Part shown: piece by piece, positions 1 to 36,831 of the stretch
Layout of the letters: each line of letters begins with the position of its first letter
Position numbering within the stretch: position 1 is the first letter of the stretch
Translations under genes and position numbers: made by a program
NCBI GenBank assembly: GCA_001593845.1
Contig: LUCF01000004.1
Coordinates: 1-36,831 of the forward strand
Length of the DNA: 36,831 bases
Direction of reading: 5' to 3'
From: Candidatus Bathyarchaeota archaeon B63
GTDB lineage: Archaea; Thermoproteota; Bathyarchaeia; Bathyarchaeales; DTEX01
Notes under the pieces: generated by a model
Told to the model about the DNA's origin: nothing
Seen by the model: only the letters and a program-made list of their open reading frames with translations
The model's database searches: none

Positions 1-3
1 CGT

Positions 4-15
4 AAAAAATAAAAA
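4..15 (-). terminator. oligo-T terminator (TTTTTATTTTTT on the minus strand), preceded by a short stem
   Basis: The plus strand reads AAAAAATAAAAA at 4-15. On the minus strand an AGGGTT/AACCCT stem (plus coordinates 15-20 and 37-42) sits immediately before the T-run. It lies downstream of the minus-strand gene string ending at 228. Confidence 0.5.
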
Positions 16-227
16 GGGTTGTGAACGCGGAGACTGAACCCTCAAACCTACAGCATCCCGGACCCTTATCCTAATGAGAAAGGGAAACCGTGAAGAGGGC
101 CGGGCTTAAGATCGAGTCCAGCCGCGGCTCGTAGCTGACTAAGGGCTACTTCACATTCCCGAGACCCCGTGGGGCTTAGATGAAATGGGCAGATGAGGGC
201 AAAGAGAAGAATGGAGGAGGTTTTGGC

Positions 228-1436
228 TCAGCTCAATCCCAGATCTGAGATTATCCTCTTGAACTCTTCCTCCTTCAGGGAGGCTCTTCTCCCATTCTCG
301 TAGATCAACTTGATCATGGACATGACGGCCTCAACCTGATCATTAGTCGGGGTTCTGCCCGTCAACTCCCGGATCTTATGCTTCACGATGGCTCTCCCGG
401 AGTGCTTCCCTATCGTCAATCTACGCCTGTTCCCGACCAGCTCCGGCGGGTAAGGCTCATAAGTCAGGGGGTTATTTAGGACCCCGTGAGTGTGGATGCC
501 GGACTCATGAGCGAAGGCGTAATCCCCAACTATCGCCTTGTTCGGGGGGATCCTGTAGCCCGTTGCCCGCCCTATGAGGTCAGCCAGCCTCTTGAGCATC
601 CGGGTCTTACCCTCGTACTTCTTAACCCCGTAAAGCATGTATAGGTTCATGATCACCTTCTCCGTCTCAGCGTTCCCAGCCCTCTCCCCGATCCCCAGGA
701 ACGTGGTACTCGCGTATATCCTATCCCATACGCCTGAGGCGGCTCGGATCGCCGCCATTGTATTCTCAACGGCATTCCCGAAATCGTCGTGGGCGTGGAT
801 CTCGATGTCCCTTATCTTCGTCTCAGCCTTTATGGCCTTGACCTTCGCCGGTATCCCATTCGGGAGGGGAGCCTCGGGATCCGAGAGGCCTACCCCAACC
901 GTGTCGCATATCCTGTAGCATTCAGCCCCAGCCTCGGCGACGGCATTCACGAATCTCCTCTCGAAATCCCAGTCTGCCCTCGTGCTGTCCTCACCGTGGA
1001 CGAAGACCCTCAGGCCGTGGTCCTTCGCCGCATACTCGACAGCCTCAACGACCCTCTGTAGGAGCTCCTCCTCCGTCATCCCCGGCCACTTAGCCCTGAA
1101 GTGGATGTGAGAGACCGGGTGGGAGATCCCGACCTCATCAAACCCGCAGCTCATCGCGTTGTCTATGTCAGCCTTGACGGCCCTGCACCAACCGGCCACC
1201 CTAGCGTCCAAGCTCATGTCCTGAATAAGCCTAGCCGCCTTCTTGTCCGACTCCTGGAAGTGATGTAGCTCTATCCTCTCGACCCCCACCTCGTCGAGGA
1301 GGCGAGCTACCTCAGCGGCCTCCTCAGGCGAGACCGCCAGCCCGGGCATCTGCACGCCGTCCCGGAGGGTAGTATCATCGATAAGCGGCTCCGTCTTCAG
1401 CTCCATACTACTGAAGTGAAGCTCCTCAAGGTTCAT
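228..1436 (-). CDS. HMGL-like aldolase: homocitrate / citramalate / 2-isopropylmalate synthase family. Short form without a LeuA regulatory domain (AksA/NifV/HCS-like).
   Basis: 402-aa ORF. N-terminal IDDTTLRDGVQ substrate/metal motif, EIHAHDDFGNAVENTMAA, and GIGERAGNAETEKV. The length fits the short homocitrate-synthase type. Confidence 0.8.
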   Translation of the reverse strand: MNLEELHFSSMELKTEPLIDDTTLRDGVQMPGLAVSPEEAAEVARLLDEVGVERIELHHFQESDKKAARLIQDMSLDARVAGWCRAVKADIDNAMSCGFDEVGISHPVSHIHFRAKWPGMTEEELLQRVVEAVEYAAKDHGLRVFVHGEDSTRADWDFERRFVNAVAEAGAECYRICDTVGVGLSDPEAPLPNGIPAKVKAIKAETKIRDIEIHAHDDFGNAVENTMAAIRAASGVWDRIYASTTFLGIGERAGNAETEKVIMNLYMLYGVKKYEGKTRMLKRLADLIGRATGYRIPPNKAIVGDYAFAHESGIHTHGVLNNPLTYEPYPPELVGNRRRLTIGKHSGRAIVKHKIRELTGRTPTNDQVEAVMSMIKLIYENGRRASLKEEEFKRIISDLGLS

Positions 1437-1480
1437 TCTTATCCATGGCCTCCCTGTCTGTCTAAGCTTCGAAGCCAGCC

Positions 1481-1747
1481 TTAGGGAGGATAAAAGATCG
1501 AGATTAGGGTCTCAGTATGCAAGACATTCGGATGTTGCTCGATCATCTCGTAGATTATCTTCCTGAGCTCCTCTAGGCTGTCAGCCTCGATGACGACGAC
1601 TGCGTCGAACCTGCCGAGGACGGAGTTAGCCATCTTCACGCCCTTTATCCTCCTCGACCTCACGATCTCCTCAGATGTCCCCGGCTTCACGGTGACCATC
1701 ACGAAGGCACGGAGGGTTTTCCGACGTAGATCCTTTGAAGAGGACAT
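1481..1747 (-). CDS. stand-alone RAM domain protein (Lrp/AsnC ligand-binding domain only, no HTH)
   Basis: 88 aa. It aligns without gaps to the neighbouring 77-aa ORF (LRAFVMVTVKPGTSEE vs MRAYIFVKTKPATSLQ; GRFDAVVVIEADSLEEL vs GRFDAVIIIEAPSLDSI; HTETLI vs HTETSL). The beta-alpha-beta-beta-alpha-beta pattern is typical of AsnC-type RAM domains. Confidence 0.75.
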   Translation of the reverse strand: MSSSKDLRRKTLRAFVMVTVKPGTSEEIVRSRRIKGVKMANSVLGRFDAVVVIEADSLEELRKIIYEMIEQHPNVLHTETLISIFYPP

Positions 1748-1771
1748 CCTGGCTCTTCACTCTCAGCCTTT

Positions 1772-2005
1772 TTAACTCGATAATACTAGAGATGTCTCTG
1801 TATGGATTATGTTCGGGTCCTTCTCGATGACTTTGTAGAGGATCTCATTTATGCTGTCGAGGCTCGGCGCCTCTATTATGATGACGGCGTCGAACCTGCC
1901 GTATATCGCGTCCGCTTGAACGACCTCCTTGACCTTCCTCTTTATTCTGCCCACAACCTGAAGGGAAGTCGCCGGCTTCGTCTTCACAAATATATACGCT
2001 CTCAT
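1772..2005 (-). CDS. stand-alone RAM domain protein (Lrp/AsnC ligand-binding domain only), paralogue of 1481-1747
   Basis: 77 aa, MRAYIFVKTKP...YGRFDAVIIIEAPS...IIHTETSLVL. It sits 24 nt upstream of its paralogue and 33 nt downstream of glnA. Confidence 0.75.
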   Translation of the reverse strand: MRAYIFVKTKPATSLQVVGRIKRKVKEVVQADAIYGRFDAVIIIEAPSLDSINEILYKVIEKDPNIIHTETSLVLSS

Positions 2006-2038
2006 TTACTCACCACCTCTTTTCATTCTCTCCTATTC

Positions 2039-3526
2039 TTAATAATCAAGATACTTCATGATCTCCCACGGCGTAACATAGAGGCAGTACTGGTTCCAGT
2101 CGTTTGTCTTGTACTCGATGAAGGCGTCGAAGATGTGGCTCCCAAGCGTTCTGTGTATGACATCGTCACTCTTCATCTCATCCAAGGCATCCCTCAGCGT
2201 CGTCGGGAGCTCATCAATCCCCAGCGCCTTCCTCCTCTCCGAGGAGAGCTTATAGACATCCTCATCCACGGGGTCTCCTGGGTCGATCTTCTTCTTGATA
2301 CCGTCAAGCCCAGCCATCAAGATGCAGGAGTACGCCAAGTATGGGTTGCATGAAGGATCAGCAGACCTGAACTCGACCCTCTTAAGTGAGGCATGCTTCG
2401 GACCCTTGAAGTAGACCGGGACCCTTACGAGGGCTGATCTGTTACGCCTGGACCACATAATATATATCGGAGCCTCGAAGCCTGGGACGAGCCTCTTGTA
2501 GGAGTTTACTGTTGGGCAGCATACAGCAGTGAGCGCCTTCGCATGCTCAAGGAGCCCGCCGATGAAGTATCTCCCGGTCTGACTGAGCTCGGCGTACTCG
2601 TCGCTCTCATCGTACATGGCGTTCTCCCCGCCCTTCCAGATCGATGTGTGAACATGCATCCCACTCGCGTTGTCCAGGTAGACGGGCTTCGGCATGAACG
2701 TGGCGATCATCCCATACTTCTTAGCCACATTCTTAGCGACGAATTTATAGTAGATCGTCTTATCAGCGGTCTCAACCAATCCTCCGAAGCGGAAGTCTAT
2801 CTCCATCTGCCCAGCCGTCGCCACCTCATGGTGATGCATCTCAACCCTGAACCCAAAGTTATCCTCCAGTATGGATGCCACCTCATTCCTGTACTCGATC
2901 GTCGTATCCTCTGGGGGAGGCCTGAAGTAAGCCTCCTTCGGCCTTAAGGTGAAGCTCCCAGCGGAGATCTCAGGGGACTCAGGAACAACCCTCGGAGCCC
3001 CCCAGGAGTCCCCCTCACCCCCCTTGGGGCTGACCCACAAGTCCCAGACGAGCTTCGTCGGATCGACCGAGGAGAAGATGAAGTACTCCAGCTCAGGCCC
3101 AAAGTAGCTAGTGTAGCCCATATCCGCAGCCGTCTTAACCGCCCTCTTCGCCACGTATCCCCTAGAGCAGACCTCGGATGGCTCCTCGCCTCCGTATGCT
3201 TCATAGACATCCCCGATGACGATTGCGCTCTTCTGCTTCTCATCGCTCGTCCAAGGTATCACAGCCAGGGTCTCCGGATCAGGCTTAAGGATCATATCTG
3301 ACTCCTCGATGGACTTGAAGCCCCTTATCGATGAGCCGTCAAAGCCTATGCCAGATGTGAGGGCGTCGCCCTCTATGTACTCCCTAGCCGGTATGACCAC
3401 GTCTTGCATGAGGCCGCGGATATCCACGAATGTGGAGTGGACCCATCGTATCCCATTCTTCCTGAGCGTCTCAATGGCTGCCTTAACGGCCTCGTCCTTC
3501 AATGTTGGCACACCATTTTTGTTCAA
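2039..3526 (-). CDS. glnA: glutamine synthetase, type I
   Basis: 495 aa. GFDGSSIRGF (beta-grasp), FGPELEYFIF, ATFMPKP, SGMHVHTSIW, NSYKRLVPGFEAP, and RVEFRSADPSCNPYLA. TTG start at 3526. Confidence 0.95.
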   Translation of the reverse strand: MNKNGVPTLKDEAVKAAIETLRKNGIRWVHSTFVDIRGLMQDVVIPAREYIEGDALTSGIGFDGSSIRGFKSIEESDMILKPDPETLAVIPWTSDEKQKSAIVIGDVYEAYGGEEPSEVCSRGYVAKRAVKTAADMGYTSYFGPELEYFIFSSVDPTKLVWDLWVSPKGGEGDSWGAPRVVPESPEISAGSFTLRPKEAYFRPPPEDTTIEYRNEVASILEDNFGFRVEMHHHEVATAGQMEIDFRFGGLVETADKTIYYKFVAKNVAKKYGMIATFMPKPVYLDNASGMHVHTSIWKGGENAMYDESDEYAELSQTGRYFIGGLLEHAKALTAVCCPTVNSYKRLVPGFEAPIYIMWSRRNRSALVRVPVYFKGPKHASLKRVEFRSADPSCNPYLAYSCILMAGLDGIKKKIDPGDPVDEDVYKLSSERRKALGIDELPTTLRDALDEMKSDDVIHRTLGSHIFDAFIEYKTNDWNQYCLYVTPWEIMKYLDY

Positions 3527-3616
3527 TAGATCGACTATAAATTGAAAGAAATGTATATAAGTTTTTCGTTTATTGAAAAAACATTTATATAATATCTAAA
3601 AAATTGAATAAGTGTA
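3522..3616. promoter_or_regulatory. divergent glnA / lrp control region with TATA boxes and a phased ATTGAA repeat array
   Basis: Very A/T-rich. CTTATATA on the minus strand (3554-3561) lies 28 nt upstream of the glnA TTG. ATTTATATAA on the plus strand (3583-3592) lies about 25 nt upstream of the lrp TTG/GTG (3617/3623). ATTGAA occurs at 3541, 3572 and 3603 (exact 31-bp phasing), with an inverted TTCAAT at 3522-3527. Confidence 0.6.
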
Positions 3617-4129
3617 TTGGACGTGAAACCGCTCATGGAGACCAGGTTGGGAGGGAGAAAACTGGAGAAGAGCGAGGTTAAGGCAATCGACGAGATAGAT
3701 CTTCAAATAATAAATCTGCTCCAAGAGGATTCTAGGCTGAGCTTCAATAAGATTGCGCGTGAGCTCGGAATATCCGTGGGAACGGCATACAACAGGATCA
3801 GGAGCCTAGAGGAGAAGGGGGTGCTGAAGGCATACACCGTGATCGTGGACCCCGTGAAGGTTGGATACAGCCTGACCGCGATAACCCTTATCCAGGCTGA
3901 GGGGAAGCACCTCACAGACGTCGAGAAGGAGATCTCCAGAATAGAGAACGTCATAGCCGTATACGACATAACAGGGGACTATGATATAGCTGTGATCGCT
4001 AGGTTCAAGGACAGGTTCGATATGAACAATTTCATAAAGGGCCTCTTGGCGATGCCGTACGTGAAGAGAACAGTGACGAACGTCATCCTCAACATCGTCA
4101 AGGAGGACTTTAGGATCAAGCTTCCGTAG
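3617..4129 (+). CDS. Lrp/AsnC (feast/famine) family transcriptional regulator, full length (HTH + RAM domain)
   Basis: 170 aa. LQIINLLQEDSRLSFNKIARELGISVGTAYNRIRSLEEKGVL is a classic AsnC HTH. It is followed by a RAM domain (SLTAITLIQAEG...DITGDYDIAVIARF). Alternative starts are GTG 3623 and ATG 3635. Confidence 0.9.
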   Translation: MDVKPLMETRLGGRKLEKSEVKAIDEIDLQIINLLQEDSRLSFNKIARELGISVGTAYNRIRSLEEKGVLKAYTVIVDPVKVGYSLTAITLIQAEGKHLTDVEKEISRIENVIAVYDITGDYDIAVIARFKDRFDMNNFIKGLLAMPYVKRTVTNVILNIVKEDFRIKLP

Positions 4130-4645
4130 ATCTCTGGAGGGGAGACGGCTTGAGGTCGAGATCAAGGAAAACATAACTAAGCTCAGAATCACAGTCGAGA
4201 CTTAATTAAGCGGCAATGTTGCCTCCCATCCCGTGAATCTCTAATCCTGCCTTTAGAATGAGGCTTCTCCTCGTATCCCCAATAGATCTTTGTAAAAACA
4301 ATTATGAAAAATTTTCAATTAGATTTTTATTTAGACATGGAACCTCATGGGATGAGTTTCGATAGAAGGCTCTGAAAGCCCCTTAGGGCATAATACGCGG
4401 AGAGATCCTGAATGTTCCCATATGTAAGACGAGAAAGTACTGAGAAGCAGAGTCATGGCCACAGCGGGTGGTGAGGCGGCTGGATCATGGACTCATAGCC
4501 CGCTCAGACCTTACCGGTCCAGATTCTCGGCTGATCTCAGAAACCCATTATGGATGAGCCGTCAGCCTGTCTGGAAGCCGGGCGATAGGAACCTGTATAT
4601 TGTTGTATTTGAGAATTTTTAGATGGATATGAGGGAGGGCTCACC

Positions 4646-6319
4646 ATGAAGGTGGCGATGGCTCAGATAAATTCGACAGTCGGCGACCTCAAGGGGAACA
4701 TCGAGAAGATAAAGGAATACATGGGGAAGGCGAAGGATCTCGAAGCCGACCTCGTAGCCTTTCCTGAGATGGCGGTCACCGGCTACCCGCCCCAAGACCT
4801 GCTTTATGAAAGGGCCTTCGTGAGGGAGAACAAGAAGGCACTTGAAGAACTCATTAAAAGTAATGATTCTGAGATCGTGGGGGTCGTCGGCTTCGTCGAC
4901 TACGACGATGAAGGTAACCTCTACAACGCCGCCGCGATCTTCAAAGGAGACGAGATCGTCGGAACGGCGTATAAGACCCTCCTGCCCACCTACGACGTCT
5001 TCGATGAGGACAGATACTTCAAGCCGGCGAGGGAGGAGGACATCAGGCCGGCGAGGGTGGAGATGGGCGGGAAAGAGGTCAACCTGGGCGTTGAGATATG
5101 CGAGGACCTGTGGGACGAGGGATACGAGATCAAGGTGACCGACCTCCTCGCTGAGAGGGGAGCCAACCTGATCGTTAATGTCTCCGCATCCCCATTCCAC
5201 GCAGGGAAGAGATTCGAGAGGGAGCATCTGCTGAGGGAGAAGGCTGTCAAAAATAGGGTTCCCATCTTCTATGTGAACCTCGTCGGAGGCCAAGACGAGC
5301 TAGTCTTCGACGGCCAGAGCCTAGCCGTGGATGCGTCAGGTAACCTCATAGCGTTCGCCAAGCAGTTCGAAGAGGACCTCGTGATCACCGACATCGACCT
5401 GGAGAGGGGCGTGGCTCCGAGGGTTGATCCCCCACCCTACAACAGGGAGGAGGAGATGTTCAATGCCCTGGTCTTGGGGGTCCGCGACTACTTCAGGAAG
5501 ACGGGATTCAAGAAGGCCGTAGTCGGGATGAGCGGCGGAATAGACTCTTCGCTTACGACATGCATAGCGGTTGAGGCCCTGGGCAGGGAGAACGTTATAG
5601 GGGTCTCGATGCCCTCCAGATTCTCCAGCGAGCACAGTAAGACCGATGCGGAGAGGCTTGCCAAGAACCTCGGGATATGCTTCGTCCGTTTCTCCATAGA
5701 GGATATTGTTGAGAGCTACAGAAGGACACTGGAGGAGCCGCTGGAGAAGATACGGAGGCACTTCGGCATAAGTAAGGAGAGGGACGACCCGGTCGCCGAT
5801 GAGAATATACAGCCCAGAATAAGGGGGAACTGCCTCATGGACATCTCAAATAGGCTGAGGGATCTGAGGATACTCGTGCTTAACACGGGGAACAAGACGG
5901 AGCTCGCGCTTGGCTACTGCACCCTGTATGGGGACATGACCGGGGGGATCGGGGCTCTCGGGGACGTAAGCAAGCTCGAGGTCTACAAGCTCGCAGAGTA
6001 CGTGAACAAGAAGGCCGGCAGGGAAGTGATACCGAAAAACGTATTCAGGAAGAAGCCGTCGCCGGAACTCAAGGAGAATCAATATGACCCATTCGACTTC
6101 AGCATAGTCAGCCCGCTCGTAGACGAGATCATCGAGAACCGCAGGGGAAAGCAGGAGTTGATAGAGATGGGGTACCCAAAGGAGACTGTCTTGGACATCT
6201 ATGGGAGGGTCAGGAGGGCAGAGTACAAGAGGCGGCAGGCGCCCCCCTACATAAAGATAACCCGGAAGGCCTTCGGCATAGGGTGGAAGATGCCGATAGT
6301 CAACAAGTACGACGGATAA
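4646..6319 (+). CDS. nadE: glutamine-dependent NAD+ synthetase (CN-hydrolase glutaminase domain + PP-loop synthetase domain)
   Basis: 557 aa. The N-terminal nitrilase-type triad contexts are FPEMAVTGY, AYKTLLPTYDVFDE and GVEICEDLW. The C-terminal half has VVGMSGGIDSS (PP-loop) and LNTGNKTELALGYCTLYGD. GAGGGAGGG precedes the ATG. Confidence 0.93.
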   Translation: MKVAMAQINSTVGDLKGNIEKIKEYMGKAKDLEADLVAFPEMAVTGYPPQDLLYERAFVRENKKALEELIKSNDSEIVGVVGFVDYDDEGNLYNAAAIFKGDEIVGTAYKTLLPTYDVFDEDRYFKPAREEDIRPARVEMGGKEVNLGVEICEDLWDEGYEIKVTDLLAERGANLIVNVSASPFHAGKRFEREHLLREKAVKNRVPIFYVNLVGGQDELVFDGQSLAVDASGNLIAFAKQFEEDLVITDIDLERGVAPRVDPPPYNREEEMFNALVLGVRDYFRKTGFKKAVVGMSGGIDSSLTTCIAVEALGRENVIGVSMPSRFSSEHSKTDAERLAKNLGICFVRFSIEDIVESYRRTLEEPLEKIRRHFGISKERDDPVADENIQPRIRGNCLMDISNRLRDLRILVLNTGNKTELALGYCTLYGDMTGGIGALGDVSKLEVYKLAEYVNKKAGREVIPKNVFRKKPSPELKENQYDPFDFSIVSPLVDEIIENRRGKQELIEMGYPKETVLDIYGRVRRAEYKRRQAPPYIKITRKAFGIGWKMPIVNKYDG

Positions 6320-6406
6320 GCAGGCGAGCAGGCAGCTCCCTTCCCTGAGTTCTCAGCCGGAAGAATCGGCCTGTAAAGCCGTAAAATAGAATGGGTCAGA
6401 AAAAGG

Positions 6407-7927
6407 TTAGGCGGGTTCATTCACCTTCTTGCCGGTCTTCTCTGTCCATTCCCTGATCGGGACGGCGAACTGCTTCTCAACCCTCTCCCTGTGGATGCTA
6501 TTGTACGTGCAGAAGGCCCTGAGCTTCCCATCCGGCGTCGCGTAATGTATCGCGCACCTCTGAACCCTGTCGAGGTCCATGTTCCAGACATCCTGGAAAT
6601 GCATTATCCCTATCATTATGACCTTATACATTAGAGCCCCCAGAGCCTTGATGCTCCCCCTCCTCACGATGCCCTTCAGTATGTCCCGGAAGAGATCAGA
6701 CTTTATTATGGGCAGGAACTTCAAAGCCTCCGCCTTCGCCCTCGCCTTCTTCCCCCTCACCCCATGATAATAGATGCTCCAGAAGACCTCAGCGAACCTG
6801 TCAACATCCACATGTCTGGTTATTGGAGAGTACGAGTCCTCCTCGATCACTATGAATGTTGAGGCCCCACACATCGGGTGCATCGTGAACTCCGGGTACA
6901 TCCGTCCCTTAAGGATCTCCATCCCCCTTGCGATTGGGACAGGCCAGTTCACGGGCCTCCAGTCCTTAACGTGTATCCGCCCGCCCGTCTGCTCCTCGAT
7001 GAGCCTGATGGCATCGGGGACCGTGATCCTCAGCCTCCTCATCTGCTCCTTCTGGGCTCTCCCAGCCATCGAGATCGGCTGGATGTTGACGCATCTTATA
7101 ATGTCTGAGTTCTCCACGGCGAACTCGATTATCTCCCCCAGGTCCCTGTCATTGACGCCCTTTGCCAGGGTGACGACCAAGACTATCGATCTTAGGCCTA
7201 TCTCCCTCGCGTTCTCCAGAACTCTCTTCTTGATCGGTATGAGGCCCCTTCTCCCCCTCAGCTTCTCATAGATCTCCTCTCTCAAGCCGTCGAACTGAAG
7301 GTATATCGTGTTCAAGCCCGCCTTGTAGAGGCTCCGGAAGTACTCTATGTCCTCAGCCAGCCGTATCCCATTCGTGTTCACCTCGACATGCTTGATCCCG
7401 GCCTTCTTAGCCTCCATGACTAGGCCCGGCAGGTCATTCCGGAGAGTAGGCTCACCGCCGCTGAACTGGAGAGCGTTACAGGGCCATGGGCTGTTAGACC
7501 TGAAGACCTTTATCATCTCAACTATCTGATCGTAGGTAGGCTCATAAACATAATTCGCCGCCCCAGCATAGGCGAAGCAGATGGGGCATGCCATGTTACA
7601 TCTGTTTGTGACGTCGATTATGCCAAGGATCGTGCTGGACTTATGTTGGGGGCACAATCCGCAGTCGTAGGGACATCCATCCTCAACCTTGGTATGCGGC
7701 TCTTCAACTCCTGAGCCCAAGTACTTGGCGGAGTTCCACTCCTTGTAGAACCACTTGTAAAGCTCAGCGTCGCCCCAATAGACATCCTCGAACCTCCCAT
7801 GCTCTGGGCATTCCTTCTCCAGGTATATCACGCCGTCCTCCTCATAGATCCTCATCGGCACCCTTCTCAAGCATTCCGGGCATATGCTGGTAGAGTAAGC
7901 CTCAAACTCGCCTTCCCGCTTCATCAT
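6407..7927 (-). CDS. multi-cluster radical SAM enzyme, tetraether lipid synthase (Tes / GDGT-MAS, MJ0619)-like
   Basis: 506 aa. N-terminal rubredoxin-like CPEC...CPEHG, then CPYDCGLCPQH (auxiliary cluster), then the radical SAM CNMACPICF (CX3CX2C). FSGGEPTL is also present. The architecture matches my recollection of the MJ0619 family. The radical SAM call is secure. The Tes assignment is inference. Confidence 0.6.
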   Translation of the reverse strand: MMKREGEFEAYSTSICPECLRRVPMRIYEEDGVIYLEKECPEHGRFEDVYWGDAELYKWFYKEWNSAKYLGSGVEEPHTKVEDGCPYDCGLCPQHKSSTILGIIDVTNRCNMACPICFAYAGAANYVYEPTYDQIVEMIKVFRSNSPWPCNALQFSGGEPTLRNDLPGLVMEAKKAGIKHVEVNTNGIRLAEDIEYFRSLYKAGLNTIYLQFDGLREEIYEKLRGRRGLIPIKKRVLENAREIGLRSIVLVVTLAKGVNDRDLGEIIEFAVENSDIIRCVNIQPISMAGRAQKEQMRRLRITVPDAIRLIEEQTGGRIHVKDWRPVNWPVPIARGMEILKGRMYPEFTMHPMCGASTFIVIEEDSYSPITRHVDVDRFAEVFWSIYYHGVRGKKARAKAEALKFLPIIKSDLFRDILKGIVRRGSIKALGALMYKVIMIGIMHFQDVWNMDLDRVQRCAIHYATPDGKLRAFCTYNSIHRERVEKQFAVPIREWTEKTGKKVNEPA

Positions 7928-8299
7928 CTAATTACCCATCCACCTCTAGAAGAAAGATAATTATCATCTTAAATGTTTTTCATAATAAATGTTCATCATC
8001 AGTTTTTAATTGAAACTAACAGCCCAATGATGTAGAGGAATAATAGATGCGAATGTTTCATATTTTATGGAAATTTCAGCGGGTTAGGATCAATGATGGG
8101 TTCAACATCTCCCATGATTGTGGGGAAAAATAATCGTCCTGAAGGAGATGAAGGAAAAACTGGGGTTAGCCTAATCAATGGATCATCATTGAGGTTAGAG
8201 TAGGAGAGATCGTTTTGAGGTAATCTTTGAGCCTTGAGAGTCCCGTGAAAGAACTGAGGAGATGCCTGCATAACAGTTTTGTTTCGGCATTCTAGAGAT

Positions 8300-8305
8300 A
8301 AAAAA
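8300..8305 (-). terminator. oligo-T (T6) terminator after the oxidoreductase/TIM-barrel operon
   Basis: The plus strand has AAAAAA at 8300-8305, which is TTTTTT on the minus strand, 10 nt downstream of the stop at 8315-8317. Confidence 0.45.
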
Positions 8306-8314
8306 TTGGGGGGT

Positions 8315-9511
8315 TCAGGGGACTTCTACCCATTTCCCCTTCTCTGCGGATTCCTCTATGGCGGATAGGATCTCCTGACACTTCAGCCCATCATAGAAGG
8401 TGGCGGCCATCGGGCCGACGGGCTTATCGTTGACCACGCAGTCTATGAAGTGATGGATCTCATGGACGAATGTGTGCTCCCATCCTATTATGTGGCCGTG
8501 GGGCCACCAGCGGTCGATGAATGGGTGGACGGCCTCGGTTACGAGTATGTTTCTGAAGCCCATCCTGTCCTCCGGGTCCTTCCTCGAGTAGACCTCGAGC
8601 TCGTTAAGCCTCTCAAGGTTGAAGACGATGGAGCCCTCTGTCCCGTGGATCTCTATCCTCTCGTAGTTCTTCCTCCCAGCGCAGAACCTTGATGCCTCGA
8701 GGCTTCCTATGGCGCCATTCTTAAACCTGACCATAGCGATGAAGACGTCGTCAACGTCCACCTTGCCCCTCTCCTCAGGTCTCCCTGGCAGGGGCCTCTC
8801 CTTGATGAAGGTCTCCGTCATCCCGCAGACCGATGCAAGGTCGCCCACAAGGAATCTGGCTAAATCTATGATGTGCGCGCCTAGGTCTCCTAGAGCCCCG
8901 GAGCCTGAGACGCTTCGTCTGAGCCTCCAGACCAGCGGGAAATTCGGGTCCATGATCCACTCCTGCAGGTAGACAGCCCTGTACTGGAGGATCTTTCCGA
9001 TGTATCCTTCGTCTATCAGCTTCTTCGCGAGCCTTATGGCCGGCACGAATCGATAGTTGAAGGCGGTCATATTCTTAACCCCTGCCTTCTCAACGGCCTC
9101 ATACATTGCCTTAGCGTCCTCCAGCGTCGCGGCGAGGGGCTTCTCGCAGATTATGTTCTTCCCAGCCTCAGCCGCGGTTATGCAGGGCTCCGCATGCATA
9201 TAGTTCGGGAGGCAGTTGTCAACGATCTCGACGTCCTCATCCGCTATGAGCTTCCTCCAGTCCGTATAGTACTTCTCAAACCCAAATCTCCTGGCTGCCT
9301 CCGCCACGGCCTCCTCTGTTCTTCCGAAGATGGCGACTAAGCGTGGGAAGGCTGGAGGGGGATAGAAGAAGACGGGCATCTTCCGGTATCCGTTCGAGTG
9401 GGCCTTGCCCATGAATGCGTAGCCGAGCAGCCCGATCCCTATCTCCCTGACCTCCTCGGCCCTCCTCTCAACCCTGCCCATCGTGACGAATCCTACTTCC
9501 TTCTTGGACAT
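8315..9511 (-). CDS. Gfo/Idh/MocA family NAD(P)-dependent oxidoreductase (inositol/sugar dehydrogenase-like)
   Basis: 398 aa. IGIGLLGYAFMGKAHS Rossmann start, the ICEKPLAATLEDAKAM signature (EKPxA), and a C-terminal alpha/beta oligomerisation domain. Confidence 0.85.
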   Translation of the reverse strand: MSKKEVGFVTMGRVERRAEEVREIGIGLLGYAFMGKAHSNGYRKMPVFFYPPPAFPRLVAIFGRTEEAVAEAARRFGFEKYYTDWRKLIADEDVEIVDNCLPNYMHAEPCITAAEAGKNIICEKPLAATLEDAKAMYEAVEKAGVKNMTAFNYRFVPAIRLAKKLIDEGYIGKILQYRAVYLQEWIMDPNFPLVWRLRRSVSGSGALGDLGAHIIDLARFLVGDLASVCGMTETFIKERPLPGRPEERGKVDVDDVFIAMVRFKNGAIGSLEASRFCAGRKNYERIEIHGTEGSIVFNLERLNELEVYSRKDPEDRMGFRNILVTEAVHPFIDRWWPHGHIIGWEHTFVHEIHHFIDCVVNDKPVGPMAATFYDGLKCQEILSAIEESAEKGKWVEVP

Positions 9512-9515
9512 TCCT

Positions 9516-10478
9516 CTACCACCACACCTGCTTTAGGGGCGCCTTTATTATCAGCGGCTTCAGGAAGGCTATGCACTTCTCGCATCCATCCTCCCTGCTC
9601 ATCACGGGATCTTCATGCTCGTAGCTGAGGACGTAGTCGTACCCGACCTCCAAGAGCGCGGTCATGACCCGTTTCCACTCGACATCCCCCCAGCCGACAA
9701 CCCTGAACCTGAAGCCCCTGCCGGGCCTCATCCAGGAGCCAGTGGGTATCACGCCTGAGGTTGAGACGTTCTCCTTGACCAGCTCAGCGTCCTTCGCGTG
9801 GGCATGATAGATCCTCCTCCCAAACTTCTTGATGAAGACCACGGGGTCTATTCCCTGCCATACAAGATGGCTTGGGTCGAAGTTGAACCCGAACTCCTTC
9901 CTCTCGTCTATGGCCTTTAAGGCCTGCTCAGCCGTCTCAATGTTGTATGCCTGCTCCTGCGGGTGAACCTCATGCGCGAACTTCACTCCATGCGCGGCGA
10001 AGACATCTAGGATGTCGTTCCACCGCTCGGCGAAGACCTCGAAGCCCTTCTCGAAGATCTTCTCGTTCCCTGGGGGAAAGATGTACCATGCGCCCCAGTT
10101 GGGGGAGCCGATGAAGCCGTTCACAACCGGGACATCCAATGCCGCCGCCGCCTCAGCCGTCTTCTTCATGCGTTCCATCCCGTACTTTATCTTCTCCTCA
10201 GGCGTTCCCTTGAACCATTCGTCCGTCGATTCGTCATGTGGGCCTAGGACGAGCTGGCCTTCGAGGTGATTGCTCAGCCCGGAGATTATAAGCCCGTACT
10301 TCTCAACGGTCTTCTTGAATTCGGTCGCCCCGCCGCTGAGGATCCTATCTATGTCTATGTGGTTGCTTCCCCTCCAAGCAGCAATCTCAACAGCCTCGTA
10401 TCCGAGCTTCGAGACGTACTCTAGGACCTTCTCTAGCTTCCATTCGTTGTATAGAACTGTGAAGATCCCTATCTTCAA
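9516..10478 (-). CDS. sugar phosphate isomerase/epimerase, xylose isomerase-like TIM barrel (AP endonuclease 2 family)
   Basis: 320 aa. KLGYEAVEI, FAHEVHP, HAHAKD and LSYEHED are metal-ligand-type contexts. It ends 4 nt before the downstream oxidoreductase gene starts, so they probably form an operon. Confidence 0.8.
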   Translation of the reverse strand: MKIGIFTVLYNEWKLEKVLEYVSKLGYEAVEIAAWRGSNHIDIDRILSGGATEFKKTVEKYGLIISGLSNHLEGQLVLGPHDESTDEWFKGTPEEKIKYGMERMKKTAEAAAALDVPVVNGFIGSPNWGAWYIFPPGNEKIFEKGFEVFAERWNDILDVFAAHGVKFAHEVHPQEQAYNIETAEQALKAIDERKEFGFNFDPSHLVWQGIDPVVFIKKFGRRIYHAHAKDAELVKENVSTSGVIPTGSWMRPGRGFRFRVVGWGDVEWKRVMTALLEVGYDYVLSYEHEDPVMSREDGCEKCIAFLKPLIIKAPLKQVWW

Positions 10479-10604
10479 TTAGGCTTCCTCCCATAATCCC
10501 TCTTTAAGTCAAAAAAAGAATCAATCTTTAGTCTTAAAAGGTTTTTTTGTAGATGGGGCTCAGTAGCCCCCCTTGGGCTTCACGGCTAAGCATGCATGGA
10601 GGGC

Positions 10605-10811
10605 TTAACCCTCCTCATCCTCGATGAAGTACCTACGCGTAGCCGGATCGCTGGAGATCACTCCCTTCTCGAACAATCTACGCAGCGCCCTAAAGACTGC
10701 CTTCGGCTTCATATCAAGTCTCTCAGAGATCTCGGCCAGGGTGAGGGGGCCATCCTCAGTTAGGAGCCCAATTATCCTCTTATCCGTCTTGCTCAATCCC
10801 GACGCCTCCAC
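10605..10811 (-). CDS. small winged-helix DNA-binding protein (MarR/TrmB/ArsR-like)
   Basis: 68 aa. DKRIIGLLTEDGPLTLAEISERLDMKPKAVFRALRRLFEKGVISSD...RRYF is a complete wHTH. GTG start at 10811. Confidence 0.7.
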   Translation of the reverse strand: MEASGLSKTDKRIIGLLTEDGPLTLAEISERLDMKPKAVFRALRRLFEKGVISSDPATRRYFIEDEEG

Positions 10812-10957
10812 GATTCTCAGATTCTTAATCGATTACTTGGATATCGTATATCAGCTTTTAGCCGTAGAAGGAATAAATGGCACCTACAGAAGAATGGGTG
10901 GAGAGCGATTAAGATTAATTATCGCGTATACACAAATAGATAATTGAGTGGAGAGAC

Positions 10958-12070
10958 TTGGGAAGATGCCGCGTCTGCCTCGAAGAATCGATGACGATTT
11001 CAGATTACTTGGGGGTCTGCGCGGACTGCATAAAGGAGAACCCAGAAGAGGCCCTACCACTAGCTGAGAAGGCGCATTCTGAATCCCGCAGCCTCTTCGG
11101 GCTGCCTCCGAGGCCTCCCCGCACTTCAGGCGGGGTCTCATGCGGGATGTGCGCGAACGACTGTGTGATCGGGGATGGAGAGAAGGGGTTCTGCGGCTTG
11201 GTCATAAATAAGGACGGCAGGTTGACCCGTCTGGGAGGGACCCCTGACCGGGGGGTTCTTGAGTGGTACTATGACCCGCTTCCCACAAACTGCGTTGCGT
11301 GGTGGTTCTGCCCGGGATGCACCGGGTCAGGCTATCCGAAGTATGCACATATGCCGAGGGCCGAGGCGGGATACGTGAACCTAGCGGTCTTCTACGGGGC
11401 ATGCAGCCTGGACTGCCTCTTCTGTCAGAACTGGCACTACAGGAACTTGACCGCCAGGCTGAAGCCGATGATGAGCGCTGAGGACCTCGCCGGAAAGGTC
11501 AACAAAAATGTCTCATGCATCTGCTTCTTCGGAGGGGACCCATCGGCTCAGATGCCTCACGCCCTTAAGACGAGCATGATCGCCCTTGAGGAGGCTAAAC
11601 GTGGCAGCCGCATCCTGAGGATATGCTGGGAGACTAACGGAAACATGAAGGGGAGATTCGCGGATATGGCTGCTGATCTCTCCTTGAGGAGCGGTGGGGT
11701 AGTGAAGTTCGACCTCAAGGCTTGGGACGAGAACATCCACATCGCATTATGCGGCGTCTCGAACAGGGCGGCGTTGAGGAACTTCAGCATGATAGGCGAG
11801 AAGTACTTCGAGAGGCGCGGGGAGATCCCAGTCTTGACCGCCAGCACCCTTCTGGTTCCAGGCTACATTGATGAGGTTGAAGTTGAGGGGGTAGCTGAGT
11901 TCTTGGCCAGTATTGACCCTGAAATCCCATATACCCTGCTCGCCTTCTATCCGCAGTACAGGATGACTGACCTCCCGACTACGAGCCGTAGACAGGCCTT
12001 GAGGTGCCGGGAGGCGGCGGAGAAGCACCTGAAGAACGTACGGATAGGAAATGTGCATCTTCTCTCATAA
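10958..12070 (+). CDS. radical SAM protein, PflA/PflX-type activase-like, with N-terminal Cys-rich region
   Basis: 370 aa. YGACSLDCLFCQNWHY is a CX3CX2C with the QNW typical of activase-like enzymes. Upstream are CRVC...CADC and CGMCANDCVIGDGEKGFCG. GGDPS is also present. Confidence 0.8.
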   Translation: MGRCRVCLEESMTISDYLGVCADCIKENPEEALPLAEKAHSESRSLFGLPPRPPRTSGGVSCGMCANDCVIGDGEKGFCGLVINKDGRLTRLGGTPDRGVLEWYYDPLPTNCVAWWFCPGCTGSGYPKYAHMPRAEAGYVNLAVFYGACSLDCLFCQNWHYRNLTARLKPMMSAEDLAGKVNKNVSCICFFGGDPSAQMPHALKTSMIALEEAKRGSRILRICWETNGNMKGRFADMAADLSLRSGGVVKFDLKAWDENIHIALCGVSNRAALRNFSMIGEKYFERRGEIPVLTASTLLVPGYIDEVEVEGVAEFLASIDPEIPYTLLAFYPQYRMTDLPTTSRRQALRCREAAEKHLKNVRIGNVHLLS

Positions 12071-12203
12071 CTGATCAGAGAGACCTCGGAGGCCCTCAGC
12101 AGAGCCTATAATTATAGGAGGCCTCCAAAGAAGGAGAACAGTAAAATCTTTATAAATTCATCTCACCCCCTTCCGTATGATCTATTAAGGGTGATTAGTA
12201 AAA

Positions 12204-13106
12204 ATGTGCCGCCTCTTCGGCATGTTATCGGTTGAGGCCTCAGACGCCCGGAAGTACCTCCTAGATGATCCATGCTCACTATACGCACAGAGCAGGAAGA
12301 ATCCGAGGAGGCTTCAGGGGGACGGGTGGGGAATCGGATACTACATGAACGGATCAGCCGTGCTCATCAAGAGCGAGAGGCCTGTCTACATGGAGCGTGA
12401 TGGGTTCACCTCAGCCGTGAAGCGTGCGAGGTCCAAGATAATCATCGCCCACATCAGACGGGCGAGCAATCCTAGGGGGCTTCCGGCGGAGAGGCTCATC
12501 TCAAAGGATAACTCTCAGCCCTTCAAGTTTAGAAATTACATATTTGCTCATAACGGGACGATCACTATACCGGATGAGGTGGCCGATAACCTCGGAGAAT
12601 GGAGAAGGAGAATAAGGGGGCTCAACGACAGCGAGGTCTACTTCTGGTTCATAATGAGGGAGATCTCCCTAGGCGCCGATGTGGCTTCAGCACTCAGGAG
12701 ATTCAGGGATGCCCTTGAGGCTCTCTGGAGGGATGTGCGCAGGAGACATCCACGGAAGAGCCGCCCATATGTGGGGCTGAATAGCATAATCAGCGATGGG
12801 GAATGCCTCTACGCCTATTGCATGTACGATGAGGAGGATGGACGTGGACGGTCGATATGCTTCGGGGATCAGCCGGTCTTTGAGATGTGCTACCTACTCG
12901 ACGGGGAGAGGCTGGTCGTGGCATCGGAGAAGACGAACCTCGAAGAGGAATGGAAGCCTCTGAGAAGCGGAGAACTACTCATCGGGAGAATCCGTAGAGG
13001 AGAGGTGACCGCCGAGATAATAAGGGTCGAGAAGGGATATTACATGATCGGTTCTACGGTGAAATTCTCATATAAAGCATATGCTTTCACCATGCTTAAA
13101 CTCTAA
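12204..13106 (+). CDS. class II (Ntn-type) glutamine amidotransferase, YafJ-like
   Basis: 300 aa beginning MCRLFG (catalytic Cys2). Also HIRRAS, SQPF and FAHNGTI. TTTATAAA box at 12149-12156. Confidence 0.85.
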   Translation: MCRLFGMLSVEASDARKYLLDDPCSLYAQSRKNPRRLQGDGWGIGYYMNGSAVLIKSERPVYMERDGFTSAVKRARSKIIIAHIRRASNPRGLPAERLISKDNSQPFKFRNYIFAHNGTITIPDEVADNLGEWRRRIRGLNDSEVYFWFIMREISLGADVASALRRFRDALEALWRDVRRRHPRKSRPYVGLNSIISDGECLYAYCMYDEEDGRGRSICFGDQPVFEMCYLLDGERLVVASEKTNLEEEWKPLRSGELLIGRIRRGEVTAEIIRVEKGYYMIGSTVKFSYKAYAFTMLKL

Positions 13107-13140
13107 AAGTATTACATAGGATGAGTTATAATGTCACCTT

Positions 13141-13260
13141 GTGGATTGTTCAGCCGCTGCGACTGCGAAGGTTTATAATGCTAAACTTGTCACCACCGAC
13201 CGTAGCCTCGTCGAAGCCGCAAAATCCGAGAAGATCCCAACAGAGGCCTATGAGCCGTGG
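13141..13260 (+). pseudogene. C-terminal remnant of a PIN-domain (VapC-like) gene
   Basis: An open frame at 13132-13311 is just under the track cut-off. It reads VDCSAAATAKVYNAKLVTTDRSLVEAAKSEKIP, which matches the C-terminal xDxxxAATAxxxxxxLxTxD motif of PIN nucleases. The N-terminal two thirds of the domain are absent. Confidence 0.35.
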
Positions 13261-13347
13261 ATGTTAAAGTTATCTTTCCCGTTTATTTCTCCGGCCTCGT
13301 CAAGTTTATAAATAAGCCGCCGAATTTAGAGAGAGTTTGAAGACTGC

Positions 13348-15411
13348 TTGGAGGAAGAATGCATGGAATGGTTCTTCGTGAGCTCAGCTGTCGGCTTAGC
13401 CTCCATTCTACTAGCAGCTTACCTGTACCGTTATATTATGAATCAGGAAAGCGGCACTGAGAGGATGCAGGAGATCGCAGGCGCGATAGAGGAGGGCGCC
13501 ACGGCTTATCTGAGGAGGCAGAACAAAACTCTGGCGGGCTTCGTCTTGGCGATGGCTGTCGTCTTAGGGATCCTATTCAGCTTTTCCGAGAGCATCTTCC
13601 ATGGAGTGAGCATCGCGATATCATATCTGCTCGGCTCCCTATGCACGACGATGGCGGCCTACGTCGGCATGATGACCGCTGTCAAAGCGAACGTTAGGAC
13701 GGCGAACGCGGCGAGAACGGGCCTGAAGAAGGCCTTCCCAATAGCCTTCTACGGAGGAGCTGTGATGGGCCTCTCCATAGTAGGGCTTGCCCTGCTTGGG
13801 ATAAGCTCGCTCTTCTATATTTATCACATCGTCCTGGGCTGGCATGAGATCCCAGCCTCCAACATCGTTTTAGGCTTCAGTTTCGGAGCGAGCGCCCTTG
13901 CGCTCTTCGCGAAGGCAGGCGGGGGCATATACACGAAGACCGCGGACATAAGCGCAGATCTAGTAGGCAAAGTTGAGCTCGGCATCCCTGAGGACGATCC
14001 GAGAAACCCGGCGGTGATAGCGGATAACGTCGGAGACAACGTCGGAGACGTGGCTGGGATGGGCGCCGACCTGATCGACTCCTACATCGCAAGCGTGATA
14101 GCGGCGATGATCATAGGATCAGAGATAGGGGGTGGAACGCTTACCACCCTTCCCCTGATGATAGCGGCTGCGGGGCTCTTCGCATCGATAATCGGCGGGC
14201 TATTCATGAGGGTGGGCATAAGGAGCAGCCCAGGAGCAGCATTGAACAGGGGAACCTTCATAACATGTTTCCTCTTCGTCATTCTCCTCTACATGGTCAC
14301 TTACTCGTCAGGGCTAAGCGGGAACGGCTGGCTCGGGGTCTTTCTGCCCACGGCGGCCGGCCTAACCGCGGGGCTGGTCATAGGGATCACAACCGATTAC
14401 TTCACCTCGATTGACAGGATGCCGGCTCAGAAGATCGCCGAGGCCTCGACGACGGGGGCTGCGATAAACATCCTAACGGGCTTCTCCTACGGAATAATGA
14501 GCATAGTCCCCCCGATAATCGGCATCAGCGCGGCTACACTGGCCTCCTGGTACTTCGCCGAGATGTTCGGGATAGACCCATACTATGGAATCTCGATCTC
14601 AGCCGTTGGGATGCTCTCGATCGTCGGGATGATAATCTCCGCTGACGCCTACGGCCCGATCTCCGACAACGCTAAGGGGATAGCTGAGCAGTCAGGGCTT
14701 GGGGATGCGGTCATCGACGTTGCGGACAAGCTTGACGCGGCGGGGAACACCTCAAAGGCCATAACGAAGGGGTTCGCGATTGGGGCCGCCGCCCTTACGG
14801 TGCTAGCGCTCTTCGCAGCCTACTCGAAGGTTGTGGATATTGAGACCCTAAACTTGATGGAGCCCACAGTCGTCGTTGGGGTCTTCATAGGGGCGATGAT
14901 GCCTCCGCTTCTCTCCGCGCTGCTTATACTCGCCGTGGGCAGGAACGCTGAGAGGATGATAGAGGAGATCAGGAGGCAATTCAGGGAGATCGAGGGATTA
15001 ATGGAGGGGACGGCGAAGCCGGACTATGCGAGGTGCGTCGATATAGCTGCAAAGGGCGCCTTGAAGGAGCTCATGCTCCCCTGCCTCCTAGCCATAGTAG
15101 CGCCGATAGCTACCCTATTGACGCTGGGGAAGGAGGCCCTAGCCGGGTTCCTAGCCGGAAGCATAGTGACAGGGATAGTCTTCGCCCTGTTCATGGCCAA
15201 CTCTGGGGGGGCATGGGACAACGCTAAGAAATACATAGAGGCTGGGGCCTACGGGGGGAAGGGCTCAGAGGCGCATAAGGCTGCTGTTACGGGGGACACT
15301 GTAGGCGACCCATTCAAGGATACAGCCGGCCCATCGCTGAACACGATGATAACTGTGATGTCCCTAGTCGCATCGGTATTCGCCCCCCTCGTCATGTTCC
15401 TCATGATCTAG
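13348..15411 (+). CDS. hppA: membrane-bound H+-translocating pyrophosphatase (V-PPase), probably the K+-independent type
   Basis: 687 aa, multi-pass. [17 protein letters not shown] and [17 protein letters not shown] signatures. [14 protein letters not shown] carries Lys at the Ala/Lys K+-dependence position. TTTATAAATA box at 13304-13313. The more likely start is ATG 13363. Confidence 0.95.
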
Positions 15412-15434
15412 GGAGGCGTCGTCATACATCTCCC

Positions 15435-15442
15435 TTTTTATT
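15435..15442 (+). terminator. oligo-T terminator after hppA
   Basis: TTTTTATT at 15435-15442, 24 nt after the hppA stop. Confidence 0.45.
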
Positions 15443-15578
15443 GCTGAGCTGTCCTAAAGGAGGCCAGCGGCCCATCAGAGAGGCTGGAACGCGGTAAATC
15501 TTTTTAAATCACGACTTATTTTAGAAACATGCATCAGCATCCACCCCCGGGAACAAAAGCGTTAAGAGCTGGGATTGA

Positions 15579-16409
15579 GAGACGAGGACGGCCGCTGGTT
15601 TAATCGGCTGCGGATCGATAGGCTCTGTAATAGCGAAGGCGATCGACACCGGAGAAGCCGGGGACGTCACGTTAGAGGCTCTCTATGACGTCTCCCGAGA
15701 GTATGCGGAGAGACTCGCGTCCTCCCTATCCAGGAAGCCCCGCGTCGCCGAGAACGTTGATGAGCTCCTCGGGAACGATAAGATCCAGCTGGTCATCGAG
15801 GCTGCATCACAGGAGGCGGTGAGGCAATACGCCGTTAAGGCCCTATCGAGGGGGAAGGACCTCATGGTCCTGAGCACGGGCGCCCTCCTCGACGATGACC
15901 TATTAAAGGAGATATCAAGAATCGCGGAGGAGAAGGGCAGGAAGGTCTACATCCCCTCCGGCGCCATAGTCGGCCTGGACAATGTGAAGGCTGCCGCCGT
16001 GGGCCCTGTTGAGGAGGTAACCCTCATAACGAGGAAGCCGCCTGAGAGCTTTGAGGGGGCGCCTTTCATGGCTGAGAGGGGGATCAAGCCGTCGGAGATA
16101 GATAGGCCCACCGTCCTGTTCGAGGGATCAGCAAGGGAGGCTGTGAGGCTCTTCCCCAGAAACGTGAATGTCTCTGCCTCCCTGAGCCTAGCTGGGATCG
16201 GGGCTGACAGGACGAGGGTCAAGATAATCGCCGACCCGAATGTGAGGAGCATCATCCACGAGATCCACGTGAGGGGAGAGTTTGGGGAGATGATGATGCG
16301 GACTGTGAACAAGCCTTTCCCTGAGAACCCGAAGACCAGCTATATAGCCGCCCTCTCCGCGATCGCAACCCTAAGAAAGATAAGCGGAAGCATAATCGTG
16401 GGAACATGA
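15579..16409 (+). CDS. nadX: L-aspartate dehydrogenase; the 5' end is anomalous (no canonical start codon upstream of the Rossmann motif)
   Basis: The track ORF (GTG 15819) is only the C-terminal 196 aa. The same frame is open back to a TGA at 15576-15578 and encodes AAGLIGCGSIGSVIAKAID... (GxGxxG). FPRNVNVSASL and FPENPKTSYIAALSAIATLR match the TM1643-type enzyme. There is no ATG/GTG/TTG in frame between 15579 and 15818. Confidence 0.8.
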   Translation, partial: ETRTAAGLIGCGSIGSVIAKAIDTGEAGDVTLEALYDVSREYAERLASSLSRKPRVAENVDELLGNDKIQLVIEAASQEAVRQYAVKALSRGKDLMVLSTGALLDDDLLKEISRIAEEKGRKVYIPSGAIVGLDNVKAAAVGPVEEVTLITRKPPESFEGAPFMAERGIKPSEIDRPTVLFEGSAREAVRLFPRNVNVSASLSLAGIGADRTRVKIIADPNVRSIIHEIHVRGEFGEMMMRTVNKPFPENPKTSYIAALSAIATLRKISGSIIVGT

Positions 16410-16472
16410 TCCCGGTCTTTCATAGAAAGATTTTTCTCCGATTAGCCGATTGAAAACCTAGAGGTCACCGTT

Positions 16473-17345
16473 TTGGATACGCATAAGCCCATCATACGCG
16501 AGATGCTGATGAGCTTTCTAAGGGAAGACTTGGGCATGGGGGACATAACCACATGGGCGGTCGTACCAGCCGATGTCAGCGTAGACTCACAGATAATTGT
16601 GAAGGAGGAAGCGGTCATCGCCGGCCTCCACGAGGCCTCCCTAATCTTCGAGATGGCGGGGGCCAAGTTCAAAGCCAGAGTCGAGGAGGGCGTGGAGGTC
16701 CCAGCTGGGACCATAATAGCCGAGGTGAAGGGGAGCGGCCGGGCTGTCCTCTCGGCTGAGAGGACTGCGCTCAACATGCTAATGAGGATGACTGGGATAG
16801 CGACTCTGACGAGGAGGCTCATCAATATGGTTCGGGAGGCCGGGCTTGAAGTGAGGATAGCCGCGACTAGGAAGACAGCTCCTGGCCTCCGATTCTTCGA
16901 TAAGAGGGCGGTCGTGATCGGGGGTGGGGATCCCCATCGGTTCAGGCTGGATGACGCCGTCCTCATAAAGGACAACCACGTCAGAATCGCCGGGAGCATA
17001 AAGGAGGCTATAAGGAGGGCCCGCTCAGCCGTTAGCTTCGCCAAGAGCATAGAGGTTGAGGCCCGAACGGTTGAGGAGGCATTAGAGGCGGCTGAGTCCG
17101 GAGTCGACATCATAATGCTTGATAATATGTCCCCAGAAGAGGCGGGGCGGGCGATCAGGATGCTTGAGGAGGTGGGGCTCAGAGATAAGGTGATGATCGA
17201 GATCTCTGGGGGGGTAACTGAGGATAACTTGCTTGAGTATGCGAGGCTCAGGCCGGAGATAATCTCGTTGGGTTTCCTGACGCACTCCGTCAGAGCCGTT
17301 GACATGAGCCTCGAAGTCGTCGGGATCCATGCCGGGTCAAGCTAG
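16473..17345 (+). CDS. nadC: nicotinate-nucleotide pyrophosphorylase (carboxylating) / quinolinate phosphoribosyltransferase
   Basis: 290 aa. LREDLGMGDITT, ATRKTAPGLR, GGGDPHRFRLDDAVLIKDNH, IEVEA, IMLDNM and IEISGG. TTG start. Confidence 0.93.
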   Translation: MDTHKPIIREMLMSFLREDLGMGDITTWAVVPADVSVDSQIIVKEEAVIAGLHEASLIFEMAGAKFKARVEEGVEVPAGTIIAEVKGSGRAVLSAERTALNMLMRMTGIATLTRRLINMVREAGLEVRIAATRKTAPGLRFFDKRAVVIGGGDPHRFRLDDAVLIKDNHVRIAGSIKEAIRRARSAVSFAKSIEVEARTVEEALEAAESGVDIIMLDNMSPEEAGRAIRMLEEVGLRDKVMIEISGGVTEDNLLEYARLRPEIISLGFLTHSVRAVDMSLEVVGIHAGSS

Positions 17346-18530
17346 GCTCTTAACGGCCTCGACGACGACCCTTGCAGGCGCATCCGTCTTGATCCCCCTC
17401 GTATTAAAATGGGTCGGCTGGGCCTCAAATCCCCCTCGAGATAATTTCTCGATGACCCTCCAGAGAGGTGGAGAGGGCAGATTAAGCCTATCGCTTATTT
17501 TATCGATCACGAAGTAGGTTGCAGGCGCATCCGTCTCCCCCTTAACAAGCCTCAGGAGCCTTCTGACCCGGCCGTCCAGCCCAGCTCGGCCCGCGGCGAT
17601 CCTCTCCATCTCTCCGCAGATGTCTCCGTTGGATAATCTCCCAAGCCAGAGCGGCCCGGCTGCCCTTAGGGAGCCCCCGCATTCCGGGCATCTCTTGGAT
17701 AGAAAGGGAGACACGTCGCGGATAGCCTCCCTATGGAAGCAGCTGAAGCAGTGTAGGATGTACCCCATCTCCCCGAGGCTCTCATCCGCCCTCTTGGCGC
17801 CGTGGATCAGCGTGGCATAGGCCCTTACATAATGCTCAGATTTGTGGCTGAAGAGGACCCTTATGCCGATCTCATGCTTGGCAGCCGCCCTGGCTAGGAC
17901 GCCTATCATGAGCCTCAAGCCTATCTCGTGGCAGTACTCGGTCCTGAGGGGGAGGCCGCCGTACTTCCTGAACGCGGCTTCCGGGTGTACGCCGCACAGG
18001 GGAGCCATATCGGTCGCCGTCATGGCTAGGAGCCCCCCATCCCTCAGTGCCCTGACCGCTGAGTCTAAGAACCGAACCGGAGACCCAAATGGGTCAATAT
18101 CGATGCAGTCGAATCTCCTATGAGGCGCGGCGTGTCTATTCATGAAGAGATTCGCATCCTCATTTAGGACGGATACGTGCCCAGTCAAGCCGTTAATCTC
18201 AACGTTGTACGCAGCCATCTTGAACGCCACGGGATTTATATCGTTCATGTAGACGTGTCTAACCCCCTCTATCTCCAAGGCGAACCTTATCCCCCTGACC
18301 CCGCAGCCGGCCAGCGGCTCAGCAATCAGTAGCTCCCTCCCCAAGGTCCTCTGGTATGCCTGCACTGCGAGTACGGCCACATCCCTGTTCAGCTTCATGG
18401 CAGGGTTATAAAAGACCGGGGCCTTGGAGGGGGCGTATTCCCAGGGCGCCCTCTTGAACTCTTCGAGCCTCGGAACGGCGAGCCTAGCCGCTCCCTCCCT
18501 TATAAACTCAACCGGGAAATCGAACCTCAT
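17337..18530 (-). CDS. trm1: tRNA (guanine26-N2)-dimethyltransferase
   Basis: 397 aa. VFYNPAMKLNRDVAV, EPLAGCGVRGIRFALE, IDIDPFGSP, and the Cys cluster CFSCFH...CPECGG. Its 3' end overlaps nadC by 9 nt (convergent). Confidence 0.9.
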   Translation of the reverse strand: MRFDFPVEFIREGAARLAVPRLEEFKRAPWEYAPSKAPVFYNPAMKLNRDVAVLAVQAYQRTLGRELLIAEPLAGCGVRGIRFALEIEGVRHVYMNDINPVAFKMAAYNVEINGLTGHVSVLNEDANLFMNRHAAPHRRFDCIDIDPFGSPVRFLDSAVRALRDGGLLAMTATDMAPLCGVHPEAAFRKYGGLPLRTEYCHEIGLRLMIGVLARAAAKHEIGIRVLFSHKSEHYVRAYATLIHGAKRADESLGEMGYILHCFSCFHREAIRDVSPFLSKRCPECGGSLRAAGPLWLGRLSNGDICGEMERIAAGRAGLDGRVRRLLRLVKGETDAPATYFVIDKISDRLNLPSPPLWRVIEKLSRGGFEAQPTHFNTRGIKTDAPARVVVEAVKSLA

Positions 18531-18641
18531 CCATATAGACCTCTCAGTCTGAATAAGCTAGGGCATCGTGCATACGCTGAGCCCTTCATCACATGAGACG
18601 ACGAGCCTCCGTATCTGTCCCTTCTCATTTATTACGTTTCT

Positions 18642-19775
18642 ATGTGTACACTTAATATTCTAATGGGCATTTATGAATCGAGAGGAAGGATGAATCCGTC
18701 AGAGAGGGTTCTTGCAGCTCTAAACCTCGAAGAGCCCGACGTCGTCCCCATAGGGGAGATAGGCTACGACCTGGGAAGACTATCATCGATTCTCAATATC
18801 CCTCTGGATGAGAGGATGAAACACGATGAGAGAGACGTCAAGATGAGAGTGGAGGTCCTCACCCGCTTCGTCGAGGCCCTCGACTTGGATATCGTCCCAG
18901 CCAATCCGAGCCCCCCTGAGGATGGGCCTAGAATCAGATGGTTAGACGAGGAGACATGGATCGACGAGTGGGGGGCCAAGTACCGGTATAAGAACGGAAT
19001 AAGCTGGTACGTGGGCCCGGGCTTGGATGACCCTGAGCAGATCTGGGAGCTTGAGCCGCCTGACCCCAATGCCCCAGGGATTATGGATGAGCCTAAGCTT
19101 CTAGTAGAGAGGTTCAAGGGCAGGAGGGCGGTGGCGGGCATCATACCAGGCCCTAAGATGCCATACCTGGCGAGGGGGATAGATGGCTATAACATCGACC
19201 TCTTCAGGAGGCCTTCCCTAGCAAGGAGGCTCATGGAGATGGCGACGGACTACAACACCGAGTTGGGTAAGAGGCTCATAGAGGTAGGTGTGGACTTCAT
19301 AGTCATGACCGGGGATGTCGCTTATAGGAGAGGCCCCCTAGTCTCGATTAAGCACTTCAGGGAGGTATTCGTCCCGGCGATCAGGGATCCAGCTAGGACA
19401 TTTCATAGGTTCGGGGTTCCGATGGTGAAGCATACTGACGGATACATCGAGCCGATAATCGAGGACCTCGTAAAGACGGGGATCAACGGGCTACACTCGA
19501 TCGAGCCGGCCGCTGGCATGAACATCAGAAGCGTCAAAGAGAGGTTTGGGAGCAAGATATGCCTCTGGGGAGGCGTGGACCTCTCCTACACGCTCTCTCT
19601 GGGCACGAGGGAGGAAGTAATAAAAGAAGTAAGGGACCGGATCTCCTCTGCTGCTCCGGGCGGGGGTTACATACTCAGCTCGTCTAATAGCTTCTCAACG
19701 GCGGTGAAGTTCGAGAACTTCAAGGCGATGGTCGAGGCGGGGAAAGCATATGGGAGATACCGGCCGCAGGGATGA
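18642..19775 (+). CDS. uroporphyrinogen decarboxylase (URO-D) family protein, MtaA/CmuA-like or sugar-locus type
   Basis: PSERVLAALNLEEPDVVPIGE at the N-terminus, and VKHTDGYIEPIIEDLVKTGINGLHSIEP. The likely true start is ATG 18690 (MNPSERV), preceded by GAGGAAGG. Confidence 0.75.
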   Translation: MCTLNILMGIYESRGRMNPSERVLAALNLEEPDVVPIGEIGYDLGRLSSILNIPLDERMKHDERDVKMRVEVLTRFVEALDLDIVPANPSPPEDGPRIRWLDEETWIDEWGAKYRYKNGISWYVGPGLDDPEQIWELEPPDPNAPGIMDEPKLLVERFKGRRAVAGIIPGPKMPYLARGIDGYNIDLFRRPSLARRLMEMATDYNTELGKRLIEVGVDFIVMTGDVAYRRGPLVSIKHFREVFVPAIRDPARTFHRFGVPMVKHTDGYIEPIIEDLVKTGINGLHSIEPAAGMNIRSVKERFGSKICLWGGVDLSYTLSLGTREEVIKEVRDRISSAAPGGGYILSSSNSFSTAVKFENFKAMVEAGKAYGRYRPQG

Positions 19776-19779
19776 GCCG

Positions 19780-20862
19780 CTAGGGAAGCGGGAGAAACTT
19801 TATGCAGACCGGTGCTGGAACCTTCGTCTCCTCCCCCGTCGGCTCAAGCATACCAGTCTCCCGGTCTATCCGGAACCCAACGATGTTATCTGTGTCTTGA
19901 TTTGCGACGAGAAGGAAATCGCCGGAGGGGTCTATGGCGAAGTTGCGTGGGGACCGCCCCCGCGTGGACTCGTGGCCGATGAGGCTAAGCCTCCCGGTCT
20001 CCCCATCTATCCTGTAGATGGCGATGCTGTCGTGTCCCCTGTTTGAGCCGTAAAGGAACATGCCTGAGGGGTCGACATGGATATCCGCCGGGTAATTCGC
20101 CCCCTCGTATCCATCAGGGAGCGTGGAGACCGTCTGAACTGGTTTAAGCCTGCCGCTTTCCCTGTCGTATGAGAAAGCGATGATCGTTGAGTCCAGCTCG
20201 TTTATCACGTACGCGAACCTCTCGTTCGGGTGGAAGGTGAAGTGGCGGGGGCCGGCGCCGGGCTGCGTTCTCACCCAAGGCTGATCGTTCGGCTTCAGCT
20301 TCCCCCTCTCCACATCGAACTTGTAGATCATTATCTTGTCTATTCCGAGGTCCGCGGCGTAGACGTACCTGTTCGAGGGGTCAACGACGACGGAGTGCGC
20401 ATGAGGCCCCATCTGACGTTTAGGGTCTATGCTGCTTCCTTCATGCTGGATTATATCGGTTGCTTCTCCAAGGCTTCCGTCATCCATCACCGGCAGGACG
20501 CATAGGCTGCCGCTGGAGTAATTTGCGGTGAGGACGTACCTGCCGGTCCCATCGACTGTTACATAGCATGGGGAGGTGCCCCCTGAGGGTTTACTGTTTA
20601 AGGGTGTCAGTTCCCCGGTCTCCCCATCTATCATGAATGAGCTCACCGCACCTGACCTTCTACCCATGAAGGAATGAACCTCATTAACCGCGTAGAGGCT
20701 GCCCTTCTGAGGGGAGATCGCGAGGAACGATGGATTATTCAAGTTAACAGCCTTCCCCGCCGGCTTGAGGCTGCCTGTCTCCGGGTCCATCACGTAAATG
20801 TATATTCCCTTGCTTCCCCTACGGGTGTAAGTCCCGACATAAACGAGCATCTTCTCAGCCAC
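19780..20862 (-). CDS. 7-bladed beta-propeller lactonase (6-phosphogluconolactonase, COG2706-type)
   Basis: 360 aa. YVGTYT start and repeated blade motifs (VDGTGRYVLTANY, VDPSNRYVYAADL, FHPNERFAYVINE, VDPSGMFLYGSNR, IDPSGDFLLVANQ). Confidence 0.85.
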   Translation of the reverse strand: MAEKMLVYVGTYTRRGSKGIYIYVMDPETGSLKPAGKAVNLNNPSFLAISPQKGSLYAVNEVHSFMGRRSGAVSSFMIDGETGELTPLNSKPSGGTSPCYVTVDGTGRYVLTANYSSGSLCVLPVMDDGSLGEATDIIQHEGSSIDPKRQMGPHAHSVVVDPSNRYVYAADLGIDKIMIYKFDVERGKLKPNDQPWVRTQPGAGPRHFTFHPNERFAYVINELDSTIIAFSYDRESGRLKPVQTVSTLPDGYEGANYPADIHVDPSGMFLYGSNRGHDSIAIYRIDGETGRLSLIGHESTRGRSPRNFAIDPSGDFLLVANQDTDNIVGFRIDRETGMLEPTGEETKVPAPVCIKFLPLP

Positions 20863-21017
20863 ACTATACCCCCCATCTGGCGCCGTGATTACTCACCCTT
20901 CCCCATCACCATGCTAGGACTTATAAAGGGAAGCAGAGCAATATGAATCTTCCCGTGAAATCAGCCTCAGACGCATTACTCGGATAAAATCTAAAAAGGG
21001 GCGCTTCCTCTGTTAGA

Positions 21018-22013
21018 TTGATGGTTTCCAAGGAAGGGGGGTTCACAGTGGGGCTTAAAGAAATAGGCTGGAACGGCTTCCTAATCAGGGTGCCCGAGGA
21101 GATGCATTTCACGCGTCAAGGTGGGAATGCCAAGGAAGGGACCTTCGTAATAGAGTCTGAGGAAGGCATCATCGATCTTAGTTGGAGGCCCATTCAGGAG
21201 GAACCCCAATCTCTCCTCTCCGCCGTAGAGACGATAATAGATTATGCAAAGAAGGAGGCCAAAAAGAAAGGCTTGAAGTTCAGCATAAAAGAGAAGCAGA
21301 GGGTACTCGTTAACAAGCATGATGCATTCTACCTGCTTGTGAAATCCGCAGTTGAGGAGAGATACTATATCTGGCTATGCAAGGAAAGCGGCAGAATAGC
21401 CTCGGTCAGATTCATCTTTAAGGAATTCGATGAGAAAGCAAAGAGGATCATCAAGCAATTCCTAAGCAGCCTGAGATGCCATACGGATGGGAATAACGTG
21501 TGGTCCCTACTGAAGATCCGCTTCGAGGCCCCGAAGTCCCTCCTCCTGACTGAGTCGAGGTTTGGGGTGGGCCGAGCTCACATCACGCTGGCAGAAAAGG
21601 AGGTCTCCGCCCTTGAGGAGAGGACGAGGAGCATCCACGTTGATTACTTCTCCGTAGCGAACCTCATATTCAAAGATACATATCAAGACCCTGGAAGGTG
21701 GTTCGAGAAGAATTACAAGAAAGAATTTAGAAAGATGCTTAAGAAGTGGAGGATCAAGTTCGATACGATAGGCGAGAGGGAACTCGGGGGCCACAAGGCC
21801 GTAATAAAAGAGGCGAGGACGACCTCTGGCTTATTAACGAGGGGTTCCGAGATCTGCTCGGTCGCCTGCTGGTACTGTGAAGATATGAATAGGATGTATT
21901 CAGTCGCGGTCCGTTCGAGGATCGTTAGATTCGTGTTCCTTAAGAGGAGGCTGAAGGAGGAAGAACACAACGAGATGTTCGACAGTCTTCTCAGATCTTT
22001 CAAGTGCCATTAA
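21018..22013 (+). CDS. hypothetical protein built from two tandem copies of an unrecognised ~160-aa domain
   Basis: 331 aa, Lys/Glu/Phe-rich, visibly more A/T-rich than its neighbours. Both halves end in a similar tail (KQFLSSLRCH at about 147-156, DSLLRSFKCH at 322-331). Both start with W-x-(F/L)-L-I/K-R-x-P-like strands. The ATG at 21021 is an alternative start. Confidence 0.6.
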   Translation: MMVSKEGGFTVGLKEIGWNGFLIRVPEEMHFTRQGGNAKEGTFVIESEEGIIDLSWRPIQEEPQSLLSAVETIIDYAKKEAKKKGLKFSIKEKQRVLVNKHDAFYLLVKSAVEERYYIWLCKESGRIASVRFIFKEFDEKAKRIIKQFLSSLRCHTDGNNVWSLLKIRFEAPKSLLLTESRFGVGRAHITLAEKEVSALEERTRSIHVDYFSVANLIFKDTYQDPGRWFEKNYKKEFRKMLKKWRIKFDTIGERELGGHKAVIKEARTTSGLLTRGSEICSVACWYCEDMNRMYSVAVRSRIVRFVFLKRRLKEEEHNEMFDSLLRSFKCH

Positions 22014-22106
22014 GCTTGAACTAAGAAGGCATACGGCTATACAGGGATGGCTTTCTGATTAGACCGGCTCCTTGAGTGGGGGAAGAGGCCTTCCCGTCAT
22101 CATTTA

Positions 22107-22583
22107 CTATCGCCCAGTTTTCTTCAGGGCCTCCTTTTCGAGGCGTTCCTTGAGTTCCTCAGGAACGATGAAGGCTATCAGTCCACGTTTAACCAGACTA
22201 TTCAGGTAAGTCTCCAGCGAGATCTCCGCCTCCCTTGCCAGGAACTTATATTTCTGGCAGAGGAAATCAATGATCTCCTTCGTCGTCCTCTTTCCGTCGC
22301 ATAATTCCCAGACCGTTGACCCGATAACATCCAGTTGTATCCGTCTCTCCTCCGGCGTAGGGAGTATGCGGGAGAAAAAGCCCTTACGTCTAGTTCTCCT
22401 CCTCTTTTGGCCCTTCTCCTCCTCCCCGGTCTTCTTCATGGGGATGGAGATTTTGATCTCGCCCTTCTCGTTCTTCTCCCACTTGATGATCGGGTTCCGC
22501 AGCGGCCTCAGCTTTAAAAACTCGCTTCGACTTATCCTCGGCCCCTCCGGCTTCTTCCTGCGCCTCAGCTTGCCCAGTATCAT
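22107..22583 (-). CDS. PqqD-family (RiPP recognition element-like) protein with a polybasic N-terminal extension
   Basis: The C-terminal part, QLDVIGSTVWELCDGKRTTKEIIDFLCQKYKFLAREAEISLETYLNSLVKRGLI, is a canonical PqqD/RRE winged helix. I prefer the start at ATG 22583 (MILGKLRRRKK). TTTTTAAA on the minus strand (22628-22621) lies 38 nt upstream of it, inside the longer track ORF (to 22709). Confidence 0.7.
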   Translation of the reverse strand: MILGKLRRRKKPEGPRISRSEFLKLRPLRNPIIKWEKNEKGEIKISIPMKKTGEEEKGQKRRRTRRKGFFSRILPTPEERRIQLDVIGSTVWELCDGKRTTKEIIDFLCQKYKFLAREAEISLETYLNSLVKRGLIAFIVPEELKERLEKEALKKTGR

Positions 22584-22756
22584 CGTCCCTTCCGTCCCAA
22601 ATGAAGAGTATGTAAAGTTCTTTAAAAACTTAATAACTGGGAGAGACCTGAATGAGGGCTCGGAATAAGCTTTTAAGCGGAGATGAGGAGTTCTTATCCC
22701 GTACTCCAAACGGATCGCGGTTAATGACGAGTGGATGGTAGCAGACTAAAACCAGT

Positions 22757-24640
22757 ATGGCGGGCCTCCATATGATAATCTTCCAGCCTCACGGAAAAAG
22801 AATAGCCGCCGCCCAAGGGGAGACCCTGCTGGATGCGGCTAAAGACGCGGGGATCGCCGTAAACGCGCTCTGCGGCGGAGCCGGCCTATGCGGAAAATGC
22901 AGAGTGATGGTCCTGCGGGGTGAACGGAACTTATCCCCACCTACGGAGGCTGAGCGGAGATCGCTCTCAGAGGAGGACATCTCCAACGGCTTCAGGCTTG
23001 CCTGCCAGGCGACGGTCAGTGGAAAGGGGCCGATCGTGATCCTGGTCCCGCCGGAAAGCCGGGCTGAGAGGCAGAGGCTGCTCCTAAGAGGCTTGGAGGA
23101 GAAGATCAGCCCCCAGCCAGCTGTGAGGGAGCTCAACATCCGCCTCAAGGAGCCCTCCCTGAAGGACGTCGTTGCGGATGTGGATAGGCTTCTCAGGATC
23201 CTTGAGTCAGAGGTCGGCGCGAAGGTTAAGATCGATTACGAGGCGATGATCAGGGTTCCGCATGTCCTCCGGCGGGGTGGATGGCGGGTCTCCGTTGTGC
23301 TCTGGAGGGATCGGGAGGTAATCTCAGTTGAGCCTTCCCCCACCGGTCTGTACGGCTTCGCAGTTGATGTTGGGACGACGAAGCTAGCCGGGTACCTCGT
23401 TGACCTGAGGAGCGGAAGGGTCGCGGCGGCGGCCTCGATGATGAATCCCCAGATAGCGTATGGGGAGGACGTGATCACGAGGATAAAGTTCGCCTCGGAG
23501 GGTGAGGGAAACCTCAGGGTTCTCAGCCGAAGCATAATCGAGGGGATCAATAACCTCATCGGCGAGGCCTGCGGGAAGGCTCATGTATCCACGCGTGAGA
23601 TATACGATGTGACGGTTGCGGGGAACACCGTTATGCATCACATTCTCCTAGGCATCCCCCCGAATTATGTTGCGTTGATGCCCTACCCCGCGGCTCTCCA
23701 GTCGCCGGTCGATGTGAAGGCTAGGGAGCTGGGCATAGATGTGAACCCAGGAGCCTACGTTTATGCCCTGCCCACGATAGCCGGGTTTGTGGGCGGAGAC
23801 GCCGTCGCCGACATCCTGGCCACAGGCATCCACACGGCCGAGGAGATCTCGATGCTGATTGACATCGGGACGAACACGGAGATAATCCTCGGCGACAGGG
23901 AGAGCCTCATCGCCTGCTCATGTGCATCAGGCCCGGCCTTCGAGGGGGCTCACATAAAGCATGGGATGAGGGCGATAAGCGGAGCGATCGAGCATGTCTG
24001 GATTGACCCGGAGACCCTTGAGGCTGGATATAAGACGGTTGATGATGAGGAGGCCAGGGGGATCTGCGGATCCGGGATAATCGACGTCATAGCTGAGATG
24101 CTGAAGGCCGGACTGATCGATCAGAGCGGAAGGTTAAACAGCGAAGCTGAGACTCCTAGGCTGAGGGGGGATGGAAACTCAGCTGAGTACGTTGTAGCGT
24201 GGGGGGATGAGACGGCGAACGGCCATGACATAGTCGTAACCCAGAACGATGTAAGGGAGATACAGCTCGCGAAGGCCGCAATATACACGGGAGCCTCGAT
24301 CCTGATGAGGCATAGGGGGGTCCGGCCGAACGATATCCGTAGGGTCTACTTGGCCGGGGCCTTCGGGAACTACGTGGATCCCCAGAACGCCAAGATAATT
24401 GGGATGTACCCGGATGTTCCCCTTGAGAGGGTCAGATTCGTGGGGAACACAGCTGGCTCAGGCGCCAGGATGACCCTCCTCTCCGTCGAGGCTAGGAGGG
24501 CGGCTGAGGAGATCGCTGGGAAAGTTAGGTACGTCGAGCTCGGCGCAGACCCGGAGTTCCAAACGGAGTTTCTCAAGGCGACTTATCTGCCTCATAGGGA
24601 GCCTGAGAGGTTCCCAAGCGTCATCGCGCTGCTAAAGTAG
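22757..24640 (+). CDS. ASKHA-fold ATPase with N-terminal plant-type [2Fe-2S] ferredoxin domain (DUF4445; RACo / corrinoid reductive-activase-like)
   Basis: 627 aa. LCGGAGLCGKCRV...LACQ ferredoxin motif. ASKHA phosphate motifs FAVDVGTTKLAGY and LIDIGTNTEIIL. GSGIIDVIAE is also present. Confidence 0.85.
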   Translation: MAGLHMIIFQPHGKRIAAAQGETLLDAAKDAGIAVNALCGGAGLCGKCRVMVLRGERNLSPPTEAERRSLSEEDISNGFRLACQATVSGKGPIVILVPPESRAERQRLLLRGLEEKISPQPAVRELNIRLKEPSLKDVVADVDRLLRILESEVGAKVKIDYEAMIRVPHVLRRGGWRVSVVLWRDREVISVEPSPTGLYGFAVDVGTTKLAGYLVDLRSGRVAAAASMMNPQIAYGEDVITRIKFASEGEGNLRVLSRSIIEGINNLIGEACGKAHVSTREIYDVTVAGNTVMHHILLGIPPNYVALMPYPAALQSPVDVKARELGIDVNPGAYVYALPTIAGFVGGDAVADILATGIHTAEEISMLIDIGTNTEIILGDRESLIACSCASGPAFEGAHIKHGMRAISGAIEHVWIDPETLEAGYKTVDDEEARGICGSGIIDVIAEMLKAGLIDQSGRLNSEAETPRLRGDGNSAEYVVAWGDETANGHDIVVTQNDVREIQLAKAAIYTGASILMRHRGVRPNDIRRVYLAGAFGNYVDPQNAKIIGMYPDVPLERVRFVGNTAGSGARMTLLSVEARRAAEEIAGKVRYVELGADPEFQTEFLKATYLPHREPERFPSVIALLK

Positions 24641-24690
24641 GAGGGATGCCCATCCCGGCGGGGCATGCCGTTCTAGCCTTATAAGGCTCC

Positions 24691-25893
24691 TTGGATAATT
24701 CTCTTGTTAAGTCAGACCTGGTGGTGCGGTTGAGGCTCGCGAGGAGAACAGGGCTTATCAAGCCCTCTGGAACAATAGCCATGGCCGAGAAGGCGCGGGA
24801 GATGGAGCGGAGGGGGAGGAGAATCTGCCGTTTGGATGTGGGCGAGCCGGACTTCGATACGCCAGAGCACATAAAGGAGGCGGCCATAAAGGCAATAAAG
24901 GAGGGATTCACGCATTACACCCCAAGCAGGGGACTCCCGGAGCTTAGGGAGGCCATAGCCGAGGACCTTGAGAGGAGAGGCATACAGGCGGATCCGAAGA
25001 GCGAGATAATCGTGACGCCGGGGGCGAAGCACGCGATATACTGCGCATGCCTCTCAACCCTTGACCCCGGAGACGAGGTTCTAGTCCTCTCGCCTACATG
25101 GACGACCCATTTCCAGTGCATCGAGATCGCCGAGGCCCGCGCCGTTGAGGTTCCATGCGGCGAGGAGTACAGCCTGGATGAGGAGGAGCTGAAGGCCAGG
25201 GTCACGGGGAAGACCAAGATGATACTGATGGGCTCGCCTAATAACCCGACGGGCGGGGTGCTGAGCGACGGCGCCGTCAGGGCGATCGTCGAGATCGCTG
25301 AGGATAACGATCTTCTGATCCTCTCAGATGAGATCTACGATAGGCTCGTCTATGACGGGCTTAAGCCTATCAGCCCATCTTCAATCGGGGATCGCGAGAG
25401 GATAATCGTCGTGAATGGGTTCAGCAAGGCATACGCGATGACGGGGTGGAGGCTCGGGTACGCATATGCATGCAGGGAGATAATCGACTCTATGACCCGT
25501 ATCCAGCAGTCCACGACGACGTGCCCCGTCAGCTTCGTCCAGAAGGCCGGAGTGGAGGCCCTGAGAGGCCCGCAGGCGGATGTCGAGAGGATGGTTAGGG
25601 AGTATGATCGGAGAAGACGATTCATCGTCGAGGGGCTGAACGAGATTGAGGGATTCAGGTGCACCATGCCGAGGGGCGCCTTCTACGCCTTCCCCGACAT
25701 ATCCGGGTTCGGGATGCCGAGCTCAGATTTCTGCCTCAGGCTCTTGGAGGAGAAGGGGGTCTCAACCACCCCGGGAAGCATCTTCGGAGAGTCCGGTGAG
25801 GGCCACATAAGGGTCTCATACGCGAATAATATCCAGGTGCTCAGGGAGGCCGTAGAGAAAATAAGGGAGTTTGCGGATGATTTATGGAGGTGA
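24691..25893 (+). CDS. class I/II PLP-dependent aminotransferase (aspartate/aromatic aminotransferase-like)
   Basis: 400 aa. LDVGEPDFDTPEHI, GSPNNPTGG, NGFSKAYAMTGWRLGY (PLP lysine), and IRVSYA. The TTG start is uncertain by a few codons. Confidence 0.9.
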   Translation: MDNSLVKSDLVVRLRLARRTGLIKPSGTIAMAEKAREMERRGRRICRLDVGEPDFDTPEHIKEAAIKAIKEGFTHYTPSRGLPELREAIAEDLERRGIQADPKSEIIVTPGAKHAIYCACLSTLDPGDEVLVLSPTWTTHFQCIEIAEARAVEVPCGEEYSLDEEELKARVTGKTKMILMGSPNNPTGGVLSDGAVRAIVEIAEDNDLLILSDEIYDRLVYDGLKPISPSSIGDRERIIVVNGFSKAYAMTGWRLGYAYACREIIDSMTRIQQSTTTCPVSFVQKAGVEALRGPQADVERMVREYDRRRRFIVEGLNEIEGFRCTMPRGAFYAFPDISGFGMPSSDFCLRLLEEKGVSTTPGSIFGESGEGHIRVSYANNIQVLREAVEKIREFADDLWR

Positions 25894-25902
25894 GCTGATC
25901 AC

Positions 25903-26994
25903 ATGTTCGATGAGAAGGCCTTATCAGTCCTTAGGAGGATGACTGAGTCATTCGGCCCATCCGGATTCGAGACTGAAACCTCGCGTATAATAAAGGAGTA
26001 CATGGAGGATTATTCCGACGGGATCTTGACTGACAAGCTGGGCTCCATCATCTTCGTCGCGAGGGGAGGAAGCGAGAGGCCCCATGTTCTCCTAGCCGGG
26101 CACATCGATGAGGTAGGCTTCGTCGTCTCAGGCATAGAGGAGAAGACGGGCTTCCTAACCTTCAATCCTCTTGGGGGATGGTGGGATCAGGTTCTCCTCT
26201 CCCAGAAGGTCATAGTGAGAACATCTAAGGGGGACATCATAGGGGTAATCGCCGCTAAGCCGCCGCATCTCCTGACCGAGGAGGAAAGGAAGAAGGTCGT
26301 GACGAAGGATAAGATGTTCATAGACATAGGGGCTACATCCAAGGAAGAGGCAGAAAGAGCAGGCGTGAAGATAGGTGATCCGATAGTCCCGTGGTCGCCC
26401 TTCTCCCTCCTCAGGGATGGAAAGGTCGCGATGGGGAAGGCCTTCGACGACCGGATAGGGGCCTTCATCATCATGGAGACCATCAGGAGGATAAAAGAGA
26501 AGGGGATAGATCACCCAAACACGGTTTATGGCGCCGCTACCGTTCAGGAGGAGGTTGGGGCGCGGGGGGCACAGACCGTCGCCCATCTAGTCGATCCGGA
26601 CGTCGGGCTGGTCTTGGAGGTGGACATCTCCGGGGATGTGCCCGGCATAAAACCCTTCGAGGCCCCGGCAAAGATGGGTAGGGGCCCGAGCCTCATAACA
26701 TTCGACCGAAGCATGATCCCGAACCAGCCTCTCAAGGAGTTCGTCATGGAGACCGCTGAGGAGATAGGCATCCCGCTTCAGCTCTCCCAGGTTCCGCGGG
26801 GAGGAACGGATGCCGGCCGGATCCACCTGAACAGGGTAGGCTGCCCAAGCGTCGTTATCAGCATCCCGACCAGGCACATCCACAGCCACGTAGGACTTCT
26901 CAGCCTGGACGACGTTGAGAACGCAGTCAAGCTCATAACCGAGCTCGTGAAGAGGCTCGACAAGGAGACGGTGGACGGCTTCACGAGGATCTAA
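25903..26994 (+). CDS. M42 family metallo-aminopeptidase (TET/FrvX-like)
   Basis: 363 aa. LAGHIDEVGFVV, KAFDDRIG, TVQEEVGARGA and PRGGTDAG. Confidence 0.9.
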   Translation: MFDEKALSVLRRMTESFGPSGFETETSRIIKEYMEDYSDGILTDKLGSIIFVARGGSERPHVLLAGHIDEVGFVVSGIEEKTGFLTFNPLGGWWDQVLLSQKVIVRTSKGDIIGVIAAKPPHLLTEEERKKVVTKDKMFIDIGATSKEEAERAGVKIGDPIVPWSPFSLLRDGKVAMGKAFDDRIGAFIIMETIRRIKEKGIDHPNTVYGAATVQEEVGARGAQTVAHLVDPDVGLVLEVDISGDVPGIKPFEAPAKMGRGPSLITFDRSMIPNQPLKEFVMETAEEIGIPLQLSQVPRGGTDAGRIHLNRVGCPSVVISIPTRHIHSHVGLLSLDDVENAVKLITELVKRLDKETVDGFTRI

Positions 26995-27162
26995 GTTCCG
27001 AGCGGATATCCTCCCATCCATCAATATTACTGAACGCTCGTAGCTACGCAGCGATGCTCCGCAGAAACTCCGCATCTAGACGGGAGGATAAGAGAGGCGA
27101 GATGGACATATTAGGATCCAAATATACCATTAATATTCCCTTTAAATACTTCCTTTATAAAG

Positions 27163-27170
27163 AAAAAAAA
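27163..27170 (-). terminator. oligo-T (T8) terminator of the nurA-herA operon
   Basis: The plus strand has AAAAAAAA at 27163-27170, which is TTTTTTTT on the minus strand, 47 nt downstream of the herA stop (27217-27219). Confidence 0.55.
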
Positions 27171-27216
27171 TTTCCCGGCGGCAAACCGCACATGAAAAAA
27201 GGCTCATGATTACGCT

Positions 27217-28753
27217 CTATGCCTGAGCGCTAAGGGCCCGCTGAGCTCGATGATGGATTCCCGAAGCCGGGTGTAGAGCCCCTTCTTCAGCATCACCAGC
27301 TCGCCTCTCTGTGAAGAAGAACCTTGTCTGACCCATAGTCTTCACGTCGAGCGGCCTTATCTTCACTACGATCGGGAAGTCCTTCACCATCCTCCCAAGG
27401 AGTAGGCAGTGGTGGGGGGGCAGGTCGCGGACTATGGATGTGATTGTCTCAGCATCCGCCCTTGCGGCCCTCGCGATTATCTGGAGGTCATGCTCATTCA
27501 CGAAGTTCAGCAGGAATATGTTATCCGCCTGACGGTAGATGTTCTCGTGGATCGTGTTCGGCTGGTTCGTGATGAATGTTGTGAAGAGCCCGAAGTGCCT
27601 CATCCTCGTGACTATGTCGTCCCAGTATGTCTCCTTCAGGTATAGGTGAGCCTCCTCAGCGAAGAGGAAGACGGCCCTTATCTTCCACTGCGAGAGGGCG
27701 TCCTGAAGCTTCGCCAGGACGTACTCCCATCCTCCGGTCAGATGGGGAAGTACCACTTAGATCTATGACTATGGCGCCGCCTCCTCCCCTCTCAGCCTTG
27801 CGGAGGAGACCCTCGAAGTCAGTCGCCTCAGCCATGTTATCCGTGAAGAAACCGGAGTTGAGGAGGGCTGAGTAACGCGAGTAGAGCGCATCCTTCACAT
27901 GCTGGTTGCACTTCCAGTTCTGGATAGCCTCCCCCAGACCATGAAGGGTGAGCCTCCCCCTCTTCTCAAGGAACCTCCATATCTGCCGGAATTCCCGGGC
28001 TGAGGTTCCGGGAAGCCCAAGAGCGTATGTGAGGGTCCTCATGATCACGTAGAGCTCAGTCTGATACAATGTGACCTTGAAGCTCCTCCCCGGGGTTAGT
28101 ATGCGGATCTTGCCGTGATACCTATTCTTTGAGCCGTCCTTGCCGTATCCGAGATTCGTATACTCGCCGTTTATGTCTAGGATGACGACGACCGCCCCAT
28201 AATCGATGAGGCTCAAGACCAGCAGCTTAGAGAGGTGAGACTTACCAGTCCCTTTCTTCCCCGTTATTATGTTCAGCTTTCCGTCCAGCTGAAGGGCATC
28301 AACTGCGAGGGGGAAGGAGTCCTGCGTCTCCCCGAGCCTTATTGGAAGGCCCCCATCCATATCCGCCATCTCAACGAGAGACTCGGTCGGGAGCTTACAT
28401 ATCGTGGAATTCATCCTGGATGGGAGCCAAGAATTCTCCTGCCTCAGCTCACCGTTCATTATCGTACCATGGATCTTGCAGATCAGCAGACGGGCATCCT
28501 GAATGTACAGTATATGAGATGTTATGCCGAGTGGGTCTTCATCCTCGCCGCTTAATGAGTCCCCAGCATCAGAGGATCGGAGTAGCTCCTCCATCACCCC
28601 GGGGACATTAGCGAACTCTATGTCTATCACCTGAGCTATCATTGCCTTGTCTGCCTTCCGATCCCTTATGAGCAGGTACTCGCCCTTCTCAACTTCCTCG
28701 CCTGGGAAGCTCAGAATATGCAGTGTATTACCGGCTTTCCTGAAGAGCCTCAT
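27217..28753 (-). pseudogene. herA: HerA-like FtsK/HerA-superfamily ATPase (HAS-barrel + DUF87 ATPase), split by one frameshift into the track ORFs 27656-28753 and 27217-27756
   Basis: The upstream ORF has an N-terminal HAS-barrel-like segment, Walker A ITGKKGTGKSH, VVILDINGEY (the HerA D-x-x-GEY motif) and AIVIDLSG. The downstream ORF, in the +1 frame, continues with VFLFAEEAHLYL (Walker B) and FITNQPNTIHENIYRQADNIFLLNF. The frames meet at a C4 run (plus-strand GGGG 27744-27747). Removing one C gives a continuous 511-aa protein. Confidence 0.85.
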
Positions 28754-28756
28754 CGC

Positions 28757-29845
28757 TTAGTCTCCCAGCCTAACCCCGTAGGGCCCAAAGAGGGTCCGAT
28801 GCATGTTAACTCTCGAGACGAGCCTAAGCCCGTACCTCTTGATCATGAACCGCTGTATGCCGATGACCTCCGTCGCCGTGAATGTGGAGTATATATGCGC
28901 CAGACGCAGGGTCTCCGGGTACCCCTGATAGAGCAGCTCGTTACCAAGCAGCCTCTCCACGGCCGTTATGCTCTCCTCCCTAGATATGGATCTATCAATA
29001 TCCAAGCGGAACGCGCAGCCCCCACTCGCCAACCTCGCAACGTAGATCCTCCCGAGGGGCCGAGTGGAAGCCGACGAAGAGAGCGGGAGAGAATCGATCT
29101 CGAATAAGCATGGCGGCCGATAACCATCAACGAGGTCTGTTATCCTCCAATCCAGAAACCTCAAGGTTGTATCCTTAGAGAAGCCCATGATTATATTTGA
29201 GTTCCGCCTAGCCGCCTTAAGTATCTCTGAGACCCCCGCGGCTGGGCTTCCTGGGACCCCTGCGGTTAGGGAGCCATCCCAGAGGATTATGCATTCCCTC
29301 ATGAGGTGGGAGACGCATAACTGAAGCCATCTCTCTATGAGGCTGCAGAGCCTGGTTTGCTGCTCCGTCTGCGGGAGAGCGGAGAGGCTCAGGTCGAGGG
29401 CCTCATTCATCTCCCTCGAAGCCCCATTTAGGCTTCTTCTTGTTACGTGAAACGTGAATGGGCCGAGACGGAGATATCGATACCCCTCATTCGTCCTCGT
29501 CACTATGGCTCCCCTCACGGCGTAGACCGCCCCCAAATCGGTTGTCCCCACCCTGATGGTTGAGACATCTATCCCTGTTATTGTGGTCCCGTCCCTGATC
29601 GGCCTCAGGGGAATCAGCAGAGTCGAGGCCATCCTGCCCCGTAGAGATTCCAGGTCTTTATCGTGCTCACCATTCAAGAAGGGCTCTGGGAGCTCCGTGT
29701 TGTCCAGCTGGAAGGGCCTTCCCTTGACCATATGCATGGAGTTTAGGCTTAATTCCATGATCTTATGGGAGAGGCTCGTCCACTTTGGGGTGAGTGGAAA
29801 ATTATATTTTGATGTTGTTTCATAGTGTAACTGCCCAATCAACAA
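28757..29845 (-). CDS. nurA: NurA-like 5'-3' nuclease
   Basis: 362 aa. ITGIDVSTIR (the GIDGS-type Asp), LIERWLQ (Glu), CIILWDGSLTAG (DGSL motif), IIMGFSKDTT, and GYPETLRLAHIYSTFT (the GYPY-x-L-x-x-A-H/D type). Its stop is 3 nt before the herA ATG. The start is TTG at 29845, or a later ATG at 29755. Confidence 0.75.
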   Translation of the reverse strand: MLIGQLHYETTSKYNFPLTPKWTSLSHKIMELSLNSMHMVKGRPFQLDNTELPEPFLNGEHDKDLESLRGRMASTLLIPLRPIRDGTTITGIDVSTIRVGTTDLGAVYAVRGAIVTRTNEGYRYLRLGPFTFHVTRRSLNGASREMNEALDLSLSALPQTEQQTRLCSLIERWLQLCVSHLMRECIILWDGSLTAGVPGSPAAGVSEILKAARRNSNIIMGFSKDTTLRFLDWRITDLVDGYRPPCLFEIDSLPLSSSASTRPLGRIYVARLASGGCAFRLDIDRSISREESITAVERLLGNELLYQGYPETLRLAHIYSTFTATEVIGIQRFMIKRYGLRLVSRVNMHRTLFGPYGVRLGD

Positions 29846-29986
29846 TATTCACCAATTTGCAAATCTGTGGTGATGTTGTATATAAATGTTGTGCATGCGC
29901 AAATTGCACAATAAAAATCAACAATATACTGAGGCGCCAAACGGGTAAAAGAACCCCGGCAAAGGCATAAAGAACGTGAGGGTAAG
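29846..29986. promoter_or_regulatory. divergent promoter/operator region between nurA-herA and the wHTH/DUF523 operon
   Basis: Central TATATAAA (29879-29886, usable in either orientation). Perfect palindrome ATTTGCAAAT (29855-29864). Inverted repeat TTGTGCA-N9-TGCACAA (29889-29911), whose spacer contains ATGCGCA. An 11-bp direct repeat ATCAACAATAT occurs at 29838-29848 and 29917-29927. Confidence 0.6.
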
Positions 29987-30403
29987 ATGGCGAGGCCTGA
30001 AGGCGGAAAGGACGAAGGAAACGTCCGAATAAAAATGAAGGTCGGAAACGTAGAGTTCGAGATAGAGTGCCGGGAGGACCGGATACAGCAGGTGATCGAG
30101 AAGGTCCTCTCAACAGTGACGGAGCACATGAAGAGGACGGCCACCCCAATCGGCGAGGCTGAATACCCAACAGGCAAGGCTGAGACATGCCGGGGGATAG
30201 TTGAAAGGCTCTGGAAGGAGGGGTTCTTCGCTGAGCCCCGTTCACTCAGTGAGGTGCATGAGGAGATGACGCGGATAGGCTACCATTATGATAGGACGGC
30301 CGTGGCTCACGTCCTGCTCGACCTCGTCAGGGACGGGGTCTTAACGCGGGAGGGGAAACCGCGGAGATACGTGTACGTCCAGAAACGCCCACCAACCGCT
30401 TGA
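29987..30403 (+). CDS. small DNA-binding protein: N-terminal beta-hairpin/helix module + C-terminal winged helix; divergent paralogue of 31019-31504 and 31505-32020
   Basis: 138 aa. VRIKMKVGNVEFEIECREDRIQQVIEKVL aligns without gaps with the N-termini of the other two proteins. The C-terminal part, LSEVHEEMTRIGYHYDRTAVAHVLLDLVRDGVLTREGKPRRYVY, is wHTH-like. GAGGG precedes the ATG. Confidence 0.65.
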   Translation: MARPEGGKDEGNVRIKMKVGNVEFEIECREDRIQQVIEKVLSTVTEHMKRTATPIGEAEYPTGKAETCRGIVERLWKEGFFAEPRSLSEVHEEMTRIGYHYDRTAVAHVLLDLVRDGVLTREGKPRRYVYVQKRPPTA

Positions 30404-30996
30404 TGGATAAGACGGGAATGGAGGCTGACCTGTTGAGGAACGGGGAAGCCCCGGAGGATCTTTGGATAATCGTTCTTTCCCACTGCATCCTCAACCGGGC
30501 GACGAGGTGGTGGCAGAGGGGAAAGCCCCTAGATGACAGCCGGGGGATGGCCTCCCAGATCCTCGAATTACTCTCAGGTCTACAAATCGGCGTAATCCAG
30601 ATGCCGTGCCCGGAGTTCACCTTCTGCGGTAACCCACGGCCACCCAGAACGATGGATGAGTACCTGAGTCTTCCTGGCTTCCGAGATCACTGCGCGAGGC
30701 TGGCGGATGAGACGGCTGAGTATCTTAAGAGCCTCATCGAGAACGCCCGGGAGCCACGGATCAGAATCCTAGCGATCCTAGGGGTTGAGCGGTCCCCCAC
30801 ATGCTGTGTTGAATATGCACCTGTCGGGGACGGGGCGGAGAAGCGATACGAGAGAAGAAGGGGAATCTTCATTGATCTGCTGGTTAAAAGCCTAAGGGAC
30901 AGGGGAATAGAGGTGCCGGTCATCGGGGTCGACCTTAACAGGCCTGAGGAATCAGCCTCGATGATCCTCGATCTTATAAGCAGGCATAAGCCATAA
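30403..30996 (+). CDS. DUF523 / TudS-like [4Fe-4S] protein (thiouracil desulfidase family)
   Basis: Three Cys-motif contexts match my recollection of DUF523: VLSHCILN (cf SACLLG), MPCPEFTFCGNPRPPRT (cf PVCPE..GGLPTPRPP) and VERSPTCC (cf ERSPSCG). ATG 30403 overlaps the upstream TGA (TGATG), which suggests translational coupling. The track ORF starts 3 nt earlier, at TTG 30400. Confidence 0.6.
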   Translation: MDKTGMEADLLRNGEAPEDLWIIVLSHCILNRATRWWQRGKPLDDSRGMASQILELLSGLQIGVIQMPCPEFTFCGNPRPPRTMDEYLSLPGFRDHCARLADETAEYLKSLIENAREPRIRILAILGVERSPTCCVEYAPVGDGAEKRYERRRGIFIDLLVKSLRDRGIEVPVIGVDLNRPEESASMILDLISRHKP

Positions 30997-31018
30997 TGCC
31001 TGATGGAATGATTCAGGC

Positions 31019-31504
31019 TTACTTCCAGTATTCCCCGATGAGCGATTCTGTCCTCCTTATTCCGAGGGTCGTTAACCTATACTCCCCATCAGTCGTCCTC
31101 TCGATCAGCCCATCTGAGATGAGCCTCGGAACCTCGTTAGAGACCGTTTTACGTGCCTTACCGATGATCCTCGCAAGGTCCCTCGTGGAGAGGGAGTCCC
31201 GGGGGAGCTTCCCCAATGCCTTTCCGAGATAAGCCCCCAGAAGGGCCAAGCATATCGCGTCTCTTGCGGGGACATCCAGATCGGGCGGCAAGATCGGGCC
31301 ATCTTGGGTTATCTCGACGAGCCCCTCAACCCCCCGGGCGAGGCTGATCACATCCGGCGTGTATATTATCCTTTGGAGAACCTCAAGTCCGGGACAGATC
31401 TGCGTGAGGAACTTCATGGTTAACTCGATGACCTCATCCACGTCTCCCTCGAAGTCAGCCTTGGCCTCGCCGAATTCTATGCGGACCTTCAGCTTCTCAC
31501 CCAA
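31019..31504 (-). CDS. winged-helix protein with N-terminal beta-hairpin/helix module; paralogue of 31505-32020
   Basis: 161 aa. LKVRIEFGEAKADFEGDVDEVIELTMKFL, VEGLVEITQDGPIL, and the C-terminal wHTH LSTRDLARIIGKARKTVSNEVPRLISDGLIERTTDGEYRLTTLGI. Its TTG start directly abuts the TAA stop of the upstream paralogue. Confidence 0.7.
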   Translation of the reverse strand: MGEKLKVRIEFGEAKADFEGDVDEVIELTMKFLTQICPGLEVLQRIIYTPDVISLARGVEGLVEITQDGPILPPDLDVPARDAICLALLGAYLGKALGKLPRDSLSTRDLARIIGKARKTVSNEVPRLISDGLIERTTDGEYRLTTLGIRRTESLIGEYWK

Positions 31505-32020
31505 TTATGCCCCTTCCCCAGCCTCGATTTTTGGCAGAACCTCATCGAGGAAGTTCTTTATCCCGAGGGTCGTTATCCTGTATTCTCCCCGCCCCACCCT
31601 CTCAACCCAGCCTGAGCTGACAAGCTCGCTTAGGCGAGCGGCAACCGTGCTGGACTTCACCCCGATGAGCGATTTTATCTCGCTGCTCGCGAGTGTATCC
31701 TTATCTAACCTCCCCGTTCTGTGTCCTATGTACGCCTTGATGAGGTGGAGCATGATGGCGCCTTTATCCCCGCCCAGCCTCTCCTTAGAGACCGTGACAA
31801 CCGGGCCTTCAGGGGTGAAAGCTATTATCCCCTCCACGTTCTCTATGAGGCCCTCGAGGTCCACCGTTAGGGTGATCTTGGATGCGAGGTCAAAGGCGGG
31901 GAGGATACGTTGTACGAACTTGAGGAGCACCCTAACCACTTCCTCCGGCTTACCGCGGAACCTCAATTCGAGATCCCTATACTTTGCATATACTTCTAGG
32001 AGATCTCCTTCACCTTCCAA
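31505..32020 (-). CDS. winged-helix protein with N-terminal beta-hairpin/helix module; paralogue of 31019-31504
   Basis: 171 aa. LEVYAKYRDLELRFRGKPEEVVRVLLKFV, VEGIIAFTPEGPVV, and LASSEIKSLIGVKSSTVAARLSELVSSGWVERVGRGEYRITTLGI. The TTG start is preceded by AAGGAGG with a 7-nt spacing. Confidence 0.7.
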   Translation of the reverse strand: MEGEGDLLEVYAKYRDLELRFRGKPEEVVRVLLKFVQRILPAFDLASKITLTVDLEGLIENVEGIIAFTPEGPVVTVSKERLGGDKGAIMLHLIKAYIGHRTGRLDKDTLASSEIKSLIGVKSSTVAARLSELVSSGWVERVGRGEYRITTLGIKNFLDEVLPKIEAGEGA

Positions 32021-32348
32021 GCAGCAGCCTCCTTAACCATCCCTTCACGTGAGCTCTTCTCCGCCGCATGGGCTATGCTACCCGTGATGGACAAGTCATC
32101 CGTGCAGGCACGGCGATCATACATGAGTATATCTATGTATATTAAAAGATTTGCCGCTTAGGAAGTAAAGCCTCTTATTTGGAGATCAATTATGAGCAGG
32201 CCTTCGTGAGTCAGCCTAAAGACCGTGTGACACCGTCGAAGATCAAAAGGAGAAGGCATAGCGAGACTCCGCCTGAATACTGAGCATCCCCCTATTTTTC
32301 CATGCGTTCCCTCCCACGTTTATAGGAGATGTACATAAGTACTTCTTG

Positions 32349-32377
32349 AATGCGCAGAAATGCGCATACTTTATAAA
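32349..32377. promoter_or_regulatory. orphan TATA box abutted by twin AATGCGCA boxes
   Basis: AATGCGCA occurs at 32349-32356 and 32359-32366 (10-bp phasing), immediately followed by TTTATAAA at 32370-32377. There is no supported CDS within about 250 nt on either side. The same ATGCGCA heptamer lies in the nurA/wHTH operator (29895-29901). Confidence 0.45.
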
Positions 32378-32628
32378 GGAAAAATTTCCTGGCAGGAGGA
32401 CCATTTGAGACGGAATAGAGACAAAAAACTTTCCAGGGACATACAAGGTACGCTTAATAATAAAGAATCAGGATCAAGATCACCGAAGAAAAAAATCAGC
32501 ATCAAAGCGCGTAGAGCGGAGGGTCCGCCTAATCGGCTGCTGACATTCTGCTTAAGGGAATTGTTCGGTCCCATAGAAAAGGCGCAATTTCTCTTCAGGC
32601 TGGGACCCGGTTGATCGTGTACGGTTCT

Positions 32629-33633
32629 TCACTTGTAGAACCATTCTATCGGTATTATCTTCAATCTCAGGGACTTATGGTCACAATAATACGTTATAAG
32701 CGCCTCGTCTCCTACGAACGTCACGCTTGGGTATGCATATGTCTGGCTCTCATCAGCCTCTATGTCCTTAAAGTTCTCCCATGTCTCTCCCTCATCATGT
32801 GAAACCGCCGCTGTTAAGGGAACCCTCCTCGGACCCCTCGTATGATTCCATATAAGAAGCAAGTCGCCGGTCTTGGGTATACGTTTGATCGTCTGGGGCG
32901 AGCGGGGCGAGATGACATTCATCGATTCCGGTTTAGACCAAGTCTCACCGCCATTCGATGAGTAGGCCCTGTATACATGGCCTAAGCTGGTTCTCATCCA
33001 CATCATAACCCTGCCGTCCTCAAGCTCAATGACCCCGGGCTCCTCAGCTGTGGACCCCGGCAGGAGTGATACCTCACCTCTGCTTCTGTACCATGTTCGG
33101 CCGTTATCATCCGAGTAGAAGCATACTGAGACAAGTTTGGAGCTCACATGGATGTTCGGGGTGAAGGCTGCTGGGAGAAGTATCCTCCCACTTGAGAGCT
33201 GTATCGCCCTATCATTGTTAAGGGTGAAGTAGCCTGGGTGAAACTTAGCCACAGGAACAATCTCGCTCCAGGATTCCCCTTCATCATAGGATTTCCTCAT
33301 GTAGGGATGGCAATCGGACCCCGAATTTTTTATGCAGAAAAAGAACGCGATCTCACCAGTCTGGAGCCTAAGAAAGTCTGCCTCCATGACGTTCATGACG
33401 CCTATGTTCTCCTGGATCGTGAAGGGTTCACCCCAGCTCCGCCCCCTATCCCAGGAGATCTTCCCAGAGATCCTAGCCGGGGAGAAGTCGCTTCCGCCGT
33501 AACAATAGAACTCTGTCCACCCAAGCAGTAAACGGCCATCCTTTAACTCTATTATGTCAGCCTCAGTGTTTCTTGGGTTCCTCTCGGAGGATGGGCAGAC
33601 CGTCAGGCTGAAGATCTCCGCATCAACCATCAT
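32629..33633 (-). CDS. BNR/Asp-box repeat beta-propeller, sialidase (GH33)-like, no signal peptide
   Basis: 334 aa with five Asp-boxes (SWDRGRSW, SYDEGESW, SDDNGRTW, SSNGGETW, SHDEGETW). The N-terminus is not hydrophobic. Confidence 0.8.
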   Translation of the reverse strand: MMVDAEIFSLTVCPSSERNPRNTEADIIELKDGRLLLGWTEFYCYGGSDFSPARISGKISWDRGRSWGEPFTIQENIGVMNVMEADFLRLQTGEIAFFFCIKNSGSDCHPYMRKSYDEGESWSEIVPVAKFHPGYFTLNNDRAIQLSSGRILLPAAFTPNIHVSSKLVSVCFYSDDNGRTWYRSRGEVSLLPGSTAEEPGVIELEDGRVMMWMRTSLGHVYRAYSSNGGETWSKPESMNVISPRSPQTIKRIPKTGDLLLIWNHTRGPRRVPLTAAVSHDEGETWENFKDIEADESQTYAYPSVTFVGDEALITYYCDHKSLRLKIIPIEWFYK

Positions 33634-33667
33634 GACTCACCATCCTGAAGGGAGGCCAAAGGAATAT

Positions 33668-34774
33668 TTATTTGATCCCGTATTCCCTGATGATCCCGCC
33701 GACCATCCGGACCTTCTCGATGCTTCCATCAGGCGGCAGCATATCTGAGATTCCGACTATGATGTTCGGGCTGAAGGTATCGAGGAGCCTAATCACGAAT
33801 CTTCTCAGCTCACCATCGCTGATGTGGGGTAGGAAATGAGTCGCAGGTATCCCATCTATCAGGACCTTACCTCTAAGGGCCTCCTTGAGCTCCTCCAGCG
33901 TCACGTTCCCCTGCGGGATGGGAGGAACGCATTCCAAGGCGTCTAGGCCGGTCTCCGGGAAGTATGGTAGGAGCCTCTTTATCTTCCCGTCCCAGTGTGA
34001 AGTGCAGTACTTCCCAGCTTGATGGAGCTCCCTCGTCCTCCGCTTATAGTATGGGATCATGTACTTCTCGAATAGGGGAGGGGAGCATAAGCCCTCATCG
34101 ATGTTGTCGCCGAAGTTAACAATCCTGAACGGCGTCTTCCTTATCAAGGCGAACCTCTCATCATCATTCTCATCGAAGACCATGAGGAGATCCTCGACCT
34201 CCTTTCTATGCTTCCAGAGGGCGATCACCCCCCTCTGAAATCCCATGTAGACTATGAAGAACCTCTGGATTGAGCCCCACGGAACTGTGATTAACGGTTC
34301 AGAACGTTCTCCGAGAAGCCTCTCCATCTCGTCATAAAGGTCCTTATCGAAGATGAAGCTCTGGTTTCTCAGTATGTACTTGAGCACCTCGAAGTCCCTG
34401 ACGCCCTTCAAGAAGTAACTGATTCTTAGGCTCGCGGTTCCATACTCGGTTCTCCTCTCGATCTGCGTTAGGCTTCCCTTCGGGGTCACATACTTCGTGT
34501 AGATGTAGCTCTCATCCACCTTCCTCTGGAGCTTAACCCCTTCCCCCTCGACAACCTTCACTGTATCATTAAAATAATGGTAGGCGCGGGGGGAGGCATC
34601 CAGATCATCATATATCGCCAGTAGATCAAAGCCTTCATACTCCCTGGGGAGGGTGCCCCTCGCCTTATTCACGTCGTACCAGTGGTGAAGCCTCGGCTGC
34701 CACAGCAGACGGTCCGGCCTTCTATGCTCGAAGACCGCCATTGTCCGCTCCCGGTTATTCATGCCCTCCATCAC
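33668..34774 (-). CDS. uroporphyrinogen decarboxylase (URO-D) family protein, second paralogue in the window
   Basis: 368 aa. NNRERTMAVFEHRRPDRLLW at the N-terminus. TSHWDGKIKRLLPYFPETGLDALECVPP parallels HTDGYIEPIIEDLVKTGINGLHSIEP of 18642-19775. It lies 34 nt upstream of the BNR gene. Confidence 0.7.
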   Translation of the reverse strand: MMEGMNNRERTMAVFEHRRPDRLLWQPRLHHWYDVNKARGTLPREYEGFDLLAIYDDLDASPRAYHYFNDTVKVVEGEGVKLQRKVDESYIYTKYVTPKGSLTQIERRTEYGTASLRISYFLKGVRDFEVLKYILRNQSFIFDKDLYDEMERLLGERSEPLITVPWGSIQRFFIVYMGFQRGVIALWKHRKEVEDLLMVFDENDDERFALIRKTPFRIVNFGDNIDEGLCSPPLFEKYMIPYYKRRTRELHQAGKYCTSHWDGKIKRLLPYFPETGLDALECVPPIPQGNVTLEELKEALRGKVLIDGIPATHFLPHISDGELRRFVIRLLDTFSPNIIVGISDMLPPDGSIEKVRMVGGIIREYGIK

Positions 34775-34815
34775 GTCGAGTTCCGAGTTGAGGTTTTAAG
34801 GAGCTAATTACTAAC

Positions 34816-34844
34816 TTATATATGGAAACCATTTATCAATTGAT
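34816..34844 (+). promoter_or_regulatory. ino1 promoter: TATA box plus a 10-bp palindrome over the predicted transcription start
   Basis: TTATATAT at 34816-34823. The perfect palindrome ATCAATTGAT at 34835-34844 ends 3 nt before the TTG start (34848), so the mRNA would be essentially leaderless. Confidence 0.45.
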
Positions 34845-34847
34845 AGG

Positions 34848-35918
34848 TTGGTGAACCGTTTGCCTAAGATCCGGGTCGGCCTAGTAGGCGTGGGGAACTG
34901 CGCCTGTGCATTGGTGCAGGGCGTCGAATATTATAAGAACATCAGGAGCGAGGAGGAATGCGTAGGCCTGAGGCACCTGTACGTCGGTAAGTATCATCCC
35001 AGCGATATAGAGTTTGTCTGCGCATTCGACGTGACGGCTGGGAAGGTTGGGAAGGACCTCTCCGAGGCGATCTTCGAAAGGCCGAATAATACGCTGAGGT
35101 TCGCTGAGGTTCCCAAACTCGACGTTGAGGTTCTGAGGGGGCCTCTCCTCGACGGCATGAGCAAGTACGCCGGAGAGGTAGCTGAGGTAGACGATTCGCC
35201 TGAGGTTGATGTGGCCCAGAGCCTTAAAGAGAGCGGGGCCGAGGTCGTCGTCAACCTCCTTCCAAGCGGGGCTTCAGAAGCATCACTCAGATACGCCGAG
35301 GAATCCCTCAAGGCGGGTTGCGCATTCATTAATGCTACTCCGAACCTGATCGCGAGCGAGAGTTCATGGGCTGAACGATACGCGGAGGCTGGGCTTCCCA
35401 TAGTCGGCGATGACCTCACAGATCAGGTGGGAGCAACGTTCCTCCATAAGGTCCTGCTTGAGACCCTGAATAGACGGGGGGTTAAGGTCTCGAGGACCTA
35501 TCAGCTCGATGTTGGAGGGGGAACGGAGTCTGCTGATACGCTCAGCCGAGCTTGGGAAGTGAAACGTAGAATAAAGACGAAGTCGGTTATGTCCGTTCTG
35601 CCGTATGAAGCGGAGGTTGTCGCCGGGTCAACGGACTTCGTCGAGTTCTTGAAGAACAGCCGGGACAGCTACTTCCGTCTTGAAGGCCTGTACTTCGGCG
35701 GGGTCCCATTCAGCATGGATATAAAGCTCCAAACGGTTGACGCTCCCAATGCAGGCTCAGTTCTCCTCGACGTGATCCGCGGGGTCAAGATCGCCCTCGA
35801 GAGGGGAGACGCTGGACATGTCCTCCCAATATCAGCCTACGCCTTCAAGCATCCCGCCAAGATCCTACCGCTCCTCGAGGCGGATGAGCTATTCGAGAAG
35901 TACATAACTGAAGCTTGA
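34848..35918 (+). CDS. ino1: myo-inositol-1-phosphate synthase, short archaeal/bacterial type
   Basis: 356 aa. RVGLVGVGNCACALVQGVEYYK NAD-binding N-terminus, and PIVGDDLTDQVGAT. Size and motifs fit archaeal MIPS. Confidence 0.85.
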   Translation: MVNRLPKIRVGLVGVGNCACALVQGVEYYKNIRSEEECVGLRHLYVGKYHPSDIEFVCAFDVTAGKVGKDLSEAIFERPNNTLRFAEVPKLDVEVLRGPLLDGMSKYAGEVAEVDDSPEVDVAQSLKESGAEVVVNLLPSGASEASLRYAEESLKAGCAFINATPNLIASESSWAERYAEAGLPIVGDDLTDQVGATFLHKVLLETLNRRGVKVSRTYQLDVGGGTESADTLSRAWEVKRRIKTKSVMSVLPYEAEVVAGSTDFVEFLKNSRDSYFRLEGLYFGGVPFSMDIKLQTVDAPNAGSVLLDVIRGVKIALERGDAGHVLPISAYAFKHPAKILPLLEADELFEKYITEA

Positions 35919-36018
35919 AGCTTCATTCCCCTCCAGTAAGGATTGAACGTCCCCCGGGAAGGGGCATCCCACAATTTCCCGCCGAGGCTATCAAAATGAC
36001 GTGTGATGATGGTGATTC

Positions 36019-36831
36019 GTGAGTCCCCCGAAACGGCGCGTCGGGATATCCATAGCGATCCCCGCGTCCCTCGTATCCGACGTCCCCCACCTCCGGGAGA
36101 AGACGCTCAGGATAGGCATGATCGGCCGGGCGCTCGCCATCTTCCGCGTAGACGAGGTAATAGTATATCCAGACATCCCAGGCAGAGATCAGAGGAGAGA
36201 CGCCTCGCTGATCAGGGCCATCCTCTCATATATGGAGACCCCTCAGTACCTTAGACGGCGGCTCTTCAAGATCAGGCCTGAGCTCCGCTTCGTAGGCATC
36301 CTCCCACCCCTCAGAACCCCCCATCATCCAACGGAAAACAGGGAGAGGCAACTAAGGATCGGGGAGTATAGGGAGGGGGCCGTCATATCCTCAGATGAGG
36401 GAGGCGCCTACGTCGATATAGGCGTAGAAAGGCCTATCTTCATGCCCAACGCCGAACTGAAGACAGGCTCAAGAGTCACAGTCAAGATAAAGAAGAAGGG
36501 GAAACTCCTCATCGGAGAAATAGCGGACCCAGAGGAACTCGAGGTTTACTGGGGATACAAAGTCAAGATCTCAGGTTACCCGCTCAGCAATCTGCTCAGG
36601 GACCCGAGATACAGCCTCGTAATCGCCACCTCCCGACGCGGCGTCCCCATCATGAAGCTCGCGGATGAGATGATGGATAACTGGAGAAGCGCGAGGCGGG
36701 TGCTCATCGCCTTCGGCTCGCCGACCCAGGGGCTCCACGAGATCATCGCCCAAGAAGGCATCGAACTCGAAACCTTGACGAACTTCATCGTGAATACCGT
36801 TCCAAACCAGGGAGTTAAGACTATCCGAACA
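36019..36831 (+). CDS. SPOUT-superfamily putative RNA methyltransferase (DUF171 / COG2106-like), 3'-truncated by the window end
   Basis: It is absent from the ORF track because it has no stop in the window. GTG 36019 follows an in-frame TGA at 36013-36015. The frame reads MSPPKRRVGISIAIPASLVSDVPHLREKTLRIGMIGRALAIFRVDEVIVY...LVIATSRRGVPI...RVLIAFGSPTQGLHEI and stays open for 271 codons to 36831. The track ORF 36003-36254 is in another frame and looks spurious. Confidence 0.6.
   Translation, partial: MSPPKRRVGISIAIPASLVSDVPHLREKTLRIGMIGRALAIFRVDEVIVYPDIPGRDQRRDASLIRAILSYMETPQYLRRRLFKIRPELRFVGILPPLRTPHHPTENRERQLRIGEYREGAVISSDEGGAYVDIGVERPIFMPNAELKTGSRVTVKIKKKGKLLIGEIADPEELEVYWGYKVKISGYPLSNLLRDPRYSLVIATSRRGVPIMKLADEMMDNWRSARRVLIAFGSPTQGLHEIIAQEGIELETLTNFIVNTVPNQGVKTIRT

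Follow-up and report, generated by a model that had tools for sequence, protein, structure and literature searches.

The archaeal HerA-NurA(-Mre11-Rad50) system for end resection at double-strand breaks, described in Sulfolobus and Pyrococcus, couples the gene for a NurA-domain nuclease directly to that for a HerA-type hexameric ATPase. In Sulfolobus islandicus, the winged-helix regulator Csa3a binds imperfect palindromes at nurA-herA promoters, that of a stand-alone pair included (PMC5587795). HerA-family ATPases also serve in known anti-phage systems, and thiolated uracil and s4U are substrates of TudS-family enzymes (PMC10611767, PMC11417400). The stretch of DNA analysed here (the window, 36.8 kb from Candidatus Bathyarchaeota archaeon B63) contains a nurA-herA pair with the same direct coupling, near the genes of three small winged-helix proteins (w138, w161 and w171, named for their lengths) and of a DUF523 protein. 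The locus was compared across 80 Bathyarchaeia species genomes, all of which contain a nurA orthologue.

The nurA-herA operon

The two genes occupy the minus strand, with herA in two parts.

28757..29845, minus: nurA (Pfam NurA; stop ends at 28757; likely start is the second TTG, at 29842)
29849..29853, minus: GGTGA Shine-Dalgarno of nurA, inside conserved ATTGGTGAAT
27656..28753, minus: herA 5' part, N-terminal domain and Walker A, with an out-of-frame tail after about 27727
27217..27756, minus: herA 3' part in the +1 frame, Walker B (FLFAEEAH) and C-terminal domain

NurA scores 23.3 bits against its Pfam model (cut-off 21) and has 1661 homologues, mostly from Bathyarchaeia; its median identity among loci is about 46%, falling to 42% with w138 still adjacent. 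Two adjacent TTG codons (29842 or 29845) could initiate translation, the second being likelier, and the GGTGA directly 5' of the start is kept in essentially all loci. As originally predicted, herA begins (at 28753) only 3 nt after nurA and the pair is not flanked by mre11 or rad50, neither of which occurs anywhere in the window. The gene had been taken to be one intact ORF; it is broken into two (28753..27656 and 27756..27217) by a frameshift at a 5-nt gap at about 27727, as judged against the ..DRQM-VV-EYVL.. of its relatives. The 5' part matches Pfam DUF87, the HerA central domain, at 49 bits, and in tblastn relatives align to its residues 1-344 and then stay in frame; the stretch of the 3' part conserved with relatives spans about 27301-27726. 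In 71 of 72 other genomes herA is a single continuous frame, and relatives have both parts joined in one ORF of about 485-490 aa. With its frameshift, the operon may not function in this strain.

Downstream of herA, 10 of the compared genomes encode Mre11 (identified via PDB 3auz, E 2e-27) and Rad50 (via PDB 5f3w, E 5e-32, with the CPLC hook present), which argues that nurA-herA is the housekeeping end-resection set of this lineage. The closest solved structure to HerA is that of the Sulfolobus repair enzyme (4d2i). Bathyarchaeal HerA proteins score far below every NCBIfam HerA equivalog cut-off, so that the label 'canonical' is owed mainly to NurA as partner and to mre11-rad50 as neighbours; with one orthologue, the repair models are slightly outscored by those for 'antiphage HerA' and CedD. 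Both the PADLOC and the NCBIfam HerA models align to the C-terminal part of the protein, and the PADLOC check returned generic, partial HerA and winged-helix matches only. The pair looks vertically inherited and class-wide, in housekeeping surroundings and not in variable islands: GC content is unremarkable, the other genes of the window are metabolic or housekeeping, and the flanking M42 peptidase and aminotransferase genes are kept in close relatives. Judged from sequence and gene context, nurA-herA thus appears to be an ordinary operon for a DNA-break-repair nuclease and helicase and no defence system. The original prediction had leaned towards defence or surveillance and away from housekeeping repair; the canonical repair identity that it had set against this view is for the most part what was found.

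The divergent w138 gene and the shared spacer

Upstream of nurA, a short spacer separates the operon from a divergent gene.

29879..29886, no strand assigned: single symmetric TATA box, TTTATATA in the nurA direction
29887..29911, minus: operator-like element TTGTGCA-ATT-TGCGCA-TGCACA-ACA, three TGNNCA boxes abutting BRE/TATA
29912..29935, minus: ATTG repeats in the predicted 5' leader of w138, conserved positions -34 to -18
29987..30403, plus: w138 (138 aa; beta-hairpin, helix and winged helix), candidate dedicated regulator of nurA-herA

The w138 gene adjoins nurA-herA in all 75 loci that have enough flanking sequence, always divergently and never within the operon, and the two stay together through every rearrangement among five types of neighbourhood. 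The protein is more conserved than NurA (median identity 61% versus 46%). Local regulators do not usually show this, and the difference would suit a structural partner too. Its family comprises 1158 proteins, and its named members are all 'hypothetical' save one 'sirohydrochlorin ferrochelatase'; every Pfam hit falls below cut-off. Invariant residues include C28, C68, H91, H100, H108 and the helix HYDRTAVAH, and all 73 orthologues share an invariant [FY]HYDRTAV[AS]H, which is the predicted recognition helix. Both w138 and the w171/w161 type are modelled by AlphaFold with a beta-hairpin, a helix and a winged helix, in agreement with the fold originally proposed. The w138 model is of only moderate confidence (pLDDT 70.7). 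None of its fold matches reached significance (Foldseek E-values of 0.38 or higher), and the weak ones are to DNA-binding domains (RTP, Fur, ArgR). Position and conservation together suggest that w138 binds DNA.

The spacer measures 141-144 bp in the window, depending on the choice of nurA TTG start, and holds palindromes and a TATA box, much as first described. Across loci it spans only about 80-140 bp and includes one TATA box and about 45 bp of near-invariant sequence. The TATA box, which corresponds to +5 to +12 in the alignment of the element and has only invariant or W positions among 76 loci, probably serves both divergent genes. Beside it, the three TGNNCA boxes and the ATTG repeats (TATTG three times in most genomes) form an element of about 45 bp with hardly any variation, against an identity of only about 46% for NurA. 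The operator-like part carries 1.5-2.0 bits of information per position over 76 species genomes, has a single match in the window (0.02 expected by chance) and occurs once per locus. An exact 19-nt core gave 120 metagenome matches, 111 of them at w138/nurA junctions; the other nine lie in unrelated low-GC contexts without boxes and look like chance. The element is absent upstream of mre11 and of the w171 operon. Variable positions of the boxes show no co-variation that would keep a hairpin (12 observed versus 9.9 expected, p = 0.28), so a protein site fits better than an RNA or DNA structure, and three genomes carry the element as a perfect 26-bp palindrome, the symmetry expected of a dimeric binder. 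This element probably controls nurA-herA, together with w138.

DUF523 and the w171/w161 pair

Downstream of w138 lie a co-directional gene and a convergent tandem pair.

30400..30996, plus: DUF523 / TudS-related putative [4Fe-4S] desulfidase, 198 aa; start overlaps the w138 stop codon (TGATG)
31019..31504, minus: w161, 161-aa paralogue of w171 (34% identity), second of the pair
31505..32020, minus: w171, 171-aa winged-helix protein, first of the tandem pair; lineage-variable neighbour, no core part
32100..32148, minus: promoter region of w171/w161, TATA-like TTTTAATATA (about 32138-32148) and palindrome CCGTGCCTGCACGG (32100-32113)

The DUF523 gene was correctly associated with this locus: it lies directly 3' of w138 in 24 of 80 loci, from two neighbourhood types (it is present in 24-26 of the 80), and the predicted TGATG overlap is seen, so that it appears to be a recurrent operon partner of w138. 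The protein scores 104 bits against NCBIfam TudS_rel_CD3072 (cut-off 130) and 23 bits against Pfam 2-thiour_desulf (cut-off 34.7).

The three winged-helix proteins had been called paralogues, which holds for w161 and w171 (34% identity, E 8e-30), the only clear paralogues among them; w138 has no BLASTP similarity to either. Only profile-profile comparison with more distant members added links w138 to the pair (hhalign probability 85%, E 5.7e-6; only E 0.021 with shallower profiles), which makes it just a remote relative. Bathyarchaeia hold several paralogues of the w138 superfamily, namely w138b and four w171-type genes. The w171 family (243 members) is apparently confined to Bathyarchaeia, a few members being labelled just Thermoproteota. 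The w171 model (pLDDT 86) matches only generic MarR/Crp/AspA-like winged helices in Foldseek, and PADLOC weakly matches the winged helices in w161 and w171 to Csa3/CARF3 C-terminal domains.

The two genes abut as TAA-TTG, with a promoter and palindrome of their own as predicted, and are kept as a tandem pair (66 proteins, 33 loci). A 49-nt stretch of the promoter (32110-32158) is kept in L005, and the promoter region contains no TGNNCA-type operator. At 32350-32376, TTTATAAA is followed by ATGCGCA-N4-TGCGCAT, so the heptamer reported beside an orphan TATA is there; the full nurA operator has no match in this element even with 3 mismatches allowed, and the element is conserved only in one 99.8%-identical contig. 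In 32 of 80 loci the pair is found close to nurA, and other genomes have it elsewhere. What it tracks is gatD-gatE, and B26-type genomes have the module beside gatDE and ribosomal-protein genes, far from nurA. It thus appears to be a separate, mobile, gatDE-linked module that is a neighbour here by synteny. The proposed wiring of DNA-binding proteins to nurA-herA survives for w138 and fails for w171/w161.

A proposed model for nurA-herA regulation and its relation to described systems

We consider it probable, though well short of certain, that the locus comprises a native nurA-herA end-resection pair with w138 as its dedicated, probably autoregulated winged-helix regulator. The B63 pair would be the lineage's native nuclease and translocase for double-strand-break ends. 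As a dimeric winged-helix transcription factor, w138 would occupy the three TGNNCA boxes and possibly also the ATTG repeats. Because these sites abut the nurA-herA BRE/TATA and cover the predicted start region of the w138 transcript, binding would most likely repress both transcription units, w138 itself included, until some signal releases the protein. The signal might be redox, a metal or related to damage, with two cysteines and three histidines, all invariant, as its possible sensors. The TudS-related Fe-S enzyme would be co-transcribed with w138, under the same control, in roughly one third of lineages, B63 among them. What we infer from this arrangement is which way w138 regulates, what it responds to and what, if anything, DUF523 contributes; the match of an invariant recognition helix with an invariant DNA element is counted in favour of the regulator.

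A role of w138 mainly as a stoichiometric accessory subunit of HerA-NurA, for example as a DNA-end or loading adaptor contacting HerA, with the spacer as a strong shared promoter, seems unlikely to us and is graded below regulation. It would account for the one-to-one occurrence of w138 with nurA-herA and for its conservation above NurA. In three mobile-element-like contigs, moreover, HerA/FtsK-superfamily ATPases (P0445, P0416, P0444) carry the w138 winged-helix subtype as a C-terminal fusion, with the shared framework C-x3-[ILV]-x2-LW-x-EG-[WF]F..P[RK], a hint of a direct protein-level relation to such ATPases. However, these ATPases are of virus or MGE type and no HerA orthologues (P0445 scores 39 bits against Pfam DUF87 and 67 bits against PHROG 2666, 'terminase large subunit'), and the fusions do not keep the recognition helix (NYNAPTISATL and others). 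A subunit also leaves unexplained a gene that is always divergent from the operon, and some 45 bp of non-coding conservation, dyad-symmetric boxes included, well past BRE/TATA needs.

Less likely still is that another factor, global or unlinked, binds the element while w138 has an unrelated DNA-binding role and merely shares the bidirectional promoter. The w138-box link is itself deduced, and the several superfamily paralogues offer candidates, but the element occurs only at the w138/nurA junction, both partners persist across all five contexts, and element and recognition helix are both invariant. An undescribed defence or modification-surveillance system made up of all six genes (NurA-HerA as effector, three winged-helix sensors or recruiters, DUF523 as thiolated-base sensor or enzyme) is very improbable: w138 is truly syntenic with nurA-herA and often with DUF523, the anti-phage use of HerA, the weak, partial matches to PADLOC and NCBIfam antiphage HerA models and TudS chemistry fit, but the conservation is class-wide and apparently vertical in housekeeping contexts, mre11-rad50 can be adjacent, neither a defence partner (Sir2, DUF4297 or another) nor a system-specific PADLOC match was found, and DUF523 and the w171 pair are patchy, the latter lying far from nurA in B26-type genomes.

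Compared with described systems, the regulated pair that we favour resembles archaeal HerA-NurA in its best structural match, Sulfolobus HerA, and in the mre11 and rad50 genes immediately downstream in 10 related genomes. It differs from the classical operon in its order (nurA then herA), in mre11-rad50 being detached (absent here) or behind an antisense NUDIX gene, in its very divergent proteins (NurA barely over the Pfam cut-off, HerA far below the equivalogs) and in its constant divergent winged-helix partner, undescribed for the classical operon. Sir2-HerA and DUF4297-HerA likewise combine a HerA-superfamily ATPase with a nuclease-type or effector gene, whereas here the partner is NurA, the locus is class-wide and not an island, and HerA scores 18-46 bits against HerA_antiphage (cut-off 800). 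The DUF523 protein shares with TudS/RudS the match to the CD3072 model and three cysteines at typical motif positions (..SHC.., ..PCPE.., ..SPTCC..); it differs in its sub-threshold scores, in lacking the DUF1722 domain of RudS and in its operon with a winged-helix gene beside genes of DNA repair, an arrangement not reported for TudS (PMC10611767, PMC11417400). Csa3a provides a precedent for a winged-helix regulator at nurA-herA promoters (PMC5587795); its sensor domain is of CARF type, its gene belongs to a CRISPR-cas locus and it controls many promoters. In w138, by contrast, the N-domain is a beta-hairpin-helix one and CARF is lacking, and the gene adjoins its presumed target, the only place where the element is found. 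Divergent autoregulated MarR/ArsR/PadR pairs differ from w138, which has no significant sequence or fold match to them, a distinct N-terminal beta-hairpin-helix domain and an archaeal BRE/TATA promoter logic, yet they share with it a small divergent winged-helix gene, dyad-symmetric boxes over the promoter and a short common spacer.

Gene content of the locus and the NurA-HerA pair

The genes of the nurA-herA locus, including the divergent gene for the 138-aa protein w138 and the tandem genes for the 171- and 161-aa proteins w171 and w161, are arranged in the window as follows.

Genes of the nurA-herA locus (window positions)
28757-29842/29845, minus strand: nurA, open reading frame matching Pfam NurA
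start at 28753, 3 nt past the nurA stop, minus strand: herA, matching Pfam DUF87
29987-30403, plus strand: w138 (AYL33_000750), 138-aa open reading frame
30400/30403-30996, plus strand: DUF523 gene, start overlapping the w138 stop in TGATG
31505-32020, minus strand: w171, abutting w161 as TAA-TTG
31019-31504, minus strand: w161, abutting w171 as TAA-TTG

As originally described, nurA and herA are separated by 3 nt and not flanked by mre11 or rad50, neither of which is found within the 36.8-kb window, and both the w138/DUF523 overlap and the w171/w161 abutment are present. The remaining genes of the window are metabolic and housekeeping in nature, and encode glutamine synthetase, NAD synthase, H+-pyrophosphatase, Trm1 and RACo, as well as an aminotransferase, an M42 peptidase and inositol-phosphate synthase. 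GC content is unremarkable, Rfam yields no match anywhere in the window, and contig L001 (8.3 kb, from a hydrothermal-vent metagenome) matches positions 27727-36025 at 99.8% identity.

Judged by their sequences, NurA and HerA are a canonical but divergent pair with predicted nuclease and translocase roles. NurA matches PF09376 at 23.3 bits (cut-off 21) over profile positions 2-249 of 254, and a precomputed match to this domain is present in many of its homologues. Residues D92, E170, D189, D281/D283 and H316, candidates for the catalytic residues of an RNase-H-like site, are invariant in a 20-sequence alignment, and their order fits the D-E-D-H pattern of Pyrococcus NurA; solved NurA structures gave no sequence match to the window protein. 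In HerA the Walker motifs GKS and FLFAEEAH are visible, and DUF87 scores 49.2 bits for the 5' part encoded in the window and 57.7 bits for the intact orthologue from a related locus (L002). The best PDB match of the intact orthologue is the repair HerA of S. solfataricus (4d2i, E 7e-11), and HerA lies far below all NCBIfam equivalog cut-offs, with the repair, CedD and antiphage models scoring similarly low.

The original prediction treated herA as one gene, but the window carries it as two open reading frames in different frames (28753..27656 and 27756..27217), split at ~27727 by a 5-nt gap when mapped against relatives. At this site the window reads ATGG/GAGTAC (the slash marks the gap) where relatives have ATG GTN GTN GAG TAY, and the latter read SPSDRQM-VV-EYVLAKL across it in a single frame. 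herA is contiguous and in frame in 71 of 72 other genomes, encoding a protein of ~485-490 aa, and the exact truncated product has no record in other assemblies. The L001 contig diverges at the lesion and ends two bases past ~27727, where its bases ATGGTC fit the intact frame, which gives no support to a frameshift shared with L001 at a CCCC run. These bases, together with an apparent indel in the aspartate dehydrogenase gene nadX, make an assembly or strain artefact plausible, and the lesion may be a strain variant or polymorphism, or an assembly error. The apparent 1-nt indel lies at the start of nadX (15570-15830), upstream of the open reading frame at 15819-16409: the N-terminus with the Rossmann motif (GLIGCGSIG) shares the latter's frame but lacks a start codon, and a TTG start at 15575 lies in the neighboring frame. 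The window may therefore carry assembly indel errors. The sole other interrupted herA among the 72 loci is at L044 (8784-10326), where the gene is apparently split into 346- and 152-aa parts with a gap of ~165 nt.

Conservation of w138 and the candidate operator

An alignment of NurA provided 80 loci from 80 Bathyarchaeia species genomes (NurA identity 42-66%), whose synteny was analyzed by tblastn with the window proteins and by clustering of open reading frames. The nurA-herA locus is present in all 80 sampled genomes and is neither patchy nor island-like. The original prediction grouped nurA-herA with three small paralogues and a DUF523 protein; co-occurrence upholds part of this grouping. 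In all 75 loci whose upstream flank is 650 nt or longer, the w138 gene is the immediate divergent neighbor of nurA on its upstream side, at a median identity of 61% as compared to 46% for NurA. The DUF523 gene, a recurrent operon partner of w138, lies directly downstream of it in 24 of 80 loci and in two different neighborhood types. Genes of the w171 family occur within 10 kb in 32-33 of 80 loci, almost always as a tandem pair, and gatD-gatE lies just upstream of the w171-type module in ~20 loci. These counts define the core as w138 plus nurA-herA, while the w171/w161 pair is a neighbor through regional synteny; its position is better explained by synteny with gatD-gatE than by a functional tie to nurA-herA, and its promoters lack the TGNNCA operator described below. 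A w138-type paralogue (w138b) precedes a w171-type pair in one operon, convergent on w138, in 12 loci (L022, L024, L025, L036, L041, L046, L047, L057, L060, L070, L071 and L079); it retains a cysteine matching C68 of w138, with Ser or Gly replacing C28. B26-type genomes (L082-L087, about 4197-7020) have four w171-family paralogues of 157-166 aa downstream of gatD-gatE, three of them in a tandem run and all away from nurA-herA, adjoining either a lactate permease and a leucyl-tRNA-synthetase-like gene or the rpl10/rpl1/rpl11-spt5-secE cluster.

The three small proteins had been called paralogues, a description that is clear for w161 and w171 (34% identity, E 8e-30) and holds for w138 only as a remote relationship. 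BLASTP finds no similarity of w138 to w161 or w171, and shallow profiles of w138 and the w171-type proteins align by hhalign at E 0.021 only. With deeper profiles, to which w138b (24-28% identical to w138) and further w171-type paralogues were added, the match improves to a probability of 85% and E 5.7e-6, collinear across 109 columns, indicating that w138 and w171/w161 share an architecture and probably, at a remote level, an origin. In AlphaFold models this architecture consists of a beta-hairpin, a helix, a linker and a winged helix; the latter comprises three helices and a wing in both w138 (residues 68-115 and the wing, with a pLDDT of 82-91 there) and w171 (pLDDT >90). The top Foldseek matches of both are winged-helix DNA-binding proteins at E >=0.008, and their folds did not identify the proteins: searches of the PDB and viral structures returned only weak, generic winged-helix matches; matches of the N-terminal hairpin-helix to the Lsr2 dimerization domain were likewise weak and not significant. 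Gathering-score membership of the named winged-helix families (MarR, ArsR, PadR, BlaI, TrmB and HVO_A0261_N) failed for all three proteins: the best Pfam match of w138 is Penicillinase_R (17.4 bits, cut-off 22.6), and w171 and w161 reach 32.7 and 24.5 bits against HVO_A0261_N (cut-off 35). All 73 orthologues of w138 share the predicted recognition helix [FY]HYDRTAV[AS]H without exception; residues C28, C68, H91, H100 and H108 are invariant as well.

The spacer between w138 and nurA (80-140 bp) is alignable in all loci despite the divergence of the proteins. Read in the direction of nurA, it contains ATTG/TATTG repeats, three TGNNCA boxes, CAACA at the BRE position of the nurA promoter, a symmetric TATA element (TTTA[A/T]ATA), ~25 variable bases, and the Shine-Dalgarno sequence ATTGGTGAAT directly ahead of the start codon.

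Aligned elements of the w138-nurA spacer (window positions)
29879-29886, nurA direction: TATA
29887-29911, nurA direction: TGNNCA boxes
29912-29935, nurA direction: ATTG repeats

The boxes are spaced 9 and 6 bp start to start, the last is always TGC[A/G]CA, and most positions between -34 and +12 carry 1.5-2.0 bits of information (76 sequences). This candidate operator, which in three genomes is a perfect 26-bp palindrome (TTGCGCATCTTGGCCAAGATGCGCAA), occurs once per locus, and the window contains one match where 0.02 are expected by chance. An RNA or DNA hairpin was considered and rejected: the NN dinucleotides of the boxes do not co-vary so as to keep complementarity (p = 0.28), which argues for a protein site. 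A perfect 12-nt direct repeat, AATCAACAATAT, is found in the window at 29837-29848, across the nurA start codons, and at 29916-29927, within the ATTG-repeat part of the spacer.

A search of metagenomes with the exact 19-nt operator core gave at least 120 matches. Among those listed, 92 have both w138 and nurA at their flanks, 19 have whichever of the two fits on the contig, and the other nine lie in unrelated low-GC sequence without TGNNCA boxes. The region upstream of mre11 lacks the operator/TATA core, and that upstream of the w171 operon lacks the TGNNCA operator; with the nine off-junction matches attributed to unrelated sequence, a regulon beyond the locus was rejected for this core. The mre11-rad50 promoter region has a conserved motif of its own, about CTCT[CT]A[CT]ACTTAAAAG, unlike the nurA operator (L022, L025, L031, L033, L059, L069, L077 and L079). 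The promoter predicted for w171/w161 exists, with a palindrome at 32100-32113, a stretch kept in one close relative. Between w171 and a BNR/sialidase-like gene lies a 608-bp non-coding stretch (32021-32628, GC 0.47) that has no Rfam match and no conservation beyond the same species. At 32350-32376 it carries TTTATAAA and the palindrome ATGCGCA-N4-TGCGCAT; this orphan TATA element, likened in the original prediction to the nurA operator, does exist, but it gives no operator match and is kept only in the near-identical contig, and we assign it no role.

Proposed role of w138

The position of the candidate operator suggests how w138, a predicted DNA-binding protein, might act. In our proposal the operator is read by w138. 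The TGNNCA boxes adjoin the BRE of the nurA promoter and share part of its sequence; if the single TATA drives w138 as well, they would lie between this TATA and the start predicted for the w138 transcript. Binding there would then most simply repress both units, making w138 a divergent autoregulated repressor, with activation as the alternative. The invariant cysteines and histidines may provide a redox or metal input. The DUF523 protein shares an operon with w138 in about a third of lineages, and its sequence marks it as a related, divergent TudS-type member, below both curated cut-offs (Pfam 2-thiour_desulf 23.3, cut-off 34.7; NCBIfam TudS_rel_CD3072 104.3, cut-off 130). In its translation, cysteines in SHC, PCPE and SPTCC contexts are candidates for the three ligands of a [4Fe-4S] cluster. 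TudS and RudS desulfurize thiouracil, 4-thio-UMP and tRNA s4U (PMC10611767, PMC11417400).

The w138 protein could instead be an accessory subunit or adaptor of a HerA-type motor, a reading we consider unlikely but retain because of its fusion to ATPases. A w138 profile searched against 1.84 billion representative proteins found only 400 matches at E <= 1e-3. In three of these (479-550 aa), a P-loop ATPase of the HerA/FtsK superfamily is joined through a coiled coil to a winged helix of the w138 type at the C-terminus.

ATPase-winged-helix fusion genes (contig positions)
L088, 1640-3079: terminase-like ATPase fusion
L089/L090, 8001-9500: terminase-like ATPase fusion
L091, 5684-7336: terminase-like ATPase fusion

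One of these fusion proteins (P0445) scores 39 bits against Pfam DUF87 and 67 bits against the PHROG 'terminase large subunit' family, and the fusion genes are surrounded by small unannotated open reading frames, HNH nucleases and a DNA methylase, neighbors suggestive of viral or mobile-element contigs. The fusions hint that this winged-helix subtype can work directly with HerA-type motors. The recognition helices of the fusion proteins are unlike the one in w138.

The fuller regulatory reading is tentative and, in our view, somewhat doubtful: w138 may be an unrecognized switch, common to the class, that links a cellular signal to how the homologous-recombination end-resection machine of Bathyarchaeia is expressed or loaded. 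The invariant Cys/His residues of w138, possibly along with a co-transcribed Fe-S desulfidase, would sense this signal, and archaeal viruses or mobile elements would have acquired the winged-helix module of w138 and fused it to HerA-type ATPases of their own. In that case w138 would be the first dedicated NurA-HerA regulator or adaptor known in any archaeon. What is new is a class-wide, uncharacterized winged-helix partner of a divergent NurA-HerA and a sharply defined candidate operator. An uncharacterized small predicted DNA-binding protein is strictly paired with nurA-herA in an abundant uncultured class, which suggests a likely role for a family of >1000 'hypothetical' members, and the precision with which the candidate operator is defined makes the hypothesis testable without culturing the organism.

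Comparison with repair and defense systems

Much of what the original prediction observed is correct, but its reading of the locus as an undescribed defense or modification-surveillance system is not borne out, given the generic PADLOC matches, the class-wide presence of the locus and its adjacency to mre11-rad50. Downstream of herA, 10 of the 80 loci carry an antisense NUDIX gene and then genes for a 400-aa and a 695-aa protein, which are Mre11 (PDB 3auz, E 2e-27; NCBIfam Mre11 models) and Rad50 (PDB 5f3w, E 5e-32; CPLC zinc hook), respectively. Other neighbors of the loci are housekeeping genes that include gatDE, a tRNA synthetase, an M42 peptidase and pyrE. This neighborhood points to nurA-herA as the normal end-resection genes of the lineage, though HerA is divergent. 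Stand-alone nurA-herA operons also exist beside the classical cluster in S. islandicus (PMC5587795). Since the locus is not a new defense system, a false lead is removed.

Little is understood of how archaea control their homologous-recombination genes, and the known archaeal DNA-damage-response regulators (Orc1-2, TFB3 and Csa3a) are all from Sulfolobales.

Membership in a known defense system was likewise rejected. PADLOC found no system-specific partner in the locus and no match for NurA, w138 or the DUF523 protein; its HerA matches are partial and generic (E 3e-10 or weaker), and others are a weak match to mad8 and weak winged-helix matches to Csa3/AbiEi. Anti-phage HerA systems pair HerA with Sir2, DUF4297 or another partner, whereas no such partner is present here, and the NCBIfam HerA_antiphage model scores 18-46 bits on these HerA proteins against a cut-off of 800. 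The Csa3 match is confined to the C-terminal winged helix (PADLOC positions 140-191 of 194); Csa3-type CARF regulators have an N-terminal CARF domain, whereas the predicted N-terminal domain of w138 and w171 is composed of a beta-hairpin and helices.

Follow-up and report, generated by a model that had tools for sequence, protein, structure and literature searches.

The C-terminal 50-60 residues of two of the proteins described here, B and C, have their best sequence matches in the Csa3, HVO_A0261_N and AbiEi families (PF25213, PF13338, TIGR01884), with which they share a three-helix core and a beta-wing. Csa3 carries an N-terminal CARF domain of ~130 residues that is absent in B and C. AbiEi has an N-terminal winged helix, a C-terminal domain and an AbiEii nucleotidyltransferase toxin as its partner, whereas B and C lack that domain and a toxin partner, and their winged helix is C-terminal. 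AspA, the centromere-binding protein of pNOB8, and PadR/MarR-like proteins are small dimeric DNA binders of archaea and bacteria. They dimerise via the helices that flank the winged helix and are without the N-terminal strand-strand-helix module found here. BlaI, MecI and CopY (Penicillinase_R) and RTP/Fur-type proteins are autoregulated repressors on palindromes that overlap their own promoters. BlaI has its winged helix at the N-terminus and a helical dimerisation domain at the C-terminus, an order that is reversed in the third protein, A. Ribbon-helix-helix and swapped-hairpin (AbrB/MazE) modules of prokaryotic DNA-binding proteins may be similar in concept to the N-terminus of the present proteins, as tiny beta-containing elements that need an intertwined dimer to be stable. 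Those folds read DNA with the beta-sheet itself, whereas here there is a separate winged helix, the topology is strand-strand-helix and no sequence match exists.

The window, the whole stretch of 36,831 nucleotides that was analysed (Candidatus Bathyarchaeota archaeon B63, contig LUCF01000004.1), contains the three genes within about 2 kb. Gene A (29987..30403, plus strand) encodes 138 aa, comprising an N-terminal strand-strand-helix module, a disordered linker and a C-terminal winged helix. Genes C (31505..32020, minus strand, 171 aa) and B (31019..31504, minus strand, 161 aa) form a tandem in which C is first and B is second. A sequence-only reading had reported these three open reading frames with a shared N-terminal module, and this observation is confirmed. 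All of the coordinates and sequences are present in the window, and the 29-residue strings that it aligned begin at residue 13 of A, residue 5 of B and residue 8 of C. The two genes that it called translationally abutted are so, since the TAA stop of C directly precedes the TTG start of B. Its interpretation is partly supported. The three proteins are paralogous, with the N-terminal module joined to a winged helix. A hetero-oligomeric assembly of all three is speculative, and A has an invariant gene context of its own, with nurA-herA, a TudS-like gene and an operator-like palindrome. The family comprises four paralogous subfamilies of small proteins that are predicted to bind DNA, of which A, B and C represent three. 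The reading favored here, to which we give a probability of about 0.55, is that the family consists of oligomerising winged-helix regulators, in which B and C would form a heterodimer and A would form a homodimer that regulates the nurA/A promoter. For now, the evidence points to a variant of ordinary winged-helix regulators that is specific to the lineage, and to no new kind of system. A broader proposal is unlikely, namely that the strand-strand-helix is an undescribed oligomerisation fold, that A2, B-C and A'-C-B oligomers form, and that these constitute a DNA-damage/end-resection control system or an accessory complex for HerA-NurA in Bathyarchaeia and neighboring Thermoproteota, with a class-wide invariant operator.

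Winged helices and the nearest known families

Pfam leads, Foldseek and PDB profile matches bear out the claim that the members of the family end in winged helices. The winged helix of C (residues 105-153; 31562..31708, minus strand) is assigned from near-cut-off Pfam and Foldseek matches. The AlphaFold2 model has helices at residues 112-119 and 123-136 and a wing at 139-143 and 146-149, with a pLDDT of 91-95, which is the arrangement of the winged-helix superfamily, and Foldseek gives a probability of 1.0 to many winged-helix chains. The winged helix of B (residues 96-149; 31058..31219, minus strand) is assigned from sub-threshold Pfam matches (HVO_A0261_N, HVO_A0114, HTH_Crp_2 and MarR_2) and from PDB profile matches to IdeR-related, CooA, ArsR and AspA chains; winged-helix regions are the only matches in the B/C profile search of the PDB.

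For B and C, the PADLOC match to Csa3 has an E of 1.6e-6, and the Pfam scores are all below cut-off. The HVO_A0261_N family (PF25213) scores 32.7 bits for C and 24.5 bits for B, both under the gathering threshold of 35, and PF25213.2 is listed for many homologues in precomputed database annotation. Membership in the Csa3/CARF-winged-helix family is rejected since there is no CARF domain and the match to TIGR01884 reaches 18 bits, where the cut-off is 60. AbiEi antitoxins are ruled out as well. C reaches 24.4 bits with AbiEi_4 (cut-off 25), its winged helix lies at the C-terminal end, and there is no AbiEii-like neighbor in any locus examined.

The best Foldseek matches of the C model are AspA (4rs8), MarR, IclR and TubR. 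AspA and the PadR/MarR-like dimers (4rs8, 5k5o, 3voe) match the winged helix of C and the helix that follows it, with a target-normalised TM of 0.67-0.70 and an rmsd of 2.3-3.0 over 79 columns (Foldseek E about 4e-3). Unlike AspA, the family has no ParA/ParB-type partner genes at its loci. The MarR family is ruled out, since the matches to MarR_2 reach 20.3 and 15.8 bits, where the cut-off is 27, and the N-terminus is strand-strand-helix instead of helical; full-length Foldseek alignments of C with MarR have an rmsd of 14-17.

The winged helix of A (residues 66-132; 30182..30382, plus strand) rests on sub-threshold Pfam matches to Penicillinase_R, RTP and HTH_27 and on weak Foldseek matches to the winged helices of RTP, Fur and PadR (E about 0.7-1 for RTP and Fur). 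The AlphaFold2 model of A is of low confidence (pLDDT 64) and predicts the helices with the wing absent. Within this domain GYHYDRTAVAHVLLDLVRDG shows little or no variation. Penicillinase_R is the best sub-threshold match for both A and A', the fourth subfamily, but the scores of 17.4 and 16.6 bits (cut-off 22.6) are not significant. There is no BlaI-like sensor or protease partner near A. BlaI/MecI membership of A is ruled out by the score of 17.4 bits and by the reversed domain order.

The nurA/A promoter and the genes around A

Gene A is divergent from a NurA-like nuclease gene (28757..29845, minus strand; 23.3 bits against a Pfam NurA cut-off of 21), which adjoins a gene for a HerA ATPase (27217..28753, minus strand; Pfam DUF87, E 9.5e-13). 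A one-base frameshift splits the herA gene, and its two open reading frames in the window align end to end with a 490-aa orthologue. The arrangement in which nurA and herA are read away from A occurs in about 75 of the 80 species loci with enough flanking sequence. On its other side, a TudS-like gene commonly follows A across the species loci. In the window this TudS-related desulfidase gene (30400..30996, plus strand) matches the NCBIfam CD3072 family below its curated cut-off (E 4e-30, 104 bits, where the cut-off is 130), and its start and the stop codon of A overlap (TGATG). In 43 of 68 species, A faces a convergent gene for B, C or A', and the other 25 have no paralogue within about 4 kb downstream of A. 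The median identity is 63% for A, 62% for HerA and 45% for NurA, such that A is conserved like HerA. For a plain transcription factor, such ATPase-like conservation is unusual.

No mre11 or rad50 gene flanks herA-nurA in the window or in the four further loci that were read (L006-L009), where IleRS or other genes lie on one side and A lies on the other. The canonical mre11-rad50-herA-nurA operon is therefore absent from these loci. A role of HerA-NurA as a defence system is also rejected, since the PADLOC matches of HerA are weak (E >= 1e-4), NurA has none, and the chromosomal neighborhood is fixed across the class.

The spacer between nurA and A contains a TATA box, TATATAAA (TTTATATA on the other strand; 29879..29886), followed by an operator-like element (29889..29911) that consists of TTGTGCATGCGCAA, a 14-bp quasi-palindrome, and then TTGCACAA. 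Both are conserved among 74 distinct orthologous spacers. Positions T10, A11 and A12 of the TATA box are invariant, the TTG[C/T]GCA (TTGYGCA) that follows it occurs in all 74, and the palindrome that holds it, TTGNNCATGNNCAA, occurs in 52. In 660 kb of loci, 53 of the 54 matches to the 14-mer are in the nurA/A spacer, where 0.5 matches would be expected, and the window has no exact match other than the copy in the spacer. The palindrome, TTGNNCA-TGNNCAA, is 2 nt from the TATA box, which nurA-herA and A share. Its central NN dinucleotides vary, with complementarity kept in just 7 of the 52. This variation fits protein contacts at TTG and CAA instead of an RNA hairpin, a reading that is rejected because the dinucleotides do not covary as complements; the window also has no Rfam or tRNA match. 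The opposite strand of TTGCGCA places CGCAACA directly upstream of TTTATATA, which we take to resemble an archaeal BRE for the promoter directed towards nurA. Therefore, part of the conservation of the spacer may stem from basal promoter elements and not from a site for A.

In the proposed mechanism, A would act as a homodimer on TTGNNCA-TGNNCAA as its candidate operator, and A bound there could control its own operon with the TudS-like gene and/or the HerA-NurA end-resection genes. Protein A and the TTGNNCATGNNCAA element at the nurA/A promoter make up a candidate pair of protein and DNA site, for which recombinant material would suffice as a test. Should A control herA-nurA, Bathyarchaeia would have in it a first candidate for a regulator of end resection.

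The C and B genes are an adjacent tandem in every genome examined, each time with B immediately downstream of C. In other lineages, the operons invariably mix different paralogues, combining A' with two C genes (<C<C<A') in 9 species and with one C gene (<C<A') in 9 species. The two proteins of the tandem would be made from one translationally coupled transcript and would form a heterodimer, which the invariable tandem fits, and in other lineages the pairing would be A'-C or A'-C-B. No conserved element was found upstream of C-B, and the A-type palindrome is absent upstream of the B-C and A' operons; therefore, nothing ties B and C to the site at the nurA/A promoter.

The same gene linkage can be read in another way, in which A, B and C are not transcription regulators at all. 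They would instead be DNA-binding accessory subunits of HerA-NurA, perhaps adaptors for DNA ends or substrates in place of partners that are missing, and the paralogues would belong to one hetero-oligomer. The strict linkage of A to nurA-herA, the convergent paralogues in the majority of the 68 species, the HerA-like conservation of A and the presence of IleRS, not mre11-rad50, beside herA-nurA would all agree with such a role. However, A is divergent from nurA-herA and is co-transcribed with the TudS-like desulfidase gene instead, B-C is found away from A, beside gatD-gatE, in many genomes, and a conserved promoter palindrome is what an autoregulated repressor would have. Accessory subunits are thus an improbable account of the family, and regulation of the nurA/A promoter by A is preferred.

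The N-terminal module

The N-module spans residues 12-50 of A (30020..30136, plus strand; AlphaFold2 hairpin plus helix, hhalign), residues 4-36 of B (31397..31495, minus strand; hhalign against the N-module of C) and residues 7-39 of C (31904..32002, minus strand; AlphaFold2 hairpin plus helix at a pLDDT of 67-79, profile homology). The two strands and a helix that had been deduced from the residue pattern are predicted by AlphaFold2 in both A and C, with moderate pLDDT in the monomers (62-69 in A, 61-79 in C). In A, the strands are residues 12-19 and 22-29 and the helix is 30-50, followed by disorder at 50-64 and helices at 68-77, 87-97 and 103-116. The C model (pLDDT 72.8) has strands at 8-14 and 17-23 and helices at 25-39, 42-48 and 55-60, then strands at 66-69 and 72-75, a helix at 85-101, the winged helix (112-136) with its wing (139-149) and a last helix at 151-166. 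In place of the disordered linker of A and A', B and C have an insert of ~45 residues that forms two short helices and a second hairpin. The family pattern is h-x-h-x-h-x-h-G-x-h-x-h-x-h-x-[GC]-x-x-[DE]-x-h-x-x-h-h-x-x-h, then a C-terminal winged helix, in a total of 135-180 aa. It is visible in an ungapped MAFFT alignment of 32 N-modules from the four subfamilies, which defines these sequences as members of one family.

The module had been described as not recognisable as a named domain, and this holds, with no sequence match in Pfam-A, PADLOC or the PDB. In Foldseek searches of the PDB with the full-length models of C and A, the winged helix is matched alone and nothing is found for the N-module. 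HMM searches of the PDB with full-length, N-module and N-terminal-92 profiles give winged-helix matches or spurious ones, for example to de novo designed beta proteins.

At about 35 residues, the N-module is probably too small to fold alone. Its size, the hydrophobic face of each strand and the amphipathic helix suggest that it most likely pairs with a second copy, which would produce a four-stranded sheet packed by two helices. The N-module would then be an oligomerisation domain that brings two winged helices together. Should this prove to be a new dimerisation fold, it would extend the range of ways in which winged-helix proteins are known to pair.

The N-terminal region could alternatively be a sensor of a small molecule or signal, which would make the proteins one-component sensors. 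Its fold might then be ACT-like or beta-grasp-like in minimal form, or a degenerate CARF-like one, above all in B and C with their second hairpin. The full-length C protein matches the PADLOC CARF3--CARF model over residues 8-147 (E 1e-4), B and C match the Csa3 models of PADLOC, and the topology of B and C, strand-strand-helix followed later by strand-strand, would be compatible with a sensor. In A, Cys28, Cys68, His100 and His108 are invariant and could bind a metal or sense the redox state. However, when the winged helix is removed, the 92-residue N-terminal regions of 22 diverse B/C proteins have 0 PADLOC matches at E <= 1, no PDB match, no CARF match in Pfam and no Pfam family common to more than one member. 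The CARF and Csa3 matches therefore stem from the winged helix, and this lead is rejected. Since a 35-residue module, as in A and A', is also too small for a ligand pocket, a sensor function is rather unlikely, and the N-module is still best regarded as a putative oligomerisation domain.

Homology and distribution of the four subfamilies

B and C are full-length paralogues (BLASTP E 8e-30, 34% identity), and their N-modules alone are related with an E of 5e-12 (hhalign). The middle segment and the wing motif GEYR[IL]T.LG[IV] that the two were said to share are kept in 64 B/C homologues. A is much farther from B and C than B is from C, and its pairwise similarity to either is not significant (BLASTP E 0.65 to 25). 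In the register of the sequence-only reading, ungapped BLOSUM62 scores are 28 for A-B and 20 for A-C. These correspond to a p of about 1e-4 to 1e-3 when the register is fixed, and are not significant when compared with the top score over every offset of shuffled sequences (p of 0.08 for A-B and 0.55 for A-C). A first hhalign comparison of A with B/C, using close homologues only (Neff about 2), aligned the recognition helix alone with a probability of 1.7% and is superseded by broader profiles and by A'. With these, the N-module of A matches that of the B/C superfamily with a probability of 77% (P 2e-5, z = 6). None of 100 column shuffles equals this score, a significance that is overstated because the shuffles remove the periodicity of secondary structure.

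The A' subfamily is encoded in related genomes. The window has no A' gene, and no degraded copy was found in the 600-bp gap upstream of C. Profile comparison relates A' to A with a probability of 98% (E 4e-14) and to the B/C superfamily with a probability of 96% (E 1e-8), in the latter case collinear at full length. The N-module of A' alone matches that of B/C (P 9e-10, z = 14.7) and that of A (P 6e-6), with scores that no column shuffle attains, and a single A' sequence (L057) matches both the A and the B HMM. BLASTP, the profiles and the bridging A' subfamily together show that A, B and C are homologous across the N-terminal module and the winged helix. The position-for-position alignment of the N-termini is thus supported through profiles and the A' intermediate, and is unsupported from the three window sequences alone; likewise, the three proteins are paralogous as proposed, in a family that has four subfamilies (A, A', B and C) instead of three members. 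It is very unlikely that A is an unrelated winged-helix neighbor whose N-terminus converged on the common pattern of a hairpin and an amphipathic helix, as the lack of pairwise significance, the loss of significance over all offsets, the weak low-diversity comparison and the overstated shuffle test might suggest, since A' joins both sides collinearly over the N-module and winged helix, includes a sequence matched by the HMMs of both and is co-transcribed with C-type genes, and since hhalign recovers the register without prior input.

Bathyarchaeia are abundant, uncultured sediment archaea, and to our knowledge almost nothing is known about their gene regulation and the control of their DNA repair. 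Literature searches on Bathyarchaeia, HerA, NurA and the winged helix, and on HVO_A0261, returned nothing relevant. Homologues of A make up >1158 clusters, all from Bathyarchaeia-type MAGs, at 60-80% identity, while homologues of C and B make up 243 and 82 clusters. The B/C profile finds 540 representatives (50% identity) at E <= 1e-3, mostly of 160-175 aa and matched over their full length. A relative of A is encoded by 159 GTDB species representatives, which defines a conserved protein family in at least that number of representatives, with a module named by no domain database. The family is centered on Bathyarchaeia and also occurs in Geothermarchaeota and in MAGs labelled Nitrososphaerales.

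Homology of A, A', B and C

The window encodes three small winged-helix proteins, A (29987-30403, plus strand, 138 aa), B (31019-31504, minus strand, 161 aa) and C (31505-32020, minus strand, 171 aa), and the three ORFs lie where a sequence-only reading had placed them. B and C match over their full length (BLASTP E 8e-30, 34% identity) and are, by sequence, unambiguous paralogues; the common middle segment and wing motif noted in that reading are kept across 64 homologues. The reading had also aligned the N-termini of all three proteins position for position; this shared region is predicted as a strand-strand-helix module of ~35 residues (N-module). Pairwise BLASTP of A against B or C gives E values of 0.65 to 25, with no detectable similarity. 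The proposed ungapped register has BLOSUM62 scores of 28 (A-B) and 20 (A-C), which are unusual if the register is fixed (p about 1e-4 to 1e-3); set beside the highest score over all offsets they are unremarkable (p 0.08 for A-B and 0.55 for A-C). A first profile comparison of A with B/C, using close homologues only, was negative.

This picture was changed by N-module-restricted profiles, which give back precisely the proposed register, and by the discovery of a fourth paralogue. N-module profiles of A and B+C match with P 3e-4 (1 of 300 column shuffles reaches the observed score), and the match of A to a broad profile of the B/C superfamily (97 representatives at 50% identity) reaches P 2e-5 and z = 6 (0 of 100 shuffles). 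A scan of 80 loci of GTDB species representatives with a custom ORF and HMM pipeline yielded the fourth paralogue, A' (137-179 aa; L062 3159-3572 is an example), which the window lacks. Profile comparison links A' to A (probability 98%, E 4e-14) and to the B/C superfamily (probability 96%, E 1e-8), each match being collinear and full length over N-module and winged helix. With the N-module alone, A' still matches B/C (P 9e-10, z = 14.7) and A (P 6e-6, z = 8.1), and a MAFFT alignment of 32 N-modules from all four subfamilies is free of internal gaps. Judged by these comparisons, the four subfamilies are homologous over the N-module and the winged helix, and the position-for-position alignment is correct; its statistical support comes from the profiles and A', not from pairwise BLASTP or the all-offset test. 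Convergence of the A N-module, for which those two negative tests left room, is now unlikely.

All genomes compared are MAGs, and all named homologues of the window come from MAGs labelled Bathyarchaeia or Bathyarchaeota. The A family has >1158 clusters at 90% identity and occurs in 159 GTDB species representatives. The B/C profile finds 540 representatives (50% identity) at E <= 1e-3 and 180 at E <= 1e-10, with members beyond Bathyarchaeia in Geothermarchaeota. Four B/C-family proteins are extended: P0323 (535 aa) by a Ser/Thr protein kinase domain, P0398 (326 aa) by DUF488, and P0378 and P0381 (about 370 aa) by about 200 N-terminal residues with no domain assigned. These fusions are either real or gene-calling artefacts on short contigs.

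Gene neighbourhood

The window is a Bathyarchaeia archaeon chromosome segment with ordinary metabolic genes around A, B and C. A URO-D-like gene lies at 18642-19775 and a complete RACo-type gene (reductive activator of corrinoid proteins; Fer2, RACo_linker, Raco_middle and RACo_C_ter) at 22757-24640 (plus strand). The neighbourhood of A is invariant, with a NurA-like gene (about 364 aa) divergent from A and followed by a HerA gene (DUF87, about 490 aa). Median identity to the window proteins is 63% for A, 62% for HerA, 45% for NurA and 46% for TudS, so the conservation of A equals that of the HerA ATPase. A role of A, B and C as accessory subunits of a HerA-NurA machine was considered. Of 68 non-redundant loci whose flank is long enough, 43 carry one or more B, C or A' genes convergent to A and no more than about 4 kb away: 17 have <B<C (genes pointing back toward A), nine <C<C<A', nine <C<A' and eight another arrangement. 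In the other 25, B-C is located elsewhere, for example adjoining gatD-gatE in L002-L005. C then B is a tandem in every genome read, and operons of the family always combine different paralogues. In the window the C stop codon (TAA) directly adjoins the B start codon (TTG), bearing out the translational abutment proposed earlier.

The HerA gene of the window (27217-28753, minus strand) has a one-base frameshift giving two overlapping ORFs, with the junction near 27720-27756. Residues 1-344 of the N-terminal ORF align with residues 1-343 of the 490-aa orthologue of a related genome (L015), and residues 11-152 of the C-terminal ORF with residues 344-485. The frameshift could stem from an error of sequencing or assembly in a G-run; otherwise the gene is a true pseudogene. 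The gene next after A is usually TudS-related, and it is found there in a large proportion of the Bathyarchaeia species loci. In the window it lies at 30400-30996 (plus strand; NCBIfam CD3072-family putative desulfidase, E 4e-30, below the curated cut-off). Its start overlaps the A stop codon within TGATG, so A and this thiouracil-desulfidase-like enzyme share an operon and are translationally coupled. The ~600-bp gap upstream of C (32021-32628) has no ORF of at least 110 aa, no Rfam or tRNA match and no remnant of A', which holds that position in other lineages. In other genomes a divergent gene of 230-248 aa, without a Pfam match, precedes the C-B pair adjoining gatD-gatE.

The nurA-A spacer

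The intergenic DNA between nurA and A was aligned for five species sequences, then for 74 distinct ones. A TATA box (29879-29886, TATATAAA) is invariant, as is TTG[C/T]GCA two nucleotides from it. In 52 of the 74 spacers this heptamer extends to a quasi-palindrome, TTGNNCATGNNCAA (29889-29902 in the window, TTGTGCATGCGCAA), followed by a third TGNNCA core (29904-29911, TTGCACAA). The 14-mer occurs 54 times in 660 kb of loci, 53 of them inside the spacer (0.5 expected), and never upstream of B, C or A' operons. The NN dinucleotides at the centre are free to vary, and in only 7/52 do those of the two arms complement each other, a pattern that favours protein contacting TTG and CAA over an RNA stem. 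On the other strand, the heptamer occupies what is presumably the BRE position of a nurA-directed promoter (archaeal BRE/TATA arrangement), so its conservation may partly be basal promoter sequence. A moderately conserved A/C-rich stretch (29912-29935 and orthologous positions, consensus CAATACAATAAACAATA) lies downstream of the palindrome and ahead of the A ribosome-binding site, and probably represents the A 5' UTR.

Domain architecture and proposed assemblies

AlphaFold2 on family alignments models C (pLDDT 72.8) as E8-14, E17-23 and H25-39, two short helices, a second hairpin (E66-69/E72-75), H85-101, a confident winged helix (pLDDT 91-95) and a C-terminal helix. The A model (pLDDT 64) has E12-19, E22-29, H30-50, a disordered linker (50-64) and three helices of the winged helix. 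In the N-module the models reach only moderate confidence. B and C carry an insert where A and A' have the linker. The C-terminal domains of A, B and C match winged-helix regulators only: Foldseek returns AspA, MarR, IclR and TubR for C and RTP, Fur and PadR for A; PDB profile matches are IdeR-related, CooA, ArsR and AspA; every Pfam match is sub-threshold. Full-length B and C gave a PADLOC lead to CARF3/Csa3, which was lost on removal of the winged helix and therefore reflects that domain only. The possibility that the N-terminal region acts in sensing was considered; no match in Pfam-A, PADLOC or PDB sequences was found for the N-module alone or for the entire 92-residue N-terminal part of B and C.

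The evidence best fits a family of winged-helix DNA-binding proteins that oligomerise. A single N-module, made up of two strands with alternating hydrophobic residues and an amphipathic helix, is unable to bury a core, so that pairing with a second copy is most likely. B-C would be a heterodimer, as suggested by the invariant, translationally coupled tandem. A may bind as a homodimer to the candidate palindrome at its own promoter and that of nurA, since the adjacency and the recognition helix are invariant and the site is exclusive to the spacer. Small dimeric winged-helix regulators are a well-known kind; the N-module has no Pfam, NCBIfam or PADLOC model and no literature was found on it. 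Of specialist interest are the class-wide invariant candidate operator adjoining end-resection genes and the four-paralogue system whose operons always mix paralogues.

Residues C28, C68, H100 and H108 of A are invariant in 32 diverse homologues and form a possible metal or redox site. Most A' proteins also keep the cysteine with which helix 1 of the winged helix starts.
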